64,000 bases of DNA, from positions 42,098,001 to 42,162,000 of the forward strand of contig OZ024751.1 of NCBI GenBank assembly GCA_964016885.1, in the 5' to 3' direction. The position numbers and the translations under genes are program-made. This DNA is from Eledone cirrhosa (taxonomy: Eukaryota). The notes below the pieces were generated by a model. It made no database searches. It saw only the letters and a program-made list of their open reading frames with translations, and was not told the origin of the DNA. Numbering within the stretch: the stretch's first letter is position 1; every line of letters begins with the position of its first letter. Positions 1-64,000 of the stretch are shown here, piece by piece.

Positions 1-1444
1 TCCAGTCTGTTTTCTTTCTCAATTCCTTACTTTTCATTTCCCATTCTATATTCTTTCGTAATTTCTTATTTATTGCTAATAGCTAACATTTCAACATTTT
101 CCTTCAATCTTTTATTATTTATTTATAATATATACTTTATTTCATTCTCTAACACCACACTTCATCCTTTTATTTATCTTCCAATCACATAATTTTCTTC
201 TACTTGGTTTCCTTTTAATTCCTTGCCCTTTGTCTCTCACTTCTAGAAATTATGACATACACAATATAAAGCTGGGTGTATGTTTGGTTTCAGTTAACTA
301 TTTCTTGTATTTCCTCTATCTGTTTTTGGTTGGAAGCAAAGGTAGAAATAAGAACATAATCTAATATGTTAGATCCCTCCAAATCATTCATGTGACCTGT
401 TGTACAAGTATTGCAATATGTGTGTAGAGCCTAGCTCTTTCTCTGATTTACATCCAATCATTTTAGCTAAAATGATTGGACGTTTGTCTCATCTTTAAGA
501 GCATTTTAATGTAATGTGATGTGCAAAAGTCAGATTTCTATTTTTTTTTTTTTTTTAAAGGGGTTAATTCTAGCAATGGCATTTGTTAAAAATCCCATTT
601 TCTCACACATATTTGTCAAAGCCCTTTTTCTAGCATGATATATCTTTCAAAAATCCCCTTTTCTCACAACAACATATTTGTCAAATCCTTTTTTCTAGCA
701 ATGACATCATCATCATTGAATGTCCGTTTTCCCTATTAGCAAAAGTTGGACATGTCGTCGCAGACATTCCATTTTATCATGGTACCAACCCTAGGGAAGA
801 TGTCATGTCCCTTGTGTAGCTGAAGAGTTTACTCAACTTTTTGTCTGACAGGTTTTCTATGGCTGGATGCCTTTCCTATTGCCTGTTGTTGAGGCTATCA
901 ATCTTTAACTCATGGCTGGGGTGGATGGCTGTTGACTCTGAGGAGTTCATCTGTCCCTATGTATAGTAGTCAGTTGCTAAATTGAATCTGTGCTCTTGTT
1001 TTTGGTATCATTGAAATATTTAAAATTTGCTGCTCTTGGAAAAGGCGTAAATACCACTAATTCACATTCCAAAATTAATTCCTCTTTTCAGAGACCAGAA
1101 ATCTAAATTCGTGTAATTCGTTTTATTGGTATATTTATTCAGTTAATCATTGATTTGAATAATATTTTGATACTAATTACTTGAGTTATTCTTGTAAAGA
1201 ACTACAATAACTGATTAAATAATCTTCAACTTCATATCTTTTTAAAACTGATATTGGTAGGAAGGAGACTACATATCATGCCCTCCATCATCTCATCTAT
1301 GAATCATAATTTTTCACTAATGTACTAATGTATCGTCAGGCTTAGAGTAGGTACACCCTGTATTCTTGTGTCGTAAGAAGCGACTAAAAGGTTTAGTGTG
1401 AGGAAAAGCATCCAGCTGTAAAACATTGCCTCAAAAATTCCCAT

Positions 1445-1575
1445 CCAACCCAGCTCAGTCCAACCCAGCTCAGTCCAACCCAGCTCAGTCCAACCCAACT
1501 CAGTCCAACCCAACTCAGTCCAACCCAGCTCAGTCCAACCCAGCCCAGCCCAGCTCAGCTCAGCTCAGCCCAACC
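1445..1575. repeat. 15-bp minisatellite (CCAACCCAGCTCAGT)n decaying into 5-bp units
   Basis: Directly visible tandem units; source of the spurious WTELG ORF. Confidence 0.9.
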
Positions 1576-1830
1576 TAGCCAATGTCAGCTTGGAAAAGTT
1601 GACCTAAAAATGATAGTAATGATGTATTTCTGAACACTTTTTTCTGCCTTTATTTGCTTGCTTCTTAGTACTCTCTCATGGCACTCATCATCCAAATAAC
1701 ACATTAAAACAAAAGAAAGTCATTATGAAATATAGTGGACATCTTGGACTGTTAAGCTCTGAGAATATATATATACAGTTAATGTAAAGAACGATGTGCT
1801 TATGCTCAGAGATGCTTTAAAATAGTTTAT

Positions 1831-2022
1831 TAAAAAAGGGTGAAGACCCTTTAAAAAAAAAAAAAAAAGTTGCCATCAGCCACTATGAGAAATTGAACTC
1901 CATATCTCAGATATAATGGTTTAAAGCACCTAGCTGGTATCTAGGAGATATGGGGCTCAATTCTTCATAGCAGCCAATGGCAACCTCTTTTTCCATCTTT
2001 TAAGGGTCTTCATCCTATTTTA
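1831..2022 (+). mobile_element. Degenerate fold-back element with tRNA-like centre
   Basis: Arms ~1831-1907 and ~1945-2022 are imperfect reverse complements. The centre reads TGGTTTAAAGCA-CCTAG-CTGGTAT-CTAGG-AGATATGGGGCTCAATTC (D-arm, anticodon-arm and T-arm like). Confidence 0.55.
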
Positions 2023-2190
2023 TAGCATGTCTGCACCTATCTTTTACAATAACTTAGGAAATATTTATTTTATTTTTTTGTTAATCTATGAATATTTTGA
2101 AACCTTGCTTTCTGAAGTCACTGAATTAATACATTACCTTTTAGCTGAATAATATAAATACAGATAGTTTTGATGTGGTTCTAAATTTAA

Positions 2191-2545
2191 CCCTTTTGTT
2201 ACTGTATTTCTAATGAAATACACTACCTTTCTGTGTCAACTAATTTTGAAAATTTGAAGCTTTTAATGAAATATCTAATCTTTTCATATTTTTTTTATTA
2301 TTAAACTGATGTTTGAAACTTACCTTAAGTATTACTTAAATACAGTTGTTATCATAGAACCAGGGGTGGTTTTAAGTTGGTTGCTATCAAAAGAGTGTTA
2401 AGCTAATGTTTGGAATATAACTTAATAAAGGTTATTACATAAAATTATGATGGAAGGTTTTTAGAAAAATATAAACACTTTAAAACAAAGCAGATTAGTA
2501 CTATAGACCCAGGGGTGGCTTTGGGGTTGGTTGCTATTGAAAGGG
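2191..2545. mobile_element. TTAA-flanked (piggyBac-like) MITE, family 2
   Basis: TTAA-CCCTTT...AAAGGG-TTAA ends. Related pieces near 4080-4340, 16040-16230, 35930-36224, 36365-36590 and 56400-56526. Confidence 0.65.
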
Positions 2546-3459
2546 TTAAAAATAGGTCACCATTTTGAATTTATTAGGCACTTATTGAGGCTATAAAGTT
2601 TTTTAATTCAGTCACCTCAGGGTGGACAAGGGACAGAAACAGTGAAATAAATCAAAACCTGGTCATTCTTTTAGTAGTATTCTACCAAATGAAATGTTAT
2701 GAAGGGTTTTCTATCAAACATTAAGCCTAATATAGACAATAATCAAAGCAGACTGCAGGGTTTAATTCTTCAAAGGTACCTTTAATGATAGCTTTAATTC
2801 TTCAAAGGTATCGTTTGTGATCTTAAGTACAGTTTCCATTCAGGTTATATTATTTTCTATAAATGGTAAACATTCTGGGAATTCAACCATTTCTCTTTCA
2901 ACATTCATATATCCCTTCATTTTTTCCCCTCCACCCACCCATCTGATACCTTGATAATGCATGTCACTAAAATGAAGCTTTCTTTCTCTATTTTGATGTA
3001 TGTAAGCTTAGTTGTAAAGTAAGGAGTTATTATTGAAATTGTAAATTTTGCTTTGTTGCTTTCAGCCATCCTGTAGTTCAATTCCCTATATACACATACA
3101 TACATACATACATACATACATACATACATACATGCACATATGTATAAATAATATATATACACACACATATCTATACATACATATATATATATGTATGTAT
3201 GTATGAGTGTGTGTATATGTATGACTGTATGTGCATTTAAAGTTAGACATTTTTGTTTTCAATTATGATTTTTTTTATGCACTTTTCTTTTTTTTTTATT
3301 TCCATGTTTTCAGAATATTTTCAATGGTACTTCTCTACTTTGTCAGTTTAAATGTTTTTCATAAATTGTATATTTAGAAATTGAAACAATAAATTTGTAA
3401 AAAAAATATTAAAATGAAACTGTGAATTATATTAAAAAGCCAAAGTTGCTAGCCATTAA

Positions 3460-3661
3460 CCCTTTAGCATTTAAATCAGCCATATCTGGCCAACATTTTC
3501 TCACCTCTTTCTGTTCAAACCAACCATAACCAGCTGCTCACACAGATGTTAGGGTATTATTCTCAAAATAAATAATCTCATAGATTCGATGTTATGTGAG
3601 GTAATGTATTTACCGTGAAAATATAATAGTAAATATATAGAGTAATGTAAATGCTAAAGGG
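3460..3661 (+). mobile_element. TTAA-flanked (piggyBac-like) MITE, family 1
   Basis: TIR CCCTTTAGCATTT/AAATGCTAAAGGG with left TTAA; internal sequence shared with copies at 15631, 28830, 40237 and 41893. Confidence 0.8.
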
Positions 3662-3740
3662 TTCAGCTGCTGAAGTTGCTAGGATTAAGCTGTCGAAGTT
3701 GCTTGCAACAAGCTGCTGAAATTTAACTCTGTATGGTTCA

Positions 3741-3771
<31 letters not shown>

Positions 3772-4824
3772 TGCACCACACCAGGCATTCCTCTTTAACA
3801 GAGATAGAAATTACGACAGTTCACCTCTAGCCCAACAGCTGCCTAAAACTACCAGCTTGTTGAGTGCAGGCTATAACCACATTTCTGTCTCTCCCCCTTC
3901 TCCACTCACCCACCCCCATAGAGATGGGGGAGATAGGAGGAGCCAAGTTCTAAGCCAGTTAAGGAAGAACATATTGATCGTTTTGGTTTTGAACTGTTTC
4001 TGCTTTACATTTGAAAAGGGGGTATTAGCCCTGAAATATACTGGGTAAAAACATTACTTTTTCTTTTATTTGTTATCCTTTACCCTTTATATATTTCTAC
4101 TGCATTGTACCAGCTTTCTGAAACTTAATGGTCAGTTATTTGAAGGGATTAATGAAGAATTTGGACGGATTTACTAAAATGATTTCATTAAGATGGTATT
4201 TGTAACATAACCTAAAAACAGTTCTTATACAAAATTATGTTGGAAGATTTTAATTCAAATAGGATCCCTATAAAATGGGTGGGTTTATTTCATAGAACCA
4301 GAGATGGTTTTTGGTGGGTTGGTATCAAAAGGGGCAATTAAAATCCCACTACCAATTAACCATAGTTATCTTACTCCTCTCTAGTATTTTATAGATCGTT
4401 TGTTATATTGAATACCCCTCTATCAATACCTACATACATAGCCAAAATCAGTTTTGTATGATCAAGCCATGTTCACTTGACCTAGCATTGCCCACAACAG
4501 GACAGCTGATCTAACCCATCCTAGCGTGGAAAAATTGACATAAAACGGTAATGATGATACATACGTACGTACGTACGTACGTACATACATATGTACATAT
4601 ATACATACCTACCTACAAGCATACACACATTCACACACACACGTCATTAATAATTTCATTAGAACCATATAGCCATATATATATCTCCAACACCTAGCTT
4701 ACTAATACTACTACTACTTTTAGTCAGCCATTTAAGTAGAAATAAAGAATTGAAACTCTAATGCCATTAGAACCTCCCCCTCCCTATACTTAGTAGAAGC
4801 AGTCGATATTTCTAACTGCAAGCT

Positions 4825-5050
4825 AAGTCACGTAGCTTAGTGGTTAGAGGATTGCATTTGCAATTGTGAGGTGCAAGTTGGATACCCTGACCAGGTGATG
4901 CATTATGTCCTTGAGCAAGACAATTTATTTCATTGTGTTCCTTCTGATGAGAGTTGTGACCAGTAGATATTATCAGCAATGGAAACATTGTTTCCTTGGT
5001 CCGATTTGACATGGTTCACTCCACTTAGTAAGCGAATGAGGTCAAGGATC
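4825..5050 (+). mobile_element. tRNA/CORE-type SINE, diverged subfamily (second copy ~33578-33810)
   Basis: A-box GCTTAGTGGTTAGAG, B-box-like segment, and CORE-like GTCCTTGAGCAAGACA motif. Confidence 0.65.
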
Positions 5051-5377
5051 TTGTCAGTTTTGCCCATAAAATCTGTCCAGCAATTCTTTCCTTAAGACAT
5101 CCTGACCAAATATCTGCAATATTAAAACCCTTCTAGATTAGTTTTAAATTTCTTTTAAAAGTAATGTTTCAAACCCCAGCTTACTAATGACAAAAGTTAT
5201 TTTATTAAATTCCTCCAAATTTTTGAGAATTTTCCAAATAAATTCAAACACACATAGGCAGTGTATTCTGTTTGAAATATGGAAACTAAAGTAAACCAAG
5301 AAAATATTCAGTAAATTCTTTGAATATTTTGGATAAAAACATTAAAATGCTATATTTTCATTATTTTGATAACATTA

Positions 5378-5600
5378 GGGTAATGGATTGGCAGTATCGG
5401 TAGAGTGTCGGACACCATGCTTCACGGCATAGAGTTTCGGCCCTTTGTGTTCTGAGTTCCAATCCTGCCAAGGTTAGCTTTGCCTTTCATCCTTATGGGG
5501 TCGATAAAATAAAGCACCAGTAATGAATTGAGGTCGATTTAATTGACTTTCCCCTCCCCAAAAAATTGTTGGCCTTGTGCCTAAAGTAGAAACAATTATT
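5378..5600 (+). mobile_element. tRNA-derived SINE family A (about 20 full or partial copies in window)
   Basis: Head GGATTGGCAGTATCGGTAGAG, B-box GAGTTCxAATCC, conserved GCCTTTCATCCTT..GGGGTCGATAAAATAAAG.ACCAG body, and tail GGCCTTGTGCCTAAAGTAGAAAC(ATT)n. Confidence 0.85.
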
Positions 5601-5838
5601 CTGATACCATTGAAATAATTCTGCTAATATGTACAAGAATGAAATTTTTACATGTTTTTTTTTTGTTGTTTTCTTTTTATTTTGTGTTTGTGTTGTTTAA
5701 AATATAATTTGAAAGAGACGGAGAGACTGAGTTGTTCATTGAATTCAGAAGGCAAATCAGTAAATTTTCACTTCATGTTTAACATTTTAAAACCTTTCCC
5801 AGCAAGAAATTTAGTACCCTTAGTTTTTGTTGTTACAG

Positions 5839-5874
5839 AAGGATCTTGAGAAAGGGGCCTTTGATCAGCCACGG
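5839..5874 (+). CDS. Candidate 36-nt micro-exon (KDLEKGAFDQPR) of an unidentified gene
   Basis: TTTTTGTTGTTACAG acceptor, CGG|GTAAGA donor, length divisible by 3, open frame, phase-compatible with the exon at 31710. Confidence 0.45.
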
Positions 5875-7352
5875 GTAAGATTTGTTAACACCATTGGCAG
5901 GGTCTAAATCTCCTTGCATTCCTTCAACTATCAAACTTGCATGGTCCTAATGTTTCACTTCTCTGCAGGATTCTTACCTCATTATACTATTACACCTACT
6001 AAATCTTGCTCCTTTCAATAACTTCTGGGGTTTTTTTTATTATTATTATTTTTAACCTTATTTTTTTTGGTTCTTGGTTTTTTTTTTTGGTTTTTTTTCC
6101 CCCTCATAAATAAATCTTTCCTCTAAATTCTTCTTCAATCACCACTGAATTACTGATGCAATAATCAAGACAAAGCTATTCTTTCTCTATTTCAAACTTT
6201 CTCTTACCAAAAATAACTTTGGCCTTTTTTCTTTCTGGGGTTGAGAAAATAAAGTACCAGTCACATACTGGTGTTAATGTAATCAACTTCCTCTTCCTCG
6301 AAAATTACTAGCCTTGTACCACCAATGATAGAATTATTACTCAGTCCTTGGTACAGAATGCAAGGACCAAAACACTTGTTTGTTTGGGGTTTCTTCTCTG
6401 AAGACCTCTTGCTGTCCAGCTCTCCTGAGTTTCCTACCACTTTGGTACAGTATACAAGGCAAATAAGTTATAAGTAACTAAAAGCAAAGAAAGAGTTGGA
6501 AAGGGGGGGGGGGGGGGGGGGTCTGGATAAAGCTTAAGACAACTGAAGATTATAGTGTCTTGTCTAAAACAAGAAAGAAGGCCATTATCTGAGATTAAAA
6601 TATCACGATATAGAGAAATAGAACAGCTTGAAGCTTCTGACTAAATAAATTGCTATTTTGCTATTGGGTTTATTTAAAGTAATAAAGTAATATATTTTCT
6701 AACTCTAAACAGAACTGTCAACCAGGCTTATTAGAAATGATTATGGTTATAGATTTAAACTTTTATAACATGATAGTGCCCAAGACTTTCTATATAATAC
6801 ATACATAAACTTGGTAAGTTCTTAACTGAATTGAAGCATTTACCATATATACTCAAATATAAGCTGACCCTTGCTATTTTAAGCCTGAGAAATGGGCTAA
6901 AGTCTGAAGTAGCTAATCAACACATTGTTTAGATGGCATATAAAAAGCTAACAGTAACACATGCAAGATATTTTTTATAGTGGTAGATAAAATATTAAGA
7001 TGTGACTGTCATCTCAGCTTTCATTTTATTTCACTTCATTCAACTAGTAAGTAGTTCACCATGTGTCTTACATACAGTATATCTGTCTGGCTTCAGGGTG
7101 GGGGGGTCGATAAAATAAAGAACCAGTAATGCACTGGTTCGATTTGATAGACTTTCCTCTCCTCTCCCTCCAAATTGCTGGCCTTGTGCCTATAGTTGAA
7201 ATCATTATTTCTTGCTGACTTCCTTGTTCTCTGTACAGGAATGTAAAGAATATTCCTCTACACCATCCCACTTCTTAGAAGTTTTCTCATACAAATATCA
7301 CAAAAGACATGCATCAATGTTATACTTTGGAATCAAATGAGAGCTACTATAC

Positions 7353-7404
<52 letters not shown>

Positions 7405-7524
7405 GTACACACTTTGGTTCATTTGTGTTTCGATGTTTAGTTTCAGCCTTCTCATTAGCTTTCTTTCTTTCTTGTTTTTCATTTATCTACATACTTACAT
7501 ACATATATATATATATACACACAC

Positions 7525-7571
<47 letters not shown>

Positions 7572-8089
7572 CACACATATATATATCCATCTTCCACTAT
7601 AAACAGCCACCATAACTAAAATGTTTCCATATTTTTCGTAGTTTTATTTTCTTTAAGTTTGTCTTGTAAGTTGTGGTGATTGAGCCAAATTATTTTCATT
7701 TTAAATTTTCTTTATTTTTCCTACATACATATATATATATATTTATTTTTATTTGACCTCAGTATGTAAAACAATTTAAAAGGTGTTAAATTGTCTACTT
7801 TGTAAATTAATTTCAATAATATACAGCTACAACAGTAAAGAAAATATAGTAATAATTCCAACAGCAATAACATTAATTATGTATTGTATAATAATAATAA
7901 TAATATTAAGAATTTTTATGAAGCTAAAAAACCTCAAATTTTACAGAAGGTGATTAATGGGAAGTTAGACAAAAGAAACCAACTAGTTTTGATATTTGAA
8001 GGAAAATTTTTATATCCACTAACAATTTTGTTTAAGTTAACACCTTAAAAAAATGTAATGTAGCCTTTTTATTTATTTGTGTAGTCTTT

Positions 8090-8155
8090 GTATATATGTA
8101 TATATATATTAATATATGTATATATATATATATAATATATATATTATATATATAT

Positions 8156-8188
<33 letters not shown>

Positions 8189-8277
8189 TATATATTATAT
8201 ATATATATTATATATTATATATATATATTATATATATATATTATATATTATATATATATATATATTATATATATATA

Positions 8278-8337
<60 letters not shown>

Positions 8338-8341
8338 ATAT

Positions 8342-8376
<35 letters not shown>

Positions 8377-8925
8377 TAAATATATAATATATATATATTA
8401 TATATATAATATATATATATTATATATATATTAAATATATAATATATATATAATATATATATATTATATATATAATATATATATATTATATATATATTAA
8501 ATATATAATATATATATATTATATATATAATATATATATATTATATATATAATATATATATATTATATATATAATATATATATATTATATATATAATATA
8601 TATATATTATATATATAATATATATATATTATATATATAATATATATATATTATATATATATTATATATATAATATATATATATTATATATATAATATAT
8701 ATATATTATATATATAATATATATATATTATATATATAATATATATATATTATATATATAATATATATATATTATATATATAATATATATATATTATATA
8801 TTTAATATATATATAATATATATATATTATATATATAATATATATATATTATATATATATTATATATTTAATATATATATAATATATATATATTATATAT
8901 ATAATATATATATATTATATATTTA

Positions 8926-8960
<35 letters not shown>

Positions 8961-9476
8961 ATATTATATATATATTATATATATATTATATATATATTAT
9001 ATATATATATTATATATATATTATATATATATTATATATATATTATATATATATTATATATATATATTATATATTATATATATATATATATATAATATGT
9101 ATTATATATATATAATATATGTATTATATATATATGTATTATATATTATATATATATTATATATATATATATATAATATGTATTATATATATATAATATG
9201 TATTATATATATATAATATATGTATTATATATATATGTATTATATATTATATATATATTATATATATATATATTATATATATATATATTATATATATATA
9301 TATATAATATGTATTATATATATATAATATATGTATTATATATATATGTATTATATATTATATATATTATATATATAATATATGTATTATATATATTATA
9401 TATATAATATATATATATATTATATATATATATTATATATATATTATATATTATATATATATTATATATATATATT

Positions 9477-9509
<33 letters not shown>

Positions 9510-9682
9510 ATTTATATATATTTATATATATTTATATATATTTATATATATTATATATATATTATATATTTATATATATATTATATATATATATATATTA
9601 TATATTATATATATTATATATTTATATATATATTATATATTTATATATATATTATATATTATATATATATTATATATATATT

Positions 9683-9713
<31 letters not shown>

Positions 9714-9714
9714 T

Positions 9715-9745
<31 letters not shown>

Positions 9746-10035
9746 ATATATTTATATATATATTATATATATTATATATATATATATATTATATATTTAT
9801 ATATATATATCATCATCATCATCATATATATATATATTATATATATATATTATATATTTATATATATATATATATATTATATATTTATATATATATATAT
9901 ATATATATTATATATTTATATATATATTATATATTTATATATATATATATATATATTATATATTTATATATATATTATATATTTATATATATATATATAT
10001 ATATTATATATTTATATATATATATATTATATATT

Positions 10036-10068
<33 letters not shown>

Positions 10069-10138
10069 ATATATATTATATATTTATATATATATATATA
10101 TATTATATATTTATATATATATATATATATTATATATT

Positions 10139-10171
<33 letters not shown>

Positions 10172-10185
10172 ATATATTATATATT

Positions 10186-10220
<35 letters not shown>

Positions 10221-10224
10221 ATAT

Positions 10225-10255
<31 letters not shown>

Positions 10256-11186
10256 ATATTATATATTTATATATATATTATATATTTATATATATATATA
10301 TATATTATATATTTATATATATATATATTATATATTTATATATTTATATATATATATATATATTATATATTTATATATATATATATTATATATATTATAT
10401 ATATATATATATTATATATATATATTATATATATAATATATGTATTATATATATATTATATATATAATATATGTATTATATATATATATATTATATATAT
10501 AATATATGTATTATATATATATATATATTATATATATAATATATGTATTATATATATATATATATTATATATATAATATATGTATTATATATATATTATA
10601 TATATAATATATGTATTATATATATATATATTATATATATAATATATGTATTATATATATATATATTATATATATAATATATGTATTATATATATATATA
10701 TATTATATATATAATATATGTATTATATATATATTATATATATAATATATGTATTATATATATATATATATTATATATATAATATATGTATTATATATAT
10801 ATTATATATATATAATATATGTATTATATATATATTATATATATATAATATATGTATTATATATATATAATATATATATATATAATATACATATATATAT
10901 ATAATATATATATATATATATAATATACATATATATATATAATATATAATATATATATATATAATATACATATATATATATAATATATATATATAATATA
11001 TATATATAATATATATATATATATTATATATATTATATTTATATATATAATATATATATTATATATATTATAATATATAATATATATATTATATGTATAA
11101 TATATATTATAATATATATATATTATATGTATAATATATATTATAATATATATTTATATATATATTTATATATATTTATATATATT

Positions 11187-11275
<89 letters not shown>

Positions 11276-11292
11276 ATATTTATATATATATT

Positions 11293-11341
<49 letters not shown>

Positions 11342-11360
11342 ATTTATATATATATATATT

Positions 11361-11391
<31 letters not shown>

Positions 11392-11418
11392 ATTTATATA
11401 TATATTTATATATATATT

Positions 11419-11449
<31 letters not shown>

Positions 11450-11520
11450 ATTTATATATATTTATATATATTATATTTATATATATATATATTTATATAT
11501 ATTATATTTATATATATTAT
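8090..11520. repeat. ~3.4-kb (TA)n-derived low-complexity satellite
   Basis: Almost purely A/T, with blocks of variant units (TATT, TAAT, TTTA, ATGT). Confidence 0.97.
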
Positions 11521-11992
11521 AGTTTTTTTTGTGTGAATGATGCTAAAATAAATTAATTTAAATTTAACAGAAATTATAATAGGATTTTAGGTGGAAGTTA
11601 TTGTTAAACGGTTTTATTTGCTTTTTTATTTATTGTTGTTGGTTGTTGTATTAGTGTAGATAGTTGTAGTAAAATAACCTATTATAAATGTGAATGACAT
11701 TTTCTTGCATTCCTCTGCATTTATCTAACTTTTGTATTTGTACTAATAATGAAAATCAAAACTGCAACAGAAAAGACTAAAACTCAGGAATCCAGTATTT
11801 AATCTCACTGACCCATTGTTCTAATCCCATAAAACCAAATATACATTTATCAGTCGTATATATTTCATCATTCAACCAGCATTTGGAAGAAATCTCTTCA
11901 CCTGCTTGACACTTTTGTTGCCATATTCCTTATGAAAGACACTTAAATTCAATTGATTTATGAAGAATTTGGAGAGATTTACTGAAATCATT

Positions 11993-12282
11993 TTTGCCTT
12001 TCATCCCTACGGGGTCGATAAAATAAAGTACCAGTAATACACTGGGTAATTGCTGGCCTTGTGCCTAACGTAGAAACAATTATTTCTTATTGGATTGGCA
12101 GAATCGGTAGAGTCGGACGCCATGCTTTGCATCAAAGAGTTACGGCCCTTTATCATCTGAGTTCAAATCCCGCCGAGGTTAACTTTGCCTTTCATCCTTA
12201 CGGGGTCGATAAAATAAAGTACCAGTAATGCACTGGGTAATTGCTGGCCTTGTGCCAAAAGTAGAAACAATTATTTCTTATT
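11993..12282 (+). mobile_element. Two tandem SINE family A copies (one 5'-truncated)
   Basis: Same body and tail as the copy at 5378. Confidence 0.8.
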
Positions 12283-12289
12283 CTTTGCC

Positions 12290-12750
12290 CACTTATTTCT
12301 GGGAGGGTCATGGAGGCAAAGTCCTCAAACAGTACTTCCAGCAGATCCTGTCAGAAGCAACCGTCTCCAATTGATCTGGCTAGATCCCCAAATGAGACCA
12401 GCTGAACTCATGGATGTTATCCAACCATCTTGCTCATTTGGGTTTTGCCGGTGCTTCTTTCCTGAGGCATTCTAACCACGTCTGTAATATCATAGCTATG
12501 ATCTCTCAATTCGGAGTAGTGGTTCTGTCTGAAGTGATTCTCTGATCTCCGAGCTATGCCCTCTATCAAGTAACATTACTCCAAAGACCCTTTGGAGGAA
12601 CCCCTGTTCAGCCACTTGTATTCACGATCGTATTCTTTTGGTCATTACCCAAGATTCCTGACCTTAGTTAAGAGTTCACATGAATACTGAATTGAAGATA
12701 GCGAGTTTGGCTTTTACACATACCTCCCTTCTTTTGATAACTACCAGAAT
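12290..12750 (-). mobile_element. Decayed LINE (RTE-like) 3' fragment; similar pieces ~15160-15365 and ~29370-29490
   Basis: Minus-strand reading gives RWLDNIHEFSWSHLG-like C-terminal LINE sequence with stops; a homologous stretch recurs at ~15180-15360. Confidence 0.5.
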
Positions 12751-13730
12751 CTAATGTTATGTTAGAAGATATTAGTTTTTATAGGAATCTCTTTAAAAAG
12801 GGTGGGATTTTTCATAGAACTAGTGGTGGTTTGGGGGTTTGTTGGTATGAGAAGGATTAATAAATCCACTTACTGAGAGTCTTTAAATCATACATCATTA
12901 CCAAAATTACCAAAATTATACATCATTACCAAAATTTTCCTGCCTTTTTCTACCTCTGCTTAAAACTTCTCAACACTTAATATTCTGTAATGTGGTTTAG
13001 CAGAAAATATTTGTTTTGCAAGATATTGGCAGCATGACCATACCAAATTATAACAATTTTTAAAATGGGTTTATAGTATATTTACTAGTGGACAGATCGC
13101 TGTGAAAATTTGCTTTATTAGTGTAAGGACTTCAACTTTTAATGTAATGCAATCGTAGTGCTGTTTTGTAGTTTTTCAAGAATGCCTTGCTTATGTGGTT
13201 TCATGTAGTACAGGATGTTATGAGTTAAATGTTCTACAATGTTTTAACTGTTGTAATTGAGAGGGAGGATGGAAGGGTGTGGTTAGTACCTTGTTTGACC
13301 AACTAAATACTTGTGTACTATAGGGCAGCTTGACCAGGGCTGACCTGGGGTAGAGAGGGTTCTATATAACTGCTTCATGTTCGCATGCTTCTGTTTTTCT
13401 ACTACCTGCTTGGATTAACTCTTGCTTCAGACTTTGCCATAGATACTGCTTGACTTCTTTCTTGCTTCAAACTGTCACAACCATTGTCATCAACACCTGG
13501 CCATCACCATCATTGCCATTACTGTCATCAACACCAACATCATCACCATTGCCATTCCTATTGGAATTAAAACCTTCCAACATAATTTGCCAGAACCTTT
13601 TGTTAAATTGTATTTCAAATACTATCTTAATGATGAAATAATTATTACAAGACAACCTTGCAGGACATCTCACTGTTTGATCTTCTCCAAAGATATATGT
13701 GTGTGTGTGTGTGTGTGTATACATATATAT

Positions 13731-13822
13731 AATCAGAATGGAGGCGGTAAAAACCAGTTAGACCATTATTCATCAGACTTGAAACGGCTGGAGCTCAGCC
13801 GTCAGGGTTCCGAATTTATTCA
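13731..13822 (+). mobile_element. TA-flanked fragment with hammerhead 3' half (GAAAC-GGCTG-GAGCT-CAGCC-GTC)
   Basis: Sits between TA tracts and shares the stem III motif with the element at 30024-30249. Confidence 0.5.
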
Positions 13823-14700
13823 TATATATATATATATTATACACCGAGAGGGATAGAGAGAGTGCTGATAAATAAATCTTGTTGACAGTTTATATATAAA
13901 TAAACTTACCTTGAAAGCTTAATTTGTACAAAAGTTATTTAGGTTAATAATAATCAATCAACAATTACATCAACATACATGTTTATAAGCAGGTGTAACA
14001 GTCACTACACACCTGATGTCAAATTGACTCAATATTATATGTACGTGCATGCATGTGGTGTGTGTGTTTCTAGGCAGGTGTGTGGCGTAACAGCCACTAC
14101 ACACCTGATGTAAAATCAACTCAATGTTCCTTGTGCATCCATGCATGCATTTGTGTGTTTCAAAGCAGGTGTAACAGTCACTACACACCTGACATACATA
14201 CAAGCATGTCAGGTGTGTAGTTCAGTAAACTGATTTATAAACAGCCTGACAAACTCTCCCACCCTCAATTATATTTCTCCTCTTTTACTGTTCGCACACG
14301 CACACATGCGTGGAATACATATCCAATGTATCCCTAATTTTTCTTTTTAAGATGGTAAGGTGTTGTCTAAGGAAGAATTGGTTTAGCAGGTCAAGCTATC
14401 ATAGAGAGGCTCCTTCAGTTGACTGACTTTTGTGGGTATATATCAACACAATGTTTGGTTAAAAATAGAAATCATATATACTGTATACTCAGCTGTTAAC
14501 ATACAATATATATACACACACACACTTACATACATACACTGGCATTATTGGTCGAGGGTCGGATGCCATGCTTTGACGCAAATAGTTACGGCCCTTGTCA
14601 TTCTGAGTTCAAATTCCGTAAGGATGAAAGGCAAAGGTTAACTTTGCCTTTCATCCTTACGGGGTTGATAAAATAAAGTACCAGTAATGCACTGGGTAAT

Positions 14701-15018
14701 TTCCCTGCTTGCAAGGGTGGGACGGGAACTGATACTGGCTTGATTTCTACAGGTGGATGCCTTTCCCAACACCAACCTCATTTACAGTGAGTGCTGGGTG
14801 CTTTTTTGCCGTGGCACCTCCACGACCACTTTGCAGGGAGGCAGAAATGAGTGATAGGGACCCCAGTCCCTATCACTCATTTCTACAGCTGAGTAAACTG
14901 GAGCAATGTGAAATAAAGTGTCTTGCTCAAGGAAACAACACATCACCCGGTCTGAGAATTGAACTCACAACCTTTCGATTGCAAGGCTAATGCTCTAACC
15001 ACTAAGCCATGTGCCTCC
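14701..15018 (-). mobile_element. tRNA/CORE-type SINE family B
   Basis: Near-identical reverse complement of 24244-24582; 5' end abuts (TA)n. Confidence 0.9.
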
Positions 15019-15069
<51 letters not shown>

Positions 15070-15630
15070 AAAATAATCACTCACTCACTGAACTGTTATA
15101 TACATTATATATAGGCTGAGCTGTAATATATATATATAGACTTAATCCTGGGACAGTCGTGGGTGGGGCAGAGTCCTGTCAGAAGTAAACATCTCCAACT
15201 GATCCAGCTGGATGCCCCAAACGAGACCAGCTGAGCTCATGGAGGTTATCCAACAATCTTGCTTGGGGGTCTACACTTGGGTCTCCTGCCAGTTGGTTTT
15301 GCCTGTAAAATCTGTCCAGCGATTCTTTCCTGAGACATTCTAACCACATGCCCATAGTATCTGAGCAGTTTAAAACAGAAGCCTGAAAGAGGTTCACTGA
15401 TGAAGACTTTATAAACCATCTATCAATCCCTCTTTTTAAACTATGTAGCTACTAAGATTTATTGTTAACTGTAGTATTTTATCTCTAGAAAATATCTATC
15501 TATCTTGTGGAGATAAAATCATGAAGGAATGTAACAGATGTTCTGCACTGTAAAAATAAATGCATGCTTTAAGTCCTCTTAATAAACCCGTTACACTTCC
15601 TGGTCTCAAATTGGTGTTTATGATAGCTAC

Positions 15631-15997
15631 TAGCATTTAAACCAGTCATATCCGGCCAGAATTCTCTAACCACTTTCTGTTTAAACTGGCTGTAATCGGC
15701 CAGAATTCTCTTACCACTTTCTGTTTAAACTGACTGTAATCGGCCAGAATTCTCTCACCCCTTTCTGTTTAAACCAGCCATATCTGGCCAGAATTCTCTC
15801 ACCTCTTTCTGTTTAAACCAGCTGTATCTGGCCAGAATTCTCTCACCTCTTTCTGCTCAAACCAGCTGTAATCGGCCACTCATACTGACATTAAGGTATT
15901 GTTCTCATTAAAATCTCATAGATTTAATATTATGTGAGGTAAAGTCTTTACCGTGAAAATACAATAGTATATAAAGAGTAATGCGAATGCTAAATGG
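15631..15997 (+). mobile_element. MITE family 1 with internal ~45-bp tandem expansion
   Basis: About five GGCCAGAATTCTCT...TTTCTGTTTAAAC units, followed by the normal right end. Confidence 0.75.
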
Positions 15998-16419
15998 TTA
16001 ATAGAACTGTTACACTTTTTTCTCTTAAATTAGTGCTTATATCTTAATAGCATTTTAACCCTTTCATGACTGTATTTCTAGTGAAATACACCCTATCTCA
16101 ATTAATTTTAAAAGAATTTTGAGGGATTTCCTAAAATTAATTATCATATATCTTATATAAAATTGTCAGAAGATTTTTATTTAAATAGGAACTCTTTAAA
16201 ATGGATAGTTTTATTTCATAGAACCAAGGTTTATTTTGCTGGGTTAAGCCCAATCCTGATAAACACATACACACAATAGCTATAGCTTCTACTCCTAACC
16301 CTCACTCCACACTTCTGAGGCATACACCCTTTGAAAAAAAGTATATCCCAGCTGTGGTAGGGAGTGGTGGACTCCAACACCTCTGATTGACATACATACA
16401 GAGTAGACAATGGAGGAAA

Positions 16420-16730
16420 ATGACTACCATCACAATCATAACCATCTCTACCACTACCACCATCACCACCATCTCCACCACTACCACCATCACCACCACT
16501 ACCACCATCACCACCACTACCACCATCACAACCACTACCACCATCACAACCATCTCCACTACTACCACCATCACCACCATCTCCATTACTACCACCATTA
16601 CAACCATCTCCACTACTACCTCCTCCACCGTCACCTCTACTACTATCTCCATTACTACCACCATTACCTCCACCACTACCATCACCATTACCACCACCAT
16701 TACCTCCACCACTACCATCACCACCAGGAC
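16420..16730. repeat. (CAC/TAC/CAT)n trinucleotide low-complexity repeat
   Basis: Directly visible. Confidence 0.9.
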
Positions 16731-17241
16731 CTACTGACACACTGTACTTCTCATAATAAGTTGCTGCATATTACTGCAAATTACTGATCAATAACAAGAC
16801 ATAGATTAATAAGTTGATTACTGAATATATAGATGACACCCTGATATGTAGACAGGGCCTATGAGAGAGGGGTGGTCCAGTCGGTACTTAGTTCTAGGAC
16901 CCAAGATCTAAGAAAGCCCTACAGCAACCATGCACCATCCATTTTGAGAAAAATGTTTGCCTGCTTCGGCCCCTCCCAAAGGAACCTTGTACCACCTTGC
17001 AAAATTTTTCTTGGCAGCCCTGTATGTAGATGACATCCATATATATATATAGTTGGCACCCAGATAGTCAACTCGTACTTTTGATAGCAAGCCAGCTGAA
17101 GCCACCCCTAGCTCTAAGATACAAAACTATTTTTAAATGTTTATATTTATCTAAAAAAACAACTTCTATTGTGATTTCATGTAAGAACTTAAGGGCTGAA
17201 ATACTTGTGTAGGGGCTCATTTAAAATGGATGCTTTTGTTT

Positions 17242-17395
17242 CATTTTTCCACGTTCAGAGTTGCTGAAGCATGGAACAAACTACTTGCATTAATTGTTAG
17301 CTACCGAGATGCTGCATTCTTTAAAAGCTCCATGCTTCCTGAAATTCGCCAACACTACACTTGATATCCCCCCTCCATACACACACACAAACACA

Positions 17396-17433
<38 letters not shown>

Positions 17434-17555
17434 TTTCATGACTCATACGCTGTTCACTTTCCTGACATTTGTACATTATTCTATGTACTATACATGCACC
17501 TTTGATAAGTTGTAGTGCACCTGAGCACTACACAATTATTTCATTATTATTATTA
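17242..17555 (+). mobile_element. 3' end fragment of the CR1-like LINE found at 47186-49310
   Basis: Matches that LINE's last codons (AGAGTTGCTGAAGCATGGAACAAACTAC) and its 3' UTR GTTGTAGTGCACCTGAGCACT...(ATT)n. Confidence 0.85.
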
Positions 17556-19539
17556 TAATTTTACATAAGAACCAGATCCAGTTTGGGGTTGGTTGATATG
17601 AAATATTAAGTTGTATAAGTTTTGGACATGTTTGAAAAACTCTTAATTTATCTTGCCATATCATTAACTTGTAATATCTTGAAATGATTTAGCAGAAAAT
17701 ATCTAAAAACAAGTTTGTTGATTCAAATGATTAAGCTATTTTTACTAGTGGACAGATTATTGTGAAAATTAGCAGTAAACTAAAATAAAGACTTCAATTT
17801 TTAATATGATGGAGTCATAGTGCTGTTTTGTACTTTGTATGAATATCTTGCTTATGTGGTTTGATGTGGTACAGGATGTTAAAAGTTATCTTTGCTATCT
17901 TAGAGCAACAGTGTTCTGTAAACCTATATTTGCTTTAGTCACCATCTGTTACTATCTCACATAATACTTTATCCAGCTCTCATAACCCTTCTCACCTCTC
18001 CTTATACAGTGATCTCTCTCTCTATCTCTCTATCTCTGTTGCCTGTATAGTTCATTTGAATTTGTCAATTCTTCAAATTTATTGTTTTACTCTCTTTCCA
18101 GTGTTTTCCAGTATTTATAGAACTTTTCTCCACATTTTACCACCATTTCATTATCATACTTGCATTATGCAGCCATCTTTCTAAATAACGAGAAGAATAT
18201 ATTTCATTACCATGTTTTTAGTAAATGAAACTCTTTGGATTAATAAGAGAAGAATTTTGAGGGATTTGCTAAAATTATTTCAATTATTAGGATGGTATTT
18301 CTAACATTGCAAAAGGTTTTTATATAAAAATGATGTTGGAAGATTTTAATTTAAACCAGAACTGTTTAAAGTGAGTAGCTTAGTTCCTTGGCAACAAAGA
18401 CAGTTTTAGGTAGATTGGTAACAAGAGTTAATAGCAAAGATATTCTAAATTTCTAGTTAAGCTGGGAGATTTGAATTTAAATTGGAACTGCTTAAAATGT
18501 GTTCCATAGTAGCAGAGACAGTTTTGGTGGGACTGATATTGAAAGAGTTAAAGACACAGATACTCTAAATCTTTAGTTATGTTAGAAAATTTAAAATTCA
18601 GATCTGAACTGCTTAAAATGGGAGCCTTGTATGTTCCATAGTAGTAGAGTACAGTTTTGTTAGGGTTTGCTTTTGAAAGGTTTAGACAAACTCACTGTAA
18701 ACTTGTAGTTAGGAACTCTAGCTATTATATGTCCATAACTATGATAAAATCAATTAACAGAGCCTCTCACCTAATTTCAGTGTTATTACTACAACTATAG
18801 CTGAGAATATTTGCTAATGAGATCACTTTATCAATCATGTTTTTGTTGTTGTTTTTCACCAAAAAGCCATTATTTATTTAACTACAAATTGGTTGTAAAT
18901 GTGCTTTGTATGTGTTTCAGTAAATTACAGCCAAAATTTAGAATGTAGCATATAAAATGTACAATGTGTTCTATAAAGAAGTAGTAGTAGTATTAATACA
19001 TACTTTAACAGCATTCTAATAAGTGTGTATACATTTTGGGGGGACACCCTGTACATGTCTTTAAATCAATAGCACATCACTTATATTTCTAATGAAAGAC
19101 CTTGCCTATGAATTTCAATTAATTTTGAAAATAGAGTTTGGAGGGGTTTTGTAATATAACTAACCTTTTTCATTATTAAGGGTCTGAGTTCAAATCCCGT
19201 CAAGGTTAACTTTGCCTTTCAGCCTTACAGGGTCGATCAAATAAAGTACCAGTAATACACTAGGTAATTGCTAGCCTTGTGCTAAAAGTAGAAACAATTA
19301 TTAAGGGCTTGTGGATTGGCAGAATTGTTAAAGGATTGCACAAATGCTTAGTCATGTTTGTTCCAGCTCTTTACGTTCTGAGTTCAAATCCTGTCGAAGT
19401 CAGCTTTGCCTTTCATCCTTATGGGGGTCGATACCTGAGGCTGTAATAATATATCTTAAGGCTATAAGAAGCAGTTAAGGGCTGAAACACTTGCTTGAGG
19501 GGGTGTTTCTTCTCTGAAGACCTGCAGTTTCATACCACA

Positions 19540-20428
19540 TATATCTTAAGGCTATGGTGATATATCTTAAGGCTATGGTAATATATCTTAAGGCTATGGT
19601 AATATATCTTAAGGCTATGGTGATATATCTTAAGGCTATGGTAATATATCTTAAGGCTATGGTGATATATCTTAAGGCTATGGTGATATATCTTAAGGCT
19701 ATGGTGATATATCTTAAGGCTATGGTGATATATCTTAAGTCTATGGTGATATATCTTAAGGCTATGGTAATATATCTTAAGTCTATGGTGATATATCTTA
19801 AGTCTATGGTGATATATCTTAAGTCTATGGTGATATATCTTAAGTCTATGGTGATATATCTTAAGTCTATGGTGATATATCTTAAGTCTATGGTGATATA
19901 TCTTAAGTCTATGGTAATATATCTTAAGGCTATGGTAATATATCTTAAGGCTATGGTGATATATCTTAAGGCTATGGTGATATATCTTAAGGCAATGGTA
20001 ATATATCTTAAGGCTATGGTAATATATCTTAAGGCTATGGTGATATATCTTAAGGCTATGGTGATATATCTTAAGGCTATGGTGATATATCTTAAGGCTA
20101 TGGTGATATATCTTAAGGCTATGGTGATATATCTTAAGGCTATGGTGATATATCTTAAGGCTATGGTGATATATCTTAAGGCTATGGTGATATATCTTAA
20201 GGCTATGGTGATATATCTTAAGGCTATGGTGATATATCTTAAGGCTATGGTGATATATCTTAAGGCTATGGTGATATATCTTAAGGCTATGGTGATATAT
20301 CTTAAGGCTATGGTGATATATCTTAAGGCTATGGTAATATATCTTAAGGCTATGGTGATATATCTTAAGGCTATGGTGATATATCTTAAGTCTATGATAA
20401 TATATCTTAAGTCTATGATAATATATCT
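19540..20428. repeat. 21-bp minisatellite (ATATATCTTAAGGCTATGGTG)n, ~42 units
   Basis: Directly visible; G/T and G/A variants occur in blocks. Confidence 0.97.
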
Positions 20429-21706
20429 CAATTGTGCAGCCTGTGGAAATCAATGGTTATAGAAATATCTGTGTTTGTTGTGGACAGTGGTTTGTATGGT
20501 GATTCTGTTGGCAAAAACCTTCTGCTACTGGGCAGTTCTCCAAAACCATAATGATTATCTTCTAGTAACATTCAAGAGAAATTGCTGTCTAATACCATTA
20601 CTTCATTTTGTAGTAGCCAATGTATTTAAAACAAACAAAGCATTCATTGTCATTACTCTATCTTTTTGTTTGTTTTTCATCAACCAATGAAAGTTTCAAA
20701 AAAGAAAGCTGTGTGTGTGTGTGTGTAATCATTGTTTAGTGTTCATTTTTGCAAGAGTTGGACCTATTGTAACAGACTGAGTCAGAATTCAAGCAGAGCC
20801 ACTGACCTCTTAGATGTGCCAAGGCCCTGTATCTTACATATATACATTTTCATGCTCTGCCAAGTACTCAGAAGGGTTAGGAGCTTGCATCTATGTTCTA
20901 CCAAACATTCAGAAGGGTTGGCAGCTTGTATCTCACATATGTTTCCGTACTCTTCCGAGTGCTGAGAAGGGCCAGGGGTTTGCATCTTGTTTGCATATGT
21001 TCTCGTGCTCTACCAAGGGCATTTACAAATTTTTTTTTGGGGACTCAACACTAGGTAGGTTGTCCTGTCTTTGACACAGCTAAAGTCTCCTCATGATCTT
21101 TACTTTGGTAAGATTATTTTATGGCTGGATGTTCTTCCTATTATCAACCACTATTGGCTAAATAGCCTCACCAACCTGCAATAGGCCAAGTGTAGTGAGT
21201 ACAGCTACACTCCTGACATGACTAGAACCAAAAGTGGTGGGGGTCAACCAGGGAGGGGTTCCTCCAACAGGAGTGATTTGGGATTTGGGACATTTATTTG
21301 TTCTATAATAGACAGTATCTCTGATTTCATTCATGATTTTATCTTAATTTAAAATATCATAAAACAAAACACCAACAAGTGCTGAAATTTAATATCATCT
21401 GGTATTCCAGTCAAAGGTTGAAACACTTTAAATAGAAGCAGTTTTTGGGAAGGTTGCTATTCAAAAGGTTAACACGTTTTCCATTTCTCATACAGTAATT
21501 TTAGAAACCATTATTAATTCCTTTTAATATGTGGACAGTCACGAAGTCCAGTTATTAATCTTTCACTTGTATTCTGATGGTGTCAATGTCGAATTAATTC
21601 ATAAGTTATTTAATACATGAAATTAATTTTTGGACATCCACAGAACTTAAATGTCTTTCACAATGTATGAAATTGCTAACTTTAAAAATAGACTTCTTAT
21701 TATTGA

Positions 21707-21936
21707 CTCTTAACATCCTGTAATAATAATTTAGCAGAAAGATATTTAAAAACGGGGTTTCTTAATTCAAATGTTTATAGTATCCTTTCTAGTGAACAGA
21801 TCTTTGAGAAAAAGAAAAGAAATTGCAGTATTGGAATAAATACTTCAATTTTTAATGTGATGCAGTTTTAGTGCTATTACATAATTTTCAAGAATATCTG
21901 CCTGATGTGGTTTCATTTAGTCGAGGATGTTAAGAG
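21707..21936 (+). mobile_element. TTAA-type MITE family 3 (related copies ~12960-13230, 17640-17890, 29530-29710, 37320-37780)
   Basis: TIR CTCTTAACATCCT/AGGATGTTAAGAG-TTAA and shared internal CTAGTGGACAGAT-like motif. Confidence 0.65.
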
Positions 21937-22337
21937 TTAAGTGGTTAGATTCGAGCTTATACAATGCCTGCTATTGTTTGATTTTAAGCATTATCTAGGG
22001 ATAATTATCCACTTGATTTTTCTATTTCTCTCTGTCTCTATCTCTCTCTCTCTCTCTCTCTGATGGTCTCTCCCTCAGTCTCTTCATCGAGTTCTACCTC
22101 AATTGGTGCGTATATTTTTGATTCTCTCCAATTATGGTAGCACACTTATCCTATTTCTGTTTAATTTTCGATGCAGCTAATTCTCACTACAAGCCACTCA
22201 CAATTCTGCTAAACATTCAAAGTCTTAGAATTCTCATGGCATTGGTTTGTCTGTTTGTTTTCTGTCTGCTCACTCCTTTCTACCTCAGCTGGAACAATGA
22301 CAGCTTCTTGCTCGTGATTTTGCACTAGAGTCTAAAC

Positions 22338-22641
22338 TAGGGTTTCCCAACCTGAGCGATTGCTGGACGATGTAGAATTTTGTGTATTAAGAAGGTATTT
22401 CTACATATGCTACCTGAAAACAAATATTCAAAGGAGATATACAAAGCACCTGTATAAAAATAAAACAAACAAACAAACAAAAAAAAAAAGAGTTAAATTT
22501 GAATAACGAACCTGTAGCAAACTTTTACCAAACATTTTTGGTTTTTTTTTTATTTTTTTAGTATTTACTATTACAGGTGGACAGTGGAAAAATTTTCCAA
22601 GTGGAAGTGAGAGATGACCCAAAAAAGGTTGGGAACCCCTG
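22338..22641. mobile_element. Old hAT (Charlie-like) MITE
   Basis: TIR TAGGGTTTCCCAACCT/AGGTTGGGAACCCCTG; imperfect 8-bp TSD GTCTAAAC/ATTTAAAC. Confidence 0.65.
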
Positions 22642-22674
22642 ATTTAAACAAAATTAATAAGTAATATCAAGATT

Positions 22675-22890
22675 GATTTCTAATTTAGGCACAAGGCCAG
22701 CAATTTGTGGAGAGGTGGGAAAATCAATCATATTGACCCCTGGTCCTTGATTTGTACTTTATTTTAATCAACCCCAAAAAGATGAAAGTTAAATTTGACC
22801 TCTGCTGGGTTTGAACTCGGAATGTAAAGGGCTGTAACTGTCATGAGATAGGAGATATTTTCACTAATGCTCTACCAACTCAATCCACTG
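22675..22890 (-). mobile_element. SINE family A, minus strand
   Basis: Reverse complement of the family A tail, body and B-box. Confidence 0.75.
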
Positions 22891-23499
22891 CCCTTAGTAA
22901 TATCAAACAGCCTGTCTTGTTATACATAGATTGTATTAACCGCCTTTCTAATTAAATGCCCTTTATTTCATTACTAAAGTAATGGTTCTTATTTAAAATT
23001 ATGTTGAAAGATTTATATTTAAATATGAACCCTTTAAAGTGGGTTATTTTATTTGGTAGGTCCAGATCCTGTTTTGGTTGGGTTCATATCAAAAGGACTA
23101 ATGAATGACTTTGAAATACATAGTCAGAAAGAAAAAAAAACCCTATCCCCCAATATCATATATCTTTGCTTTCAAATTGTTATTCTTCAACTTTATTCAC
23201 CTTCTTCACACCCACACCCCCACTCATTAAAGAAACAACTCCAGTAAAATTTAAATTGATGGTTTTTAAACAAAACAAAAAAAATACAAAACAAACAAAA
23301 TATGAAATATAAATTAGTGTCCAGTTCCCACCACATTGCTTTCACATCACTTCACTGCTTCCAAAGTACTTGGATTTCCTTTTAAGTACTTCCATATTGC
23401 ATTATTATGTATGAACTGTCTTCTAAATACATCAAATATGTTATTTATTAAGCTGAAATTATGTTTTTGTTCTCAATTATATTCATATATATATACATA

Positions 23500-23678
23500 T
23501 GTAGTTGATGGTCAAGAGAAATGAGTACTCAATACCTAAGTAGAGTTTGAATATTCATTTTATTAAGGCTAAATAGAGTCTCGTTACTCTGGAGTTTCAC
23601 TTGCTTGCTTCTCACAGTCAGCAGAAAGACTGTCAGAAGCAGGTGAAAGAAGACCCACTATTTAGCCTTAATAAAATG
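23500..23678. mobile_element. TA-embedded fold-back element (related to 30024-30249)
   Basis: CATTTTATTAAGGCTAAATAG/CTATTTAGCCTTAATAAAATG arms; the unpaired flank AGTACTCAATAC is shared with ~30069. Confidence 0.65.
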
Positions 23679-23802
23679 TATATATATATATATATATAAT
23701 GTATGGTTGCTAGGATGCGTCCATAGGCAGTATGCCAGTTGAGCACTCTATGCTCCTACGAAGCAGAGTATGATAAAAGAGAATTTGCTTCGAAATCACT
23801 AG

Positions 23803-23895
23803 ACGTATCTGAGGAACTTGCGTATCTAGAGTCAGGTTTGATCCACAAACAGATCGCACCTCAAGCTGTTTGCTGGAGAAACAATTGTAATATGT
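23803..23895 (+). ncRNA. Putative type I hammerhead ribozyme with long stem II insert
   Basis: Stem I ACGTAT/ATATGT, core CTGAGGA at 23809, GAA-ACAATTGT-A (palindromic stem III, GUA cleavage after 23889). The base of stem II is degenerate. Confidence 0.65.
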
Positions 23896-24050
23896 AATAA
23901 ATTGAGTTCCGATGCATCACTAATTCTTCGTTTTCCATTTTATATATATATATATATATATAGTAATAATAACAAATTTGAAGACTAAAATCAAAAGAGG
24001 GCTCGATAACGATAAATATATATCAAATATATAAGAACTGTAGAGCAAAT

Positions 24051-24189
24051 ATTTATTAAAATAACAGATTAAAGTTTAAGCAAAGAATCGCTGCTTTCAC
24101 CCTTAACGGGATCTTCTGAAACTCAGAAGATCCCGTTAAGGGTGAAAGCAGCGATTCTTTGCTTAAACTTTAATCTGTTATTTTAATAA

Positions 24190-24191
<2 letters not shown>
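24051..24191. repeat. Perfect inverted repeat, 69-bp arms with 3-nt loop, inside a TA-flanked element (23962-24191)
   Basis: 24051-24119 is the exact reverse complement of 24123-24191 by eye. Confidence 0.92.
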
Positions 24192-24243
<52 letters not shown>

Positions 24244-24245
<2 letters not shown>

Positions 24246-24582
24246 AGGCACATGGCTTAGTGGTTAGAGCATTAACCTTGCAATCGAAAGGTTGTGAGTT
24301 CAATTCTCAGACTGGGTGATGTGTTGTTTCCTTGAGCAAGACACTTTATTTCACATTGCTCCAGTTTACTCAGCTGTAGAAATGAGAAGATAGGGACTGG
24401 GGTCCATATCATTCCACTGCAAAGTGGTCGTGGAGGTGCCACGGCAAAAAAGCACCCAGCACTCACTGTAAATGAGGTTGGTGTTAGGAAGGGCATCCAG
24501 CTGTAGAAATCAAGCCAGAATCAGTTCCCGTCCCACCCTTGCAAGCAGGGAAAAAGCGGACGTAAAATGAAATGATGATGAT
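24244..24582 (+). mobile_element. tRNA/CORE-type SINE family B, full length
   Basis: GGAGGCACATGGCTTAGTGGTTAGAGC A-box head, GAGTTCAATTC B-box, TCCTTGAGCAAGACACTT CORE-like motif, (TGA)n tail; TA tracts on both sides. Confidence 0.9.
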
Positions 24583-24728
24583 TTATATATATATATATGC
24601 AAAAGTTCTATTTAAATTGTTGGGATACAACAAGCAAATATTTTTATAACTGATATAAAGCACTCGACAAGTATTTGGAGTAGATATACGATATTAATAA
24701 ATGGAAACTATATTTATAAAACCATATT

Positions 24729-24791
24729 TATTTCATTATATATTTCAAGGATACCAAGTCAAACTATGGTATGCCTTCATCAGACAAAATA
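24729..24791 (-). ncRNA. Putative type I hammerhead ribozyme (left arm)
   Basis: Minus strand: TATTTTGT-CTGATGA-AGGCATACCA...TGGTATCCTT-GAA-ATATAT-A-ATGAAATA. Confidence 0.65.
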
Positions 24792-25022
24792 CAATATATA
24801 ACAGTTTTATAAATAGACATTGACGTACCCTTTTAAAAAGTGACAGTTGCTTTTGGAGGCCATCAGGATAGTGGTTTGTTTACTTTAGTAAGTCATAGTG
24901 TTAAGAGTAAATAAACTATGACTTACTAAAGTAAACAAACCACTATCCTGATGGCCTCCAAAAGCAACAGTCACTTTTTAAAAGGGTACGTCAATGTCTA
25001 TTTATAAAACTGTTATATATTG

Positions 25023-25087
25023 TATTTTGTCTGATGAAGGCATACCATAGTTTGACTTGGTATCCTTGAAATATATATAATGAAATA
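25023..25087 (+). ncRNA. Putative type I hammerhead ribozyme (right arm)
   Basis: Stem I TATTTTGT/ATGAAATA (8 bp with two G-U), CTGATGA, stem II AGG(C)ATACCA/TGGTATCCT, GAA-ATATATAT-A. Confidence 0.72.
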
Positions 25088-25482
25088 AATATAGTTTCCA
25101 TTTATTAATATCGTATATATATATATATATATATCTTTTTCTGTTACTCAGATAGTATTAAAGTTGAATTAGGTTTAACTGTTTTGGTGTAATACAACTA
25201 CTACTGATACAACTGAATGAAAAATGAACATTTCTTAATCTGTTGTTCAGATGTTTTGAGACTGCGTTGTTTCAGACTCCTCTCTATGTGATAACTGATA
25301 ATCATGTATTGATAATATAGGTTACTGGTGATGTTTTTATTTATTAAATAACTGTTTGTCCAGAAACATTGCATCACTTCGTCTGTTTGTTATGCTGCTA
25401 CGGTTGAAAGTGTCCGACTTTCTGTAGAATCGGTCAAGGTGATTTTTGACAATCAACATCGCATTATTTTAATTTTCTTTTC

Positions 25483-28400
25483 TGGGCGGTGTATTGGCAT
25501 AGGCGGTGTATTGGCTAGGGTGGTGGATTGGCATAGGTGGTGTATTGGCATAGGGCGGTGTATTGGCATAGGGTGGTGTATTGGCTAGGGCGGTGTATTG
25601 GCATAGGGCGGTGGATTGGCATAGGTGGTGTATTGGCATAGGGCGGTGGATTGGCTAGGGCGGTGTATTGGCATAGGTGGTGTATTGGCTAGGGCGGTGT
25701 ATTGGCATAGGTGGTGTATTGGCATAGGTGGTGTATTGGCTAGGGTGGTGTATTGGCATAGGTGGTGTATTGGCATAGGGCGGTGGATTGGCATAGGGCG
25801 GTGTATTGGCTAGGGCGGTGTATTGGCTAGGGCGGTGTATTGGCATAGGTGGTGGATTGGCATAGGTGGTGTATTGGCATAGGGCGGTGGATTGGCTAGG
25901 GTGGTGGATTGGCATAGGTGGTGGATTGGCATAGGTGGTGTATTGGCATAGGGCGGTGGATTGGCTAGGGCGGTGGATTGGCTAGGGCGGTGTATTGGCT
26001 AGGGCGGTGTATTGGCTAGGGCGGTGTATTGGCATAGGTGGTGGATTGGCTAGGGTGGTGGATTGGCATAGGGCGGTGTATTGGCATAGGCGGTGTATTG
26101 GCTAGGGTGGTGGATTGGCATAGGGCGGTGTATTGGCATAGGTGGTGTATTGGCATAGGTGGTGGATTGGCTAGGGTGGTGGATTGGCATAGGGCGGTGT
26201 ATTGGCTAGGGCGGTGTATTGGCTAGGGCGGTGTATTGGCATAGGTGGTGGATTGGCATAGGGCGGTGTATTGGCATAGGTGGTGTATTGGCATAGGCGG
26301 TGTATTGGCTAGGGTGGTGTATTGGCATAGGTGGTGGATTGGCATAGGTGGTGTATTGGCATAGGGCGGTGTATTGGCTAGGGTGGTGTATTGGCATAGG
26401 TGGTGGATTGGCATAGGTGGTGTATTGGCATAGGTGGTGTATTGGCATAGGGCGGTGTATTGGCTAGGGCGGTGTATTGGCTAGGGTGGTGTATTGGCAT
26501 AGGTGGTGGATTGGCATAGGTGGTGTATTGGCATAGGGCGGTGTATTGGCTAGGGCGGTGTATTGGCTAGGGCGGTGTATTGGCATAGGTGGTGGATTGG
26601 CATAGGTGGTGTATTGGCATAGGGCGGTGTATTGGCTAGGGTGGTGTATTGGCATAGGTGGTGGATTGGCATAGGTGGTGTATTGGCATAGGTGGTGTAT
26701 TGGCATAGGGCGGTGTATTGGCTAGGGCGGTGTATTGGCTAGGGTGGTGTATTGGCATAGGTGGTGGATTGGCATAGGTGGTGTATTGGCATAGGGCGGT
26801 GTATTGGCTAGGGTGGTGTATTGGCATAGGTGGTGGATTGGCATAGGTGGTGTATTGGCATAGGTGGTGTATTGGCATAGGGCGGTGTATTGGCTAGGGC
26901 GGTGTATTGGCTAGGGTGGTGTATTGGCATAGGTGGTGGATTGGCATAGGTGGTGTATTGGCATAGGGCGGTGTATTGGCTAGGGCGGTGTATTGGCTAG
27001 GGCGGTGTATTGGCATAGGTGGTGGATTGGCATAGGTGGTGTATTGGCTAGGGCGGTGTATTGGCATAGGTGGTGTATTGGCATAGGCGGTGTATTGGCT
27101 AGGGTGGTGTATTGGCATAGGTGGTGTATTGGCATAGGTGGTGTATTGGCATAGGCGGTGTATTGGCTAGGGTGGTGTATTGGCATAGGTGGTGTATTGG
27201 CATAGGTGGTGTATTGGCATAGGCGGTGTATTGGCTAGGGTGGTGGATTGGCATAGGGCGGTGTATTGGCTAGGGCGGTGTATTGGCTAGGGTGGTGGAT
27301 TGGCATAGGGTGGTGTATTGGCTAGGGTGGTGGATTGGCATAGGGTGGTGTATTGGCTAGGGTGGTGGATTGGCATAGGGTGGTGTATTGGCTAGGGTGG
27401 TGTATTGGCTAGGGCGGTGTATTGGCATAGGGTGGTGTATTGGCTAGGGTGGTGGATTGGCATAGGGCGGTGTATTGGCTAGGGTGGTGGATTGGCATAG
27501 GGTGGTGTATTGGCTAGGGTGGTGGATTGGCATAGGGCGGTGTATTGGCTAGGGCGGTGTATTGGCTAGGGTGGTGGATTGGCATAGGGTGGTGTATTGG
27601 CTAGGGTGGTGGATTGGCATAGGGTGGTGTATTGGCTAGGGTGGTGTATTGGCTAGGGTGGTGGATTGGCATAGGGTGGTGTATTGGCTAGGGTGGTGTA
27701 TTGGCTAGGGTGGTGTATTGGCTAGGGCGGTGTATTGGCTAGGGCGGTGTATTGGCTAGGGCGGTGTATTGGCTAGGGTGGTGGATTGGCATAGGGCGGT
27801 GTATTGGCTAGGGTGGTGGATTGGCATAGGGTGGTGTATTGGCTAGGGTGGTGGATTGGCATAGGGCGGTGTATTGGCTAGGGCGGTGTATTGGCTAGGG
27901 TGGTGGATTGGCATAGGGTGGTGTATTGGCTAGGGTGGTGGATTGGCATAGGGTGGTGTATTGGCTAGGGTGGTGGATTGGCATAGGGTGGTGTATTGGC
28001 TAGGGTGGTGGATTGGCATAGGGTGGTGGATTGGCATAGGGCGGTGTATTGGCTAGGGTGGTGGATTGGCATAGGGTGGTGTATTGGCTAGGGCGGTGTA
28101 TTGGCTAGGGCGGTGTATTGGCTAGGGCGGTGTATTGGCATAGGGCGGTGTATTGGCTAGGGCGGTGTATTGGCTAGGGCGGTGTATTGGCATAGGTGGT
28201 GTATTGGCTAGGGCGGTGTATTGGCTAGGGCGGTGTATTGGCTAGGGCGGTGTATTGGCTAGGGCGGTGTATTGGCTAGGGTGGTGTATTGGCATAGGTG
28301 GTGTATTGGCTAGGGCGGTGTATTGGCTAGGGTGGTGTATTGGCATAGGGCGGTGTATTGGTTAGGGTGGTGTATTGGCTAGGGCGGTGTATTGGCTAGG

Positions 28401-28790
28401 GCGGTGTATTGGCTAGGGTGGTGTATTGGCATAGGTGGTGTATTGGCTAGGGCGGTGTATTGGCTAGGGTGGTGTATTGGCTAGGGTGGTGTATTGGCAT
28501 AGGGCGGTGTATTGGCTAGGGCGGTGTATTGGCTAGGGTGGTGTATTGGCTAGGGCGGTGTATTGGCTAGGGCGGTGTATTGGCTAGGGCGGTGTATTGG
28601 CATAGGGTGGTGTATTGGCTAGGGTGGTGTATTGGCTAGGGCGGTGTATTGGCATAGGTGGTGTATTGGCTAGGGCGGTGTATTGGCATAGGGCGGTGTA
28701 TTGGCTAGGGTGGTGTATTGGCTAGGGCGGTGTATTGGCTAGGGCGGTGTATTGGCTAGGGCGGTGTATTGGCTAGGGCGGTGTATTGGC
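25483..28790. repeat. ~3.3-kb G-rich 21/22-bp minisatellite (GGYGGTGKATTGGC(A)TAG(G))n
   Basis: Roughly 150 directly visible units. Confidence 0.97.
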
Positions 28791-28829
28791 CGTATCGGTG
28801 GAGGGATTTTTTAATATCTGCACCCTTAA

Positions 28830-29124
28830 CCCTTTAACATTTAAACCAGCCATATCCGGCCAGAATACCCTCATCTCTTTCTGTTCAAACCAGCCATAAC
28901 TGGTATTGTTTTCAATAAGGTATTGTTTTCAATAAGGTATTGTTTTCAATAAGGTATTGTTTTCAATAAGGTATTGTTTTCAATAAGGTATTGTTTTCAA
29001 TAAGGTATTGTTTTCAAAATAAATATCAAAATTTCATGGATTCGATATCATGTGAGATATTTGTCAGGTAAAGGCTTAACTGTGAAAATACAGTAATAAA
29101 TATAGTAATGTAAATGCTAAAGGG
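28830..29124 (+). mobile_element. MITE family 1 with internal 17-bp tandem repeat
   Basis: TTAA on both sides, TIRs intact, (GGTATTGTTTTCAATAA)n at ~28902-29018. Confidence 0.85.
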
Positions 29125-29992
29125 TTAAATATTATTTTACCTTTTTTCATAAATACATGGGTAAGATGAATGAATGGTTCACACCTGCTGCTGCTTTCTT
29201 TTCTTCTCCTTTCCCTTCTCTCCCTTCTTCTCTTTCTTCTTTTTTTTTCTCTTTCACTTCTTCTCCTGTGCTTCTTTTCTTCTTTCACTTCTCCTGTGTT
29301 GCTTCTTCTCTTCTTTCACTTCTTCTCCTGTGTGTCTTCTCCTCCTTCTCTTTTTCTTGGGTGTGTTGTAGGGGCAGAGTCCTCACACACACCTATCAGA
29401 AGCAATCACCTTCAAATGTTCCAGCTGGTCTCATGCCAGTTGGCTTTGCTCATAAAATCTGTCCAGTGATTCTTTCCTTAGCACTATGACTGAATCATGT
29501 TAAAAATAAAAGATCTTTACTTTAATACTGTAAAAACACTTCCACAATTATCTGTCCACTAGTAAAGATACTATAAACATTTGAATTAACAAACCCATTT
29601 TAAGACATTGTCTGCTAAGATGTTGAGAGTCAACTCTTAATGTCCTGTACCACCCGAAACCACATTAGCAAGACATTCTTGAAATGTACAAAAAACATGT
29701 CAAGAGTTAATTCAAAATGATGATCATATGTTAACAAAAATATGACAATATCATTTACAAAACATTAAAAGATACATGTAATTTATCCTTGTTCCAGTTG
29801 TTGTTTCACAATATTTATAGTAAGAACAGCTGCAAGTTCTGATTAAAGCTAACCTCTTGCTCCCACTCAGACCCTCCCTCCTCATTCATTCACTCACTCA
29901 CAATTTGTTGTTTGACACACTTCTGCTGCCACCCTAGCTCCTTGATGTCACAGCAAACAAAAACACTAAGCTCAGTTCATTACAGTATGTAG

Positions 29993-30023
<31 letters not shown>

Positions 30024-30249
30024 GCGAAGGAAATGTGGTAAGGAACCAGGTGGGCCATAACGCACCAAAGTACTCAATACTTAGGGTAGTAGAGTGGGTA
30101 ATAGCAATGAGTAGGACCTCGACGGCTGAGCTCAAGCCGTTTCGACGGCTAATTCTGGACTAAATCTAGACTAATTCTGACTAATTTTAGTCCAGAATTA
30201 GCCGTTGAAACGGCTTGAGCTCAGCCGTCGGGGTCCTACTCGTTCCTAT
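30024..30249. mobile_element. TA-embedded fold-back element with hammerhead 3' half
   Basis: Arms ~30101-30164 and ~30186-30249; the right arm reads hairpin-GAAAC-GGCTT-GAGCT-CAGCC-GTC. Confidence 0.7.
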
Positions 30250-30263
30250 ATATATATATATAT

Positions 30264-30637
30264 ACATGGCTTAGTAGTTAGAGCATTGGCCTTGCAATCG
30301 AAAGGTTGTGAGTTCAATTCTCGGACCGAGTGATGTATTGTTTCCTTGAGCAAGACACTTTATTTCACATTGCTCCAGTTTACTCAGCTGTAGAAATGAG
30401 ATGATAGGACTGGGGTCCCTATCATTCCACTGCAAAGTGGTCGTGGAGGTGCCACGGCAAAAAAGCACCCAGCACACTGCAAAGTGGTCGTGGAGGTGCC
30501 ACAGCAAAAAAGCACCCAGCACTCACTGTAAATGAGGTCGGTGTTAGGAAGAGCATCCAGCTGTAGAAATCAAGCCAGAATCAGTTCCCGTCCCACCCTT
30601 GCAAGCAGGGAAAAGCAGACATAAAATGATGATGATG
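30264..30637 (+). mobile_element. SINE family B with internal ~48-bp duplication
   Basis: Homologous to 24244; CACTGCAAAGTGGTCGTGGAGGTGCCAC is present twice; begins at (TA)n. Confidence 0.9.
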
Positions 30638-30829
30638 GAATTTGTAGTTTACTTGAATCATTGTATATGGTATAAAGAATTTGAAGTTTGAAAGCCACGA
30701 CAATGCGGGTTTGGGCAGAAAATAATTATATCGTAAGAAACAGGGGTTGTTTTTTTTTACCTTAATTTATTCAGATGTCCTGATATTTCGAGATTAATAT
30801 CTCTTCTTCTGAGGAAAATAAAGGAACTA

Positions 30830-31550
30830 TTCCAGTGTCGGATGCAGCTTGCTGGGTATGGATTCAAGTGATTCAATGTTCTGAGGAGAAAGGACTTGGC
30901 TAGGGATGGCCTATGGCTGGAGTAGACACAGTAATAGGAATGGCTGAAAGGCAGAAGAGATGGGTCAGTGAGGAGTGAGTGTATGGATGTAGCCTCATAC
31001 CACAATACCAACCAGTTATAGGGAGTAGGGGTCATTGTAGTGGCAGTAATAATGACAGAGAGGAGACAGTGACACAATGTGTCTGTGGTTGGAGTTTGTT
31101 TTAGTGAGCATGTTTATGTCAATGAGTTGAGTAACTCTTCTTTGGCTGTCTGTTTATGTAGCAACAACACCACTCCAGATATGGGCACTGCTGCATTGTG
31201 GGTCACACGCACCTAGCCTTTGTAGAAGGTTGGTAGTAGGAAGTGGGGCTAGTTTCTGTCTTTGAAGAAGTTCAGTCTTTGTTATGTTGAAGATACCCAT
31301 TAAACGCACATGTAATGTGCGTTTAATGGGTTTGACAACCTCTCTAGTGCTGGTGTCATCATAAAATACACTCGGTAGGGTGTGGGAATCTATGTAAGCA
31401 AGATGCAGGGCCTGATCCATCTAAACACTCAGTAGAAGGGAGATGCAAGCCCTGCCACCCTTCTCTCCCTTCGTGGCTCAGCCTGTCTGAGAGGTCAGTA
31501 GCTTAGCTCCACTTAAGTTTTGTTTCAGTCTGTGACAACCTGTCCAAACC
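30830..31550 (-). mobile_element. Highly decayed LINE C-terminal fragment
   Basis: Minus-strand SHSYYCV...SFLLRTLNHLN resembles the SHP..V...SFFPRT...WN tail of CR1/L2-group ORF2; many stops. Confidence 0.35.
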
Positions 31551-31709
31551 TTTGCAAAGCAGAGAAAATGGTTAAAAGATGATGATGGTGGTGGTGGTGG
31601 CAATTATAGTGGTGGTGGTGATGAAATATGCGCTCACATTTCAATGTTATATATTTTCCTTCTTCATTCCTTCTTTTCTCTTTTTCTCTTTTTCTCTTTG
31701 TCTTTGCAG

Positions 31710-31895
31710 GAAGAATTGAGTAGTGATTCTTCAGAAGCCACCCCAGTCGTATCACAGCCAACTGCTCTGGGACACCCTGCCGAAGGTCAGGGAGCTGATG
31801 AAGCTACCGGAAATGTGACAGAAACAACAATTTTAAGTCAAGACACCAAACCAAACTACGGTGCTGATGGTGCAATTCCTTTGCCAGAATCATAA
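31710..31895 (+). CDS. Probable terminal coding exon of an unidentified gene (acidic, disordered C-tail ending ...TKPNYGADGAIPLPES*)
   Basis: Long polypyrimidine tract ending TTTGCAG, phase-0 open frame with protein-like composition, ends in TAA. Confidence 0.6.
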   Translation, partial: EELSSDSSEATPVVSQPTALGHPAEGQGADEATGNVTETTILSQDTKPNYGADGAIPLPES

Positions 31896-32190
31896 AATAT
31901 CTTTGCCTAAAATTGCATGTAGGTGCCTCCCCTCCCCCCTTGGTCCTTGTAGAAAGTGTGGTAAATGGTGGCGTGATGAACAACATGCCTATGCTTTTGA
32001 TGAACGGTGTCTCATTTCATTGAGAAATTCTTTCAAACTTCTAATATAGATTGTTTGGTCCGTTTATAGTTTTCCTCTATCATTCGCTCACCCCCCACGC
32101 CCCACCCTCCTTTTTTTTATTTTTATTTTTTATTATTTTACTAACAGATCCATTTTTTTTCTCAACTTCTTCAAGTTATCGTAGCCTTTA

Positions 32191-32222
<32 letters not shown>

Positions 32223-32257
32223 GTAGTAGTAGGGTAGGGGATTGGTTGACTTGGTAT

Positions 32258-33179
32258 CGGTGGATTGGCAGTAATTGGTAGAGCGTCAGACACCATGCTT
32301 TACAGCATAGAGTTATGGCCCTTTGCGTTCTGAGTTCAAATCCCACCGAAGTTAGCTTTGCCTTTCATCCTTACAGGGTCGATAAAATAAAGCACCAGTA
32401 ATACACTGGGGTCGATTTAATCGACTTTTCTCTCTTCCCCCAAAATTGCTGGCCTTGTGCCTATATAAGAAACCATTATTATTATTGTTGTAGGGGATTG
32501 GTTGACTTGATATAAGTAAATTGGCAGTAATTGGTAGAGCATCAAACAATATGCTTTGTGGCATATAGTTACGGCCCTTTACGTTCTGTGTTTAAATCCC
32601 GCCTAGGTTAGCTTTGCCATTCATCCTTACGGAGTTGATGAAATAAAGTACCAGTCACACACTGGGGGTGATTTAATCGACTTAGCCTCCTCCCTCCACA
32701 AATTGTTGGCCTTGTTCCTAAATCAGAAACCATTGTTGTTGTTGTTGTTGTTGTAGGGTGGGAGATTGGTTGAATTGGTAGAGCATCGGATAAAATACTA
32801 TTGTGGTATTTGATCTGGTTCTTTACATTCTCAGTTCAAATCCTGCCGAGGTCAACTTTGCCTTTCATCCTTCCAAGGTCGATAAAATAAAGTACCAGCG
32901 AAGGACTGAAGCCCGATATAATAGGCTTCCCCCTCTCCCCTCTCTCCATAAATCATTGGCCATGTGCCTAAAGTAGAAACCATTTATTTCGTGGGTCGGC
33001 AGTAATCAGTAGAGCATCAGGCAAAATGCTTTGTGGCATATAGATGCGGGCCCATATGTTCTGCTTTGCCTTTCATCCTTACAGGGCCGATAAAATAAAG
33101 TACCAGTAACAGACTGGCGTCAATTTAATCGACTTTCCTCTTCCCTTCAAATTGCTGGCCTTGTGCCTAAATCTAGAAA

Positions 33180-33215
<36 letters not shown>
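32258..33215 (+). mobile_element. Four head-to-tail SINE family A copies
   Basis: The head-body-tail unit repeats four times, separated by (ATT)n/(GTT)n tails. Confidence 0.85.
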
Positions 33216-33217
<2 letters not shown>

Positions 33218-35097
33218 TCTTTTGAATGGATATTTTTGGGGTTATTTTCTTGCAAACTTAATAGTGTTCTCCCCCTCTCCTCTCCCCATCTGCCATCCTT
33301 TTAACATTACTTTCTCAATGGTATTTAATTTCTTTAGTACAAGGCATGTTAAAACCAGGCTTACACTAAAGACAAAATCAAATAATGATGGATTTTTTCA
33401 GGAGTTCCAGGAGCCATCCTCTTCTACACACATTTCAAATATTATTACCTTTCCCCTCTTAGCTGTAGTGACTTCATTTGCTCTCTTAGCAGAAATATTT
33501 CTAATATATCTACTTTACTTACTAGATGCTCCTTGTCTTTTCAGTTTGTATTTTTAACATTATGCTTTTTTAAGTGAAGGCACGTGGCTTACTCGTTAGA
33601 GAATTGAATTGGCAAGCATCGTGAGGTTGCGAATTTGGTTCCCTGACCAGGCAATGCGTTATGTCCTTGAGCAAGACACTTTATTTCGCATTGCTCTTTC
33701 TGCCAGGAGTTGTGACCGGTAAATAGTATATCGGCAATAGAAAGACCAATGGAGACATTGTTTCCTTGATTGGTCTGATTTGGCAAGTTCCATCCCCAGC
33801 GAATGAGGTCTGAGATTTTGTCAGTCAAATTCTATGCTTTTTAATCATTAACATTTTTTTAATTTCATTTTTTTTAAGGGATTTGTTTTATCATTGTACT
33901 AATAAAAATTTGATTTTAATGGTGGGGAGTATATATATATGACTGTGTGTTTGTTTAATTCTATTTACCACAAACTGTTTCCAATGTCTGTGACTCTGAA
34001 TGATTGTGCTACCCATAACCATATATGGTAGTAGTGTAATGTAATTCAGTTAAGGTCCAGTTTTGACAGCACAATATATCCTGCTGAATACTGTATCTCT
34101 CTCTCTCTAAATCCCACCACCACCACCACCACCTATTAACTCTCTTTACCCCCCCCCCCCTCTCCTCCCCAAGATTAACTCTCTCTCTACTTTACAATAA
34201 AAAATAAAGAATACTCTTTTCATAACAATATAATAATTCTAAATATTTAAAGGAAACTATTAAAAATAGAAACATTCCAAATTTTATAGCTATCTATTCA
34301 TTGTGCTTTGTCCGTTCATACATATGGTGTGTGTTCTCTATTGAAATAGCTCTTGGCAATGTTGGAGAAATAAATAAAACAAAATATAACAATAAATGTA
34401 TATAAAGTTAGTAATGTGTATAATTTCTTTTTTCGGTTTTTCATATTTTTTTTTTTTTTTTTTTAAATTTAAATTTAATTTTAATTTTCATTTTAAAATA
34501 ATTTCGTTTATTTCTCTCGCTTAAAAAAAAAATTACAGTATTTCTATCTCATTTTATTCGCCACTACTAAAATTGTAGGATCTTTCTTTTTATTTTTCGC
34601 CTTCTCCATGGTGTCACACACAGAATTCATATGTCTCCTAAGTTGGATTAAATTTAAATCAGAAAAATGTCTTAATTTTTTGCTTTTTTATTATGGTCGT
34701 TTTTCTCTGATTTCTTTTTTCTTTTTTTCTCTTTTTTTTTTAAATAACAAATTCTCATTATAGATATGTCTTTGTCTCTTCCAAAGCTAAAACAATGAAC
34801 GAAAAAAATATGCTTGACAATTCTTAGTAATCATAGAAATTATATAATACAAATGGCTGCTGCAGCCTGATGATGTTCATCACTCTCATACAAGTAATTG
34901 GAACAGGTGGATTGTTGTTTTACTGAGAGGGAGGGCTGGGGGTTATGGTTTTGAAGGATGTATTTGGATTTAATTTATGACTTCTGTGATATGTTTCGGT
35001 GGGTGGGGTTGATAATAGGATTTTTATTTGCATTGGCTTGACTTTGTGAATAGCATTGCTTAGATTTGTTACATGCTAGATAAGGCATATGTGGTCC

Positions 35098-35135
<38 letters not shown>

Positions 35136-35136
<1 letters not shown>

Positions 35137-35520
35137 AATAAAATAAAAAAAGGACGAGTGGTTACTCCTTCATTTTGTTTATTGGTTGGGGACGCGCGTT
35201 TCGCTATTGATCAGCTCGTTTGATCTGTATCGATCTAGCCTGACTCTGTAATCAATGGCTCGTCAGACCTCTGTGGTTGTAATGACAGAATGAATATACA
35301 TGGCGTACAGAGTCAGGCTAGATCGATATAGATCGAACTTTCAGCTAATCAATAGCGAAACAGGTCACCAACCAATAAACGTAATGAAGGAGTAACCACT
35401 CGTCTTTGTTTTATTTTATTATACTACACTCTGTCTAGCTCTACGCCTCGATACCGACGTGACCCTAAACATCGAGTGTTCACCCGGATGAACTTACAGT
35501 AACCCAGAGTTACACTCCCT

Positions 35521-35522
<2 letters not shown>
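35136..35522 (+). mobile_element. TA-embedded inverted-arm + tail element with hammerhead (family shared with 42670-43046 and 38725-38857)
   Basis: Arms ~35136-35250 and ~35306-35421, then a ~100-bp tail ending GTTACACTCCCTG-(TA)n. Confidence 0.85.
35188..35269 (-). ncRNA. Putative type I hammerhead ribozyme
   Basis: Minus strand: GGT-CTGACGA-GCCATTGAT...ATCAATAGC-GAA-ACGCGCGT-C-CCC; palindromic stem III and GUC site. Confidence 0.75.
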
Positions 35523-35562
<40 letters not shown>

Positions 35563-36885
35563 ATATATATATGGAGTTTTTGGTTTTCTTATAAAACCAA
35601 AGTTCAAAAAGACAAGATCAAATAGAATATTATTTAATAGTGTCAGCAAAAGGCCTTGTGGTATTTGTTCAGAGCTTTTATGTTCAAATCCAGCTGAAGT
35701 CCACTTCACCTTTCATCATTCCAGGGTCAATAAAATAAAATACCAGTCATATTCTGGGGTTGATTTAATCAACTTTGTCCTTCCTTCTCCTAAATCATGG
35801 CCTTCAGCTTATGTTGGAAACAAGTATTTTTAAATATGGAATAACAAGAATGGTGGAAGGATGAATTAAATGTCTTTGCCCTTTAGTTTAAATCCATCTG
35901 GGGTTGATAAACTAAGGACTGTGTTTAATTTACCCTTTTTGTGTACCATATTTTGCCTACTCTCAGGTCCCAAATAATAGGGGGGAGGGTGATTATTCAA
36001 GACCTGAGAGTACTTGTATCAATTAATTTTGTAAATTTGAAGAATGTAATGAGATAGCTCAGCTTTTCATTAGTAAGCTGTTATTTAAAATATTACTTAG
36101 CAAAAATTTCTTAAATAAAATCATGATGGAAAGGTTTTGATATAAATATGAACATTTTGAAATGACCAGTTTTTTGTAATAAAACCAGTCGGCTTTTCAG
36201 GCAGGTTGGTATTAAAAGGGTTAAAGTAATTATGGTTATCCACAAAAATGTGGTTTTCTGCCTGTTAGCATCATTATCATCTTTTATTTATTTGAAGAAT
36301 TTCAACAATGCTTTTTATCTCAATACAAAACTATACTCAAATATACTCACACACATTGAATTTTAACCCTTTCGTTACCAACCTGGCCAAAACCGGCTCC
36401 TTCTATGAAATAAAACAACCTATTTTAAAGGTTTCCAATTTAAAATAAAATCTTCCAACATAATTTTATATAAGAACCTTACATTAAGTTACTATCTTAG
36501 TAGTGAAATAATTTATAATTTTAGTAAATTCCTTGAAATTGTTCATTAATTAATTAAAATACAGTGTATTTCATTAGAAATACAGTCATGTTATGCCTCT
36601 TTCTTTGGGAAAAATACAGTTTTCCTTTTCCTAACATGAAACTAAAACAGTAAAATTTAAATTAGGATTAACAAATAATCTATGTAAATCTGTCATGAAG
36701 CTTTTCTTTCTTTTCTCCCTTTTTATTAAAATTCCAATTTTTATGATTTTTTTTTTTTTGTGTATATTTTAAAATTGCTTTACACATCACTTCCTCTGTT
36801 TCCTTCAAATTTGTGGGTAAATGTAAAACTCAGTATGATATTTGGTATGCATTTAGCTACTATAGTGTGAATTGGATGATAAATG

Positions 36886-37102
36886 TTAAAAATATAACAA
36901 TGATGTTGGGATGTTACCTTACAGTTTATAGGTTCTTATATTTCGGGGTAAAATCCCTTCATCAAGAGATTAATAAAAGAAACTAGTTCAGATATGTATA
37001 ATTATATTTTTTTGTTGCTCTTAAGCTGGGATTTTATTCTGAAATATAAGGATCTATAAAGAACTCCAAAGTAACACAGCAACATCATTGTTATATTTTT
37101 AA
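36886..37102. mobile_element. Degenerate fold-back element with hammerhead-like remnant
   Basis: TTAAAAATATAACAATGATGTTG/CAACATCATTGTTATATTTTTAA arms; minus strand TCT-CTTGATGA-AGGGATTTTACCCC-GAA-ATAT-A-AGA. Confidence 0.6.
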
Positions 37103-38301
37103 TGTTTCAAACAAAACATTATTTTTTACACTCTACGCAATGCTTCAAACTAACTACAGCACTTTTTTATTCCTCTGTAGATATTAAAACCTGGCCTTGG
37201 AACTGTTAGAGTAATTATGTGTGTGTATGTCACAGGCTGAGCAGTTTTAGTCCTAGGTTTTTAACCTCATTAGAACTGTCTTACCACAAACACATGCATC
37301 CCTCTAGTACTTTCTTTTAACTCTTTAATGTCCTATACCACATGAAACAGCAAATTTAATTTACTGCAAATTTTGACAATCTGTCCACCAGTAAAGATGC
37401 TATAAATATTTGAATTAACAAACCACATTAGTAAGGCATAATTGAAAAATATAAAACAAAACTGGCTGCATCACATTAAAAATTAATGTCTGCAATTTAA
37501 TTTACTGCAAATTTTGACAACGATCTCTCTACTAGTAAAAATTAACTATAAACAAGTTAGTATGTGTTGAAACAGCGAGTGAGTTTGAAATTAGAAATAG
37601 AAGCTTTTGTCGTATTTGTTTTCCATTTCTCAGAGGGTTCAAAACCCCACTATCAGGCTAAAAATTTCTTTAGTAAAAAGAAAATATGTTGAAAGATTCT
37701 ATTTCTAGTTTTAACTATAAACATTTGAATTAACAAACCACGTTTTAAAACATTTTCTACTAAATTATTAGAGTTTTTAAGAGTGAATACAATAAACAAC
37801 TTTTACTAAAACTATGTGAAATATTTATTGACTTACATAAGAGAATAGTTTGCCAACAAAATGATGTAAGCTAATGATTTTTAATTTTAGCACAAGGCCA
37901 GAAATTTTTCATGAATTATTTCCTCATATAGATGGCAAATTGGTCAGAATCACTGGCATGTCGGTTAAAATGTGTTGCGGCATTCATTCCGATTCTCTGC
38001 ACTCTTTGAGTTCAAATCCCACCGAGGTTAACGTCCTTTCATCCTCTCAAGGTTGATAACAAAAAAAAAAAATAGCAGTCCAGTACTGAGGTCGATTCTT
38101 CCTCTCTCTATCTCCTCTCTTTTGCCTCTTTCTTTATTTCCTCTCTCTCTTGTCTCTTGTGAAGAAATCAGCTGTTCAAACCTGAAGAACGAAATATACT
38201 CTACCAGGTTTAAAATCTCCCAAGAGATACCATATGTCAAAATGGTGCCCACTACAACTCTACCAGGAGTTACAGCTCCATACATACATTGTTTTCTCAT
38301 T

Positions 38302-38476
38302 AATCTCTTACACATGTGTATCAATTCTCTTACACATGGGTATCAATTCTCTTACACATGTGTATCAATTCTCTTACACATGTGTATCAATTCTCTTACA
38401 CATGTGTATCAATTCTCTTACACATGTGTATCAATTCTCTTACACATGTGTATCAATTCTCTTACACATGTGTATC
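38302..38476. repeat. 22-bp minisatellite (TATCAATTCTCTTACACATGTG)n
   Basis: About 8 visible units. Confidence 0.93.
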
Positions 38477-38761
38477 ATATATTTATATGTTTTTAGATGG
38501 AGGAATAAATTTTAAAGAACTTAGTCTTAGCTATTTATGCTTTTTGTGTACATGTGTACACTCACATTTGTGTGTATATATGAATATAATATACATATAT
38601 GATAATAAACATCTACACATTTAATTATATATTAAATTGCTTATATATATATAATGTGTGTGTGCGCATGTGTTTATATATATATATATAAACACGCATG
38701 CATGCATACGCATATATATAAGTATGGACGAGGTGTCAAATTTTCATTACATTTTATCAGG

Positions 38762-38844
38762 TGTGACGTGCGTTTCATGATTGATCAGCTCAAGGTTTGA
38801 TCTGTATTGATCAAGCCTGACTCTGGACTCAAGCTCATCAGACT
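38762..38844 (-). ncRNA. Degenerate hammerhead, single-arm copy of the 35136/42670 family
   Basis: Minus strand: GT-CTGATGA-...AGAGTCAGGCTTGATC...GCTGATCAATCAT-GAA-ACGCACGT-C-AC; TA tracts on both sides. Confidence 0.55.
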
Positions 38845-39969
38845 TCTGTTAGTGCAATATATATATATATATATGTGTGTGTGTATATATTTTTTTTTAT
38901 TCCCCACCCCACCAAAAATTGATGTTAATTTGTTTAACAGTTCATTGCTATAATGACCATCTCTGCAATATTTCATGATAATCCATAATTATTGTTGTTA
39001 TTATTTCTCATCATAGTAAATATTTTGAGAGAGAGAGAAAGAACAAGTAAAATGGTTTTGTCTGAGTTGTGCCATTAGAATTGGTTTGATTAGTAGAACC
39101 TCTTTGTATTAAATATTGCCAAAACACATTCTGTAAAATGATGATGATGATGTATATGTATAAAAAAAATAAAAAAAACAACAGAAACCAAAGTTTTCTT
39201 TACATGCAAAAATTATTATTATTATTTATTTTTTTATTTATTCCTTTAGATATGTAAATTTTGGCCACAAAAACAATTTAACATGAACCCTGTGTGCCAA
39301 TAAATTGTTTGGTTATTCTAAGTATAGTTTTGAAAAAATTCAAGTTTATTTTCAAGGTACAATTTTTCTTTCCACTTTATATTCTAAACATGATTTTATT
39401 TTTAATTTAAAAAAAAAATTTTTTTAGTATTCTATTGAATCTTTCTGAGTTTTTTTTAATCTTTTTTATTTATTCATTTTTTAATTGAATTTTTTAAAAA
39501 TAATTTCTCATATAATTTTGCATTTAAAATTCTGTTCACTCACAACACGCAAAAAAAAAAAAAATTATCAAAAATTAAACAATATGCTCATGATCTTGAT
39601 TAATCATTCAAATAGTCAAACTCTCAAAATTGAGATTTTTCTTTAAACTTCGAAAAAGAAAAAAAAAAAAAATTTGTTTTTCTTTTGTTTTTTTCCTTAA
39701 CCACTAATTTGAAGCTCTAGACAATGTTAAACAAAGCACCTGAACTACCTGTTACCTGTTTCTTCATTGTCATCACTGAAGGTATACTTGTTATTTGGAG
39801 ACAGTCTTGGGATATTATGATTATCTACTAAAATTAGAAATACAATTTCACACTTGTTTCTTCTATGTAAAATGCTTTCCCTATTTCTTTGTTAATCTTC
39901 TTCAGCATGTATTAAACAAGTTAAGAAATTTTATACAAATGTTGTTACTTCCTTCTTTTCCTTTCCTTC

Positions 39970-40008
<39 letters not shown>

Positions 40009-40236
40009 TGGTCAATATCCACACATCACTCAAAGGGTCCAAGAAGACTCTTCAGTTTTGTCAAGGACATGACAACATTTATAGTACTGGTGCACCTAGT
40101 ACACTCAGTAAACATGGTTGATGTTTTAGCAAGTACATCCAGCTGTACAAACTATGCCAAAAACAAAATGTATTTAAACAAATAAGGGTGTTGATTACTC
40201 TAACCTGTAAACAAACTCCTTAGAAAATACCATAAA

Positions 40237-40454
40237 CCCTTTAGCATTTAAACTGGCCGTATCCGGCCAGAATTCTCTCACCTCTTTCTGTTCAAAGCGG
40301 CCGTAACTGGCCATTCATATTGATATTAAGGTATTGTTCCCAAAATAAATATCAAAATCTCGTAGATTCAATATTATGTGAGATAATTATGTAAGGTAAA
40401 GACTTTACTATGAAAATACAATAGTAAATATAGAGTAATGTGAATGCTAAAGGG
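40237..40454 (+). mobile_element. MITE family 1
   Basis: TIRs CCCTTTAGCATT/AATGCTAAAGGG-TTAA. Confidence 0.85.
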
Positions 40455-40568
40455 TTAAACCAACTACTGCCCTGTACTCATAATTTCCATTATTAACCTA
40501 AATATCTGTCGGTTGTGTTGGTGACATGACGAACAAAAAGTTTCCAGTTCACACTAAATGTCGGCGCG

Positions 40569-40778
40569 AGGAAGGGCATTCAGCTCTAGAAACTAAGCCA
40601 CAAACAGTTTTGTCAGTGCTAGGAAGGGCATTCAGCTCTAGAAACCAAGCCACAAATAGTTTTGTCAGCGCTAGTAAGGGCGTTCAGTTCTAGAAACCAA
40701 GCCGCAAACAGTTTTGTCAGCGCTAGGAAGGGCGTTCAGCTCTAGAAACCAAGCCACAAACAGTTATGTCAGCGCTAG
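40569..40778 (+). repeat. 52-bp tandem repeat derived from the SINE/LINE 3' module (AGGAAGGGCATTCAGCTCTAGAAACC...)
   Basis: Four units; a fifth resumes at 41204 after the inserted SINE. Confidence 0.85.
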
Positions 40779-41203
40779 GGAGGCGCATGACTTAGTGGTT
40801 AGAGCATTGGGCTTGCAATCGAAAGGTTGTGAGTTCAATTCTCAGACCGGGTGATGTGTTGTTTCCTTGAGCAAGACGCTTTATTTCACATTGCTCCAGT
40901 TTACTCAGCTGTAGAAATGAGATGATAGGGACTGGGGTCCCTATCATTCCACTGCAAAGTGGTCGTGGAGGTGCCACGGCAAAAAAGCACTCAGCCCACA
41001 CTGTAAAGTGGACGTGTAGGCGCCACGGAAAAGCACCCAGCATGCACTGTAAATGAGGTTGGTGTTAGGAAGGGCATCCAGCTGTAGAAATCAGGCCAGA
41101 ATCAGTTCCCGTATGAACAAGAAAAGGTCAGCTGACCGGACACTGCCCACAACAGGACAATAGTCCAACCCATGCAAGCAGGGTAAAGCGGACGTATGAT
41201 GAT
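40779..41203 (+). mobile_element. SINE family B, long form
   Basis: Homologous to 24244, with extra internal segments that are also present at 59880-60150. Confidence 0.9.
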
Positions 41204-41892
41204 AGGAAGGGTGTTGAGCTCTAGAAACCAAGCCACAAATAGTTTTTGTATGAGCAACACAGATATCTGATCTGACTTATCTCAATTGGCCAACTTGTGT
41301 TGGTGAGGGGGAAAAACAGATATTAAATGATATCATCATTGTTTAACGTCTGTTTTTCCATGCATGGGTTTCATGAGTCATCCACATAATGAGAAGTTTG
41401 ACAGGTGTCCATGCAACCTTGCTCAAACAGAACTGTATTTTGGCTGTTTCTTTTTGTTGTTTTTTTTACAGTTGGATGCCCTTCTTAACACCAACCACGT
41501 TTACAGTGTGGAACTGGGTGGTTCTGTTATGAAGGGGCTCTGGTTGGTTGGTTGCGTCGTACCTTGCTGATGACGGAACCATATTTTGGGAGCTGGGAGG
41601 TCTGGCCAGCCAGCCATGCTGTACCTTGTTCATAGCAAGACCATGTATTAGCTGGATGCCCTGCCTAAACACTATGTTTACAGCCTGGGGCTGGGTGGTC
41701 CCATTACGAGGAATTTCAAGCCAGTTGGCCACATTGTACCTTGCTCATAGTGGGACCATGTTTTGCCTGAGCCTTTACAACTGCTGGATGCCCTTTCTAA
41801 CAAATGGTATATATTTATGGATGTGTATATATATATTCGGTATACAAAGAGGCAATTCACTTCTAGCACTCGATGTCATATTACTTCTTTAA

Positions 41893-42407
41893 CCCTTTCG
41901 CATTTACATCAGGGGTTCTCAACCTTTTTTTCACTGTGGACCACCTAAACTTTTAAATCTTTTGTAATAGAACTGTTACTTATAAGCAACAGTAGATGTT
42001 TTTTTCAATGAATTTAGAAAATGCTTTTATCATGTCGCAGTGCCTAAAAATCTACGCAAATAAACAGCTGAAGTCGTACTTATGCGAAGAATAAGAACAG
42101 CGCTTTAAGTCAAATGCATGGATCAAAAAAGAATTTGCTATTGAAAATTTTCTGTGGACCACTAGTGGTCCACATGGACCAGGTTGAGAACCACTGATTT
42201 ACATTACTCTATATTTAATATTGTATTTTCGCAGTAAAGGTTTCACCTCACATAATTATCTCACATAATATCGAATCTGAGATTTTGATATTATTTATTT
42301 TGAGAACAATACCTTAATGTTGGTATGAGTGGCTGGTTACAGCCAGTTTGAACAGGAAAAAGGGGACATAATTCTGGCCGGATATGGCCGGTTTAAATGC
42401 TAAAGGG
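41893..42407 (-). mobile_element. MITE family 1 (reverse orientation) interrupted by a hAT MITE
   Basis: TTAA on both sides; TIRs CCCTTTCGCATTT/AAATGCTAAAGGG. Confidence 0.85.
41910..42196. mobile_element. hAT MITE with perfect 8-bp TSD
   Basis: TIR CAGGGGTTCTCAACCT/AGGTTGAGAACCACTG; TSD ATTTACAT at 41902-41909 and 42197-42204. Confidence 0.92.
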
Positions 42408-42433
42408 TTAAAACAAGGATGACGGAGTATATT

Positions 42434-42627
42434 TATAAAGAGGAACATGCGAAGTTTTAGATGTTAGTCTTTTAATTAATTTAGCTGATATACGTATTTC
42501 CATAATTGCCTCAGAAATGTCACCTTTTACTCAGTTTTGTTGTCTGAAGAAATCACGATATCTATTGTCATGGAAATATGTATATCGGCTCAATTAATAA
42601 AAGACTCTTCGCATTTTCCTCTTTATA
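42434..42627. mobile_element. Degenerate fold-back element with hammerhead-like cores in both arms
   Basis: Imperfect arms; plus strand CTGAAGA(42544)...GAA-ATATGTAT-A; minus strand CTGAGG...GAA-ATACGTAT-A. Confidence 0.55.
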
Positions 42628-42631
42628 TATA

Positions 42632-42669
<38 letters not shown>

Positions 42670-42675
<6 letters not shown>

Positions 42676-43043
42676 AATAAAATAACAAGGACGATTGGTT
42701 TCTCCTTCGTTACATTTATTGGTTGGTGATGCGTGTTTCGCCACTGATCAGCTCAAGGTTCGATCTGACATGACTCTGTAATCCGCGGCTCATCAGACCC
42801 CTTGTAATAGTAATGGAAAAATGACGAACCGCGGATTACAGAGTCGGGTCAGATCGAACCTTGAGCTGATCAGTGGCGAAACGCGCGTCACCTACTAATA
42901 AACGTAATGAAGGAGTAACCAATCGTCCTTGTTATTTTATTTCACTATAATACACTCTGTCTAGCTCTACACCTCGACACTTAGTGAACCTAAACATTGA
43001 ATGCTCACCCAGGTGAACCTACAGTAACTCCAAGTTACACTCC

Positions 43044-43046
<3 letters not shown>
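42670..43046 (+). mobile_element. TA-embedded inverted-arm + tail element with hammerhead
   Basis: Arms ~42670-42795 and ~42822-42949, tail 42950-43046 homologous to 35422-35522, (TA)n on both sides. Confidence 0.88.
42725..42799 (-). ncRNA. Putative type I hammerhead ribozyme
   Basis: Minus strand: GGT-CTGATGA-GCCGCGGAT...ATCAGTGGC-GAA-ACACGCAT-C-ACC. The plus-strand arm keeps GAA-ACGCGCGT-C-ACC but starts ATGACGA (core C missing). Confidence 0.72.
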
Positions 43047-43090
<44 letters not shown>

Positions 43091-44074
43091 ATGTGTTGCT
43101 TCACTGCCTGATGAGACATCAACTCCTACATTTGGAAACAGTACAATAGCAAACTCAACATCGGTGTGTTTAACTCAAATATGTGTGTGTGAATTTGTAT
43201 AGTTAAATGGTGGTGATGATGATGATGATACCTATATCCTATAAACCAAGTTTAGACCCACGCCAGCCACTGGTATAGAGAAGAAGGGCATTATCAAGTT
43301 GCAACTGTCATATTGCATAGTCTCTATAATAAAACTATTGTTGTGTGATAAGTAAAACATGCCACCACCCTCCCCTCAGGTCTGTCAGGAAGGATAGTAG
43401 TGGTGGTGGTAATAGTAGTAGTGGTTGTGGTAGTAGTAGTAGTAATGGTGGTAGTAGTAGTAATGGTGGTAGTAGTAGTAATGGTGGTAGTAGTAGTAGC
43501 AGTGATGAATGTAATTGTAAGAGTTTGACATAAAAAGGAGTAGAAAAAATATTTTGTTACATTACAAAGACGACTTTATTTTGTCACCCATTGTGAATTG
43601 ATATTGTTACGCCTTATCGGCAGAACGTCGGACATTATGCTTTGCAGCATAGAGTTACGGCCCTTTACGTTCTGAGTTCAAATCCTGCTGAGGTTAGCTT
43701 TGCTTTTCATCCTTATAGGGTCGATAAACTAAATTACCAGTAACGTACTAGGGTCGATTTAATCGCCTCTCCCAGTCCTTTCAAATTGCTAGCATTGTGT
43801 CAAATGTAGAAACAGTTATTACACCTGACAGTAACAAACTTTATGCTTATCTAGCTTCCCATATTATGTATCCTCTTAATCTTCTTGTGACAAGGTTTTG
43901 ATATTATATTTGTGTTTGACTTTTGTTATCTACTCCGATGAATCCGACCTTAAGTGATTAAATGCTTTAAACACTCTTTGATTGTTATTAAAACATTTTT
44001 TTACCTGTTTTCTTTGATTACACATTTAATGTGTATTTAATTACAACTGTATAAATTTACAGTAGAATAACAGC

Positions 44075-44530
44075 AGTCCACGCTGTAATGTGGCCGTGTA
44101 GGCAACACGGTAAAAACCTCCCAGCCCCACACTGTAAATGTGGTTGGTGTTAGGAAGGGCATCCAGCTGTAGAAAACCTGCCAGACAGTCCACGCTGTAA
44201 TGTGGCCGTGTAGGCAACACGGTAAAAACCTCCCAGCCCCACACTGTAAATGTGGTTGGTGTTAGGAAGGGCATCCAGCTGTAGAAAACCTGCCAGACAG
44301 TCCACGCTGTAATGTGGCCGTGTAGGCAACACGGTAAAAACCTCCCAGCCCCACACTGTAAATGTGGTTGGTGTTAGGAAGGGTATCCAGCTGTAGAAAA
44401 CCTGCCAGACAGTCCACGCTGAAATGTGGCCGTGTAGGCAACACGGTAAAAACCTCCCAGCCCCACACTGTAAATGTGGTTGGTGTTAGGAAGGGCATCC
44501 AGCTGTAGAAAACTCGCCAGACAGTCCTAT
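44075..44530 (+). repeat. 112-bp tandem repeat (4 units) of the SINE-B/RTE 3' module, followed by its (TGA)n tail to ~44625
   Basis: Each unit contains CACACTGTAAATGTGGTTGGTGTTAGGAAGGGCATCCAGCTGTAGAAA. Confidence 0.9.
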
Positions 44531-45109
44531 GCGAGCAAGACAATCACTCTTGCCTCAAGTGGGAAAACCCCCGTCCAAACCCATGCAAGCGTGGAGCATG
44601 GACGTTAAACGATGATGATGATGACACAAATAACATTACAAACGCGTAAATAACATTATAAATTGTTTGCAATTCGTTCAGAAAGACATTGCAAATATGT
44701 CTAAACTGTATAATAACACAATAAATTCGATGAATAAAGATGATAAAAGAAAGAAAAAAAAGAAGAAAAGGGGGAGGGGGCAGTTGACCACCAGGTGTGA
44801 TAATCGGCCGCACCTCACAGCTTAGGGGTTAACTGCACATTTTGAGACAAGACAATACACTCACAGCATTACCACGGGTGATGATGAGGATAAGGTGCTG
44901 AAATAAATCACCACCTGTCCTTGTGGCCAATTAAGGGAGAAAGAATTTGTTATGAAGAACGCCACACATCAACTATTTTACAGGTGTGAATAAAGAAGCA
45001 GAAGCCCCCCCCCCCCCCCCGACACACACACGTTTGTATCTGTTAATATTTCCCCTTCCACACGAGATCAATAGCTGTGGAACTGTCGTAGTAACGTCTG
45101 CTTTTGTTG

Positions 45110-45182
45110 TCATTACTACTACTACTGCTGCTGCTACTACTACTATTATTACTACCGCTACTAATACTACTACTGATGCTGT

Positions 45183-45213
<31 letters not shown>

Positions 45214-45960
45214 ACTACTACTACTACTAATACTACTACTGATGCTGTTACTACTACTACTACTGCTGCTGCTGCTACTACTACTACTATTATTACTACT
45301 GCTACTAATACTACTACTGCTGCTGCTAGTACTACTACTATTACAACTACCATTACTACTACTACAGAAGTTCAATATTTACTGCAACTGTATTGAACCA
45401 ACCAACCAACCAACCAGCCAACCAACCAACCAACCAACCAACCAACCATCCAACCAACCAACCAGCCAGCCAGCCAACCAACCAACCACCCACTCAACCA
45501 GCCAACCAACTAACCAGCCAACCAACTAGCCAGCCAACCAACCAACCACCTACTCAACCAGCCAACCAAACAGCCAACCAACCAACCAACCAGTCAATCA
45601 ACCAACCAACCAACCAACCAGCCAACCAACCAACCAACCAACCAGCCAGCCAGCCAACCAACCAACCAACCAACCAACCAACCAACCAACCAACCAACCA
45701 ACCAACCAACCAGCCAATCAACCAACCAACCAGCCAATCAACCAACCAGCCAACCAACCAACCAACCAACCAACCAACAACCAACCAACCAACCAACCAA
45801 CCAACCAACCAACCGACCAGCCAATCAACCAACCAACCAGCCAATCAACCAACCAACCAACCAACCAGCCAACCAACCAACCAACCAACCAACAACCAAC
45901 CAACCAGCCAATCAGCCAACCAACCAACCAACAACCAGCCAACCAACCAACCAACCAGTC
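45110..45960. repeat. (ACT/GCT)n followed by (AACC)n microsatellites
   Basis: Directly visible. Confidence 0.95.
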
Positions 45961-46104
45961 AGTAAAGATTAACAGTTAATGTTGGTGTAAGTAAATTAGA
46001 TATCCAAATATTTTCCTTCCATAACATGCATTATTTAATCAACCAATCACAGTATCGTTTGTAATATTTTAAATAGTCTTTATACTGCCGTAACCAGCAT
46101 GTTT

Positions 46105-46176
46105 GGCTCGTTGGTCTAGGGGTATGATTCTCGCTTTGGGTGCGAGAGGTCCCGGGTTCGAATCCCGGACGAGCCC
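46105..46176 (+). tRNA. tRNA-Pro(TGG): tRNA-Pro, anticodon TGG
   Basis: 72-nt GGCTCGTTGGTCTAGGGGTATGATTCTCGCTTTGGGTGCGAGAGGTCCCGGGTTCGAATCCCGGACGAGCCC; canonical metazoan tRNA-Pro cloverleaf with TTTT shortly downstream. Confidence 0.97.
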
Positions 46177-46899
46177 CAAAGTTGTTTTGGTTATAATTAA
46201 TGGAGTATTGAATGAATTTTGTAAAATGTTTTTATATTTTTACCTTCTGAGGATTTCTCTTCTTTTTTCGGTAATTATTTATTTTATAGATTTGCTTTTT
46301 TATAATTAAAAAAATATTGTTTTGATTTGCAGTGAATGACATTACGCGAGGATTAATTAAAACTGCCGTTAATTTGCTTAACATTTTTATTGTTTTAGTA
46401 TTGTTTATTTTATCGACCTTCATAGGTCGATAAAATAAATTACAAGTTTAACACCGGTGTCGGTCTAATCGAGTCCCCGCCCCACCTCATTCCATATCTA
46501 AAATTGCTGGCCTTGTGCCTAAATTAGAAACAATATCATTCATTAGTTGAATTCGGGGCTTTTTCCTCAGACGGGCTGCTGACGTTCCGATCTTGCGGAG
46601 GCGCTCGGTGCAAAGAGTAAGCGGTGGGACGATCCTCGGTATTTGGCTTCCTTGTCTCTACATTTATCAATTCCCCTTCTTGTTGACGGTCAGTAATTAG
46701 ATATAATTTTTTTTATTTATCTTCTAATATTATATTTTATTAAGGTGTAACCGTCAATATAATATTACAAATAGAAAGAGAGAAGAGAAAAAGAAAAAAA
46801 CACACAAAAGCAGTTAATACATCTAGGACCACATACAATAAAAGACAGGCGAAAGGAGTGGACAACAGAGCTGTTACCACAATATCGCGAGGGGCATTG

Positions 46900-47150
46900 G
46901 GAAACCTCTCTAATGATTTTTTGGCAAGCCAGCACATTCGCAGCATTACCTCGGGTGATGACGAGACATGCGCTGGAACAACCAAGCGCCCTCGCGAGCT
47001 TCACCAGTTACCTCTGTTAGGCGAGCCGCCAGTGAAGATAGGTATCTCGCAGTCAGAAGCCCGACTCCCTCAAACGTCTCGAACGCCACAGGCTGGAAAA
47101 TACGGTATTTATTCCGCTTTTCAGCCACTCCGAGTTTTAAATCCATCTTT
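46900..47150 (-). mobile_element. 3' coding end of an RLE-type (CRE/NeSL-like) non-LTR retrotransposon
   Basis: KRNKY..FQPVAFETFEGVG...RLTEVTGEAREGAWLFQRMS, then (frameshifted) RGNAANVL; typical post-endonuclease C-terminus. Confidence 0.7.
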
Positions 47151-47185
47151 TCTAGGTCTATAAAAAAAAAAGTACCTATCTAGTA

Positions 47186-49310
47186 TTAATAATAATAATA
47201 ATGAAATTATTGTGTAAAGTGCTCAGGTGCACTACAACTCGTCAATATAGTACATAGAATAATACACAAATGTCAGGGAAGTACATGTGTGTATGTGTTA
47301 GCTGTAGTGTTGGCGGATCTCGGGAAGCATGGAGGCCTTAAAGGATGCAGTGTCTCGACAGCTAACAACTGATGCAGGTAGTTTGTTCCATGCTTCAGCA
47401 ACTCTGAGCGTGAAAAAATGTTTCCGAAAGTCATGGGAACTGTGTTGTTTTCTTACTTTGTGGGCATGTCCACGTGTGTTAGACACATGGAAATCAAAAA
47501 GGTACTCAGGGTTGTTGTTGGCAACATGGTTAACAATTTTGTGGGTGTTTACCAAGTCAGTTGCCAGGCGTCGGAGCTTCAATGAATCCATGCCCAGGGA
47601 AGCAAGGCGCTCAGAGTATGGTAGATGCCTGATGGAGGGTATTCGCTTGGTTGCACGTCTCTGAACAGTTTCCAGGCGGTCAATGTCCTGAGCAAGATAG
47701 GGGTTCCAGACTGGTGATGTAAATTCTAAGTGTGGTCGCACCATAGCTGTATACAGCCTTAAATAGATATCTGGAGAGCGGCTGACAAAGGTCTTGCTGA
47801 GTGATGCTAAGACACCCTCGGCCCTCTTGACAATTTTAGAGACGTGCCTCGTCCAACGCAAATCGCTGCTGACCGTAATGCCCAGGTCACGTTCACAGGA
47901 AGACTTCTTGATATTAGTGCTGTGGAGGGAGTATGTGGACGCTGGGTTTTTACTCCCAAAATGCATGGTGGTGCACTTGTCCACAGCTAGCTTGAGTTGC
48001 CAGTCTGAGATCCATTGTTGCATTGTGTCCAGGTCAGACTGCAAGCAAGATCTATAGTGTTCAGGATCTGTCCTTTTTATCTCAAGGTACAGCCTGATGT
48101 CATCTGCGTACTTTAGTACTACTGTGGCATTCTTTAAGTTGGCATCTATGTCATTAATATATGCCACAAACAAAAGGGGGCCAAGAACAGATCCCTGTGG
48201 TACACCAGATGACATCTCATATGGTGAGGAATGCTGTCCCAGAACCGTGACTACCTCTCTTCGACTGAGAATGAAGGACTTCAACCAGTTAAAAAGATCA
48301 TCCTTCACACCCATTACAGAGAGTTTTGCCATAAGCCTTTTGTGTGACACAGAATTGAAGGCCTTCGCAAAGTCAAGGTAAACAACATCCACCCTTGAGC
48401 CGCCATCAGTGATCCGGGTGATGTCCTCAAGAAACTCTATAAGTTGATCACAGCAGCTGGAGTTGGGGATAAATCCAAATTGCGAGGGCCGGATAAGACT
48501 GTGAGAGCTCCAGAAGTTCCAAAGTGTTTCTCTGACACAGGATTCCATCAGTTTGGCGATGCAACTAGTAAGACTGACTGGACGATAGTTCACAGGTGAT
48601 GTGCGGTCACCCTTTTTGAACAGAGGAATGACACTGACAGTTTTCCACTGTTCTGGAGTAGCACTGTTGTTCAGACAGAATTGGAAGAAGCGTGATAACT
48701 GGTGTAGAAGGAAGTACCCACCACGTTTAAGAAGCAGGTACGTAACACCATCAAGACCAGGAGAGGCATGGTTGCGTTTATTTTTTAGGTGACGTCGCAG
48801 CATTGCAGGTGTAAATTCCATGGTTGTAATAGAGTCCGGTGTCATAGGTGGTGGAGATGGTACACTCTGGTCTTCAATAGTGAAAATGCCTGCATAGCAT
48901 TCAGCAATGAGCTCTGCGCATTCCTTGGGCTCGTCAGTAACCTGGCTTGTGTGGGGATTGCGAAGAGGACCAACTGGAGAGTGAGGCCTCTGCTTTGAGT
49001 GAACATACTTCCAGAACACCTTACTGTCAGGGCTGGTTGCTATGCGCTGCTCAAATTGAAGCACTGCCTTTTTTGTCACCTGTTTGAGGTGGTTGGACGA
49101 TCTATTTCGCCTCTTCCTATTAATGTCTGATTTGTGAAGTTTGTACTCACGTTCAGCATTGCGCCGTTCTTTTCTGGCAAGATGGACTGCTGCAGTCTCC
49201 CAAATTGCGCTTTTGGGATGTTTTTTCCGCTTACGTGGCACCGATGCTGCACATGCTGTCCATATTGAGCTCAGGATGTTCAGGAGTACAGTGTTGACAT
49301 CTCCAGAGTG
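47186..49310 (-). mobile_element. 5'-truncated CR1-group LINE
   Basis: RT ORF, short 3' UTR and (ATT)n tail at ~47186-47202; no APE domain present. Confidence 0.9.
47298..49241 (-). CDS. LINE ORF2 reverse transcriptase (uninterrupted, N-terminally truncated)
   Basis: SPGLDG, NYRPVSLTS, QFGF, YLDFAKAF, GVPQGSVLGPLLF, YADD, RPHLEF...WNP, RVAEAWNKLP. Confidence 0.93.
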   Translation of the reverse strand: MPRKRKKHPKSAIWETAAVHLARKERRNAEREYKLHKSDINRKRRNRSSNHLKQVTKKAVLQFEQRIATSPDSKVFWKYVHSKQRPHSPVGPLRNPHTSQVTDEPKECAELIAECYAGIFTIEDQSVPSPPPMTPDSITTMEFTPAMLRRHLKNKRNHASPGLDGVTYLLLKRGGYFLLHQLSRFFQFCLNNSATPEQWKTVSVIPLFKKGDRTSPVNYRPVSLTSCIAKLMESCVRETLWNFWSSHSLIRPSQFGFIPNSSCCDQLIEFLEDITRITDGGSRVDVVYLDFAKAFNSVSHKRLMAKLSVMGVKDDLFNWLKSFILSRREVVTVLGQHSSPYEMSSGVPQGSVLGPLLFVAYINDIDANLKNATVVLKYADDIRLYLEIKRTDPEHYRSCLQSDLDTMQQWISDWQLKLAVDKCTTMHFGSKNPASTYSLHSTNIKKSSCERDLGITVSSDLRWTRHVSKIVKRAEGVLASLSKTFVSRSPDIYLRLYTAMVRPHLEFTSPVWNPYLAQDIDRLETVQRRATKRIPSIRHLPYSERLASLGMDSLKLRRLATDLVNTHKIVNHVANNNPEYLFDFHVSNTRGHAHKVRKQHSSHDFRKHFFTLRVAEAWNKLPASVVSCRDTASFKASMLPEIRQHYS

Positions 49311-49439
49311 GGAGGTCGATTATTTTTCTATATCTCTTTTTTGTTTCCTCTGAAATAAACACCAAGCAGGGAGTATGGGATAATCTACTTTCGGGCGAAA
49401 CATTTAACTCTCTCTTTGATCATTCTGATCAATCTTCTA

Positions 49440-49680
49440 GGTGCCACTTACTTTCTGCAAGCACAAAGTTCTCGGGGAACTGGATTGATGCCCTGCCTGT
49501 GGCCAGCATTGGGGGGGGGGGGGGGGGGGGGTGTCTTCTCAGGCTGGACGAGCTCCGCATCTCAACTGCACTTTGAGTGGGAGCTGTGGTGTCAGGTAAG
49601 GTCCGAATGGGTGCTTGGTTGTTTCAGCGCCTTAGCCTCGCCATCATTCGCAGTAATACTGCGAATTTTCCGTTGACCCT
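49440..49680 (+). mobile_element. Internally deleted RLE-type retroelement fragment
   Basis: Reads GNWIDALPVASIG...DELRISTAL*VGAVV, then GAWLFQRLSLAIIRSNTAN, homologous to 46900-47150. Confidence 0.6.
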
Positions 49681-50189
49681 TGTGGTGTGATGTGCGACCG
49701 GTTGTGAATTGATGGTGTTTTTTTTTTTCTCCTTTTCTTTTTCTCTCGTTTTGATAATATATTTTTAATATATATAATTTTATTTCGTTGTATAATTAAC
49801 ATTACAAATTGTTTACAATTCTTTCAGAATGAAAAAATATATCATTGTTTATATTTTGATTCTGTAAGAACTGTGGGTATGGTGTGGCGTGCGGTGGCCG
49901 GGGACGGGGGGGGGGGGGGGGGGGTGCTCGACCGGAAGGGGTCTTTGACCGGAAGGATGCTCGACCGGAAGGGCCAGGATACGGTGAGGACGCGTTTTGG
50001 GCAGCTCCCGGTTTTAAGCAGTCGGACGCACGTGGAAGAGGAGTACCTGCAGCGGAATTTAGCGGCGCCTGTGAAAAGCGGTAAGTGAGATAGCCTTTTC
50101 TAACTACAAGCTATTTCGGCGACTGAAAAAAAAAAAAAAAAAGAAAACACTTGCCGCAAAACAAATCAAAAGATGGCGACAAACTACGG

Positions 50190-50915
50190 ATGAACGAAGC
50201 TATCAGGCCATTCACCGGTGAAGATGATGTTGTCGCTTGGCTGCGGAAGGTTCGGCTGGTCGCGGGCTTGCAGAAGATAGAAGACGTGGCCGGTCTCATT
50301 GCATTGTACCTCGAGGGCGACGCGTTGGTACTCTTCCTTGAGTTGGACGAGCACAGCCAAAGAGATGTGCAGAAGATTGAGAGGCGTCTGATGGATGCAT
50401 TCGCCGAGGGACCGTTGGCGGCTTTTGCTAAGCTGGCGAGAATCAGGTGGAATGGTGAGCGCGTCGACATTTTCGCAGCGGAAATAAGGCGGTTGGCTAT
50501 GTTGGCGGGTTACCAGGCAGAATGCGAACGCACGGTGCGGTTGGCATTCATCAATGGATTTCCGGACGACATAGCGGTGAAACTGCAGCAAGTCCCGGGG
50601 TACAAGAAGATGGAAATGCGTTCACTGGTGGAACAAGCCCGGATCATAGCGGAAGATGCCAAAAAAAGTGTCGCGGCGATAGCGACTACGGAGGCTCAGG
50701 ACACCTGGCAGCGAAATGGTCAAAGGGAGGCAACCTCGGCACGCGGCCGATCGCGAGAATTTAAGGGCCGCTGTTTTAGGTGTCAGGGGCCGCATATGGC
50801 TAGAGACTGTAGAGAGTCGAAGCCGGATATAATCTGCTACCGGTGTAAGCGACCAGGCCACATCGCTACTAACTGCGACCAGGGGAACTACTGCGCCGGT
50901 AGTTGCCCCTTATGA
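50190..50915 (+). CDS. gag: Gag with two zinc knuckles
   Basis: CFRCQGPHMARDC and CYRCKRPGHIATNC, followed by DQGN at the usual gag-pol frameshift position. Confidence 0.88.
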   Translation: MNEAIRPFTGEDDVVAWLRKVRLVAGLQKIEDVAGLIALYLEGDALVLFLELDEHSQRDVQKIERRLMDAFAEGPLAAFAKLARIRWNGERVDIFAAEIRRLAMLAGYQAECERTVRLAFINGFPDDIAVKLQQVPGYKKMEMRSLVEQARIIAEDAKKSVAAIATTEAQDTWQRNGQREATSARGRSREFKGRCFRCQGPHMARDCRESKPDIICYRCKRPGHIATNCDQGNYCAGSCPL

Positions 50916-53700
50916 GTAGCGGCGCTGCCGGTGGTGGAGGTCTTCGTGAGGGGGAAGCCACAGCGAGCCCTCGTGGATACGGGCTGTACGACGACACTGG
51001 TGACCGCGGGGGTGGCGCAGAGGTGGGGAGGGAAGAGCAGCGTAAGGGCAGTCGACGGCAGGAAAATTGAATGCCGAGGTCGCAGCGAGATGGAAATAGC
51101 GGTACGGGGAAGGACGATAAGGCTTTCCGCCATCGTGGTAGACAGTGTGGTGGATGGGATCGGCGTGGTTATGGGCATGGACGCGATTGGCCGTCTAGGG
51201 GGCGTCACGGTGAACAATGTCGGTGTGTCGTTTGGCGCCGCTGCATCGGTATGCGCTGTGAGTGCACGTCATGAGAACCAGAAGGCCCACGAGGGGCAAT
51301 ACCCCGCTTACACTGTAGAGGACAAGGACTTCAAGGCCGTGTTTGATGGGCAGCGATGGGTTGTTGAGTGGTACTGGAAGGGAGAACCACCAACACTGAA
51401 GACCAAAGTGGGCTGCTATCAACACACATTGAAGGGAAACGCTAGGGGCGAGAAGTAGAGAGATGGATCGAAGAGGGCATACTGCTTCCCTGGAAGGAGG
51501 AGGTGAAGTGCGGAGTATTGCCGTTGATGGCGGTGGTGCAACCCACGAAGAGCAAGGTGAGGCCGGTGCTGGACTATCGAGAGCTGAACGAGCACGTGTC
51601 ATGCCACACGGGTGGCGTGGTCACGGATGTCTGTGGGGAAACCCTGCGTGAGTGGAGACGCATGACGGGGGGTTCAGCGATCGTGGATCTAAAGTCGGCT
51701 TACTTGCAGTTGCATATAGATGAGAAGCTTTGGCGGTATCAGCTGGTTAGGTATAAGGGCCGGACATATTGCCTGACCAGGCTCGGTTTCGGGCTGAGCT
51801 CCGCACCGAAGATCATGGCGGCGGTCCTCAAGACCTAAAGAGGGCTACTAACTCCTACATTGACGACATCCTAGTGGACGAGTCGGTGGTGTCGACGGCG
51901 GAGGTCACGAGCCATTTGCGGAGGTATGGACTGACTGCGAAGCCATCAGAAGCATTGGAGGAGCCGCGCTGGGACTTAGGCTACGGCGAGATAAGACGGG
52001 CGTTTTGGTGTTCCAGAGGGTAAACGAAGTTCCGGAACTGGGCCCAAGTATGAATAGGCGGGAGCTTTTCTCGGTGTATGGAAAGCTGGTGGGTCACTAC
52101 CCGATCGCTGGGTGGCTCCGGACGGCATGCAGCTATGTCAAGAGACGAGCGGGAGGGGTGACTTGGAGTGACAGAGTGGGAGAGAGAACGGTGGCCATGA
52201 TGCAGGAGATCGTGGGGAGGGTGAAGGCCGACGACCCAGTGCGGGGACGCTGGTATGTTCCCAAATCACGGAGCGGGACCGTATGGTGCGATGCCAGCAG
52301 CATAGCGCTGGGTGTCACGTTGGAGATAGGAGGTGTTGAGGTCGAGGATGCAGCCTGGCTTAGAAAGAAGGACGACTGCAGCCACATCAATGTGGCCGAG
52401 CTGGACGCGGTGTTGAGAGGGGTGAACCTCGCCCTGCGGTGGGGGCTGCGCACCATCGAGATACGCACCGACTCGGCTACCGTACTCAGATGGGTAAGAT
52501 CAGTGCTCACCAGTGAGAAGAGAGTGCGAACGAGAGGCGCGGCGGAGATACTGATAAAGCGCCGCCTGGGAACGTTAGGAGAGCTGGCCACCGAGTTCGA
52601 CCTGAAGCTGAGCGTAGTGTTCGTGCCTTCAGAGAAAAATAGGGCGGACATCTTAACTAGAGTGAAGAAAGCCTGGATGGAAGCGCCGGAGGAGGTAGAG
52701 GATGAGATAGCTGCCGTGTGTCGGCTGACCGAGTTAGACCTGAAGGGGTTGCATGACATGCACCACATGGGGGTGGATAGGAGCCTGTTCCTAGCCAGGA
52801 GAATCGACTCGGACGTTAGCAGACACAGTGTTCGGGGGGTCGTTAGAGGCTGCGTCCGGTGTCAGTCCATTGATCCCGCCCCGGGTGTACACGAAACGGG
52901 AAGCCTCCCGGTGGATCGCGACTGGAAGCGATTAGCGGTGGATGTGACGCACTACCGGCAGGGAACGTACCTCTCGATGGTCGACTGTGGACCAGGTCGA
53001 GTGGCGATATGGAGGGAGATGAAGACCGGAACGGCCGAGGAAATCGTGCGGACGTTGAGAGAGGTGTTCTTGGAGCGGGGCCCTGTGGATGAACTGCTGA
53101 TGGACAACAGCGCAGCGTTCCGCTCGGAGGCACTGAGGGGGATGCTCGAGGGATGGAAGGTGGACTGTTTCTTCAGAGCGGCGCACAGGCCGAGCGGGAA
53201 TGGAATCGTGGAGCGACACCACCGGACGATCAAGGCAATGGCGGAGCGGGGCCATATCTCACCAATGGAGGCAGTGTTCTGGTACAATATGTCCCCTAGG
53301 GTTGGACAGGTCGAGGAATCGGTGCCACACAGAGCAGTATTCAAATACGAGTGGCGGCACCCGTGCACGCCACCACAACGGCCAGTGGGGAGAGAGAGTG
53401 CAGGTGGGCGAAGAAGTCTGGGTTAAGCCCCCAAATGCACGGTGCACATCTCAATGGGGAAGGGGAACGGTGACGGCCGTAAATTCAAAGAACAATGTGT
53501 CCGTGGACGGGGTACCACGTCATGTCCTGGATGTAAGAAGAATCACTGTATCGACGGACTCCGAGGAAGAGGAAACCCAAGATGAGGTGGAAACTCAGAG
53601 CCCTGCCCCAATACTACGAAGATCGCAACGAAGTCGTAGACCACCGACCTGGACGGCAGACTTTCATATGCAGAGGGACGAGGGGGAAATTGATCCTTGA
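50916..53700 (+). pseudogene. pol: Frameshifted pol (protease, RT, RNase H, integrase)
   Basis: LVDTGC; VDLKSAY, RLGFGLSSAP, YIDDIL; WCDAS; H..G...C..C, AVDV, MDN, NGIVER. Split over at least five frames. Confidence 0.9.
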
Positions 53701-55289
53701 GATCAGGGGGGCGTGTGGGTATAGTGTGGCGTGCGGGGGGGGGGGGGGGTGCTCGACCGGAAGGGCCAGGAGAGGGCCTCTCTCTAGTGGTGACCAGCAT
53801 ACGGTGAGGACGCGTTTTGGTTCGTTGTATAATTAACATTACAAATTGTTTACAATTCTTTCAGAATGAAAATATATCATTGTTTATATTTTGATTCTGT
53901 AAGAACTATAAACAATTTGTAATATCAATAAAAAAATGTTATTAATAATTAACACCTTTCGTCAACACCTGTAACTAAAAATAATTAGGGGGAATTTGCT
54001 AAAAGACTTCCGCAGTTAAAAAAACAGTTATCTCCCTTTTAACCATTTACATTTACAAATGGACGAATTAAGATTAATTTTGATATCATAAAAGGTAAGT
54101 GAGATTTACAAGAAAATTCATTGAGTTATATAACATTAACACATATAAACTGATTATTGAATTAATATTGTAATGTTTGCTTGTTAGAATGATCACTGCG
54201 AATTTCGAAGAAAAGGGCGTTTTTGTTTGTTTTACAAACAATCTGCGCAGTTAACATGGCTAGCTTGATTAATGAAAGCTTTCTTAGATTCCGAAAAGAT
54301 GGCATTAAAAAAAAATCTGGTTTAAATGTTTAGACTAAATTAAATATAAACTGTTCAATGGTGAAGTATTCTTAAATAACAGTTGTCATAGATTGAGTGT
54401 AGTTGCGTTGCGAGAAAAATAATGATAGAAACACAATAAGACAGCTTTTGTGTCACATATATCGTTTAATTTTCAGTGACTGATATTTGTTAGGTCTCTT
54501 ATTTTTTTCGTATCCTGTTTGGTTACTGTCATTTTTTAAATTCTAAACATGTCTTTATTTATGTATTAAACCGATCTACCAGTTCTTTTAAAGTAGCTCA
54601 TATTGTATATATCGTAGTATCAGTTGGTAGTTATAAAGGGAGAAAAAAATCTATTGTTTGTATAGGATATTGTTTATAGATATCTATTTAATTTGATGGA
54701 AAAAAACCAATAACTGATAAAATAAAAACATTTGAAAACCTCAATCTAGAAATAAAGAAAGGAGTGAATGATAAAAGAAGAAAAATGGGTGGTGGTGGAG
54801 GCCCCCCTCTCCCTCTCATTCAATCACATGCCACAACAAAAGACCTAAAAATGTTTGAGGCAAGCCAACAAACACTCTTGCTACGATAAAGGCCTTCGTT
54901 GCCAGTAACCCGGTTTTACCAAAATGTCTCGAACACAGGTTGAAAAAAATAAAATAGTTTTTAAAAAATAATTCCAAGTATTTAAAAATTTTATTCCATT
55001 CACAGACCTGTCAACTCTCCCCGTCGGACGCCATGCTTTGAAGCATAGAGTTACGTCCCTTTATGATCTGAGTTCAAATCCCGCCGAGGTTAACTTTGCC
55101 TTTCATCTTTACGGCGTCGATAAAATAAAGTACCAGTAATGTACTGAGTAATTGCTGGCCTTGTGCCAAAAATAGAAACAATTATGTAAAATCTCACCAT
55201 TTGGCCTCATTTCTCCCTGTTTTAGGCACTTTTTTTTCATGGTACTCCCCGTTTGGGGTTTTAAAGGTTAGCGGGTCTGCATTCAGCTA

Positions 55290-55480
55290 CAGATGCAATG
55301 ACGCTCATATTTATTGTAGTGTTGAAAATGTGGGAAGGCGCAAAATGTCGCTGACTGTGGCGTCCCAAATGAGACATTTATCTCTCACCCAAGGACAAAG
55401 GGTTAAGACAATCCCATCAACCCCGGACAATACAGCTGACTCCAGAATTGAGGGGATATTGACTTGAACTAGGGTTCGCT
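55290..55480 (-). mobile_element. Decayed restriction-like endonuclease fragment of an RLE-type retroelement
   Basis: IPSILE...DG..LTLCPWVRDKCLIWDATVSD resembles the PDG..L.PW..GK.L.WD.TV.D motif. Confidence 0.6.
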
Positions 55481-55746
55481 TCATAATTACGTTCAACTTC
55501 AGATGTTGAGCTCATACAGACTGGAAAAACACTGATGTTGGCCACGGACAAGATATCAACCCCCCTCCCCGGCATTTTATATATATATATGTGTGTGTGT
55601 GTATTATGAAAAGTCGAGACCCAATGGCTGAACTCTTGCTGTTTCGACAGCTAGTTCCAGACTGATTGCCAAAGATCTTGGCAGTTGTATTTGTTGTTGT
55701 GTAGTGGTGTGGTTTGTCCAAATAAGAGCCATACATTATTTACCCA

Positions 55747-56393
55747 CGGTGGATTGGCAGTATCGGTAGAGGTTCGGACGCCATGCTTTAACGCATAGAG
55801 TTACGGCCCTTGCCATTCTGAGTTCAAATCCCGCCAAGGTAAACTTTGCCTTTCATCCTTACGGGGTCGATAAAATAAAGTACCAGTAATGTACTGGGTA
55901 ATTTCTGGCCTTGTGCCAATAGTAGAAACAATTATTTACCCAATTGTAAATTCTCTTCCTATAAGAGTTGATTTTTTTTTTTTTAATGGTTAGGGAGTGA
56001 TTGTGTGTGAGATATCTGGCTTAGTATCGGTAGAGGGTCGGACGCCATGCTTTGACGCATAGAGTTACGGCCCTTGCCATTCTGAGTTCAAATCCCGCCG
56101 AGGTTAACTTTGCCTTTCATCTTTACGGGGTCGATAAAATAAAGTACCAGTAATGCACTGGATAATTTCTGGCCTTGTGCCAAAAGTAGAAAATTATTAA
56201 AATGGTAATGGCAGTAGAATTAGTATAGTTACGTCCCTTTACGTTCTGAGTTCAAATCCCTACGAAGACAGCTTTACTTTTCATCCTTATGGGGTTAATT
56301 AAATAAAGTACCAGTAATGCACTGGATCGATTTAATCGACTTTCCCCTCCTCCCAAAATTGTTGGCCTTGTGCCTAAATCAGAAACCATTATT
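55747..56393 (+). mobile_element. Three SINE family A copies (another at ~55023-55185)
   Basis: Family A head, body and tail. Confidence 0.85.
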
Positions 56394-56658
56394 AACATAA
56401 GTTAACAAAAGGTTATTTATATCAAATTATGTTGGTAGAATCGTTTAAGAATCCTTTATAATGGGTGTTTTGTCTCCAAGAGAGAACCAGGGGTGGTTTG
56501 GGGCTGTTTCGTATTGAAAGGGTTAAACTAAAATCTCGATACTTCAAACCCATGGTCATTGTGATTGTTTAAAGTATTGTTATTTTGTCAACAACAACTT
56601 TACTGAGTCTTAAACTTTCATTGTTTCTATTCTTGGTGCTGGTATTGGAGAAGCAAGT

Positions 56659-57067
56659 ATGAAGAGATCTGGCGAAGATATACCACATCCCCATTGGCTT
56701 GTAGAGAATCGTCTAAATTCGTTTCATAAGTGGACGAATCAACATGTATCAAAAGAGCGGGTAGCTGAGGCTGGATTTCTCTATACCGGAACAGACAGCA
56801 AAGTAAAATGTGCTTTCTGTTACTTAATAATTGATGAATGGCATGAAGGAGATGACCCATTCGAAAAACATCAACAATTGAATGCATTTTGTCCCTTTTT
56901 GAAAATTCAAGCCAGAAAAACTGCATCTGAGAACAATATAATCGTACATAAACCATATTATCCACAATACACTTCAAAAGCCACAAGAGAAGAAACATTT
57001 AAAAACTGGCCTCTAAATCAATATCCACCTCCTAAACTATTAATTGAATCTGGGTTCTATTATACGG
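56659..57067 (+). CDS. Inhibitor of apoptosis (IAP/BIRC) exon: complete BIR domain plus start of a second BIR
   Basis: RLNSF..W...AEAGFLYTG..KVKCAFC......W...DDPFEKH.....CPFL, then REETFKNWP...LIESGFYYTG; donor G|GTAAGC at 57067/57068 (phase 1). The ATG start is tentative. Confidence 0.93.
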
Positions 57068-57424
57068 GTAAGCAAACATTTCATTTACCTGTTAATTCAA
57101 CATATTTTAAATATATTATCATCATTATTATCCCCGTTGGAAACATCCATTTTTCTACTCTAGCATGAGATAAGCCAGGTCAGATGACCACATCTTTCTC
57201 ATACAGAACTGGTTTTGGCTTGGTTTCTACAGCAGGATCCCCATCTTAACGCCAACCACACATACAGGATGGATTGGGTACTTTTGTCATAACACCTACA
57301 TGACCACTTTTACAGTGTGGACTGTAGAGTGTGGCGTTACAGCTGATATATACCAACTGGACAGGGGTATAGAAACTTACATACAGCTGATATATACAAC
57401 CTAGACAGGGGTGTAGTCTGGTGT

Positions 57425-59210
57425 ATAGCTGATATATACCACCTGTACAGGGATGTAGAGTCTGTCTCACATAGCTGATATATACCACCTGTACAGGGAT
57501 GTAGAGTCTGTCTCACATAGCTGATATATACCACCTGAACAGGGATGTAGAGTCTGTCTCATACAGCTGATATATACCACCTGTACAGGGATGTAGAGTC
57601 TGTCTCACACATCTGATATATACCACCTGTACAGGGATGTAGAGTCTGTCTCACATAGCTGATATATACCACCTGAACAGGGATGTAGAGTCTGTCTCAT
57701 ACAGCTGATATATACCACCTGTACAGGGATGTAGAGTCTGTCTCACACATCTGATATATACCACCTGTACAGGGATGTAGAGTCTGTCTCACATAGCTGA
57801 TATATACCACCTGAACAGGGATGTAGAGTCTGTCTCATACAGCTGATATATACCACCTGAACAGGGATGTAGAGTCTGTCTCATACAGCTGATATATACC
57901 ACCTGTACAGGGATGTAGAGTCTGTCTCACACATCTGATATATACCACCTGTACAGGGATGTAGAGTCTGTCTCACACATCTGATATATACCACCTGAAC
58001 AGGGATGTAGAGTCTGTCTCATACAGCTGATATATACCACCTGTACAGGGATGTAGAGTCTGTCTCACACATCTGATATATACCACCTGAACAGGGATGT
58101 AGAGTCTGTCTCATACAGCTGATATATACCACCTGTACAGGGATGTAGAGTCTGTCTCACACATCTGATATATACCACCTGTACAGGGATGTAGAGTCTG
58201 TCTCACATAGCTGATATATACCACCTGAACAGGGATGTAGAGTCTGTCTCATACAGCTGATATATACCACCTGAACAGGGATGTAGAGTCTGTCTCATAC
58301 AGCTGATATATACCACCTGAACAGGGATGTAGAGTCTGTCTCATACAGCTGATATATACCACCTGTACAGGGATGTAGAGTCTGTCTTACACATCTGATA
58401 TATACCACCTGTACAGGGATGTAGAGTCTGTCTCATACAGCTGATATATACCACCTGTACAGGGATGTAGAGTCTGTCTCACATAGCTGATATATACCAC
58501 CTGAACAGGGATGTAGAGTCTGTCTCATACAGCTGATATATACCACCTGTACAGGGATGTAGAGTCTGTCTCATACAGCTGATATATACCACCTGTACAG
58601 GGATGTAGAGTCTGTCTCATACAGCTGATATATACCACCTGTACAGGGATGTAGAGTCTGTCTCATACAGCTGATATATACCACCTGTACAGGGATGTAG
58701 AGTCTGTCTCATACAGCTGATATATACCACCTGTACAGGGATGTAGAGTCTGTCTCATACAGCTGATATATACCACCTGTACAGGGATGTAGAGTCTGTC
58801 TCATACAGCTGATATATACCACCTGTACAGGGATGTAGAGTCTGTCTCATACAGCTGATATATACCACCTGTACAGGGATGTAGAGTCTGTCTCATACAG
58901 CTGATATATACCACCTGAACAGGGATGTAGAGTCTGTCTCATACAGCTGATATATACCACCTGTACAGGGATGTAGAGTCTGTCTTACACATCTGATATA
59001 TACCACCTGTACAGGGATGTAGAGTCTGTCTCATACAGCTGATATATACCACCTGAACAGGGATGTAGAGTCTGTCTCACATAGCTGATATATTCCACCT
59101 GAACAGGGATGTAGAGTCTGTCTTACACATCTGATATATACCACCTGTACAGGGATGTAGAGTCTGTCTCACATAGCTGATATATTCCACCTGAACAGGG
59201 GTGTAGAGTC
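57425..59210. repeat. 46-bp intronic minisatellite (~39 units)
   Basis: Unit ACAGCTGATATATACCACCTGTACAGGGATGTAGAGTCTGTCTCAT. Confidence 0.97.
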
Positions 59211-59319
59211 TACCCCCCTCTATCTGTTCTTTTTTTTTTTTTACATTATTTAATTTTTTTTATCTCTCTTCCAAAATTGGTATGAAATGTTTTGGTCTTT
59301 TTCATGATGACTTTTTTAG

Positions 59320-59462
59320 GGAAAGAGGACCAAGTCCAGTGTTTTCATTGTTCACTGGTTGCTGGTAGATGGGCCCCTAACGATGATGTCAATATTGAAC
59401 ATTGTCGATTGAGCAAAGATTGTGTTTATATGAAACTACTGATGGGTCCTGAATACGTTCAG
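59320..59462 (+). CDS. IAP exon completing the second BIR domain
   Basis: TTTTTTAG acceptor; G+GG restores Gly, then KEDQVQCFHC...W...DDVNIEH...SKDC; donor CAG|GTAAGT. Confidence 0.93.
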
Positions 59463-59878
59463 GTAAGTGTTACAGATTTTAAATATCCTATCTGGAGGCC
59501 TTCTCACTTCTGTTGGAGTAACCCGTCCCTGGGTGACCTCCACTGCTCTCTGTTTGGTTTTGGTCATGTCTTCAGGGGTGTTACCACGCTTACCCCATTG
59601 TGGGTTAGTGAGGCAATTTAACCCAGAGTTGTGGTGGATGATACTTGTTGACTCTGAGGGGTTCATCTGCTCTTTTTTAACAACTCTTATTTTTTGTGCT
59701 GCTGGGGTTCCACTTTCCTCATCAGACCAGGATCTGGTGGGGAAGCCAGTTTAGTCGCCGACCATAGACCATCAAGCAGGTTATACTGGGTTACATGGTA
59801 CCAAAAGCAGGCAGAAGGTTGACCTGACCATAATTTCAAATATATACCCTCTCAAGTATATACCCTCTCAAGTATATA

Positions 59879-62800
59879 CATCATCATCATCATCATCACC
59901 GTTTTACGTCCGTTCTTCCACGCTAGCATGGGTTAGACGGGTTGTCCTGTTGTGGGCAGTGTCTGGTTGGCTGACCATGCCTTGCTCATACAGGAACTGA
60001 TTTGGCTTGATTTCTACAGCTGGATGCCCTTCCTAACACCAACTTCATTTACAGTGAGCGCTGGGTGCTTTTTCGTGGCGCCTGCACGTCCACTTTACAG
60101 TGTGGGCTGGGTGCTTTTTTGCCGTGGCACCTCCACGACCACCTTGCAGTGGGAGGGTGTGGGGGCATATTGTCTATATGCTTCAGTTTGTACCCATGGG
60201 AGGTCGGGTACTCTGTATTACTGCGTGACGCCAGAGGTCACGGTCGTGTGTCATTGCCTTTGAGAGGTGAATTGGGTAAGGTCGGCTTTTATCACCTCAT
60301 CCCAGGTCATCTTGGGTCTCCCCACTCCGCGGTTTCCATCAACTTCTAGTGCTCTGCACCTTTTTATGCAGCTGTCATCCTTCATACGCATCACATGTCC
60401 ATACAAATCAACCGCCTCTCCTGCACACAGCATTTGATTCCTCTTATGCTCAGTCTCTCTCTCAATTCATTTATGCTTTGTCGTTCGCGTATATTACTAT
60501 TACACATCCATCGGAGCATGCGGGCTTCATTTCTCTCTAATCTACGTAAATCTTCCACCTTCAGCGCCCAGGTCTCACTACCATGCAACATCGCTGTTCG
60601 GATACACGCATCATACAGTCTGCCTTTCATTTTGAGGGAGAAGCCTTTTGCAGCTAGCAGTGGTAGTAGTTCCCTGAACTTCTTCCATCCCGTTCTTACC
60701 CTAGTTATTGTACTTTCTGAACGCCCACCTCCGCTGCTAATTCGGTCACCTAGGTAGCAGAAGCTGTCTACTGTCTCTACAAGCCCTCCCAGAGATTGGT
60801 GGTACTTGTTTCCTGTGGCTGTTTGCTGCTTGCTGTCCCAGTACAGCTGCTGCATGTGAAGCCTACATTCTTAATTAAGCTTCCTGAGATCCCGCTACAT
60901 CTCTTGTGTACCCATTGTTTGCATTTGGGGCAGAGAATGGAGTTCCTACCTACACCTTTCCTACATACTGAGCAAGGCCATTTCCCTGAGGGGATCTGGG
61001 TTCTGTTTTCTCGTCTACTTACAAGGACCTTAGTCTTTGTCATGTTGACTTTGAGACCCTTTCTTTCTAGTCCCTGCTTCCAAGTTTGGAATTTCTTCTC
61101 TAGTTCTACCATAGATTCAGCTATAAGTGCGAGGTCATCAGCATACAGGAGTTCCCATGGGCATCTGGTCTTAAACTCCTCCGTTATTGCCTGCAGGACT
61201 ATGATGAACAGGAGAGGGCTAAGAACAGAGCCCTGGTGGACCCCAATCTGTAAGCTAAATTCCTCGCTATATTCATTGCTAATCCTAACTTTGCTGACTG
61301 CTCCCCTATACATGGCTTGTACAGCTTTCACAAGCCATTCATCTACTCCTAGTTTTCTAAGAGCCCACCAGATTACAGCACGTGGAACTCTGTCAAAGGC
61401 TTTCTCGAGATCGACGAATGCCAGGTAGAGTGGCTTACTTTTAGCTAGGTACTTTTCTTGTAACTGCCTCACAAGGAAGAGGGCATCAGTGGTGCCTCTT
61501 CCTGGTACAAACCCAAATTGCATCTCATCTAGTTTCACCCGGTCCCTAATCAACTGTGCTATAACTCTTTCTGTTACTTTCATGACCTGATCCATCAGCT
61601 TTATACCTCTATAGTTTCCTCTATCGAGTGCATCACCTTTACCTTTGTAGCAGTTGACAATGATGCTACTGCACCAATCTTTTGGTATGACACCTTCTAG
61701 TATTACCTGGTTAACAGTACGTGTGGTTATAGTGTGACCTACAGACCCAGATGCCTTCAGCATCTCGGCAGCTATACCCGATGGACCGGTTGCCTTCCCC
61801 ATTTTCATATCTTTGATTGCCTTACTTACTACGCTGCTGCTGACTTGTACTGCTGGCCCCTCTATAGGGTCTACTTGGGGTAGCGTCTCTTCTTCCCATG
61901 CATTCTCCTCATTTAGTAATCTATCATAATGACTCTTCCATGCATCTTTCTTCTCAGCACTTGTGAGGGCAAGCTCACCTTTATCATTCCGGATACACTT
62001 CTCTCCAATGACATCACAACTATCTCTGACACACTGCCTCGCAATCTTGAACACCTCCTGTTTCTGGTCCTCACGTTGCAAAACATGCTTGAATTTTCTA
62101 TCCTCCGCTTCCCTCCTAGCTAAGTATACTTGTCGCCTAGCTTCCCTCTTGGTCTCTATGTAATGTACCCTGCTCCCCCCGTTCTTCCATTCTTTCCATG
62201 CCTGTCTCTTGGCCTTAACTGCCTCATCTACCTTATTGTTCCACCACCAAGTCACTCTCCTCCTGCTGTGGTCTTACTCCAGCCACAGACCTCATCTGTC
62301 GCCTCTAGTAAGTTATTTTTTAGGAACTCCCAGTGCTCTTCTACATTCAATGTCTCTATCTGTTCTTCTTTACTGTCGTAGGCGTTGAGTAAAATATCTT
62401 AAATCTGTTACTGGCTGAGGGGTCTTTCAGCTTCCAGATCTTTCTTCTCCAGGTTGGCCTCTGTTTCCAGGTTTGTCTAGTTCTGACTGTGAGGTCGCTG
62501 ACAACTAAGCTATGTTGGGAGGTACATTCCTCACTAGGGAAGGCTTTTGTGTTTACGACTGTCCATCTGTCACGTCCTCTGATGAGGATAAAATCTATCT
62601 GACTAGAATGCCCCCCCCCCCCCCCCCCCCCCCATATCTATAGGTGATCAGGTGGTTGTCGGGTTTTTTGAAGTTTGTGTTACATATCGACATGTCATTG
62701 GCGTCGCAGAATTCTAGAAGTCTGAATCCTTCTTCATTTCTTGTGCCAACCCCATGGCCTCCATGGACTCTATTGAAGCCGTCACAGTGTTTACCTACGT

Positions 62801-63400
62801 GTCCGTTAAAATCTCCTGCGATGATTAGGAAGTCATTGTCGTTTGTTAGAGCAGTAGTGTGCATTAGGGACTCGTAAAATCTATCCTTAAGTTCGTCTGG
62901 CAAACCCGATTGGGGTGCGTAAGCTGATATTGTGGTAATTGTTTTATTCAGGACTAGTCTGAGTTTAATGATTCTTGCATTTACCCTGTACACTGAGATT
63001 ACTTTATCTACCCACTTGTCAGCTAGTAGTATACCTACACCACCCATCCCATCGTCATTTCCCACCCAGAAAAATTTGTAGCACCGACTTTTTCCTACAA
63101 GGACTCTAGCAGACTCTCCTCTCCATCTAGTCTCTTGCACACAGCATACGTTAATTTCCTTTCGCTCTAGCATTTCTACGATTTCTCCTGCTCTTCCTTT
63201 CATTGTGCTTACATTGATGATACCAACTCGGAGTTTTGGGCATTTCTCATAGGGAAGGGTCGATTTTTGCAGGAGTGTGTGTGTGCTTCCTCTCTCTGGA
63301 TTGGCGCTTCACATGGGTGCTTGGTAGCTCGCGGATTCATATTCATTTCATCTATTAATTCAGAGTTGCTCCAATTTATTCTCAGCTCATCCATCCATAA
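59879..63400 (-). mobile_element. RTE-clade LINE, near full length, frameshifted; probably in an IAP intron, antisense
   Basis: APE domain (VQETRW, SAYAPQ, IAGDFNGHVG), RT (NYRGIKL, QFGF, FVDLEKAFD, HQGSVLSP, YADD), PHD-like finger, GRPKMTW C-terminus, (TGA)n tail at ~59879-59898. Confidence 0.92.
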
Positions 63401-63827
63401 CGGTAGGAAAATTCAGGGCTAGAAGAACAGTGGTGGTGGTGGTGGTAATAATGGCAGGGTGTGTTGGGCTGGGACGGGGGAGGAGAGAGTTAGGTAGTAG
63501 TAGTAGTAGTAGTATAAGAAATGGCATGCTGAGGTTTGATTGGTCGAATAGGCTATGGTGGTTTGAATGGGTTGGTGGGAGGGAAATTGTGAGGTAGAGA
63601 GAGGGTCGCCGTCAAGGCTAACAAACTAACTGATAGAATACAGCATGGCAAAGTAGCCGATAGAATACAGCAACAATAATATTAATAATAATAATAGCCA
63701 GTCATGGCCTGTCGCCTTTGATGGAAAAATAGACAGAGACAGAGTCAGCATGGTAGGGGAAAATGAGGATAACAAAATAGATGTGTTGTGGTGGCTGAAA
63801 TACCTGGCCAGATTTGTTATTTGTTAT

Positions 63828-64000
63828 ATTAAATAATTTGTTATCACATTAAAATACAACCACAAACATCTATTAAATAATTCGTTATCACATTAAAATA
63901 CAGCCACAAACATCTATTAAATAATTTGATATCACATTAAAATACAACCACAAACATCTAATAAATAATTCGTTATCACATTAAAATACAGCCACAAACA
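63828..64000. repeat. 44-bp tandem repeat running off the window edge
   Basis: Unit ATCTATTAAATAATTCGTTATCACATTAAAATACAGCCACAAAC. Confidence 0.9.

Follow-up and report, generated by a model that had tools for sequence, protein, structure and literature searches.

The window, by which the whole analysed stretch of 64,000 nucleotides is meant, holds two insertions of similar design (copies A and C), a solo arm (copy B) and an insertion of a more distant family (D). The features are listed below, with signed positions given relative to hammerhead core C3.

23695..23945, plus strand: family D, related but more distant, a tail in inverted orientation fused to a pLTR arm that lacks one
35136..35308, minus strand: inverted arm of copy A, pLTR from -42 to start site 1 (+135) with the tail absent, extent judged against the long copy L079
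35188..35269, minus strand: type I hammerhead layout of copy A, a putative ribozyme
35289..35293, minus strand: Inr-like TCATT of copy A with its A at -25, a putative region of transcription initiation
35306..35522, plus strand: direct arm of copy A, 5'-truncated within stem II, extending across the tail as far as start site 2
35420..35522, plus strand: tail of copy A, site 1 to site 2
35523..35572: (TA)n target repeat 3' of copy A; a TA/TG repeat lies also at 35098-35135
38722..38858, minus strand: copy B, solo arm without tail, sister family, from about -17 to its own site 1, CUGAUGA core at 38841
42672..42824, minus strand: inverted arm of copy C, from -28, where the Inr-like motif has its TCA, to site 1
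42725..42799, minus strand: type I hammerhead layout of copy C, CUGAUGA core, AUC replacing GUC, likewise a putative ribozyme
42822..43046, plus strand: direct arm of copy C, truncated at the core (+1), tail at 42946-43046
43047..43078: (TA)n target repeat 3' of copy C; the other flank is 42644-42671

The anatomy of the copies and their (TA)n flanks can be read directly. A and C are alignable end to end with 76% identity, and their tails of about 101 nt are identical at 86/101 positions and end in TTACACTCCCTG, followed by (TA)n. The first-pass annotation had described shared arms and a tail of about 100 bp, with the direct arm cut at different points, and both descriptions hold: the direct arm starts at 35306, within stem II, in A (3-nt arm overlap, TAC) and at 42822, at the core, in C (3-nt overlap, TGA). 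Of its claim of one family in three copies, B is indeed a single arm but belongs to a sister family, with identities of 102/133 to A and 91/126 to C compared with 113/140 between A and C; the downstream sequence and the tail of that family are distinct. The arms of the family D insertion do not overlap, and its stem II is long as in A, B and C. A 32-mer from the tail gave 545 exact matches and the reversed control gave none.

It was largely confirmed that a Penelope-like element (PLE) gave rise to A and C as head-to-head insertions with 5' truncation. Walking upstream from the pLTR and tail in long copies leads to an ORF with RT and C-terminal GIY-YIG. The longer copies that had been proposed as a check thus exist and, together with the varying junctions, bear out the earlier reading of PLE-like target-primed reverse transcription. 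In full-length copies the tail runs on as 5' UTR into the ORF. The order in L151 is inverted arm, partial pLTR and tail, an ATG 47 nt on, ORF, 3'UTR, pLTR and tail; L151 and L152, and likewise copies in the 90-copy sample described below, have a pLTR from a partial tandem, a tail and an inverted 5'-truncated copy. The frames of the long copies are open for up to 890 aa with about 80% identity and contain DKT (in six long copies), CxCX5C, CxxC and CxH; CCHH is absent and the RWK position reads RWR or CWR. The element has the single RT and GIY-YIG ORF, the pLTR, tail and inverted copy and the pLTR hammerhead motif of EN+ PLEs, and the C-terminal EN without CCHH, the CxCX5C linker, the CxxC and CxH near E/N and the (TA)n preference of the Hydra clade. 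At the sequence level, its ORF motifs match the published definition of this clade (PMC8557442) and, when compared by eye only, Hydra-1_Obim in the supplement of that paper. The inverted 5'-truncated copy, the tail, the preference for (TA)n and the hammerhead in the pLTR have all been published for PLEs. Four family pieces matched neither RVT_1 nor GIY-YIG in Pfam, and Pfam, PDB and protein homolog searches put no name on the ORF, with one match of 38%.

The arms were compared in a tail-selected sample of 90 of the first 100 listed of the 545 tail matches, the other 10 being dropped as presumed segmental duplicates. Other dropped rows were L205 (its inverted match is a separate piece), L284 (spurious alignment) and 3 of 30 ORF-attached loci (tail absent). 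All target counts come from this sample: (TA)4 follows the tail in 85/90, and the tail junction reads TGGATAT, as the template continues, in 53/90. The target-site duplication cannot be delimited because the flanks are (TA)n. Long flanks that at first appeared to be shared between copies were (TA)n artefacts.

Two fixed 3' ends, independent 5' truncation and private variants shared between arms were observed directly. Inverted arms occur in 44 copies, and five very short ones were spotted by eye. Their outer end lies at +131 to +136 in 34/44, about 100 nt before the tail end, which makes this a second fixed site, and the tail is carried by 0/44. The truncation points of the two arms are uncorrelated (Spearman rho 0.05). 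The inverted arm extends further 5' than the direct arm in 26/44, A and C included, which rules out simple fold-back; the direct arm extends further in 12/44, a fold-back-compatible arrangement. Arms that do not or barely overlap (14/44) cluster at site 1, and direct 5' ends accumulate there (12/42 in +119..+139; p=0.004, post hoc like the other p-values, some copies being possibly non-independent). Minor variants common to both arms of one insertion constitute 24.5% of variant sites compared with 5.4±0.9% in 300 shuffles (69 pairs), and the subfamily agrees between arms in 16/16 typed pairs. Gene conversion after insertion could also produce such shared variants. One tailed and one tail-less end were found in 12 of 13 two-armed family D insertions, the 13th being covered only in part.

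The junctions are near-unique for each insertion when mapped across genomic copies: only two pairs among the 44 inverted copies lie within 2 nt of each other on both arms, and the junction sequences differ. The junctions vary as the first-pass annotation proposed, but this is not a single movable inversion point of the L1 kind: there are two 3' start sites, both fixed, and each arm is truncated independently of the other. One junction is shared by L032 and L042, whose flanks are also shared, indicating a segmental duplication; some junctions, such as this one, contain small extra fold-backs. Microhomology-driven joining was not supported, as overlaps of at least 2 nt (10/44) do not clearly exceed the blunt-join null (about 16%). 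Junction insertions of at least 6 nt are in excess (12/44 vs 4%).

The core C of the hammerhead lies on the minus strand at 35266 in A and 42796 in C. The motif in A has a 3-bp stem I, a CUGACGA core, a stem II of about 60 nt, a palindromic stem III/loop and GUC at 35193-35191. A complete hammerhead had been claimed for the inverted left arm; A and C do have the full-length type I layout, but it is not intact. A reads GUC/CCC, with the first stem I pair lost, and has a 3-nt deletion in stem II; C has AUC for GUC and a 10-nt stem II deletion present in both arms. In B the base of stem II is weakened. The canonical U4 in A may be due to CpG decay, because CCGACGA stands in 6/7 of the remaining A-type arms of alignment A1. 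For the canonical core of subfamily S2 this origin was rejected, decay being about 7% per direction (14 TG, 13 CA of 188). The base of stem II varies and stays paired, as previously noted, with 8/9 pairs per copy, and one position is clearly compensatory (C-G 20, U-A 15, U-G 5; n=40). Pairing in the hammerhead layout is 84.7% compared with 22-36% in slid controls. No hammerhead was found in an Rfam scan at E<=1, folding z-scores of single copies were only -0.1 to -1.5, and RNAalifold recovered the upper stem II alone, with no favourable covariation term.

By a manual tally, the cores among the 100 listed matches are canonical (77), U4C (14) or U4C+A6U (9), and the window copies have point defects. 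Subfamilies with mutated cores have been amplified: in S1 the cores are mutated and long arms more frequent, in S2 the core is canonical and most arms are short. A sharp cleavage signature was not found at the predicted cut (+79), where exactly one end lies; 19/34 mid-region ends are located beside it at +74..+90 (scan p=4e-4). The excess at +74..+92 is independent of the core (mutated 6/26, canonical 12/62), and hammerhead cleavage appears dispensable for insertion.

The 5' ends accumulate about 30 nt upstream of the core, beside the Inr-like motif. The zone -45..-6 contains 25/36 direct and 15/16 inverted ends, and of the arms passing this barrier just 3/11 end within the next 326 nt. The barrier depends on the template, with 24 arms stopping and 2 passing in S2 compared with 4 and 8 in S1 (p=3.5e-4), and it is seen in 1/7 ORF-attached 5' pLTRs. 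TCATT lies at -25/-26 in 57/61 arms with a TCATT match. The end positions and the Inr-like word suggest a transcription start nearby. Some ends lie beyond this putative start (-42 in copy A, -41 and -55 in others), and family D has the barrier without TCATT (0/7). A 3' splice site on the 5' side of the core is unlikely, given that the ends vary.

On balance, a 5'-truncated Hydra-motif PLE is favoured in which the head-to-head form probably results from both nicked (TA)n strands priming one RNA at two sites. The GIY-YIG/RT protein would nick both strands of the target, and the two 3' ends would serve as primers on a single RNA, cDNA synthesis starting from one of them at the tail end (site 2) and from the other about 100 nt upstream (site 1), possibly by pairing of each primer with a short TA-like word at its start site (CCCTGG/ATAT, TTTCAC/TATA). 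A site-2 cDNA that stops at site 1 would give a tail-only arm, and one displacing through site 1 would give overlapping arms as in A and C. The cDNAs might run off a short RNA whose start lies within the pLTR promoter, near -26 to -35, or might alternatively be halted at the base of the folded ribozyme, and the two ends would then be joined, often with short insertions. More tentatively, and with some doubt, the inverted repeats and one-sided tails of PLEs may be one phenomenon, namely a programmed twin priming in which the two nicked strands prime one RNA, each at its own fixed site, and the cDNAs run off in a strong-stop-like manner at the transcription start in the pLTR. The hammerhead core, which decays (CCGACGA, CCGTCGA) yet fits a downstream promoter element about +28 from the Inr-like motif, might then be kept as a promoter or protein-binding scaffold and not as a catalyst. 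No twin-priming model for PLEs was found in the literature searched, a coverage that mostly excludes subscription journals.

Two separate RNAs, one per strand, could instead be copied by a dimeric PLE protein and then joined. The Poseidon PLE PAc is predicted to be dimeric (PMC11167929), overlapping arms would need no strand displacement, the 5' ends of paired arms are uncorrelated, and one dominant source locus per cell could explain the shared variants. This is nevertheless unlikely, since a single RNA with both primers would be expected to give the strict pairing of sites 1 and 2 and the clustering of direct 5' ends at site 1, whereas two RNAs would need some further asymmetry. Palindromes are prone to deletion, and self-priming or fold-back of one cDNA, or of an antisense template, could create the inverted arm, with later loss of the palindrome centre giving the variable junction. 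An antisense-template model was proposed for rotifer Penelopes (PMC3846280), and the longer direct arms and the small fold-backs at the L032/L042 junction are in line with such an origin. It is improbable, as the inverted arm more often contains sequence missing from the direct arm, the arms with little or no overlap cluster at site 1, unlike random central deletion, and family D repeats the pattern in opposite polarity.

The short copies could also be a non-autonomous SINE- or retrozyme-like lineage that depends on mobilisation in trans of short pLTR and tail RNAs, which the ribozyme may have processed or which may be circular. The contrast between S2 and S1 and the ends near +79 point in this direction, but the copies inspected included no tandem arrays of monomers, long copies of the S2 type occur, and the ends neither fall exactly at the cut nor depend on the core. 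Such a lineage is very improbable, although partly compatible with twin priming as regards the RNA source. A cut-and-paste MITE with TA target duplication, suggested by the palindromic form of about 380 bp, the TA flanks and the thousands of first-look candidates, is hardly credible. The termini are not inverted repeats (5-6/25 nt matching), the internal structure differs among copies where a MITE would be invariant, copies are continuous with the RT ORF, and solo and long copies have ends in common. The nearly unique junctions and the absence of terminal inverted repeats show that these are not MITEs, in agreement with the first reading. The elements themselves are unremarkable: decayed stumps of PLEs, which Rfam does not detect and a MITE finder would label wrongly.

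The origin of PLE inverted repeats and tails has been named as an open question (PMC8557442), and the choice between self-priming and other models was left undecided (PMC3846280). Two-site priming offers a testable answer to how PLEs make mirror-image ends, and the in vitro PLE system already established would allow pairing of the start sites to be tested. As a statistical record, the thousands of short copies favour a single template on which both start sites are used as a pair. New here are the second fixed start site, the private variants shared between arms, the often longer inverted arm and the pile-up of 5' ends by the Inr-like motif.

In L1 twin priming, as is generally known, two primers on one RNA yield an inverted segment. 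The class of non-overlapping arms fits this directly; the second priming site is fixed here but variable in L1, and the arms here usually overlap. According to Craig et al. 2021 (PMC8557442), Hydra-clade PLEs such as Hydra-1_Obim and Penelope-13_HM share the C-terminal GIY-YIG without CCHH, CxCX5C, DKT, CxxC/CxH, (TA)n targets and a type I hammerhead near the 3' end, and Penelope-13_HM also the inverted 5'-truncated copy. They differ in having RWK (RWR/CWR here), a length generally below 3 kb (about 3.8 kb with a 3' region of about 1 kb here), a tail of 30-40 nt (about 100 here) and, in the listed hammerheads, short stems with 3-10-nt loops (stem II about 60 nt here). The hammerhead sequence of Hydra-1_Obim differs, so the elements here are another family.

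PAc cuts and extends both strands in vitro, starts reverse transcription at two internal sites that flank the tail, does not need the hammerhead and uses AT-rich targets (Frangieh et al. 2024, PMC11167929). The element here would share these four properties. PAc belongs to a different clade and its priming site is not homologous to the target, whereas TA-like words match the target here; no inverted-arm model for PAc was found in the accessible part of that report. Minimal PLE hammerheads (Cervera and de la Pena 2014, PMC4209133) are alike in type I, short stem I, palindromic helix III and G10.1-C11.1, and opposite-strand pairs 100-700 bp apart were regarded there as probable truncated PLEs. 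Compared with these, stem II is far longer here and conserved across three families, and the U4C and U4C+A6U core variants were amplified. Animal non-LTR retrozymes (bioRxiv 10.64898/2026.07.22.740005) are likewise PLE-derived, with a type I hammerhead and short non-coding units, but these units are arranged head-to-tail in tandem, whereas they are solo or head-to-head among the copies inspected here.

Three related insertions lie in the window, in a genome of 3.0 Gb. The first-pass annotation had described A (35136-35522) and C (42672-43046) as an inverted arm followed by a direct arm, and this palindromic form is borne out: in both, the inverted arm holds a type I hammerhead layout, the direct arm is truncated (within stem II in A, at the core in C), and a tail of about 101 nt is restricted to the direct side. 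The hammerheads had been called complete; their layout is full, but each carries point defects. The grouping of three copies in one family holds for A and C but not for the solo arm B (38722-38858), which is 72-77% identical to them and represents a sister family that has a different tail of its own. A 10-nt deletion is common to both arms of C.

A palindrome query against the genome gave 4047 first-look candidates, near full length in 39 of 40 scored, and the centres differ among the aligned matches, in agreement with the variable junction proposed earlier. Tail-only queries recover solo, short-inverted and long-inverted copies. Longer copies with an ORF, which the annotation had suggested looking for, exist: an upstream walk from a 920-bp inverted arm led into an RT and GIY-YIG coding sequence. 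At locus L151 the order is inverted arm, partial pLTR (the hammerhead-bearing repeat) and tail, ATG, ORF (about 2.5 kb, interrupted by breaks), 3' region (about 1 kb), pLTR and tail. Sequence motifs of the long copies match the Hydra clade of Penelope-like elements (PLEs) as defined in the accessible text of PMC8557442, and A, C and B are very probably decayed PLE stumps, apparently of Hydra type. The N-terminal half of the ORF is similar, by eye, to that of Hydra-1_Obim, but the hammerheads differ and the window family is therefore distinct. Pfam did not recognise the ORF. Further families in the same genome are related at 44-54% protein identity. Another RT and GIY-YIG PLE ORF, open for 712 aa, lies near a family copy (L156:7862-10000), and a breakpoint at -204 common to L202, L274 and L289 suggests a sub-lineage with an internal rearrangement.

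With core C3 as 0, the predicted cut is at +79, the inverted arm starts at site 1 (+135) and the direct arm at site 2, the tail end (+234); both sites have TA-like words in the template. There are 545 exact tail matches; the first 100 along the genome were taken, and 90 of them mapped. An inverted arm is present in 44 of these and a very short one in five more; it ends at +131 to +136 in 34/44 and includes the tail in 0/44 of this tail-selected sample, while other samples occasionally show a tail at both ends (L057, L268, L277). The right junction continues as template in 53/90 copies. A more distant family, D, also has a copy here:

23695-23945, family D, an inverted tail fused to an arm that lacks the tail

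The query for family D gave 3573 first-look candidates. Sampling this family from site 1 yielded 13 two-armed insertions, of which 12 read as having one tailed and one tail-less end, frequently in the form shown.

These patterns slightly favour one RNA that would be primed twice, the cDNAs then running off at its 5' end. The arms of one insertion differ by 9.6%, against 14.1% in shuffled pairs, and share minor variants at 4.5 times the shuffled-pair rate. Direct 5' ends gather at site 1 (12 in +119 to +139, 0 in +96 to +118), where synthesis from the downstream primer would be halted by the upstream one. A direct cDNA folding back on itself is compatible with 12/44 copies but cannot produce the 26/44 in which the inverted arm reaches further 5'. 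Gene conversion may instead account for the shared variants, and a later central deletion for the variable junctions. Junction overlaps show no clear rise over a simulated null, and short junctional insertions are in excess. For PLEs, the accessible texts already describe truncated copies in inverted orientation, tails, a bias to (TA)n and hammerheads in the pLTR; a twin-priming model for PLEs was not found in a literature search that most subscription journals lay outside. What merits testing is this mechanistic reading, double priming of a single RNA followed by run-off.

Of the arms extending as far as the core, most stop within -45 to -6, and few have their end beyond. Since subfamily S2 shows this barrier strongly, while S1 and the 5' pLTRs attached to an ORF show it weakly, a structural block alone is unlikely. 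TCATT occurs at -25/-26 in S1, S2, A and B, and the inverted arm of C terminates on it; the accessible text of PMC2377424 places an internal Inr/DPE promoter in the pLTR of D. virilis Penelope. We infer that the cDNAs run off where the RNA begins. A single start is opposed, however, by the arm of A that reaches -42 and by the absence of TCATT from family D. The DPE-like word AGACGT stands directly before the family D core.

Rfam did not call the motif in the window as a hammerhead. Across 40 natural arms, 84.7% of cells are paired in the three-helix structure proposed, against 22-36% when slid, a test inflated by related copies, with true covariation at only one or two positions. Arm ends are in excess at +74 to +90 except at +79 itself, equally for mutated and canonical cores, and a stall at the fold accounts for them as well as hammerhead cleavage does. 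U4C occurs in 23/100 cores among the matches listed, nine of which add A6U, these nine all being linked to one upstream variant; such lineages have thus amplified with non-canonical cores. In the accessible texts, A6 changes give low hammerhead activity (PMC3088659) and insertion in vitro did not need cleavage (PMC11167929).

The family D layout has CUGAGGA, a 6-bp stem I and a stem II as long as in the window family. Nearby, a near-perfect palindrome (24639-25113) with CTGATGA...GAAA in each arm and a 124-bp central hairpin (24845-24968) is probably a further hammerhead-bearing PLE family, and a (TA)n-embedded palindrome (24033-24193) has arms similar to a short hammerhead of Hydra type, truncated at its core. 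Elsewhere in the window are a 3.4-kb (TA)n tract (8091-11521), a 3.3-kb G-rich satellite of 17-mer units (25484-28790) and a tRNA gene (46105-46176; Rfam, 56.7 bits). Judged by eye, open frames encode LINE-type RT and endonuclease (47298-49319 and 60777-63308, minus strand), Gag-, protease- and integrase-like products of a fragmented LTR retrotransposon (50127-53426), and a product similar to BIR (inhibitor of apoptosis) repeats, probably from a host exon (56614-57168). Long inverted repeats 1.75-2 kb apart (40235-40445 and 42197-42409) are possibly the two ends of a DNA transposon.
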